64,000 nucleotides of DNA from contig NC_086108.1 of NCBI RefSeq assembly GCF_963921235.1, positions 7,812,001 through 7,876,000 of the forward strand, given 5' to 3'. Every line of letters starts with the position of its first letter. Position 1 is the first letter of the stretch. The stretch is from Mobula hypostoma. Lineage: Eukaryota. The notes under the pieces are model-generated. The model worked only from the letters and a program-made list of their open reading frames with translations. It made no database searches and was not told the origin of the DNA. Both the position numbers and the translations under genes were made by a program. Positions 1 to 64,000 of the stretch are shown here, piece by piece.

Positions 1-12999: not shown

Positions 13000-15900
13000 T
13001 CTCTCTCCCTCTCTCCCTCTCTCTCTCCCTCTCTCTCCCTCCCTCTCCCTCTCTCTCTCCCTCTCTCTCTCTCTCTCCTCTCTCTCCCTCTCTCTCTCCC
13101 TCTCTCTCCCTCTCTCCCTCTCTCCCTCTCTCTCTCCCTCTCTCTCCCTCTCTCTCTCCCTCTCTCTCTCTCTCTCTCCCTCTCTCTCTCCCTCTCTCCC
13201 TCTCTCTCTCCCTCTCTCCCTCTCTCTCTCCCTCTCTCTCCCTCCCTCTCCCTCTCTCCCTCCCTCTCCCTCTCTCTCTCCCTCTCTCTCTCTCTCTCCC
13301 TCTCTCCCTCTCTCTCTCCCTCTCTCTCCCTCTCTCTCTCCCTCTCTCTCCCTCTCTCTCTCCCTCTCTCCCTCTCTCTCTCCCTCTCTCCCTCTCCCTC
13401 TCCCTCTCTCTCTCCCTCTCTCTCTCCCTCTCTCTCCCCCTCTCTCCCTCTCTCTCTCCCTCTCTCTCCCCCTCTCTCTCCCTCTCTCCCTCCCTCTCCC
13501 TCTCTCTCTCCCTCTCTGTCTCTCTCTCTCCCTCTCTCTCTCCCTCTCTGTCTCTCTCTCCCTCTCTCTCTCTCTCCCTCTCTCCCTCTCTCTCTCCCTC
13601 TCTCCCTCTCTCTCTCCCTCTCTCTCCCTCCCTCTCCCTCTCTCTCTCCCTCTCTCCCTCTCTCTCTCTCCCTCTCTCTCTCCCTCTCTGTCTCTCTCTC
13701 CCTCTCTCCCTCTCTCTCTCCCTCCCTCTCCCTCTCTCTCTCCCTCTCTCTCTCCCTCTCTCTCCCTCTCTCTCTCCCTCTCTCCCTCTCTCTCCCTCTC
13801 TCTCTCTCTCTCTCCCTCTCTCCCTCTCTCTCTCCCTCTCTCTCTCCCTCTCTCCCTCTCTCTCTCCCTCTCTCTCTCCCCCTCCCTCTCTCTCCCTCTC
13901 TCTCTCCCCTCTCTCTCTCCCCCTCTCTCTCCCTCTCTCCCCCTCTCTCCCTCTCTCTCTCCCTCTCTCTCTCCCTCTCTCTCCCTCTCTCTCTCCCTCT
14001 CTCCCTCTCTCTCCCCCTCTCTCTCCCTCTCTCCCTCTCTCCCTCTCTCTCTCCCTCTCTCTCTCCCTCTCTCCCTCTCTCTCTCCCTCTCTCTCTCCCC
14101 CTCCCTCTCTCTCCCTCTCTCTCTCCCCTCTCTCTCTCCCCCTCTCTCTCCCTCTCTCCCCCTCTCTCCCTCTCTCTCTCCCCCTCCCTCTCTCTCTCTC
14201 TCCTCTCTCTCTCTCCCTCCCTCTCTCTCCCTCCCTCTCTCTCCCTCCCTCTCTCTCCCTCTCTCCCTCTCTCTCTCCCTCTCTCTCTCCCTCTCTCCCT
14301 CTCTCTCTCCCTCTCTCTCTCCCCCTCCCTCTCTCTCCCTCTCTCTCTCCCTCTCTCTCTCCCTCTCTCTCCCTCTCTCTCTCCCTCTCTCCCTCTCTCT
14401 CCCCCTCTCTCTCCCTCTCTCCCTCTCTCCCTCTCTCTCTCCCTCTCTCTCTCCCTCTCTCCCTCTCTCTCTCCCTCTCTCTCTCCCCCTCCCTCTCCCT
14501 CTACCTCTCTCCCCTCTCTCTCTCCCCCTCTCTCTCCCTCTCTCCCCCTCTCGCCCTCTCTCTCCCTCTCTCTCCCCTCTCTCTCTCCCCCTCCCTCTCT
14601 CTCTCTCTCCTCTCTCTCTCTCCCTCCCTCTCTCTCCCTCCCTCTCTCTCCCTCCCTCTCTCTCCCTCCCTCTCTCTCCCTCTCTCTCCCTCTCTCTCTC
14701 TCCCTCTCTCCCCCTCCCTCTCTCTCTCTCTCTCTCTCTCCCTCTCTCCCCCACCTCTCTCTCCTCTCTCTCTCTCCCTCCCTCTCTCTCCCTCCCTCTC
14801 TCTCCCTCTCAATCTTTCTCCCCCTCTGACTCCTCTCTCTCTCATTCTCTCCCTCTCGCTTTCTCTCCCTTACTTTCTCTCTCTCCTGCTCTCTCTCTCC
14901 CTCTCTCCCTCTCTCTCCCTCACTCCCTCTCTCTTGCTCTCTCTCACCCTCCCTCTCTCTCCCTCTCTCACTCCCCCTCTCTCTCACCCTCTCTCTCCCT
15001 CTCTCTCCCACTCGCTCTCTCCCCCTCTCTCACCCTCTCTCCCTCCCTCCCTCTCTCTCTCTCCCTCTCTCTCCCCCTCTCCCCCACCTCTCTCTCCTCT
15101 CTCTCTCTCCCTCTCTCACTTCCTCCCTCCCCCCCTCTCTCTCTCTCCATCCTTCTCTCCCCCATCTCTCTCTCTACCTCTGTCTCTCTCTCCCCCTCTC
15201 TTTCTTCCTCTCTCTCCCCCTCTCTCTCCCTTTCTCTCCCTTTCTTCCTCTCTCCCTCGCCCTCTCTCTATCCCTTTCTCAGTCTCTCCCTCTCTCCTTC
15301 ACCCCCCTCTCTCTCCCTCCCACCTCTCTCAAACTCTCCCTCCCTCTCCCTCTCTCTCCCCCCCTCCCTCCCTCTCTCTCTCCCTCTCTCTGTCCCTCTC
15401 TCTCTCCCCTTCTCTTTCTTCCTCTCTCTCCCCTTCTCTTTCTTCCTCTCTCTCCCCCTCTCTCTCCCTTGCTCTCCCTTTCTCCCTCTCTCCCTCGCCC
15501 TCTCTCTCTCCCTCGCCCTCTCTCTCTCCCTCTCCTCCCTCACTCTCTCCCCCTCTCTCTCCCTCCCTGCCTCTCTCAAACTTTCCCTCCCTCTCCCTCT
15601 CTCCGTCTTTCTCCATTGCTCCCTCTCTCCCTCTATTCCGCTCCCTCTCTCCCTCTCTCCCTCTCTCTCTCCTTCTCTCTCTCCCTCTCTCCCTCTCCCA
15701 CTCTCTCCCTCTCTCTCTCCTTCTCTCACTCTCTCTCTCCCCCTCTCCCCCACCTCTCTAACCTTCTCTCTCTCTCCCTCACTCTCCCTCTCTCTCCCCG
15801 TACCCCCTCTCTTTCTCCCTCTCTCTCTCTCCCTCCCTCTGTCTCCCCCTCTCGGTCTGAACCTCTCTCTCTCCTTTTCTCTCTCTCCCTCTCGCTCCCC

Positions 15901-18900
15901 CCACCCCTTCTCTCTCTCGCTCTCTCTCTCTACCTCCCTCTCTCTCTCTCCCTCTCGGTCTGAACCTCTCTCTCTCCTACTCTCTCTCTCTCTCCCTCTC
16001 TCTCTCCCATCTCTCTCTCCCTCTCTCTCTCCCTCCCTCTCTCTCCCCCTCTCCTCCTCTCTCTCCCCTCTCTCTCCCTCTTTCTCTCTCTCTCCCTCCC
16101 TCACTCTCTCTCTCCCTCTCTCTGTCCCTCTCTCTCGCCCCCTCTCTCTCCCTTTCTCTCCCTTTCTCCCTCTCTCCCTCGCCCTCTCTCTCTCCCTCTC
16201 CTCCCTCACTCTCTCCCTCTCTCTCTCCCCCCCTCTCTCCCTCCCTGCCGCTCTCAAACTTTCCCTCCCTCTCCCTCTCTCTCCCCTCTCTCTCCCTCTC
16301 TCCATCTTTCTCCAGTGCTCCCTCTCTCCCTCTATCCCGCTCCCTCTCTCTGTCTCTCCCTTTCTCTCTCCCCCTCTCTCTCCCTCTCTCTCTCTCCCCC
16401 TCTCCCCCACCTCTCTCTCCTTCTCTCACTCTCTCTCTCCCCCTCTCCCCCACCTCTCTAACCTTCTCTCTCTCTCCCTCACTCTCCCTCTCTCACCCCT
16501 ACCCCCTCTCTTTCTCCCTCTCTCTCTCTCTCCCTCTCTCTGTCTCTCTCTCTCTCCCCTTCTCTTACTTCCTCTCTCTCCCCCTCTCTCCCTTACTCTC
16601 CCTTTTTCCCTCTCTCCCTCGCCCTCTCTCTCTCCCTCTCCTCCCTCACTCTCTCCCTCTCTCTCTCCCCCTCTCTCTCCCTCCCTGCCTCTCTCAAACT
16701 TTCCCTCCCTCTCCCTCTCTCTCCCCTCTCTCTCCCTCTCTCCGTCTTTCTCCATTGCTCCCTCTCTCCCTCTATTCCGCTCCCTCTCTCCCTCTCTCTC
16801 TCCTTCTCTCTCTCCCTCTCTCCCTCTCCCACTCTCTCCCTCTCTCTAACCTTCTCTCTCTCTCCCTCACTCTCCCTCTCTCTCCCCCTAGCCCCTCTCT
16901 TTCTCCCTCTCTCTCTCTCCCTCCCTCTCTCTCCCCCTCTCGGTCTGAACCTCTCTCTCTCCTACTCTCTCTCTCTCCCTCTCTCTCTCCCATCTCTCTC
17001 TCCCTCTCTCTCCCTCCCTCTCTCTCCCCCTCTCCTCCTCTCTCTCCCCCTCTCCTCCTCTCTCTCCCCTCTCTCTCCCTTTCTCTCCCTCCCTCCCTCT
17101 CTCCCTTTCCCTCTCCCTCTCCCCCCTCTCTCTCCCTCCTTCTCTCTCTCTCCCTCCCTCCCTCTCTCTCTCCCTCTCTCTCCCTCTCTCTGTCCCTCTC
17201 TCTCTCCCCCTCTCTCTCCCTTTCTCTCCCTTTCTCCCTCTCTCCCTCGCCCTCTCTCTCTCCCTCTCCTCCCTCACTCTCTCCCTCTCTCTCTCCCCCC
17301 TCTCTCCCTCCCTGCCGCTCTCAAACTTTCCCTCCTTCTCCCTCTCTCTCCCCTCTCTCTCCCTCTCTCCATCTTTCTCCATTGCTCCCTCTCTCCCTCT
17401 ATCCCGCTCCCTCTCTCTGTCTCTCCCTTTCTCTCTCCCTCTTTCTCTCCCTCTCTCTCTCTCTCCCCCTCTCCCCCACCTCTCTCTCCTTCTCTCTCTC
17501 TCTCTCTCTCTCCCCCTCTCCCCCACCTCTCTAACCTTCTCTCTCTCTCCCTCACTCTCCCTCTCTCTCCCCCTACCCCCTCTCTTTCTCCCTCTCTCTC
17601 TCTCCCTCCCTCTCTCTCCCCCTCTCGGTCTGAACCTCTCTCTCTCCTTTTCTCTCTCTCCCTCTCTCTCTCCCCCCCCCTATCTCCCCCTCTCTCTCTC
17701 TCTCTCCCCCTCTCCCTCTCTATCCCTCTCTCTCTCCTTCGCTCTGTCTCCCTCTCTCCCTCTCCCTCTCTCTCTCCCCCTCTCTCCCTTTCTCTCCCTC
17801 CCTCCCTCTCTCCCTGTCCCCTCTCTCTCTCCCACTGTCTCTCTCCCTCTCTATCTCTCTCCCTCTCTCCCTCTCTCTCTCCCTGTCCCCCTCTCTCTCT
17901 CCCACTGTCTCTCTCCCTCTCTATCTCTCTCCCTCTCTCCCTCTCTCTCTCCCTGTCCCCCTCTCTCTCTCCCACTGTCTCTCTCCCTCTCTATCTCTCT
18001 CCCTCTCTCCCTCTCTCTCTCCCTGTCCCCCTCTCTCTCTCCCACTGTCTCTCTCCCTCTCTATCTCTCTCCCTCTCTCTCTCTCCCTCCCTCCCTCCCT
18101 CCCTCTCTCTCTCATTTCTCTCCAACCCTCTCTCCCTCTCTCCCTCTCTTCCTCTCTCTCTCTCCCCCCTCTCACTATCTCACTCCCTCTCCCCCTCTCT
18201 CTCCCTCCCTCTCTCTCTCTCCCTCTCACCCTCTCTCTCCCTCTCTCTCCCTCTCTCTCTTCCTCTTCCCCCTCTCTCCCACACTCCCTCTCTCTCCCTC
18301 TCTCACACCCTCTCTCTCCCTCTCTCTCCCTCTCTGTATCTCGCTCTCCCTCTGTCACTCTCTCTCTCCTCTCTCTCTCTCCCTCTGTCTCCCCCCTCAC
18401 TCTCTCTCTCTCTCACTGTCTCTCTCTCCCTCCCTCTCTCTCTCCCCCTCTCCCCCTCTCTCTCTCCCTCTCTCGCACTCTCTCTCCCTCTCTCTCCCCT
18501 CTCTCCTCTCTCTCTCCCCCTGTCTCTCACTTTCTCTCCCTCCCTCCCTCTCTCCCTCTCTCTCTCCCTGTCCCCCTCTCTCTCTCCCACATTCTCTCTC
18601 CCTCTCTCTCTCCCTCCCTCCCTCTCTCTCTCCCTCTCTCCCTCTCTTCCTCTCTCTCACTCTCCCTCTCCCTCTCTCCCCCTCTCTCTCTCCTCTCTGT
18701 CTCTCTCTCCCTCTCTCTCCCCCTCTCTCCTTCTCTTCTCTCCCCTCTCTCTCCCTTTCTCTCCCTCCCTCCCTCTCCCCCTCTCTCTCTCCCTGTCTCT
18801 CTCTCCCTCTCTCTCTCCCCCTCTCTCCCTCTCTCTATCCCTCTCTCTCCCTCTCTCCCTCGCCCTCTCTCCCTCTCCCTCTCTCTCTCCCCCTCTCCCC

Positions 18901-20659
18901 CTCTCTCTCTCCCTCTCTCTCCAGCTCTCTCTCCCTCTCTGTCTCTCCCCCTCTCTCTCCCTCTCTCTCCCCCTCTCCCTCTGTCTGTCTCTCCCTCTCT
19001 CTCTCTCTCTCCCTCTCTCTCTCCCCCCCCTCTCTCTCCCTCTCTCTCTCTCCCTCTCTCTCTCCCTCCCTCTCTCTATCCCTCTCTCTCCCTCTCTCCC
19101 TCGCCCTCTCTCCCTCTCCCTCTCTCTCTCCCCCTCTCCCCCTCTCTCTCTCCCTCTCTCTCCCCCTCTCCCTCTGTCTGTCTCTCCCTCTCTCTCTCCC
19201 CCTCTCCCCCTCTCTCTCTCCCTCTCTCTCCCCCTCTCCCTCTGTCTGTCTCTCCCTCTCTCTCTCCCCCCTCTCTCTCCCTCTCTCTCTCTCCCTCTCT
19301 CTCTCCCTCCCTCTCTCTCTCCCTCTCCCTCTCTCTCTCCCCCTCTCTCTCTCTCCCTCTCTCTTTCTTCCTCTCTCTCTCCCGCTCTCTCTCCCTCCCT
19401 CTCTCCCCCCATCTCTCTCTCTCTACCTCACTCCCCTCCTCTCTGTCTCTTGCTCTCCCTCCCTCTGTCTCTCTCTCTCTCCCTCTCTCTCTCTCCCTCT
19501 CTCCCTCTCTCTCTCTCCCTCTCTCTCTCCCTCGCTCTGTCTCTCTCTCTCCCTCCCTCTCTTCCCCATCTCTCTCTCTCTCTACCTCACTCTCCCCCTC
19601 TCTGTCTCTCGCTCTCCCTCTGTCTCTCTCTCCCCCTCTCACCCTCGCTCTCCCTCCCTCCCTCTCTCACCCTCTCTCTCTCCTTCTCTCTGCCTCCCTC
19701 CCTCTCTCTCTCCCTCTCTCTCTCCCTCTCTGTCTCTTGCTCTCCCTCTGTCTCTCTCCCCCTCTCTCACTCTCTCTCCTCTCTCTCTCCCTCTCTCTCT
19801 CTCTCTCCCATTCTCTGTCCTGCTCTCCCACTCTCTCTCTCCCCCTCTCACTCTCCCTCTCTCTCTCTCACTCACTGTCTCTCTCTCTCTCCCCCTCTCT
19901 CACTCTCTCTCTCCCTCTCTCTCCCCCCTCCTCTCTCTCTCTTCCTCTCTCATTCTCTCCCTCACTCTCTCTCTCCCTCTCTCTCGCTCTCTCTCGCCCT
20001 CTCTCTCTCCCTCTCTCTCTCCCTCCCTTCTCACTCCCTTTCTCTCTCCCTCTCTCTCTCCCTGTCTCTACCCCTCTCACCCACCTCTCTGTCCCTGTCT
20101 CTCTCTCTCTCCCCCCTCCCTCCCCCTCTCTCCCTCCCTCCCTCCCACTCTCTCCCCCTCTCTCTCTCCTCTCTCCCTCCCTCTCCCTCTCTCTCCCCCT
20201 CTCTCTCTCTCCCTCTCTGTCTCCTCTCTCTTTCTCCGTCCCTCACTCCCTCCCTCTGCCCCCTCTCTCTCCCTCTCTCTCTCTCCCTCATTTCTCACTC
20301 CCTCTCTGTCTCCTCTCTCTCTCCCTCTCTCTCTTCCTCTCTCCCTCTCTCTCTTCCTCTCTCCCTCTCTCTCTCCCTCTCTCTCTCCCTCTCTCCCTCT
20401 CTCTCTCCCACTCCCTCCCTCTCTCTGTCCCCTCTCTCGCTCTCTCTCTGTCTCTCACTCTCTCTCTCCCTCCCTCTCTCTGGCTCCCTCTCTCTCTCTC
20501 TCCCTCTGTCTCTCCCTCTCTCTCACTCCCCCCTCTCTCTCTCCCTCTCTCTCTCCCTCTCTCTCTCTTTCTCTCTCTCTCCCTCTCTCTCTCTCCCTCC
20601 CTCTCTCTCGCTCCCTCTCTCTCTCTCCCTCTCTCTCTCCCTCTCTCTCACTCCCCCCC

Positions 20660-20727
<68 letters not shown>

Positions 20728-20732
20728 CTCTC
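1..20732. repeat. Giant polypyrimidine/polypurine (CT/CCCT) low-complexity tract
   Basis: Nearly pure C/T on the + strand. The core (~1740-14500) has almost no purines. The flanks are more degenerate and contain internal duplications. Confidence 0.98.
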
Positions 20733-20899
20733 AATACTGCTGGATCAGAATCTTGGGTAAGGTTTAACTGATGCAATTTGTCGATTGGACTTTGTATCTC
20801 ACGTTAGGATGTTCTTCTCGTCACTCCTATTTTGTTGCTAATTTGTGCAATTTTGGTCAGGGTGTATTATTCCTGCGACCTGCGGATAATGAATGACGA

Positions 20900-21125
20900 A
20901 GAGCTAGATTGTTCTGAACGGAGCTGAACTGAATTTGCCTGGAAGCTTTCAATTTTGTGTTTTATATTCTGTGCTTTCTGCTCTTTTCTGCTGTTGGCGT
21001 GATTTGTTTTTTTTCTTTGCGTGGGGTCGAGGTTTGATGATTTTCTTTGTTTCGTGGCTGTCTGTGGGAAGTCGAATCCCAGGGTTGTGCACTGTAATAA
21101 ATGTACTTCGAAGGATTCCTTGCTG
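20900..21125 (+). mobile_element. Interspersed repeat (LINE 3'-tail-like family). Related copies at ~22950-23190, ~36130-36530 (-), ~53430-53800 (-), ~56060-56390
   Basis: Recurring gaactgaa...tttttctttg...catggc...aatctcagg...gtac...ataataaat motif series across the window. Confidence 0.5.
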
Positions 21126-21171
21126 AATATCTTGATCACGTTCTAACCAACGTGTAAACCCCTCCTCTGCG

Positions 21172-21690
21172 TCAGAATCATCAGCTTTAATATCGTCGGC
21201 ATGCGTTGTGAAATTTGTTACCTTTGTAGCAGCGGTTCAATGCAATGCATGATAATATAGGGAAAAAATCTGTGAATTACGGTAAAAATATATAATAGTT
21301 AAATTAAATAAGTAGTGCAAAAATAGAAATAAAGAAGTGAGGTAGTGTTCATGGGTTCAGTACCTATTCAGAAATCGGATGGCGGAGGGGAAGAAGCCGT
21401 TCCTGAATTGTTGAGTGTGTGTCTTCAGGCTCCTGTACCTCCTCCCTGATGAGAAGAGGGCATGTCCTGGGTGATGGGGTCCTTAATGATGGATGCCGCC
21501 TTTTTGAGGCATTGCTCCTTGAAAATGTCCCGGATACTACGGAGGCTGGTGTCCACAATGGAGCTGACTGAGTTTACAACCCTCTGCAGCTTATTTCGAT
21601 CCTGTGCAGTAGCCACCCACCACCCCCGCCCATACCAGGTGGTGATGCAGCCAGTCAGAATGCTCTCCACCGTACATCTGTAGAAATCAT
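21172..21690 (-). mobile_element. Rex1/Babar-type LINE 3' fragment
   Basis: Minus translation ESILTGCITTWYG...DRNKLQRVV...KAASIIKDP; recurs elsewhere in the window. Confidence 0.75.
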
Positions 21691-21993
21691 CAGTCAGGGT
21701 TCAATTCCTGCATCTGATTCTGCCAACAATAGTTGTGTCATTCGCTAATTTATAGATGCATCAATCCCATGCGGACACTTCATCATTTCAAAGTCCTCTA
21801 TTAGGTCACTTTTCAATCTTGCTGTCCCATGCAACAGCATAGCACAGGCCATTCAGCCCTTTGGGTGCCATCCTTTTAACCTACTCTAAGATCAGACTAA
21901 CCCCGGAACAAAGGGTTCCGGCCCGAAATGTCCACCGATCTTTTCCACAGATGCTACCCGACCTGCTGAGTTCCTCCAGCGTGTTGTGAGTGT

Positions 21994-22705
21994 TCATAGT
22001 CATACTTTATTGATCCCGGGGGAGATTGGTTTTCGTTACAGTTGCACCATAAATAATAAATAGTAATAGAACCATAAATAGTTAAATAGTAATACGTAAA
22101 TTATGCCAGTAAATTATGAAATAAGTCCAGGACCAGCCTATTGGCTCAGGGTGTCTGACCCTCCAAGGGAGGAGTTGTAAAGTTTGATGGCCACAGGCAG
22201 GAATGACTTCCTATGACGCTCTGTGTTGCATCTCGGTGGAATGAGTCTCTGGCTGAATGTACTCCTGTGCCCAACCAGTACATTATGTAGTGGATGGGAG
22301 ACATTGTCCAAGATGGCATGCGACTTAGACAGCATCCTCTTTTCAGACACCTTTTCAGGATAGTATACTGCGTACATAATTTGATAACACTGGACAGCAA
22401 AGATTTTGCTTCCTGAATACCTTTGGATGTCTCTTATGGATTTTGGGCTGCTGACCTTGAAAATCACCGTGAAATTTCCCTACTGTCCAGTTCCAACCCC
22501 ACAACATCACTGGCCTTACGAATGAGTTTGTTGATTCTATTGGTGTCCGCTATCCTCAGCCTGCTGCCCCAGCACACAACAGCAAACATGATAGTACTGG
22601 CCACCACAGACTCGTAGAACATCCTCAGCATCGTCCAGCAGATGTTAAAGGACCTCAGTCTCCTCAGGAAATAGAGACGGCTCTGACCCTTCTTGTAGAC
22701 AGATG
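21994..22705 (-). mobile_element. Rex1/Babar-type LINE 3' fragment carrying a 135-bp foreign insertion
   Basis: Minus translation ...AILDNVSHPLH...RLIPPRCNTERHRKSFLPVAIKLYNS; ends in an aataaagtatgactatg tail. Confidence 0.75.
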
Positions 22706-23190
22706 CTTTGACCCCAGCATCTGCAGATTATTTTGTGTTCAGTCTAACCCTTCCCTCCCACACAGCCATTTTCCATCATCCATGTTCCTACCTAAGAGTT
22801 CATTAAATATCCCTAATGTATCAGCCTCGACCACCCTCCCTGGCAGTGCACTCACCACTCTCTGAGTGGGAAAACTTACCTCTGATATCCCCCCTATACT
22901 TCCCTCCAATCGCCTGGTGCTATTGTGGAATTACTGGCACTGCAGCCTGCAGATAATGGATTGAACTGAACTGAATATGCCTAGACCAGTTCATCATTTG
23001 TGGTTTGGTGCTTTATATACTGTGATTTTCACTCCGGTTTTTGCCACCTGCGTGAGTTGTTCTTTTGTTTTTGCACATTGGGGTTTTGATGTTTTTCTTT
23101 GAATGGGTTTCATGATTTTCTTTCTTTGTTTCATGGCCGCCTATGGGAAGATTAATCTCAGGATAGTATACTGCGTACATAATTTGATAA

Positions 23191-23984
23191 CACTGGACAA
23201 CAAAGATTTTGGTTCCTGAATACCTTTGGATGTCTCTTATGGATTTTGGGCTGCTGACCTTGAAAATCACCGTGAAATTTCCCTACTGTCCACCTTTTTT
23301 TCTGAAATTGCCTGTATTTGTTACTTCAATTCATAATTCAAGTCAGAATAACCGATGCCAAGATTAAGGAAGGCATTTTTGTTGGTCCACAATCAAAGAG
23401 GTCATCAATGATAGGTAATTTGAAGAACTTCTAGTGGGACTGGAGAAAATCACATGGAAGGCATTTCAGGATTTGTTGAAAATTCTTTTGGCCAATTATA
23501 GAGCACCAAACTATATGAAGCTGTTTGACAACATGCTTCAAGCATACAAAACCATGAAGTACAACATGTCATAAAGATTCATTTGCTGCATTCCCATTTA
23601 GACTCCCTCCCTGCCAATCTCGATGCTGTCAGTGATGAACATGGTGAAAAGTTTCACCAGGACATTGCGGTCATGGAGAAACTGATTCAAGGCAACTGGA
23701 ATCCATCAACGCTGGCTGACTATTGTTGGACACTTAAGTGAGAAGCCTCAGACACTGAGTACAAACAAAAACCATCAACAAATCACTTTTAGCTTAGTTG
23801 AGCTATTGCAAAGCGTCCACATCATTACGAATTTAAACACATAATATTCAAAACAGTTAATTTCTTGTTTCCTCATGACACAAGTAGTCTGAAATTATAT
23901 TTTTGTGTTCAGCTTCAAGCTATCATAAATTTTAAAAAAAGTTCTGAGGAACCAACAGTTTCGAAAAAAGTTTGCTGTCCAGCA
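23191..23984 (+). mobile_element. Chapaev3-type (CMC superfamily) DNA transposon, internally deleted
   Basis: TIRs cactggacaacaaa...tttgctgtccagca; 3-bp TAA TSD (23188-23190 / 23985-23987); degenerate transposase C-terminus KIKEGIFVGP...HSHLD...AVSDEHGEKFHQDIAVME...LADYCWTL. Confidence 0.75.
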
Positions 23985-26573
23985 TAATAAATGTATTTTG
24001 AATCTTTGAATCAAGTTCTTGGCCCCTGTCTCTCAGAGTTGCAGACATTAGGCCTCAGAGGTGTTAGGTCAATGCCTCAGCTCATCCCACAGAGCAATAG
24101 CTCACTGGTACTACACACTAGATTATTTATGCATAACAAGCTGCCTTAATGGAAGCTGCAATCAACATCTAGATTATTTGTACTGGGTATTGCAAAGGCA
24201 AATTGGTTTATTATTGTCACATTTACAATAAAAAAAAACTTTGTTTTGCAGGCCATCCATATAGATCAGTTCATCTCATCAGAGCATTGAGGTAGTACAA
24301 GGGCAAATAGCAATAGAATACTTACGCAAGTGTAACAGCTGTGGGGAAAGTGCAGTGCAAATAGACATTGGTGCAAAATCATAATGAGGTAGGTAAGAGT
24401 CCATCTTATACTAGGGAAATGTTCAATAGTTTTATAACAGTATCCTTGACCCTTGTGGTACATGCTTTCCAGGCTTTGATTGGAGAGGGGGAAAAATGAC
24501 AATGTCTGGGATGGGTGTGGTCTTTGATTATATTGGCTGTTTTCCCAAGGCAGTGAGAAGTGTAGACAAGATCCATAAGACCTTAAGACCTAGGACCATT
24601 ATTAGGCCATTCAGCCCATCTAGTCTGTGCAGGCAGTGCTGGTAGATACTAATCGGTCTCCCCATTTCTAGTAGGCAGTTGCTATGATCTTTTAAAAGAG
24701 GGAAGGGTCTTCTGTCAATCTTCCTTTGAGTTGCCAAATGGTTTTCTGTCTCGTTCAAAGCGCCTTGTTATAGCGGACGTGGTCATTCGGAGAAATTCTT
24801 CATTTATTCTGTAGCCTTCCAAGTAAATCCTTCCTTTAACTTGTAGACTCTGGATGAAACCACAAATTAACTGTCATTAGGGTGTATTCTGGAGTTATGC
24901 AATATTGCCAATATTAATCTCAACAGCAACAAGCCAACCTGGATTGTAGATTGAGTTTAAAGTGCAGCTCAGAACGGTGGTCTTCCTGGAGCTGCAGACC
25001 GGGGTCGATTGTAAACCATCCACCTGAGATGTCTGCAGATGCATCAATGCAGCCCAGAGACAATTGCCATTAATGGCAATTATTTTGGGAGTGTTGGTGT
25101 GAAGATCTAGGTGTTTGAAAATTATGTGCAACTGAAAGGAAGCATTATGAATGCAATGTAACTATTGTCCTATTGAAACCTTTGTTCTTTAACATATAAC
25201 ATATGATGTAATATTGGGTCAGGAGGCCTCTTCTTCCAAGAGTGTAACTGTATGATGCCTGCTTGTTGTGCAGAATAAAGACTTCTATAGCATCAACTTC
25301 AGTGTTCATGACCTTGATCATAGTCACAACATTTGGGGGCTCGTCCAGGATATGTTTGTGACCCATCGTGTGGCAAGCAAACTCACCAGTCTAAGTGGGT
25401 GAGTATTTTTAAGATTAGCACTCACACGTGGGTCCGTTCAAGTCAATGACCACGAGATCACGAAGTTTCGCCTACACAGCGGAGAGTGGAACTGGTAGAT
25501 ATAGAGGCAGTGTGGTGTGTGCGTGCATGTGTGTTTTTGTAAGAGACTAGACATTTTTGGATAATTTGGTGAGACAGGGTCATGGTGATCATGGTGATTA
25601 GGGATGTGCCAGTTGGTTGAAGGACAGAATGGGTGAAGGGATGTAGTTGTTCCTGAACCTGGTGGTGTGGGACATCAGGATTCTGTACCTTCTGCCCAAT
25701 GGAAGCTGTGAGATGATGGGGATCTTTGAAGATGAATATTGCCTTCTCAGGAAAACACAGTGAACAGAAGCAAGAGAGGGCCATTCAGCCTTTCATGTCT
25801 GTTCTACCTTTCACTGTAACCCATTCACGTCTGACCTCTTACTTCATTGCAACTTACCTGTAACAGTTCCGCTTTCCTACACTAATCCCAATTATATTCT
25901 CCAATCAAAGAGTGAGGGGAGATTTGATAGAGGTATACTAAATTATGCAGGGCATAGATAGGATAAATGCAAGCAGGTTTTTTCCACTGGGGCAGGTAAG
26001 ACTAGAACTACAGGTCATGGGTTTAGACTGAAATGTGAAATGGTGAGAAGGAACTTGAGGGGGACACCTCCTTTGGAAGAGATTTCTCTTCCCATTTAAC
26101 TACTGGGTGGCCAGTTTCTTATCTTAACTCTGTTTTTGACCCTATTGCTCTTGGGAAGATTATAGAGAGTTCTGTGTAGGTCACAGACAAATGTTCAACT
26201 CTGAAACAGTCAGCAGTTAAACAGCAGGATTAAGGTCATTCAGTTTCCTGGAATCTCCCAACTTTGAGGACACAGAGATTACCAATAGGGTTGAATCAAG
26301 AGGCTTGCTTTTCCTCAGGGTGGGTGAGTAACTGCCTTTTATCCCTAACATGGCCAGATATTTGTAATCAGCCACATACTGCTCACAATGAGAGGCTATC
26401 AAAGCTTCCAGCAGGATTTGGACCCACTTGTAAAATGGGTGGAGAAAAGGCAGGTGGAATTTAATACAGAGAGGTGGAAAGTGTTGCACTTTGGGAGGAC
26501 AAACTAGGGGAGGATGTACACAGTGAATGGTAGGGCACTGAGGAGTGCGGTAGAGCCGAGGGATCTGGGAATT

Positions 26574-26935
26574 GTCATCATCATTATGTGCCGTGTTGTA
26601 ATGACGTGGGCAATCATGGTGACCATGATTGTTCTTAGCTAATTTTTCTACATAAGTAGTCTGCAATTACGTTATTCTGGGCAGTGTCTTTACAAGACAG
26701 GTGACCCCAGCCATTATTAATACTCTTCAGGGATTGTCTGCATTGCATCAGTGGTCACATAACCAGGACTTGTGATCTGCACCGGCTGCTCATACGACCA
26801 TCCACCACCTGCTCCCATGACTTCACATGACCCTGATCGGGGGTGGGGCTAAGCACTTGCCCCAGGGTGACCTACAGCCTAGCGGAGGGAAGGAGCACCT
26901 TCCACCTCCTTTGGTAGTGATGTATCTCCACCTCA
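26574..26935 (-). mobile_element. Short non-autonomous retroelement with (GAT)n tail, probably RTE-related. Copies at ~28724-29117 and ~37448-37800
   Basis: Three similar ~360-390 bp copies. The first two are flanked by a (at)ctgggaat TSD inside CR1. Confidence 0.6.
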
Positions 26936-27319
26936 GCTGGGAATACAAATCCAGAGTTCCTTGAAAGTGGCATTATATGTAGATCGGGTCACACAAAGAG
27001 CTTTAGGCACATTGGCCATCATAAATCGAAGTACTGAGTACAGAAGATGGGATGTTATATTGAAGACATTAGTGAGGACTAATTTGGAGTATTGTGTGCA
27101 GTTCCAGTCACCTACCAACAGGAAAGTTATCGATAAGATGGAAAGAGCGCTGAGAAAACTTACAAGGGTGTTTCTGGGACTTGAGTTATAGAAAAGGGAT
27201 GAAAAGAGGGGAAGGCTTTATTCCCTGGAGTGAAGGAGAATGAGGAGAGGTTTTACAGAGCTATACAAAATTATAAGGGGCATAGGTAGGGTAAATGCAA
27301 GCAGGCTTTTTCCACTGAA

Positions 27320-27851
27320 CGCAAACAAGAGGAATTCTGCGGATGCTGGAAGTTCAAGCAACACACATCAAAGTTTCTGGTGAACGCAGCAGGCCAGGCA
27401 GCATCTCTAGGAAGAGGTGCAGTCGATGTTTCAGGCCGAGACCCTTCGTCAGGACTAACTGAAGGAAGAGTTAGTAAGAGATTTGAAAGTGGGAGGGGGA
27501 GGGGGAGATCCAAAATGATAGGAGAAGACAGGAGGGGGAGGGATGGAGCCAAGAGCTGGATAGGTGATTGTCAAAGGGGATATGAGGGGATCATGGGACA
27601 GGGAGAAGGAAAAGGGGGAGGGGGGAAACCCAGAGGATAGGCAAGGGGTATAGTCAGAGGGACAGAGGGAGAAAAAGGAGAGAAAGAGAAAGAATGTGTT
27701 TATATAAATAAATAACAGGTGGGGTACGAGGGGGAGGTGGGGCATTAGCGGAAGTTAGAGAAGTCAATGTTCATGCCATCAGGTTGGAGGCTACCCAGAC
27801 GGAATACAAGGTGTTGTTCCTCCAACCTGAGTGACAGAATATAAGGTGTTG
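27320..27851 (-). mobile_element. Penelope-like element 3' fragment with hammerhead motif
   Basis: Minus translation EEQHLVFRLGSLQPDGMNIDFSNFR*; flanking direct repeat ttccactgaa (27310-27319 / 27852-27861); HHR core at 27420-27457. Confidence 0.7.
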
Positions 27852-29804
27852 TTCCACTGAAGTTGAGTGAGTCTAGAACTATAGGTCATAGGTTAAGGGA
27901 GAAAGGTGTAATATTTAAGGGAAACATGAGCGGGGAATGTCTTTATTCAGTTGGTGGTAAGAGTGTGGAATGCGCTGCTGGTAAAAGTGGTGAATGTTGG
28001 TTTGATTTTAACATTTTGGAGAAATTTGGATAAGCACGTGAGTGCAAAAGTTGAGGTGTATGTCAAAGGGATTAGGCAGAATAACAGTCTGGCAGAAACT
28101 AGATGGGCTGAATGGCCTGCTCCTCTGCTGTCGTGCCCTATACTCTCATTTCCCCAAATTTCCTTAAAATTTTAAAAAAAGGCATTCACGTGGGGTTGTC
28201 TAGGACGGAGTCCCCATGATCCTCTTTGGGCGGACAGTTATAAAGACTCACCACTCCCTGTGGAGGGATTTTTCCTCCCATTTATCTACTAGATGGCCAG
28301 TTCCTTATTTTGACAATGTTTCTGACCCCATTACCCTGGGGAAGATCATGGAGAGTTCTGCATGGAATGTGGGCAAATATTCAACTCTGAAACAGTCAGT
28401 GGTTAAACAGTAGGATCGAGAACATTCAGCTTCCTGGAACACAGCAGTTACTAATAGGGTCAAAATGAAAGGCTTGCTTTTCCACAGGGAGGGTGAGTAA
28501 CACGCCCAGTTTTAGTAATCAGCCACATACTGCTCACGGTGAGAGGCTACCAAAGCTTCCAGCAGGATTTGGACCCACTTGTAAAATGGGTGGAGAAAAG
28601 GCAGGTGGAATTTAATACAGAGAGGTGGAAAGTGTTGCACTTTGGGAGGACAAACTAGGGGAGGATGTACACAGTGAATGGTAGGGCACTGAGGAGTGCG
28701 GTAGAGCCGAGGGATCTGGGAATTGTCATCATCATTATGTGCCCTGTTGTAATGACATGGGCAATCATGGTGACCACAGTCGTTCTTGGCAAATTTTTTC
28801 CACAGAAGTGTTTTGCCAACGCCTTCTTCTGGGCAGTGTCTTTGCAAGTCAGGTGACCCCAGCCATGATCAATTTCAGAGACTGCCCGGCATCAGTGGTT
28901 GCATAACCCAGAGCTTATGATATGTACCGGCTGCTCATACGACCATCCACCACCTGCTCCCGTGGCTTCACGTGACCTTGATCGGTGGGGGGGGGTTGGT
29001 GGTGGTGTGAGATGTGAGGGGCTAAGCAGGTGCTACACCTTGCCTAACGGTAACCTGCAGCCTAGCGGAGGGAAGGAGCAACTTCCACCTCCTTTGGTAG
29101 TGATGTATCTCCACCTCATCTGGGAATACAAATCCAGAATTCCTTGAAAGTGGCATTAGTAGATCGGGTCACACAAAGAGCTTTAGACACATAGGCCTTC
29201 ATAAATCATAGTATTAAGTACAGGACCATGCTAGCAATTGGAAGTGGTGGAGCAGTTTTGATAGCAATATTTAAGAGAAATTACGATAGTTCCATAGATG
29301 GGAGGGATGTGGAGGGCTGTTGCCTGGGTGTGGAGCAACAGGGTTAGACAGAATAAAAGGTTGGCAAGGCCTATACAGGCTGAAGGCCTTTTCTGTGCCG
29401 TAAGTACTCAGACTCTTTGAAGAGGCCGCATATAGTGCATCTAGGAATTTGGGAATTGTGTTGGGGGCTGAATGGTTAAGTGTTAAGTGTTTTTTTTTCT
29501 CCTGATTTTTAGAAGCAGGAGAGCAAAGACGTGTTCCACAAAGTGAACAGATTGTACTGACACAATTCCATAATAAACACAAATACTACTCCCCCATGTA
29601 AAATATTGCATGATCATCTAACCTTAGTCAGCGTCCATATGCAGAGTCCCGTGTCCTTTCCAGAATGTTCCTTCTCCTTACTGAAGACCAGGGACATCCC
29701 CCAGAAAGCCTGTGGTCTCGCTGTAATCCGTCCACAGAAGGTAGCCTCCATTTCCACATCCATGGGGAGTCCAGGAGATAACGAGGCACTTTTCGAGCTG
29801 ATGG

Positions 29805-29930
29805 TCAAAGCTGTAATCTGGAACAACTAAACCGGTTGAGGTACTGCAGAAGGCGCCTTAGGTTACCGAGAAAAATTTCAGCTGACTTCTCGTCGTAGAT
29901 CTCACAACGTTGGCAGCCGGTCGATGCATT
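29805..29930 (-). CDS. IL15L: IL-15-like cytokine, last coding exon (helix D), peptide NASTGCQRCEIYDEKSAEIFLGNLRRLLQYLNRFSCSRLQL*
   Basis: Minus strand reads ctttctgcctctgccttctctgcag|AATGCA..., with TGA at 29805-29807. Carries the C-x-x-CE...FL-x-x-L-x-x-LLQ motif of the IL-2/15/21 family plus a C-terminal Cys as in IL-15L. Confidence 0.88.
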   Translation of the reverse strand, partial: NASTGCQRCEIYDEKSAEIFLGNLRRLLQYLNRFSCSRLQL

Positions 29931-29956
29931 CTGCAGAGAAGGCAGAGGCAGAAAGT

Positions 29957-32900
29957 GTTTACAGTGACAGATTCCTCCACTGGTTTACAGTGACAAAACC
30001 CCTCACTAGTTTACAGTGACAAAATCCCAAACTGGTTTACAGTGACAAAATCCCAAACTGGTTTACAGTGACAAAATCCCCCACTAGTTTACAGTGACAA
30101 AAACCCCTCACTGGTTTACAGTGACTGAATCCTCCACTGGTTTACAGTGACAAAACCCCTCACTAGTTTACAGTGACAAAATCCCAAACTGGTTTACAGT
30201 GACAAAACCCCTCACTAGTTTACAGTGACAAAATCCCAAACTGGTTTACAGTGACAAAACCCCTCACTAGTTTACAGTGACAAAATCCCAAACTGGTTTA
30301 CAGTGACAAAACCCCTCACTAGTTTACAGTGACAAAATCCCAAACTGGTTTACAGTGACAAAACCCCTCACTAGTTTACAGTGACAAAATCCCAAACTGG
30401 TTTACAGTGACAAAACCCCTCACTGGTTTACAGTGACAAAATCCCAAACTGGTTTACAGTGACAAAACCCCTCACTAGTTTACAGTGACAAAATCCCAAA
30501 CTGGTTTACAGTGACAAAACCCCTCACTGGTTTACAGTGACAAAATCCCAAACTGGTTTACAGTGACAAAACCCCTCACTAGTTTACAGTGACAAAACCA
30601 CAAACTGGTTTACAGTGACAAAACCCCTCACTAGTTTACAGTGACAAAATCCCAAACTGGTTTACAGTGACAAAACCCCTCACTAGTTTACAGTGACAAA
30701 ATCCCCCATGGTTTACAGTGACAAAATCCCCCACTAGTTTACAGTGACAAAACCCCTCACTAGTTTACAGTGACAAAATCCCAAACTGGTTTACAGTGAC
30801 AAAATCCCCCACTGGTTTACAGTGACAAAACCCCTCACTAGTTTACAGTGACAAAATCCCAAACTGGTTTACAGTGACAAAACCCCTCACTAGTTTACAG
30901 TGACAAAATCCCAAACTGGTTTACAGTGACAAAACCCCTCACTGGTTTACAGTGACAAAATCCCAAACTGGTTTACAGTGACAAAACCCCTCACTAGTTT
31001 ACAGTGACAAAATCCCAAACTGGTTTACAGTGACAAAACCCCTCACTGGTTTACAGTGACAAAATCCCAAACTGGTTTACAGTGACAAAACCCCTCACTA
31101 GTTTACAGTGACAAAACCCCAAACTGGTTTACAGTGACAAAACCCCTCACTAGTTTACAGTGACAAAATCCCAAACTGGTTTACAGTGACAAAACCCCTC
31201 ACTAGTTTACAGTGACAAAATCCCCCATGGTTTACAGTGACAAAATCCCCCACTAGTTTACAGTGACAAAACCCCTCACTAGTTTACAGTGACAAAATCC
31301 CAAACTGGTTTACAGTGACAAAATCCCCCACTGGTTTACAGTGACAAAACCCCTCACTAGTTTACAGTGACAAAATCCCAAACTGGTTTACAGTGACAAA
31401 ATCCCTCACTGGTTTACAGTGACAAAATCCCCCATGGTTTACAGTGACAAAAATCCCTCACTGGTTTACAGTGACAAAACCTCTCACTGGTTTACAGTGA
31501 CAAAACCCCTCACCAGTTTACAGTGACAAAATCCCTCACTGGTTTACAGTGACAAAAATCCCCCATGGTTTACAGTGACAAAAATCCCTCACTGGTTTAC
31601 AGTGACTGAATCCTCCACTGGTTTACAGTGACAAAACCCCTCACTAGTTTACAGTGACAAAATCCCAAACTGGTTTACAGTGACAAAACCCCTCACTAGT
31701 TTACAGTGACAAAATCCCAAACTGGTTTACAGTGACAAAACCCCTCACTAGTTTACAGTGACAAAATCCCAAACTGGTTTACAGTGACAAAACCCCTCAC
31801 TAGTTTACAGTGACAAAATCCCAAACTGGTTTACAGTGACAAAACCCCTCACTAGTTTACAGTGACAAAATCCCAAACTGGTTTACAGTGACAAAACCCC
31901 TCACTAGTTTACAGTGACAAAATCCCAAACTGGTTTACAGTGACAAAACCCCTCACTGGTTTACCGTGACAAAATCCCAAACTGGTTTACAGTGACAAAA
32001 CCCCTCACTAGTTTACAGTGACAAAACCCCTCACTGGTTTACAGTGACAAAACCCCAAACTGGTTTACAGTGACAAAACCCCTCACTGGTTTACAGTGAC
32101 AAAACCCCAAACTGGTTTACAGTGACAAAATCCCAAACTGGTTTACAGTGACAAAACCCCTCACTAGTTTACAGTGACAAAATCCCCCATGGTTTACAGT
32201 GACAAAACCCCTCACTAGTTTACAGTGACAAAACCCCTCACTGGTTTACAGTGACAAAACCCCAAACTGGTTTACAGTGACAAAACCCCTCACTAGTTTA
32301 CAGTGACAAAATCCCAAACTGGTTTACAGTGACAAAACCCCTCACTAGTTTACAGTGACAAAATCCCAAACTGGTTTACAGTGACAAAACCCCTCACTAG
32401 TTTACAGTGACAAAATCCTCCATGGTTTACAGTGACAAAATCCCCCACTAGTTTACAGTGACAAAACCCCTCACTAGTTTACAGTGACAAAATCCCAAAC
32501 TGGTTTACAGTGACAAAACCCCTCACTAGTTTACAGTGAAAAATCCCAAACTGGTTTACAGTGACAAAATCCCTCACTGGTTTACAGTGACAAAATCCCC
32601 CATGGTTTACAGTGACAAAAATCCCTCACTGGTTTACAGTGACAAAACCTCTCACTGGTTTACAGTGACAAAACCCCTCACCAGTTTACAGTGACAAAAT
32701 CCCTCACTGGTTTACAGTGACAAAAATCCCCCATGGTTTACAGTGACAAAAATCCCTCACTGGTTTACAGTGACAAAATCCCAAACTGGTTTACAGTGAC
32801 AAAACCCCTCACTAGTTTACAGTGACAAAATCCCAAACTGGTTTACAGTGACAAAATCCCAAACTGGTTTACAGTGACAAAACCCCTCACCAGTTTACAG

Positions 32901-34870
32901 TGACAAAATCCCTCACTGGTTTACAGTGACAAAAATCCCCCATGGTTTACAGTGACAAAAATCCCTCACTGGTTTACAGTGACAAAACCCCTCACTAGTT
33001 TACAGTGACAAAATCCCCCACTGGTTTACAGTGACAAAATCCCCCACTGGTTTACAGTGACAAAAATCCCCCATGGTTTACAGTGACAAAAATCCCTCAC
33101 TGGTTTACAGTGGAAAAACCGCTCACTGGTTTACAGTGACAAAAATTCCTCACTGATTCGCAGTGACAAACATCCCCACTGGTTCACAGTGACAAAATAC
33201 CACACTGGTTTACAGTGATAAATGCCCCACCAGTCTACAGTGACTAACAGCCCCACTGGTTTATAGCAGCTAACACTCCCACTGGTGTACAGTGACTAAC
33301 ACTCCCACTGGTTTATAGCAATTAACACTCCCACTGGTTTACAGTGATGGACACCCCCACTGGTTTACAGTGACTAACACTCCCACTGGTTTACAGTGAC
33401 TAACACCCCACTGGTTTACAGCGACTGACACCCCCACTGGTGTACAGTGACTAACACTCCCACTGGTTTACAGTGACTAACACTCCCACTGGTTTATAGC
33501 AACTAACACTCCCACTGGTTTACAGTGACTAACAGACCCACCGGTTTACAGTGATGAATGTCCCCACTGGTTTATGGTGACTGACAACCCCACTAGTTTA
33601 CAGTGACTAACACCCCCACTGGTTTACAATGTCCAACACCCCCACTGGTTTAGCAACTAACACCCCCACTGGTTCACAGCGACTATCACCCCCACTGGTT
33701 TACAGTGACTGACATCACCACTGGTTTACAGTGACTAACACCCCCACTGGTTTACGGTGACTAACACCCCCACTGGTTTACAGCAACTGACACCCCCACT
33801 GGTTCACAGCGACGATCACCTCCACTGGTTTACAGTGACCGCCACCCCCACTGGTTTACAGTGACCAAAAAATCACATTGTTTTACTGTGATTGACACCC
33901 CCACTGGTTTACAGCAACTGTCAACCCCACTGGTTTATAGTGACTGACACCCCCACTGGTTTACAGCGACTGACACCCCCACTGGTGTACAGTGACTAAC
34001 ACTCCCACTGCTTTATAGCAACTATCACCCCCACTGGTTTACAGTGACTGTCACCCCCACTGGTTTACAGTGACTAACACCCCCACTGGTTTACAGTGAC
34101 TGACATCACCACTGGTTTACAGTGACTAACACCCCCACTGGTTTACGGTGACTAACACCCCCACTGGTTTACAGCAACTGACACCCCCACTGGTTCACAG
34201 CGACTATCACCTCCACTGGTTTACAGTGACCGCCACCCCCACTGGTTTACAGTGACAAAAAAATCACATTGTTTTACTGTGATTGACACCCCCACTGGTT
34301 TACAGCAACTGTCAACCCCACTGGTTTATAGTGACTGACACCCCCACTGGTTTACAGCGACTGACACCCCCACTGGTGTACAGTGACTAACACTCCCACT
34401 GGTTTACAGTGACTAACAGACCCACCGGTTTACAGTGATGAATGTCCCCACTGGTTTACGGTGACTGACAACCCCACTAGTTTACAGTGACTAACACCCC
34501 CACTGGTTTACAATGTCCAACACCCCCACTGGTTTAGCAACTAACACCCCCACTGGTTTACAGCAACTGACACCCCCACTGGTTCACAGCGACTATCACC
34601 CCCACTGGTTTACAGTGACTGTCACCCCCACTGGTTTACAGTGACTAACACCCCCACTGGTTTACAGTGACTGACATCACCACTGGTTTACAGCGACGGT
34701 CAACCCCACTGGTTTACAGTAACCATCACCGCCACTGGTTTACAGTGTCCGTCACCCCCACTGGTTTACAGTGACAAAAAATCACACTGTTTTACCGTGA
34801 TTGACACCCCCACTGGTTCACAGTGACTGACACCCCCAATGGTTTACAGTGACTAACTCCCTCACTAGTT
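29957..34870. repeat. 26-bp minisatellite (~190 units), consensus CT(G/A)GTTTACAGTGACAAAA(C/T)CCC(TC/AA)A, in the last IL15L intron
   Basis: Direct tandem periodicity of 26 bp. Homogeneous 52-bp dimer to ~33100, then diverged ...GACTAACACCCCCA units. Confidence 0.97.
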
Positions 34871-34944
34871 TACTCTATCTTATGATGGTTAACATCTCCA
34901 TGAGTTTACACTCATTTTTGCTAGCTTTCAATGGTTAACAATCC

Positions 34945-35200
34945 CGGGCATAGTAGCATAGTGGTTAGCACAGCGCTTTACGATACCAATGACACAGCTT
35001 CAATTCTCCCCATGATGCATGATTTTTCTCCAATTTCCTCCCACAGTCCAAAGATGTACCGGTTAGTAGGTTAATCGGTCATTGTAAATAGTCCTGTGAT
35101 TAGACCAGGGTTAAATCGGGGGTTTGCTGGGTGGCATGGCTTGAAGGACTGAATAGCCCAGTTATGTGCTGTATCTCAATAAACAAACAAATAAATAAAT
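34945..35200 (+). mobile_element. tRNA-derived SINE. Related copies at ~48556-48826 and ~50694-50950
   Basis: tRNA-like head (tagtggttagc...ttcaattc), shared body gtaggttaatcggtcattgtaaa, and aataaac/aaat tail. Confidence 0.65.
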
Positions 35201-35439
35201 AATTGCACCAGATAATGCTCATTCACACTTGTTTACAATGGTTAACACTCTTGCTAGTTTACACAAGAGATTCTGCAGGTGCTGGAAATACTGGAAGAAC
35301 TCAGCAGGTCAGGCAAAGGTATGAGGGGAGTAAGTAGTCAACTTTTCGGGCCGAGACCCTTCATCAGGACTAGTTTACACTAGATAACAATGGTTACCAT
35401 GTCCATGAATTCACACTTCTTTACAATGATTAATATCTT

Positions 35440-36115
35440 CAGTACATCCATCCCAGTGAGCGAGGCCTTGGCGTTGGAGGTGTCTGATTGCTTTCTCGGG
35501 TAGTGCTCTTTGTAGATGTGCACAATGGCAGGGAAGGCTTTCTTTGTCATGACATTTGCTGTATCCGTCACCTGTTGTTGATTTTTCCACTACTTAGGAG
35601 GATTTTCCATTCAAGGGCATTGGTGTTTCCATACCAGGCCATGATGCAGCCAGCCAATGCACTCTCCACTGCACATCTGTAGAAATTTGTCAAAGTTTTA
35701 GACGACATGATGAAACTGCGTAAACTTCTAAGAAGGTAGAGGCACTGTCACGCCTCCTTTGTGATGGCACTTGTGTGCTGGTCCCAGGACAGATCCTCAA
35801 GTACGATAACGCCAAGGAATTTAAAGTTACTGACCCTCTCCTCCCCCAGTCCCATAGCAAACACTTCCTCTTGTAGGAAACAAGCAGCTCCTTGCTTTTC
35901 TGATGTTGAGTGAGAGGAGGTTATTGTGGCACATTTCAGCCAGCTTTTCAATCTCTCCCTCCTACATGCCAATTCATCACCACCCTTGTTTTGGACAATG
36001 ACAGTGCAGTTGTCAGCAAACTTAAATATGGCACCAGAGCTGTACTTAAGCCTCACAGTCATGAGTGTAAAGTGAGGAGAGCAGCCATATGGTGCACCTG
36101 TACTGATCGAAATTG
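35440..36115 (-). mobile_element. Rex1/Babar-type LINE RT fragment
   Basis: Minus translation STGAP...IFKFAD...ERVSNFKFLGV..EDLSWDQH, degenerate. Confidence 0.7.
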
Positions 36116-37069
36116 TGGATTGAAGCTTCAAAGGTTCAGAGAACATTTATTATCAAAGTATAATAACCTAACCCTAACCCTGAGATTTGTCTTCCTGCAG
36201 ACAGCCACAAAACAAAGAAACACCGTGCAAACTTCTCCACGAAAAACATCGAACCCCCAATGCACAAAGAAAGAACCAATCATGCACGTGGCAAAAAGAG
36301 AACAAAAGACACAGAATATAAAAGGTCAAACCACAGAGTCTTTGAAACAGTCATGGAATGTTCAGTTTCAGCTCAGTTCAGTTCAATCTAGCTCTGTATT
36401 GTTCATTGATTGTAAGCCGCAGAGTCAGTCTGCTTTGGTCAAAATTGCCCAAAATAGCTATCAAAAAAGGAGCGACCAGAAACCAAAAACACATCATAAC
36501 GTGAACTACAGCGTCACATCCACAAATCGCGTCGATTAAACCTTGCCCAAGACCTAAGACTTTGGCACCACCACCTGGCAGCATTGAACAAGAGGGAGAG
36601 GAAGAGAGACCGGTCGAATGCAGACACCTTCCTCTGGCAGCAGTAAGCAGGAATTGTTGCCTACCCGTGAAGAGTTTGTCACACAGGAAATGTGCAAATT
36701 GCACACAGTGAGTACCCACCACCAGCATCGAACCCTGGTCTGTGAGGCAGGGGTCAAAGAGCATAAAACGGTCCAGCACCGGGGCAGGCCCTCCAGCTCA
36801 CAGTGTGCTGAACACAGTGCCGAATTAAACTACATCTCTTCCATATCCCTCTTGCGGTTCTATGCAGCAGTGGGTTCCTGCTCTCCGATCCTGCCGAGCA
36901 TTTTTCAATGTCTTCAGGAGCGGCCTGGAAGATGTATGCCTTTGGAGTGGGACCCTGCAGCCCGTTCGGGGTTTATCTTTTGTTCTGTGGATGTCTGTGA
37001 AGAATAAGGATTTCAGGTTGTATACTTTATACACTCTCTGATATGAAATGGAACCATTGAACCATTCAC

Positions 37070-37440
37070 TGCATGTCACTGTCAAGCAGCCTCTTAAACA
37101 CATCGATTGTATTTGCTTCCACAACCTCCTGTGGCAGCCCATTCCAGACAAGCACCAAACTCTGTGTAGATGAAACGTGCCATGTACATCTCCTTTAAAT
37201 CTAACCCCTCTCACCTTAAACGCAAGTCCTCTACTGTTTGATATCTGGATCTTGGGAAAAAGACTCTGGTACTTTATACAACCTTCACCTCTCATAATTC
37301 TATGAACTTCTATCAGGTCTCCGCTCAGTCTTGAACACTAGAGAAAAGAACTCAAGTTTGTCCAATCCCTCCTTATAGCTCACACTCTCCAGTCCAGGCA
37401 GCATCCTGGTGAGCCTCTTCTGCACCCTCTCAAAAGCCTC
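37070..37440 (-). mobile_element. CR1 LINE 3' fragment
   Basis: SRGLAFKVRGVRFKGDVHG-type CR1 C-terminus on the minus strand. Confidence 0.65.
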
Positions 37441-38061
37441 CTTTACAGCCATCATCATCATTATGCGCAGTGTCATATGACATGGGTGATCACAGTCTCT
37501 CCATGATCATGATTGTTCTTGGCAAATTTTTCTACAGAATTGGTTTGCCATTGCCTTTTTCTGGCCAGTGTTTTACAAGACGGGTGACCTCAGCCATTAT
37601 CAATACTCTTCAGAGATTGTCTGCCTGGCATCAGTGGTCACATAACCAGGACTTGTGATCTGCACCGGCTGTTCATACGACCATCCACCACCTGCTCTCA
37701 TGTCTTCACGTGACCCTGATCGGAGGCTAAGCAGGCACCACACCTTGTCCAAGGGTGATCTGCAGGTTAGCAGAGGGAAGGTGTACCTCCAACCCGCCAC
37801 CCATTTTTTAAACTTAAATTATTTAAATTAAAAATTAAATGATTTCTTTTTTGTATATATTTATTGTTATTTACAGTTCTTATTATTATGAATTATAAAG
37901 TACCACTACAGTAAAAAAACATATTTCATGACATATGCCAGTGATATTAAACCTGACTCTGATTCTGAAGAGGAACAGTGGGGTTGTTAAGAAATCTGAT
38001 CGCAGAGAGGAAGATTTGTTGAGTGTGTGTCATTAGGCTCCTGTACCTCCTCCCTGATGGT

Positions 38062-38537
38062 CTGTCTGTCTGTCTGGGTACCATATCCGATGCAGACGTT
38101 GGTAACCATGGTTTTCCATGTAGATCTATCCTTCGTTTTTTGGATGACTTCCATTTCCTCGATGTGTAGCCACCTGGCTAAGCTTTTGATGTACATAAGC
38201 CGAGGTCCTCCTCTAGATTTGCCCCCCTCAATCTTTCCAGAGAGTATGAGTTTTTCTAGTTCATCTTTCCACATGATATGTCCTAGGAATCTGAGTTGTC
38301 TTTCTCTTATTGTTGGTATGAGTGATCAAACTGCTTGGGCTCTTCTGAGAACTTCTTCATTTGATGTGTGTGTGGTCCATGATATTTTTAACATTCTCCT
38401 GTAGAACCATAATTCAGCTGCTTCTAGTCTCTTTTCCATTGCTGGAGAAACGGTCCAGCATTCACTTCCATAAGTTAGGATAGAATAAATGTGGCACTGC
38501 AGTGTTCTGTTTTTAGTGTGCGTGCTCATCTTTCTGT
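38062..38537 (-). mobile_element. 5'-truncated RTE-clade LINE inserted into a Rex1-type fragment
   Basis: Minus translation ILTYGSECWT...RLEAAELWFYRRMLKISW...GKIEGGKSRGGP; (CAGA)n tail; 8-bp TSD ctgatggt (38054-38061 / 38538-38545). Confidence 0.85.
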
Positions 38538-39345
38538 CTGATGGTAGTATTGAGAAAAGGGCATTGTCCTGGATGGTGACGGTCTTTAGTGATAGGTTTG
38601 CTAGTAGAAACCTGAATATTAATTTATTCTATCTCACCATGAACGCTGCCTGACTTGCTAAGTTTTTCCAGCAGCTTCTGTCTTCTCTGCTGCAAGCGTT
38701 TGGGAGACCAGTCCCAGCCAGTATACCTGGCTGAGTCCATGTTCTTTGAGGGGGTGGCCATGGGATCTTCAATATGAGCTGCAGGGGTTGTGAACACACT
38801 CAGCTCCATCATGGGCACCAGCCTCCCTGGCAACCTGGGGCCTTCAATGTCCACCCCCACCTTTCCTATTAGCTGTTCCTCTGAATCACCTTGGATAGTT
38901 TATAAAAATGATTCTGACGTTTGGTGTCAGGATCTGAATTTCAGCTCATCACTCACCAGGTAATGAGCTGAAATTCACTTCCTATTGCTTTGAAACCACA
39001 AATTACACTGCATTTAATGCTAGAGTAACTTTTCCCATCCAATTGTGCATGAAAGCTATGTTCTATTTATGTATTTACTGTAAGATCCTGATGTTTTTGA
39101 AATCCAAAGGTTCTTTGGAAGTCTGGATAAGGCATAAAATGTGTTTGCTGATGATCGCCCTCAACCATCAGGCTCTTGAACCAAAGGGGACTGCAAGGGG
39201 AATGGCCAATCAGGAATCAGAATCAGAATCATTTAATACCACTGGGAATTGTTGTGAAATTTATTAACCTAGCAGCAATGGTGCAATGCAATACATGAGA
39301 ACAGAGAGAAAAGGAAAACTGTGAATTACAGTACATACATACACA

Positions 39346-39928
39346 CAGTCACATGCAAAAGTTTGAGCACCCCTGTTCAAAATTTCTGTTACTGTGAATA
39401 GCCAAGCGAGTAAAAGATGACCCGATTTCCTAAAAGCATAAAGTTAAAGATGACACATTTCTTTAATATTTTAAGCAAGATTACTTTTTTTATTTCCACC
39501 TTTTACAGTTTCAAAATAACAAAAAAGGAAAAGCACCTGAAACAAAAGTTTGGGCACCCTGCATGGTCAGTACTTAGTAACACCCCCTTTGGCAAGTATC
39601 ACCACTTGTAAATGCTCTTTGTAGCCAGCTAAGGGTCTTTCAATTCTTGTTTGGGGAATTTTCACCCATTCTTCCTTGCAAAAGGCTTCTAGTTCTGTGA
39701 GATTCTTGGGCCATCTTGCATGCACTTCTCTTTTGAGGTCTATCCACAGATTCTTGATGATGTTTAGGTCAGGGGACAGTGAGGGCCATGGCAAAACCTT
39801 CAGTTTGCACCTCTTGAGGTAGTCCATTGTGGATTTTGAGGTGTGTTTAGGATTATTATCCTGTTGTAGAAGCTATCCATTTCTCATCGTCAGCTTTTTT
39901 ACAGATGGTATGATGTTTGCTTCCAGAA
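39346..39928 (-). mobile_element. Tc1/mariner transposon 3' end
   Basis: Transposase motif WPSLSPDLNIIKNLW...GGVTKY; terminal cagtcacatgcaaaagtttgagcaccc with an inner direct repeat caaaagtttgggcaccc. Confidence 0.85.
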
Positions 39929-40718
39929 CCCTGGAGTCTGGACTTGGAACTCGGAACATCGGAGCCTGGACTTGGAACTCGGAACATTGGAGCCTGGACT
40001 TAGAACTCGGAACACTGGAACACAGAGCTGGGACTCTTCCTAGACACAGGGCACAGAACACAGAACACGAAAAGACAGTTCCCAACTCAGGGTAGCAGCA
40101 AATGGCTGGACCTACCCAGCGGAGACGAGGACACGAAGAGACAGTTCCCAACTCAGGGTAGCAGCTAACGGCTGGACCTACCCAGCAGAGGCGAGGACAC
40201 AAAGAGACAGTTCCCAACTCAAGGTAGCGGCAAACGGCCGGACCTACCCAGAGCAGACGAGGACACAAAGAGACAAAACACAATGATAGACAATTCTTTT
40301 ATCCTGGCACGAAGTGGCTCCACGTAGCGGTGAGATCTCGACTCGGCCCCAGAACTACAGACAGCAGCTCTAGACTCACTCTGGCAGGTTAACTTGACGG
40401 ACTCGCTCTGGCGAGATAGCATAGCGGGCTCGCTCAGGCACAGTAACTTGACAGGCTGGATCTGGCGAGGAGAGGCGACTTACTGGCACTCGCTTCGGGG
40501 AGGAGACTTGACTTGCTCTGGCAAGGTGACTTGCTCGCACGTGCTTCGGTGACGTGAGGTGACGTCAGGTGATGGTCTAGCCCCAAGCAGCTGTAAGCCC
40601 GACACTATATACTGACCGTTCAGCTGAGAATCAAGTGCCTTTAATTACAGAGCCCAAGAAACACGGGGAAACAATGAATTAAAGGAAAGCAAGGAGTCAA
40701 TGGTCCCGGTCGTGACAG
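39929..40718 (-). mobile_element. Probable LTR-retrotransposon LTR fragment with internal ~60-bp and ~22-bp tandem repeats
   Basis: Minus strand starts TGTCAC; TATA-like tatata near 40606; tandem cccaactcagggtagc units at 40081, 40147 and 40213. A short continuation follows the L1 at 44214-44244. Confidence 0.45.
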
Positions 40719-40735
40719 AAAGGAAACTTAAAGGG

Positions 40736-43700
40736 TCGGTATTTACTAACAATCAAAGATCCCCTCTTTTTCATTTATTCCATGGTACTAGGCAGGGTTG
40801 TCCTCTTAGTCCACTACTATTTGATATTGCTTTGGAACCGCTAGCTATTGCTATTCGTGACTCCCCTAATATATTTGGCATTACCCGTGGAAATGAGACT
40901 CATAAATTATCACTATATGCAGATGATCTACTATTATATATTTCTAACTCAGGGAAATCTATTCCGGCTGTATTAACTTTGCTTGCTCAGTTTAGTAGTT
41001 TTTCTGGTTATAAACTGAACCTAGGTAAGAGTAAACTTTCCATTAAATATGCAGGTCCCCACTTATAGAAATTCTCCATTTAGAGTGACTACTGACTATT
41101 TTACTTATCTAGGAGTTAAAATTACTAAGAGACATAAGGATTTATTCAATTTCAACCTTTTACCATTAATTAATCAGGTTAAACAACTGATTACTAAGCG
41201 GTCCCCATTGTCTCTATCATTGATTGGCCGAATCAATGCTATTAACATGATTATTTTACCTAAATTTTTATATTTATTTCAAACGATACCAATTTTTATT
41301 CCTAAATCCTTTTTTGATACTATCGATTCTAAAATTTCCTCTTATATATGGCAAAATAAAAATCCAAGATTAAGTAAAAAATACTTACAGAAATCCAAGA
41401 AAGAGGGTGGTTTGGCATTGCCTAACCTAAGATTTTATTATTGGGCAATTAATATTCTATATTTAATATTTTGGACGCAAGATTGGAATATAACTCTAAG
41501 CCCATATTGGGTAAACCTTGAAGGCCACTCTGTACAAGGGTTTTCTTTAGCTTCCATTTCAGGAACTTCACTTCCTTTTGTACTATCTAAATTGAATAAA
41601 CAAATGTTTAACACTATAGTTAAACATACATTGTGAATGTGGTTTCAATTTCTTAAATTTTTTGGCCTGAATGAATTGATGTTATCAAGTCCTATTATAT
41701 CTAATTTCTTTTTTCAACCCTCGGTTATGGACCAAGCCTTTTTGATATGGAAAACGAAAGGTGTAATATGTTTTCGTGACTTATTTCTGGATAACTGTTT
41801 TATGTCTTTTGAGCAGTTATCTAAGAAATTTGATTTGCCAAGATCCCATTTTTTTAGATACTTACAAATAAGAAATTTTTTAAATACTATTTTGCCTACC
41901 TTTCCGTCTTCATATCCTATTGATATTATTGATAAAATTTTAGGTTTAAATCCTTTTCAGAAGGGATTAATAGCAATTATCGATGATATAACTATGAAAT
42001 TACAGCCAGGTATATCTGATAAGATTAAAAATGAATGGGAAAGGGAACTTCAACTTTGTCTACCTATAGAGAAATGGGATAAAATTTTTCAATTAGTTAG
42101 TACTTCCTCTATATGTGCTAAACATACATTAATACAATTTAACCATATAACAATTACAGCACAGAAACAGGCCATCTCGGCCCTTCTAGTCCGTGCCGAA
42201 CACTTACCCTATCCTAGTCCCACTGACCTGCACTCAGCCCATAACCCTCCATTCCTTTCCTGTCCATATATCTATCCAATTTAACTTTAAACGACAATAT
42301 CGAACCTGCCTCAACCACTTCTGCTGGAAGCTCGTTCCACACAGCTACCACTCTCTGAGTGAAGAAGTTCCCCCTCATGTTACCCCTAAACTTTTTTCCT
42401 CTAACTCTCAACCCATGTCCTCTTGTTTAAATCTTCCCAACTCTCAATGGAAAAAGTCTAACCACGTCAACTCTATCTATCCCCCTCATAATTTTAAACA
42501 CCTCTATCAAGTCCCCCCTCAACCTTCTACGCTCCAAAGAATAAAGACCTAACTTGTTCAACCTTTCTCTGTAATTTAGGAGATGAAACCCAGGCAACAT
42601 TTTAGTAAACCTCTGTACTCTCTCAAATTTATTGACATCTTTCCTATAATTCGGTGACCAGAACTGTACACAATACTCCAGATTTGGCCTTACCAATGCC
42701 TTATACAACTTCAACATTACATCCCAACTCCTATACTCAATGCTCTGATTAATAAAGGCCAGCAAACCAAAAGCTTTCTTCACCACCCTATCCACATGAG
42801 ATTCCATCTTCAGGGAACTATGTACCATTATTCCTAGATCCCTCTGTTCTACTGCATTCTTCAATGCCCTACCATTTACCATGTATGTCCTATTTTGATT
42901 AGTCCTACCAAAATGTAGCACCTCACATTTTTCAGCATTAAACTCCATCTGCCATCTCTCAGCCCACTCTTCTAACTGTCCTAAATCTCTCTGCAAGTTT
43001 TGAAAACCTACCTCATCATCCACAACACCACCTATCTTAGTATCATCTGCATACTTACTAATCCAATTTACCACCCCATCATCCAGATCATTAATATATA
43101 TGACAAACAACATTGGACCCAGTACAGATCCCTGAGGCACACCACTACACACCGTCCTCCAATCTGACACACAGTTATCCACCACTACTCTCTGGCATCT
43201 CCCATCTAGCCACTGCTGAATCCATTTTACTACTTCCATATTAATGCCTAATGATTGAACCTTCCTAACTAACCTTCCACGTGGAACCTTGTCAAAGGCC
43301 TTACTGAAGTCCATATAGATAACATTCACCGTTTTACCCTCGTCAACTTTCCTAGTAATCATCAAAAAATTTAATAGATTTAAAGTAGTACATAGAGCTC
43401 ATATGTCCAAAGATAAATTAGATCGTTTTTATTCCCATATAAACCCTATTTGTGATAGATGTCACTCTGAGGTGGCTTCTTTAACTCATATGTTTTGGTC
43501 CTGTCCTCTTTTGGAAAAATATTGGAAAGATATTTTTGATACTATTTCAACAGTTCTATGTTTTGATTTAAAACCCCATCCCATTATGGCAATTTTTAGA
43601 TTGCCAATGGTAGAACATAGATCTTTGTCTTCTTCAGTCTGTCGGATGATAGCATTTGTTACTTTAATGGCTAGAAGATCTATTTTGTTGAACTGGAAGG

Positions 43701-44196
43701 AAATCAATCCTCCTACTACATTCCAATGGTTTTCTCAAACTATATTAAGTCCAAATTTAGAGAAAATTAGAAGTGATATTTTTGATCCTTCGGTTAAATT
43801 TGAAGAAACTTGGAGACCTTTTATGCAACATTTTCATATGATGTAATCTGACCTTTCTGAATCATTTTTAACTTAAATTATATGAATAGAGGAGCGGAGT
43901 TGATGACATTACTGAATGTGTCTGATTCAAGATATTGGTCTAGCCCTGTTTTGTTCTGTTTCTTTTTGGGTTTTTTTTTCGTTTTCTTTTGGGGATTTTT
44001 CTTTGTTCATATATATTTCTTTTTATTTCTTTTTTTATGACTAATTTCATTATGATTTTGGAAGTCTAATATACCTATGTTACTTAAAATCCTTTTTGTA
44101 TATGCTTATTAAGATTATTCCAATCTCTTTGTATCAACATTGTTACTATATTTATAATTTTGAAAATTAATAAAAAGATTTAAAAAGAAAAAAAGA
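40736..44196 (+). mobile_element. 5'-truncated L1-clade LINE (ORF2 RT to Cys-rich end, frameshifted), split by a CR1
   Basis: GTRQGCPLSPLLF, LYADD, FTYLGV, GGLALPN, CDRC...HMFWSC; AATAAA plus A-rich tail; 17-bp TSD aaaggaaa(c/t)ttaaaggg at 40719-40735 / 44197-44213. Confidence 0.92.
42143..43377 (-). mobile_element. Young 5'-truncated CR1 LINE nested in the L1
   Basis: 312-aa open RT ORF (DFSKAFDKV, GVPQGSVLGP, YADDTK, LEYCVQFWSP) plus a frameshifted C-terminus. atttaa duplication at the junctions. Removing it restores L1 IQF-KVVHRAH. Confidence 0.93.
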
Positions 44197-44774
44197 AAAG
44201 GAAATTTAAAGGGAACCAGGGAATAACCGATTGGGACTGTGACAGTACTATGTCTGCCCCTGTCGGGAAAGCCTGGAATAGACCTGAGTCCTAACAGGCA
44301 TAACTTCACTTGCCCCATTATTGAAATGTTCCCACAACCAATGGACTCCCTTTCCAGGACTCTTCATCACATCTCAATATTTATTGCTTATTTATTAATT
44401 ATTCCAATTAATTATTATTTCTTATTTTTTGTATTTCCACAGTTTGCTGCTTTCTGCACACTGGTTGAACGCCCAAGTAAGTGTGGTCTTTCATTGATCT
44501 GTAATGGTTATTATTCTTTAGATTTATTGAGTATTCCCGCAAGAAAATGAATCTCATGGTTCTATATGCTGACATACATGTACTTTGATCATAAATTTAC
44601 TTTGAGCTTTGACCGCCCAGGGTATGCTTCTTCTTGTTGTTGTCATCGAGAAGGAGGTACAGGGACCTCAGCACCCACATCACCACATTCAGGAACCGTT
44701 ATTACCCTCAGCCATCAGGCTCTTGAACCAGTGGGGATAACTTGATTCAGTAAGCCCACAGGAAAATGAATCTC

Positions 44775-45090
44775 AAGGTGGGGAAGTCTAGGACCAAAGG
44801 ACACAGCCTCAGAATAGAGTGGCATCCTTTTAGAATGGAAATGAAGAGGAATTTCTTTAGCCAGAGGGTGGTGAATCTGTGGAATTCATTGCCATGGGTG
44901 TTGTGGAGGCCAAGTGATTGGATATGTTTAAGGCAGAGGTTGATAGGTTCTTGATTAGTCAGGGCATGAAGGGATACGGGGAGAAGGCAGGAGATTGGAG
45001 CTGAGAAGGAAAATAGATCAGCCTTGATGAAATGGCGGAGCAGACTTGATGGGCTGATGGGCCTAATTCTGCTCCTATAGCTTATGGTCA
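44775..45090 (+). mobile_element. CR1 LINE 3' end
   Basis: SRTKGHSLRI...RNFFSQRVVNLWNSLP followed by the typical ...gcctaattctgctccta tail. Confidence 0.8.
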
Positions 45091-46566
45091 ATCCAAATTC
45101 CTTCGAGGTACAGCACAGCAACAGGCTCTTCCTGTCAAAAGGGCTCCAGTAACACCCAACTAACCTTGTAATCTATACGTCTTTGGACCTGTCCAGTATA
45201 ACACTTTGATGTGGCATATGTGGAGATTCGCAGGTTCAAAGATTTAAAGAATTAAAGATTCAAATATTCAAGGAGTCAAAGGCATTTATTATACAAGTAT
45301 GTACACAGAATACAGCTCACTAGTTCATCCTCCCATAGGCACCACAAAACAAAGAAACACCATGGAACCCATTCAAGAGAACATCAGAAGCTCCATGTGT
45401 GGAAGAGATTTTCCAAATGAATTCCTTTCCTGTGATTCCTGTACATCCTCTATACCTCTCACAGGATCAGGTCCAAAACCAACATGTAAATGAAGTAGAC
45501 GAGGAGCGAGAAGTTCAGGAGTGACGGAAACTTGGCTAAAAATGTAGGCTCCATTCCATAATCAGAGGAACTTAGTGAACTTGTTGTAATCAGCTATTGC
45601 ATTGAAATGTTGTTTATGTTCCAACCATGAGGTGTTACATGTTAACCAAACTGAGCATTACACACACAAGAAAGCAGCATGCATCATCAAGGACCCAAGA
45701 GGAGCCCCAGATCCCACAGCACCAGGGTCAGGGACAGTTCAACCATCTGGCTCCTGAACTGGCGTGGATAACTTCACTCACTTCAACACAGAACTGGTTC
45801 CACAACCAACAGACACACTTTCAAGGACTCTATAACTCATATCCTCAAAATTATTTATTCACTTATTTAGATATAATTTCTTTTTGTATTTACACAGTTT
45901 GTATTCTTTTGCATATTGGTTGTTTGTCAGTCTTTGTGCATAGTTTTTCCAGTGATTCTATTGTATTTCTTTGTTCTACTGTGAATCCTACAAAAAAACG
46001 AAACTCAGACCAGGATTTGGTGACAAGTATACGTACTTCGATAATAAATTTAATTTGAATTTTTTGACCTTTGAGACAGATCTCTTGGACTTGAATTTCA
46101 ATCCCAGCCCCTTGTCCACGTGAAACAATGTCACGTTGTCCAGATATATCCCAGATTGAGTCATTAATGTAGAACCATTTAGATCACATAAGACACTGTG
46201 ATCACTGACAGCACAGAGAACATCACAGCCCTGCGTCCCACGATGTTGTGCCAACCTTTCTATTTATTTTATTTATTGAGATCAGTGCGGAACAGGTCAT
46301 TGTGGCCCTTCGAGCTATACTGTCCAGCAATCCCTGTTTTAACCCTAGCCTAATCATGAGACAATTTACAATGACTACTTAACCTACCAACCAGTATGCC
46401 TCTGGTGATATATATGTACTTTGATAATAAATTGCCTTTAAACTTTTACAAAGTTTTAAAAATGTAACTCCCTGTATTTGTTTCCAAGTCACTCAACCCC
46501 GTGAAGTCTCTGCTGTGGTGACACCAAAGACTTAACAGATGTTTGCGGAAGAATAGTGAGACTTAC

Positions 46567-46707
46567 CAGGTGTAAAGTGAAGTACTCGAGTCTGTCACTT
46601 AATTTGGAAATGAGCTGAGACACATTTTGCTTCCAAACTCCATCAAATTCAAAGCCCAAGACAAAAAGTTCACTCTTAAAACATCTCAGCGTCTCCTTGT
46701 AACAAAA
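46567..46707 (-). CDS. IL15L: IL-15-like cytokine, internal coding exon (helices B-C; family exon 3), peptide FCYKETLRCFKSELFVLGFEFDGVWKQNVSQLISKLSDRLEYFTLHL
   Basis: Minus strand reads tttgttttgcacag|TTTTGT...CACCTG|gtaagt. 141 nt = 47 codons, phase 0/0. C-x-x-ETL-x-CF-x-x-EL-x-V-(L/I)-GFE is the IL-15L/IL-15 helix B signature. Confidence 0.88.
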
Positions 46708-47249
46708 CTGTGCAAAACAAATATCACAGTGTTTGTATTAGGACAAAAAAATACAGCGGGTAAGCATAGTATCTACATTCAATGGCCACTTTAGGTATAC
46801 CCGCTTGTTAATCGGTCTTTCGGTGGTTTCATTTAATATCAGAGAATGTTTACAGTATACAACCTGAAATTCTTACTCTTCACAGACATCCACATAACAG
46901 AAGAAAATCCCCAAAGAATGAATGACACAGAATGTCAGAACCCCAGTGACCCCTCCCCACTCCCACACACAAGCAGAGGCAAAAGCACTAACCCTCGCCC
47001 TTTCCCTCGCTTTGCTGCAGCCGAAACATCAACCCCCCTCCACTCACCACGCAAGCAATAGCAAAGCCCCAGAGACCATGACCTAGAGTCCATCAAAAAT
47101 TACTGACCATCTCAGACAGACTCTCTCTCTCTCGCAAGGGAGGGAGAGAGAGAGATACTGTTCCTGCAACAGACAAGAGGGGAGACCAACAGCTTGCTGT
47201 TTAGATGTTGCAACTTGCAGCCTTGTTCATTCGAGTTCCCCCGAAACTA

Positions 47250-47545
47250 ATCAGCCAATCATGTGGCAGCAACTCAATGCATAAAAGCGTACAGACATGG
47301 TCAAGAGGTTCAGTTGTTGCTCAGACCAAACATCAGAATGGGGAAGGAATATGATCTAAGTAACTTTGACTGTGGGATGATTGTTGGTGCCAGACTGGGT
47401 GCTTTGAGCATCTCAGAAACTGCCGATCTCCTGAGATTTTCACACAGAACAGACTCTCGAGTTTACAGAGAATGATGTGATAATCAAAAAAAATCATCCA
47501 GTGAGCAGCAGTTCTGTGGGCTAAATTGCCTTGTTAATGAGGGAA
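47250..47545 (+). mobile_element. Tc1-like transposase N-terminal (HTH) fragment; left end near 46774, interrupted
   Basis: DLSNFDCGMIVGAR...SISETADLLRFS...SRVYRE. Confidence 0.75.
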
Positions 47546-47639
47546 CACACACAAAATGCTGGAGGAACTCAGCAGACTAGGTAGCATCTATGGAAAAGAG
47601 TGCAGTCGACGTTTCGGGCTGAGACCCTTCAACGGGACC

Positions 47640-48905
47640 TGTAATAGTTGATGAATTATTCTTGTTCATTTAAATAATTAATTAAGGGTTATATGTAGAA
47701 ATATGTTAATTGCACACGTCATCCCGCCACCACGTGATATGTGTGTGCCTCAATTAAAGCAAAGATGAAGTTTCACCCGTAATCTTGGACTCCCGTATCT
47801 TTATTTGAATTAATTGAACGTTTTAAAGTGCAAAACATAACATCGGCAGCGAGGTATTTTTAAAACAAACCCAAGACGGCTACTGACCTGTCAAAGAGGA
47901 GCGAGTCATTTGAACTAAAATAAAACGCTGCGAGGAACGGTCATTAAAAGAAACAGCCTAACATGTGCAACGACATAGAGTTCAAAAGAAAGGCAGTGAA
48001 CGGACGAATTCAGGGTTCATAAAGAGTGAGAACTGGGTGAGAATAATCACTAAAAAAATCATAAATGGCTAGCTACATTGAAGAGATTACATAACAACCA
48101 ATTGGTTCATGTATACTGAACTATTGGAACAATATCTTGAAGCAAATGAAATAACTAATGAGAAGCGAGTGCCAATTTTACTGAGTTCATTGGGCTTAAA
48201 GGCATAGGGTTTGCTTCAAACCTGCAGAAGTGAGCTCTCCTGATACTGTCAAAGTAAATCATGGACATTTGGAACCAAAGCCGTTGTTGATTGCAGAACA
48301 CGTTAGGTTTCTTAAGTGGAATCAAAAAGAAAGTGAGTCCATTTCAGCGTACATGGCCGATTTGAAGAGGTTGTCTGAGCATTGTCAGTTTGGTGATAGG
48401 ATTAATAATACACTAAGGGATTGTTTATTTTGTGGAATATTACAAGAAAGCATTCAAAATGGCTCCTAGGTGAAGCACAGCTTACATTTACAAGAGCAGT
48501 GGAAATCACTGTTTCAATGGAAACCATAGACAGAGACGCAACTGAGTTGCAGTCTGAAGGGCAGTATGGTAGCAAAATGCTTTACAGTACAGGCAACCCA
48601 GGTTCAATGCCTTTTAAGGAGTTTGTACGTTCGCCCTGTGACTGTGTGGGTTTCCTCTGGGTGCTCCGGTTTCCTCCCACAGTTCATAGACATACCAGTT
48701 AGTAAATTAATTGGGCATTGTACATTGACGCATGATTTGGCTAGGATTAAATCAGGGGATTGCTGAAGGGCACAGCTTGAAGGACCAGAAGGGTCTACTC
48801 TGCATTGTTCCTCAATAAATAAACAATGAAAGTGAGGGTGAATAAAATTTAAGCATTGAAACAGAAACTGGCCTGGCCAAACAAATAGTGTTACCGTTGT
48901 AATGT
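47640..48905 (+). mobile_element. Gypsy LTR-retrotransposon remnant: 5' LTR (47640-47842), PBS-like site, degenerate gag; SINE inserted at ~48556-48826
   Basis: TG...CA LTR followed by tcggcagcgagg; gag from the ATG at 48065 (LEQYLEANEI, PKPLLIAE..RF, LKRLSEHCQFG, start of CYRC knuckle). Confidence 0.75.
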
Positions 48906-49167
48906 GGGTACTGAGTATAGAACATCAGAGCACTGTGCAGGCCTTTTGATCCACTATGCTGTGCCAAGTCTTTTAATGTAATCTATGATCAATATACCTT
49001 TTCCTCCCACAGAGCCCTCTATTTTTCTTTTGTCCCCATGTGCATACCGATCTCTGTGCAAAAAACTTACACCTGACATCCCCCTCACCCATACTTTGCT
49101 CAAATTACCTTAAAGTTATGCCCTCTGCTATTAGTCATTTCTGCCCTGGTTGTCATCTTGATCTAGA

Positions 49168-49715
49168 CTACTGTGCAAAAGTTTTAGGCACATATATACA
49201 TTATATATATGTGTGTGTGTGTATATATATAACTAGTATGTGTATTGTATATAGTATGAGGAGCATGGAGCGGAGAGCAAATTGTAAATCTAGTGGGAGC
49301 AAACGATGTTGGGAATGGTGAGGGTGGAGTGCCGCTGGAGGGGTGCGGGACAGGTGGCAGAGAGGGAGTGCCGGGGTGAGGGGTGGTGCGGGTATAGTCA
49401 TACCAGACACTCTGAGACACCAGGAAAGGTTATTTGATTCCAAACAATTGGTTTATTGATCATTGCAGAATGTCTCTCTGGTGCTTCCTGCTGCCTCCCC
49501 TCTCCCTTCCCCTTTTCCCAACCATGATTTCCCTCTCCCTGCCCCTCCCACTCTCAGTCCACAATACAGACCCATATCAGAATCAGGTTTATCATCACTC
49601 ACATAGGTCATGAAGTTTGTTTTTTTTTACAGTGCAATACATAAAATTACTACAGTACTGTGCAAAAGTCTTAGGCACCCATGTCAAATGCCTAAGACAT
49701 TTGCGTAGTACTGTA
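49168..49715 (+). mobile_element. Non-autonomous Tc1-like/MITE element; second copy in opposite orientation at ~56388-56840
   Basis: Repeated and inverted tactgtgcaaaagt(c/t)ttaggcac termini; shared body between the two copies. Confidence 0.6.
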
Positions 49716-49792
49716 TGTTATACACAAACCATTCCTAAAGTCACAAAATCTTTTCTTTTGATACATGTAACGGTAATAAACCAATGACTTAC

Positions 49793-49843
49793 TTCTATAA
49801 AATTCAGATCGGGGCAGTAGAGACTGATGTCACCTCCTCCTCC
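49793..49843 (-). CDS. IL15L: IL-15-like cytokine, internal coding exon (A-B loop; family exon 2), peptide GGGGDISLYCPDLNFIE
   Basis: Minus strand reads atctctttcag|GGAGGA...ATAGAA|gtaagt. 51 nt = 17 codons, phase 0/0. DISLYCPD matches the family D-x-x-LY-T-P motif. Confidence 0.85.
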
Positions 49844-49907
49844 CTGAAAGAGATGAATATTTCTCATTTTAAAAATCAGTTCTCACAAACTTTGATTGGG
49901 GGCCACA

Positions 49908-64000: not shown

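Follow-up and report, generated by a model that had tools for sequence, protein, structure and literature searches.

Exon structure of the gene

The window, a stretch of 64,000 nucleotides from the ray Mobula hypostoma, carries on its minus strand three of the four coding exons of a gene of the IL-2/15/15L/21 group, and the remaining exon, the first, lies a short distance beyond its end. The features are as follows, in order of transcription:

Window-equivalent 66783-66899, minus strand: exon 1 (ATG, 39 aa, leader and helix A), found with the help of the Mobula birostris protein P0003
49844..64000, minus strand: intron 1 as far as it falls in the window, out of a full length of 16939 nt that reaches window-equivalent position 66782
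49793..49843, minus strand: coding exon 2 (exon 2 of the family consensus), 17 aa, with the LxTP motif in the form LYCP
46708..49792, minus strand: intron 2, 3085 nt, from the exon borders
46567..46707, minus strand: coding exon 3, 47 aa, helices B and C, motif C-x6-CF-x2-EL-x-V-x3-E
29931..46566, minus strand: intron 3, 16636 nt, from the exon borders
29623..29930, minus strand: exon 4, 308 nt, comprising 41 aa (helix D, CxxCE), the stop codon and 3' UTR

Exon 2, as read from the sequence, runs tttcag/GGAGGA...ATAGAA/gtaagt, with an AG acceptor and a GTAAGT donor in phase 0, and its product is identical to residues 40-56 of P0003. Exon 3 (tgcacag/TTTTGT...CACCTG/gtaagt) is 96% identical to the corresponding part of the M. 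birostris protein named 'interleukin 15, like', matches the family HMM with an E-value of 4.9e-9, and is present in a single copy genome-wide at E<=0.001. The coding part of exon 4 (29805-29930, ctctgcag/AATGCA...CTTTGA) ends with the stop codon at 29805-29807, and 182 nt of 3' UTR separate this stop from a GT donor (GT at 29622-29621). Exon 1 was read and translated about 2.8 kb past the window end, at G000:C50:7878783-7878899 (L004:1501-1617, minus strand), and its donor is gtaagg. The four coding exons, all in phase 0 and flanked by AG/GT sites, follow the layout of the family and encode 39+17+47+41 = 144 aa; the spliced CDS has 435 nt and one stop, which is terminal.

An earlier note on this DNA had proposed three exons with canonical splice sites and phase-0 junctions, separated by introns of 3085 and 16636 nt, and all of these coordinates hold on the minus strand. 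The 105-aa frame that it spliced together is open, but falls short of the whole protein, as the first exon outside the window was missed. In the same way, the extent, given as more than 20 kb, comes to 37.1 kb from ATG to stop, and the last exon, with its coding part placed correctly, continues in the transcript to 29623.

The introns are rich in repeats. Intron 3 contains a 26-bp minisatellite at 29957-34873 (4.9 kb, 189 copies, detected by TRF) and fragments of LINE reverse transcriptase at 40628-43846, where the Pfam domains RVT_1 and zf-RVT were found on 3 of the 14 ORFs scanned, while intron 1 contains a (GT)n tract of 2.3 kb at 60021-62322 (TRF). The surroundings had been described as transposon debris, which is apt for the LINE fragments at 40.6-43.8 kb and has to be extended by the minisatellite and the (GT)n tract.

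Contigs from all four sequencing runs, which are presumed to be RNA, match positions 29623-29931 with 0 differences and then diverge from the genome on both sides, so that the match ends exactly at the exon-4 acceptor (29930) and at the GT donor past the stop. This pattern is consistent with exon 4 being spliced on either side, and with the presence of one or more additional non-coding exons 3' of it. Short exons within 37 kb of repeats might belong to an open frame that arose by chance or to a pseudogene no longer alive, and a stop 182 nt before a donor can, by inference, expose the transcript to nonsense-mediated decay; we nevertheless find such an origin hardly credible, given a frame that is intact over four exons, has canonical splice sites and stops only at its end, the contigs that fit splicing at the exon-4 borders, and a product with 98% identity to a RefSeq protein of a distinct species and 70% to that of Hemitrygon, the hallmarks of the family being kept.

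Family membership and annotated relatives

The spliced 144-aa product is identical at 141 of 144 positions (98%) to P0003, the NCBI RefSeq protein 'interleukin 15, like' of M. birostris, which has equal length and the same exon content and differs by three substitutions, at positions 8, 78 and 102. Such agreement, together with the contig ends at 29930, places the exons beyond chance. NCBI also gives the name 'interleukin 15, like' to the Hemitrygon akajei protein P0005 and its isoform P0004; the residues of exon 2 are missing from Hemitrygon isoform X2. Past the cluster of the query itself, the best 10 matches looked up consist of four chondrichthyan proteins, five bony-fish proteins named 'interleukin 15, like' and one unnamed protein. 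Presence of IL-15L in cartilaginous fishes has been in print since 2014 (Dijkstra 2014, as cited in the available part of PMC7658486), and a shark sequence is stated to group with IL-15L in the portion of PMC6238376 available to us; in the literature on IL-15L of cartilaginous fishes and sharks, as far as it was accessible, we found no paper that treats a ray IL-15L. The gene is thus real, intact and already known, an ordinary gene annotated in a sister species, and the description of it as hidden and probably under-annotated is not supported.

Profile searches and folding were done on P0003 as a stand-in, 98% identical to the spliced product of the window. The Pfam IL15 profile (PF02372, 128 positions, gathering score 28.5 bits), a search with which had been proposed in the earlier note, matches P0003 with 35.4 bits over profile positions 5-125, and matches Hemitrygon P0005 with 40.7 bits. 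On its own, exon 4 of the window stays under the cut-off (E 0.048, positions 98-125), and exon 3 alone has no match in the Pfam profile scan. The AlphaFold model of P0003 (pLDDT 89.2, pTM 0.80) is a short-chain four-helix bundle with helices at residues 26-39, 59-76, 82-100 and 120-141. Its top PDB matches in Foldseek are IL-15, fish IL-2 and IL-21; eight of the nine matches at E<=0.001 are IL-15 chains, the closest being mouse IL-15 (2psm_A, TM 0.85 on target, rmsd 2.0, 25% identity).

Family hallmarks (two Cys pairs, LxTP, F44, D/E89, Q108) were taken from the accessible part of PMC3894449, with the numbering mapped by inference. In a 54-row alignment, the ray protein has the family residues C58, C65, C109, C112, F66, E113 and Q132. 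The LxTP motif takes the form L47-Y48-C49-P50, in which Cys replaces Thr; the replacement is confined to the four elasmobranch rows, and the 50 others, bony-vertebrate IL-15L included, do not have it. An additional N-/C-terminal pair, C24 and C139, has Cys aligned in 42 and 35 of the 54 rows, respectively, and may form a disulfide. This pair is missing in three reptile IL-15 rows and present in Latimeria IL-15, and therefore is not exclusive to IL-15L. The residues that putatively contact IL-15R-alpha, Tyr48, Glu69 and Glu76, are present in the ray protein, which shares both these candidate contacts and the Pfam family with IL-15 (mouse 2psm_A, human 4gs7_A).

Taken together, the evidence bears out the suggestion that this is an intact cytokine gene of a cartilaginous fish and belongs to the IL-2/15/15L/21 group. 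Within the group, sequence and fold leave some room for IL-2: grass carp IL-2 (7cjn/7d9m) is about as similar as mammalian IL-15, coming third in the fold search, and equals mouse IL-15 as a sequence match of P0003 (both E 0.0002). An orthology of the gene to IL-2 or IL-21 is nonetheless very unlikely in our estimate. The family profile is strongest on IL-15 (4.8e-20, against 3.7e-10 for IL-21 and 0.017 for human IL-2), and most IL-21 sequences lack Tyr48, Glu69 and Glu76, according to the available part of PMC3894449. Genomic context, considered below, speaks in the same direction.

Gene neighbourhood, the separate IL-15 gene and phylogeny

Upstream of the cytokine gene and on the same strand, at a distance of 257,407 bases, is the end of a PLEKHG2-type gene. 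The C-terminal 84 aa of the Mobula protein P0123 are encoded at C50:8136306-8136557(-), with the 160 kb between 7,976,000 and 8,136,306 unread, and a PH-domain exon at C50:8178049-8178135(-) is 90% identical to an alligator gene model in which PLEKHG2 and IL-15L are fused; the order and orientation of the two ray genes agree with this model. The co-linearity of P0123 with caecilian PLEKHG2 extends through the C-terminal motif, although NCBI and UniRef name elasmobranch PLEKHG homologues inconsistently, as G1-like, G3-like or uncharacterized. In M. birostris, the il15l gene and the PLEKHG2-type P0123 likewise share one contig, of similar size (117.8 against 118.1 Mb).

The other side of the locus is different. 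SUPT5H is absent as downstream neighbour, and the only Spt5-NGN match of the genome is at C40:2813179-2813346; the only RPS16 copy that is split into three co-linear pieces is on C21; and the 80 longest ORFs in the 100 kb downstream yielded no families other than those of transposable elements. Thus, of the published synteny, put forward for this gene as proximity to PLEKHG2 and SUPT5H, only the PLEKHG2 side holds. In the 264 kb scanned around the gene (C50:7712001-7976000) no other host gene was seen, and the family HMM, run on all six frames, found only the gene's own exons at E<1. The lack of a tandem partner exon within about 100 kb and the PLEKHG2 type of the linked gene both count against IL-2 or IL-21.

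A second gene of the family is located on C9, with exon 3 at C9:137635389-137635544 and exon 4 about 10 kb downstream, both of them IL-15-like. It is about 157 kb from ZNF330/NOA36, whose exons occupy C9:137.79-137.83 Mb, and we take it for the ray's own IL-15. In a tree of 57 rows and 149 columns, it falls in the IL-15 clade (support 100/98), which excludes the window gene. The possibility that the window gene is IL-15 proper was rejected on these grounds, and also because it is not linked to ZNF330.

The tree also recovers a chondrichthyan clade (92/80), to which P0058, a row labelled IL-2-like in the course of this analysis, is not joined; this further counts against an IL-2 identity, in a tree that held no validated IL-2 or IL-21 rows. 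Deeper nodes are weak (47/13, 76/62, 78/50), so that the tree, which had been called for to place the gene, separates it from IL-15 and leaves its orthology to IL-15L unsettled. In the free tree, with weak support (76/62), IL-15 and tetrapod IL-15L together are closer to the chondrichthyan clade than ray-finned-fish IL-15L is, and the AU test does not reject the joining of the chondrichthyan and IL-15 clades into one group (p 0.583, the constrained tree being 3.43 log-likelihood units better). These results, the lack of an adjacent SUPT5H and the UniRef name 'Interleukin 15' for the elephant-shark member would suit a true IL-15-family gene from a lineage of chondrichthyans' own, such as an old IL-15 duplicate, to which NCBI applied the il15l name by similarity. 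We think this unlikely, though less so than an IL-2 or IL-21 identity, since a PLEKHG2-type gene of matching orientation precedes the window gene by 257 kb, and a 600-kb neighbourhood makes up some 2 parts in 10,000 of the 3.48-Gb genome (hand arithmetic); family exon 1 carries the start codon and a short leader, which is also the case in IL-15L; the N-/C-terminal Cys pair is present; and the named best non-chondrichthyan matches, among the best 10 looked up, are all 'interleukin 15, like'. IL-15L is the best orthology call on account of PLEKHG2-type linkage, the separate IL-15 gene, the extra Cys pair and the nearest named relatives, and the earlier assignment is in this respect upheld. Most probably, then, the window contains coding exons 2-4 of the ray IL-15L orthologue (il15l), a secreted short-chain four-helix-bundle cytokine.

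Predicted function and comparison with bony-vertebrate IL-15L proteins

Besides IL-2 and IL-15, their group has an ancient third member in IL-15L, which humans and mice have lost, and trout IL-15L favours type-2 (IL-4/13) responses and drives type-2 immune markers (PMC7658486, available part). By analogy with the trout and cattle proteins, as described in the accessible parts of PMC7658486 and PMC3894449, a leader of about 20 residues would be removed from ray IL-15L. The mature cytokine is predicted to use the conserved Tyr48, Glu69 and Glu76 patch to bind the sushi domain of IL-15R-alpha, and may be presented mainly in trans to a receptor of IL-2R-beta/gamma-c type, with signalling to STAT5.

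Ray and bony-vertebrate IL-15L (trout IL-15La/b and cattle), to the extent that the latter are covered by the same sources, have in common a short leader encoded by family exon 1, two Cys pairs plus the N-/C-terminal pair, the hallmarks LY-x-P, CF, E, V-x3-E, CxxCE, F and Q, and the upstream PLEKHG2-type gene. They differ in that sequence identity is 25-34% and that the ray has no SUPT5H downstream. IL-15 has upstream leader-peptide exons (PMC7658486, available part), which the ray il15l lacks. Upstream out-of-frame ATGs have been published for cattle and rabbit IL-15L, in the sections available to us, and an out-of-frame ATG was also seen by eye upstream in the 5' region of the ray gene.

After the leader, the ray protein has seven cysteines. 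Cys49, which adjoins the Tyr putatively contacting IL-15R-alpha, is apparently unpaired. It is a long shot that Cys49 might form an intermolecular disulfide, giving a covalent complex of cytokine and receptor alpha or a dimer, for which we found no report for the IL-2/IL-15 family in the accessible literature on IL-15L; equally speculative, and separate from it, is control by nonsense-mediated decay, which the spacing between stop and donor could allow.

Of the old synteny, the ray has kept the part with PLEKHG2 and not the part with SUPT5H. The gene leaves existing knowledge unchanged, and its complete structure is one more cartilaginous-fish data point for the evolution of the cytokine trio and their shared alpha receptor.

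Exon structure and transcript of il15l

The interleukin-15-like gene of the window, il15l, lies on the minus strand and is made of four coding exons, the first of which is located beyond the window end. The earlier note had proposed three exons with a 105-aa frame; their minus-strand positions, splice sites, phase 0 and intron lengths proved exact when the sequence was read, but as an account of the gene they are incomplete, being coding exons 2-4 of four, with exon 1 outside the window.

Coding exons of il15l (window positions; for exon 1, contig C50 and window-equivalent positions counted past the window end)
C50:7878783-7878899 = window-equivalent 66783-66899, minus strand, exon 1; P0003 residues 1-39 matched to the genome
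49793-49843, minus strand, exon 2; tttcag / gtaagt flanks, 17 aa
46567-46707, minus strand, exon 3; tgcacag / gtaagt flanks, 47 aa
29805-29930, minus strand, exon 4, coding part; ctctgcag before it, 41 aa and TGA stop

The window corresponds to C50:7812001-7876000. Exon 1 was located, 2.8 kb past the window end, by searching the 3.48-Gb genome assembly with P0003, the Mobula birostris RefSeq protein 'interleukin 15, like'; it reads ATG...GTG followed by a gtaagg donor and codes for 39 aa, corresponding to leader and helix A. All junctions are in phase 0, and the introns between exons 2-4 are 3085 and 16636 nt long. Joined by a script from their coordinates, the four exons make up 435 nt that end in a single terminal stop and encode a 144-aa product, which is identical to P0003 at 141 of 144 residues, with substitutions at 8, 78 and 102. 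Given the four-exon layout, the ATG-to-stop span is therefore 37.1 kb. Read by eye, the sequence upstream of the il15l start has an out-of-frame ATG with a frame of 28 codons (L004:1628-1714, minus strand, in the stretch read around exon 1) that closes 10 nt 5' of that start; ttttcag just ahead of this ATG hints at one more non-coding exon on the 5' side.

Four small runs of one study, available as contigs and labelled RNA by guess, were compared over window positions 27900-29976. One contig in each of the four runs (1197, 483, 1081 and 595 letters) is identical to the genome over 29623-29931, and carries at each end 63-668 extra letters that fall outside the compared stretch, which itself continues 45 bases beyond 29931 and 1.7 kb beyond 29623. 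The upper limit of the match is the predicted exon-4 acceptor, the single surplus base fitting by chance; the lower limit, 29623, is directly followed by GT at 29622-29621. This is how a spliced transcript with exon 4 (308 nt) as an internal exon looks. The GT donor comes 182 nt after the stop codon (29805-29807), and, since the contigs respect this donor in 4/4 runs, il15l has a 3'-UTR intron. On the 3' side of 29623 the contigs carry 111-668 letters, two of the runs having 668 and 663, and these map outside 27900-29976; what follows exon 4 may be a further exon of il15l itself or read-through into a neighbour. As for the junctions predicted earlier, 46567->29930 and 49793->46707, the contig limits over 27900-29976 fit the exon-4 acceptor, and the joins to exons 3 and 2 remain predictions.

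The introns are rich in repeats: between 40.6 and 43.8 kb, reverse-transcriptase fragments of LINEs, seen in 3 of the 14 ORFs scanned; a 26-bp minisatellite in intron 3 (189 copies, 84% matches, window 29957-34873), whose near edge is 27 nt 5' of the exon-4 acceptor; and a 2.3-kb (GT)n-rich array in intron 1 (60021-62322). Nine kb downstream of exon 4, a degenerate (CT)n tract occupies 4-20725 (20.7 kb, 77% matches, about 10,400 copies), where the plus strand is nearly all pyrimidine, with GC skew and AT skew near -1. The repeat at 28600-29230, where the summed depth of contigs reaches as much as about 18,000 at 90-95% likeness with many internal joints (runs X1-X4), is probably an abundant interspersed element.

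Family membership and fold

Exon 3, used in a word search, picked up three proteins, each named 'interleukin 15, like' by NCBI: M. birostris P0003 (144 aa, 96% identity over this exon) and two isoforms from Hemitrygon akajei (70%). The best Pfam match of exon 4 alone was IL15, located at the correct end of that profile but below threshold (E 0.048), and exon 3 alone had no Pfam match; the IL15 profile across the whole genome gave one match, on contig C5 at E 6.1, and il15l itself was unmatched. Profile searches with one exon at a time are not sensitive enough for the IL-15 family. In the Pfam and fold tests P0003 was used as a stand-in for the spliced product; in the Pfam IL15 check that had been suggested, P0003 reaches 35.4 bits, above the cut-off of 28.5, and covers profile positions 5-125 of 128; the Hemitrygon protein P0005 scores 40.7 bits.

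A profile of P0003 and P0005, run against 1.84 billion representative sequences, retrieved 57 proteins at E<=0.001. Fifty-one of these, together with P0003, P0005 and P0064, were aligned (54 rows); P0004, P0008, P0009, P0034, P0035 and P0061 were dropped (isoform, aberrant ends, insert, near-duplicate, fusion). L47, C58, C65, E69, C109, C112 and F123 are invariant. Used as a profile against PDB, the alignment matches IL-15 (4.8e-20), grass carp IL-2 (3.7e-17), IL-21 (3.7e-10) and human IL-2 (0.017). The AlphaFold model of P0003 (pLDDT 89.2, pTM 0.80) has four helices and two short strands, as in a short-chain cytokine. Foldseek gave nine matches at E<=0.001, namely eight IL-15 chains and one grass carp IL-2, and the nearest fold is mouse IL-15 in its alpha-receptor complex (2psm_A; TM 0.85 on target, rmsd 2.0). 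Complete gene, family membership and fold are established for the window's gene, and that it is not a gene at all is hardly credible.

Orthology and gene neighbourhood

Names were checked for 20 of the 57 profile matches. The closest named ones are chondrichthyan: Chiloscyllium 'interleukin-15-like', Cetorhinus 'uncharacterized', Scyliorhinus torazame 'hypothetical' and Callorhinchus UniRef 'Interleukin 15'. Then come 'interleukin 15, like' proteins of Amia, Melanotaenia, Cololabis, Scomber, Polyodon and Osmerus, followed at lower strength by proteins under the name IL-15 (Latimeria, Liasis) and by long-leader reptile entries called 'Interleukin'. The row labels 'tetrapod IL-15L' (turtle, Rhineura, alligator), 'IL-15' (Sphenodon, Pelusios) and 'IL-2-like' (Cirrhinus) were assigned here. 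UniRef V9LKT2 (P0010) may be the sequence that the authors of PMC7658486 and PMC3894449 call elephant-shark IL-15L, or the one they call IL-15.

The ray genome holds an IL-15 gene separate from il15l. Latimeria IL-15 matched nothing significantly in this genome (best E 0.15); that match, when read, is exon 3 of ray IL-15 (C9:137635389-137635544; L032:1501-1656, minus strand), with AG acceptor, GT donor and the family motif C-x6-CF-x2-EL, and exon 4 follows about 10 kb downstream (L041; C9:137.62-137.64 Mb). ZNF330 flanks IL-15 in other vertebrates, and the ray has seven ZNF330/NOA36 pieces at C9:137.79-137.83 Mb, about 157 kb from its IL-15 gene. A conserved Gln (il15l position 132) is kept in the window's gene and missing from ray IL-15 exon 4.

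In a careful tree (57 rows, 149 columns, without validated IL-2 or IL-21 rows), this C9 gene groups with the IL-15 rows at 100/98 and the window's gene falls outside the IL-15 clade. A firm orthology call is held back by the deep nodes, which are weakly supported (47/13, 76/62, 78/50), and by the AU test, which does not reject a union of the chondrichthyan and IL-15 clades (p 0.583). Both observations leave room for a chondrichthyan lineage of its own, which we consider improbable. That the gene is an IL-2 or IL-21 is more improbable still; against it, the family HMM detected no second family gene in C50:7712001-7976000.

Most probably, the window's gene is an orthologue of IL-15L. Leader position and motifs, as read from the sequence, fit IL-15L: the start codon and the leader of about 20 residues are both in family exon 1, and Cys24 and Cys139 form the extra N-/C-terminal pair, which PMC3894449 describes as rather specific to IL-15L. 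These cysteines are aligned with Cys in 42/54 and 35/54 rows; the pair is missing in three reptile IL-15 rows, yet found in Latimeria IL-15. The Thr of LxTP is replaced by Cys49 (LYCP; codon at window 49811-49813) in four elasmobranch rows and in 0/50 others; counting it, mature il15l of rays has seven cysteines after the leader, an odd number.

According to PMC3894449, the place of IL-15L in fish, in reptiles and in mammals is between PLEKHG2 and SUPT5H. The PLEKHG2 part of alligator model P0061, which is named PLEKHG2 and terminates in an IL-15L-like part, matches C50:8178049-8178135 (minus strand) at 90% identity, and two other loci at 50% and 64%. By hand count, names among the 120 proteins listed for this PLEKHG exon include about 56 PLEKHG2, about 20 PLEKHG3(-like) and 3 PLEKHG1(-like), with inconsistent names for elasmobranch proteins. 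The M. birostris PLEKHG2-type protein P0123 (1631 aa) is encoded on the same contig as il15l of that species, and is co-linear with caecilian PLEKHG2 in the DH-PH domains (68%), the middle block and the C-terminal motif. Its final 84 residues match C50:8136306-8136557 (minus strand). The end of the PLEKHG2-type gene and the start codon of il15l are therefore 257,407 bases apart, with the PLEKHG2-type gene upstream and both genes on one strand, the gene order being that of the alligator fusion model. This supports the PLEKHG2 side of the synteny expected for IL-15L, but not the SUPT5H side: the only genome match of Spt5-NGN is on C40. The RPS16 copy that falls into three co-linear pieces is on C21. 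No tblastn match of P0123 was found in the 264 kb around il15l (C50:7712001-7976000), and in each 100-kb flank the longest ORFs (80 in the downstream flank, 60 in the other) yielded only transposable-element families, by a method that would miss short host exons. The sturgeon 'SPT5' model P0181 has RhoGEF/PH domains; the public fusion models P0061 and P0181 echo the PLEKHG2-IL15L-SUPT5H neighbourhood.

Possibly new points and proposed function

The gene had been called hidden and probably under-annotated; it is real, but already known. RefSeq already lists, by this name, a Mobula protein of 98% identity; PMC7658486 cites Dijkstra 2014 for cartilaginous-fish IL-15L and PMC6238376 has a shark sequence grouping with IL-15L. 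The LYCP cysteine common to the four elasmobranch rows may be new, as may the 3'-UTR intron and the loss of SUPT5H from the neighbourhood.

By analogy with trout and cattle, as described in PMC7658486 and PMC3894449, the secreted ray protein would bind IL-15R-alpha via a Tyr/Glu/Glu patch and would need this receptor for stability and trans-presentation; ray IL-15L would then activate STAT5 via beta/gamma-c type receptors, and may favour type-2 cytokine expression.
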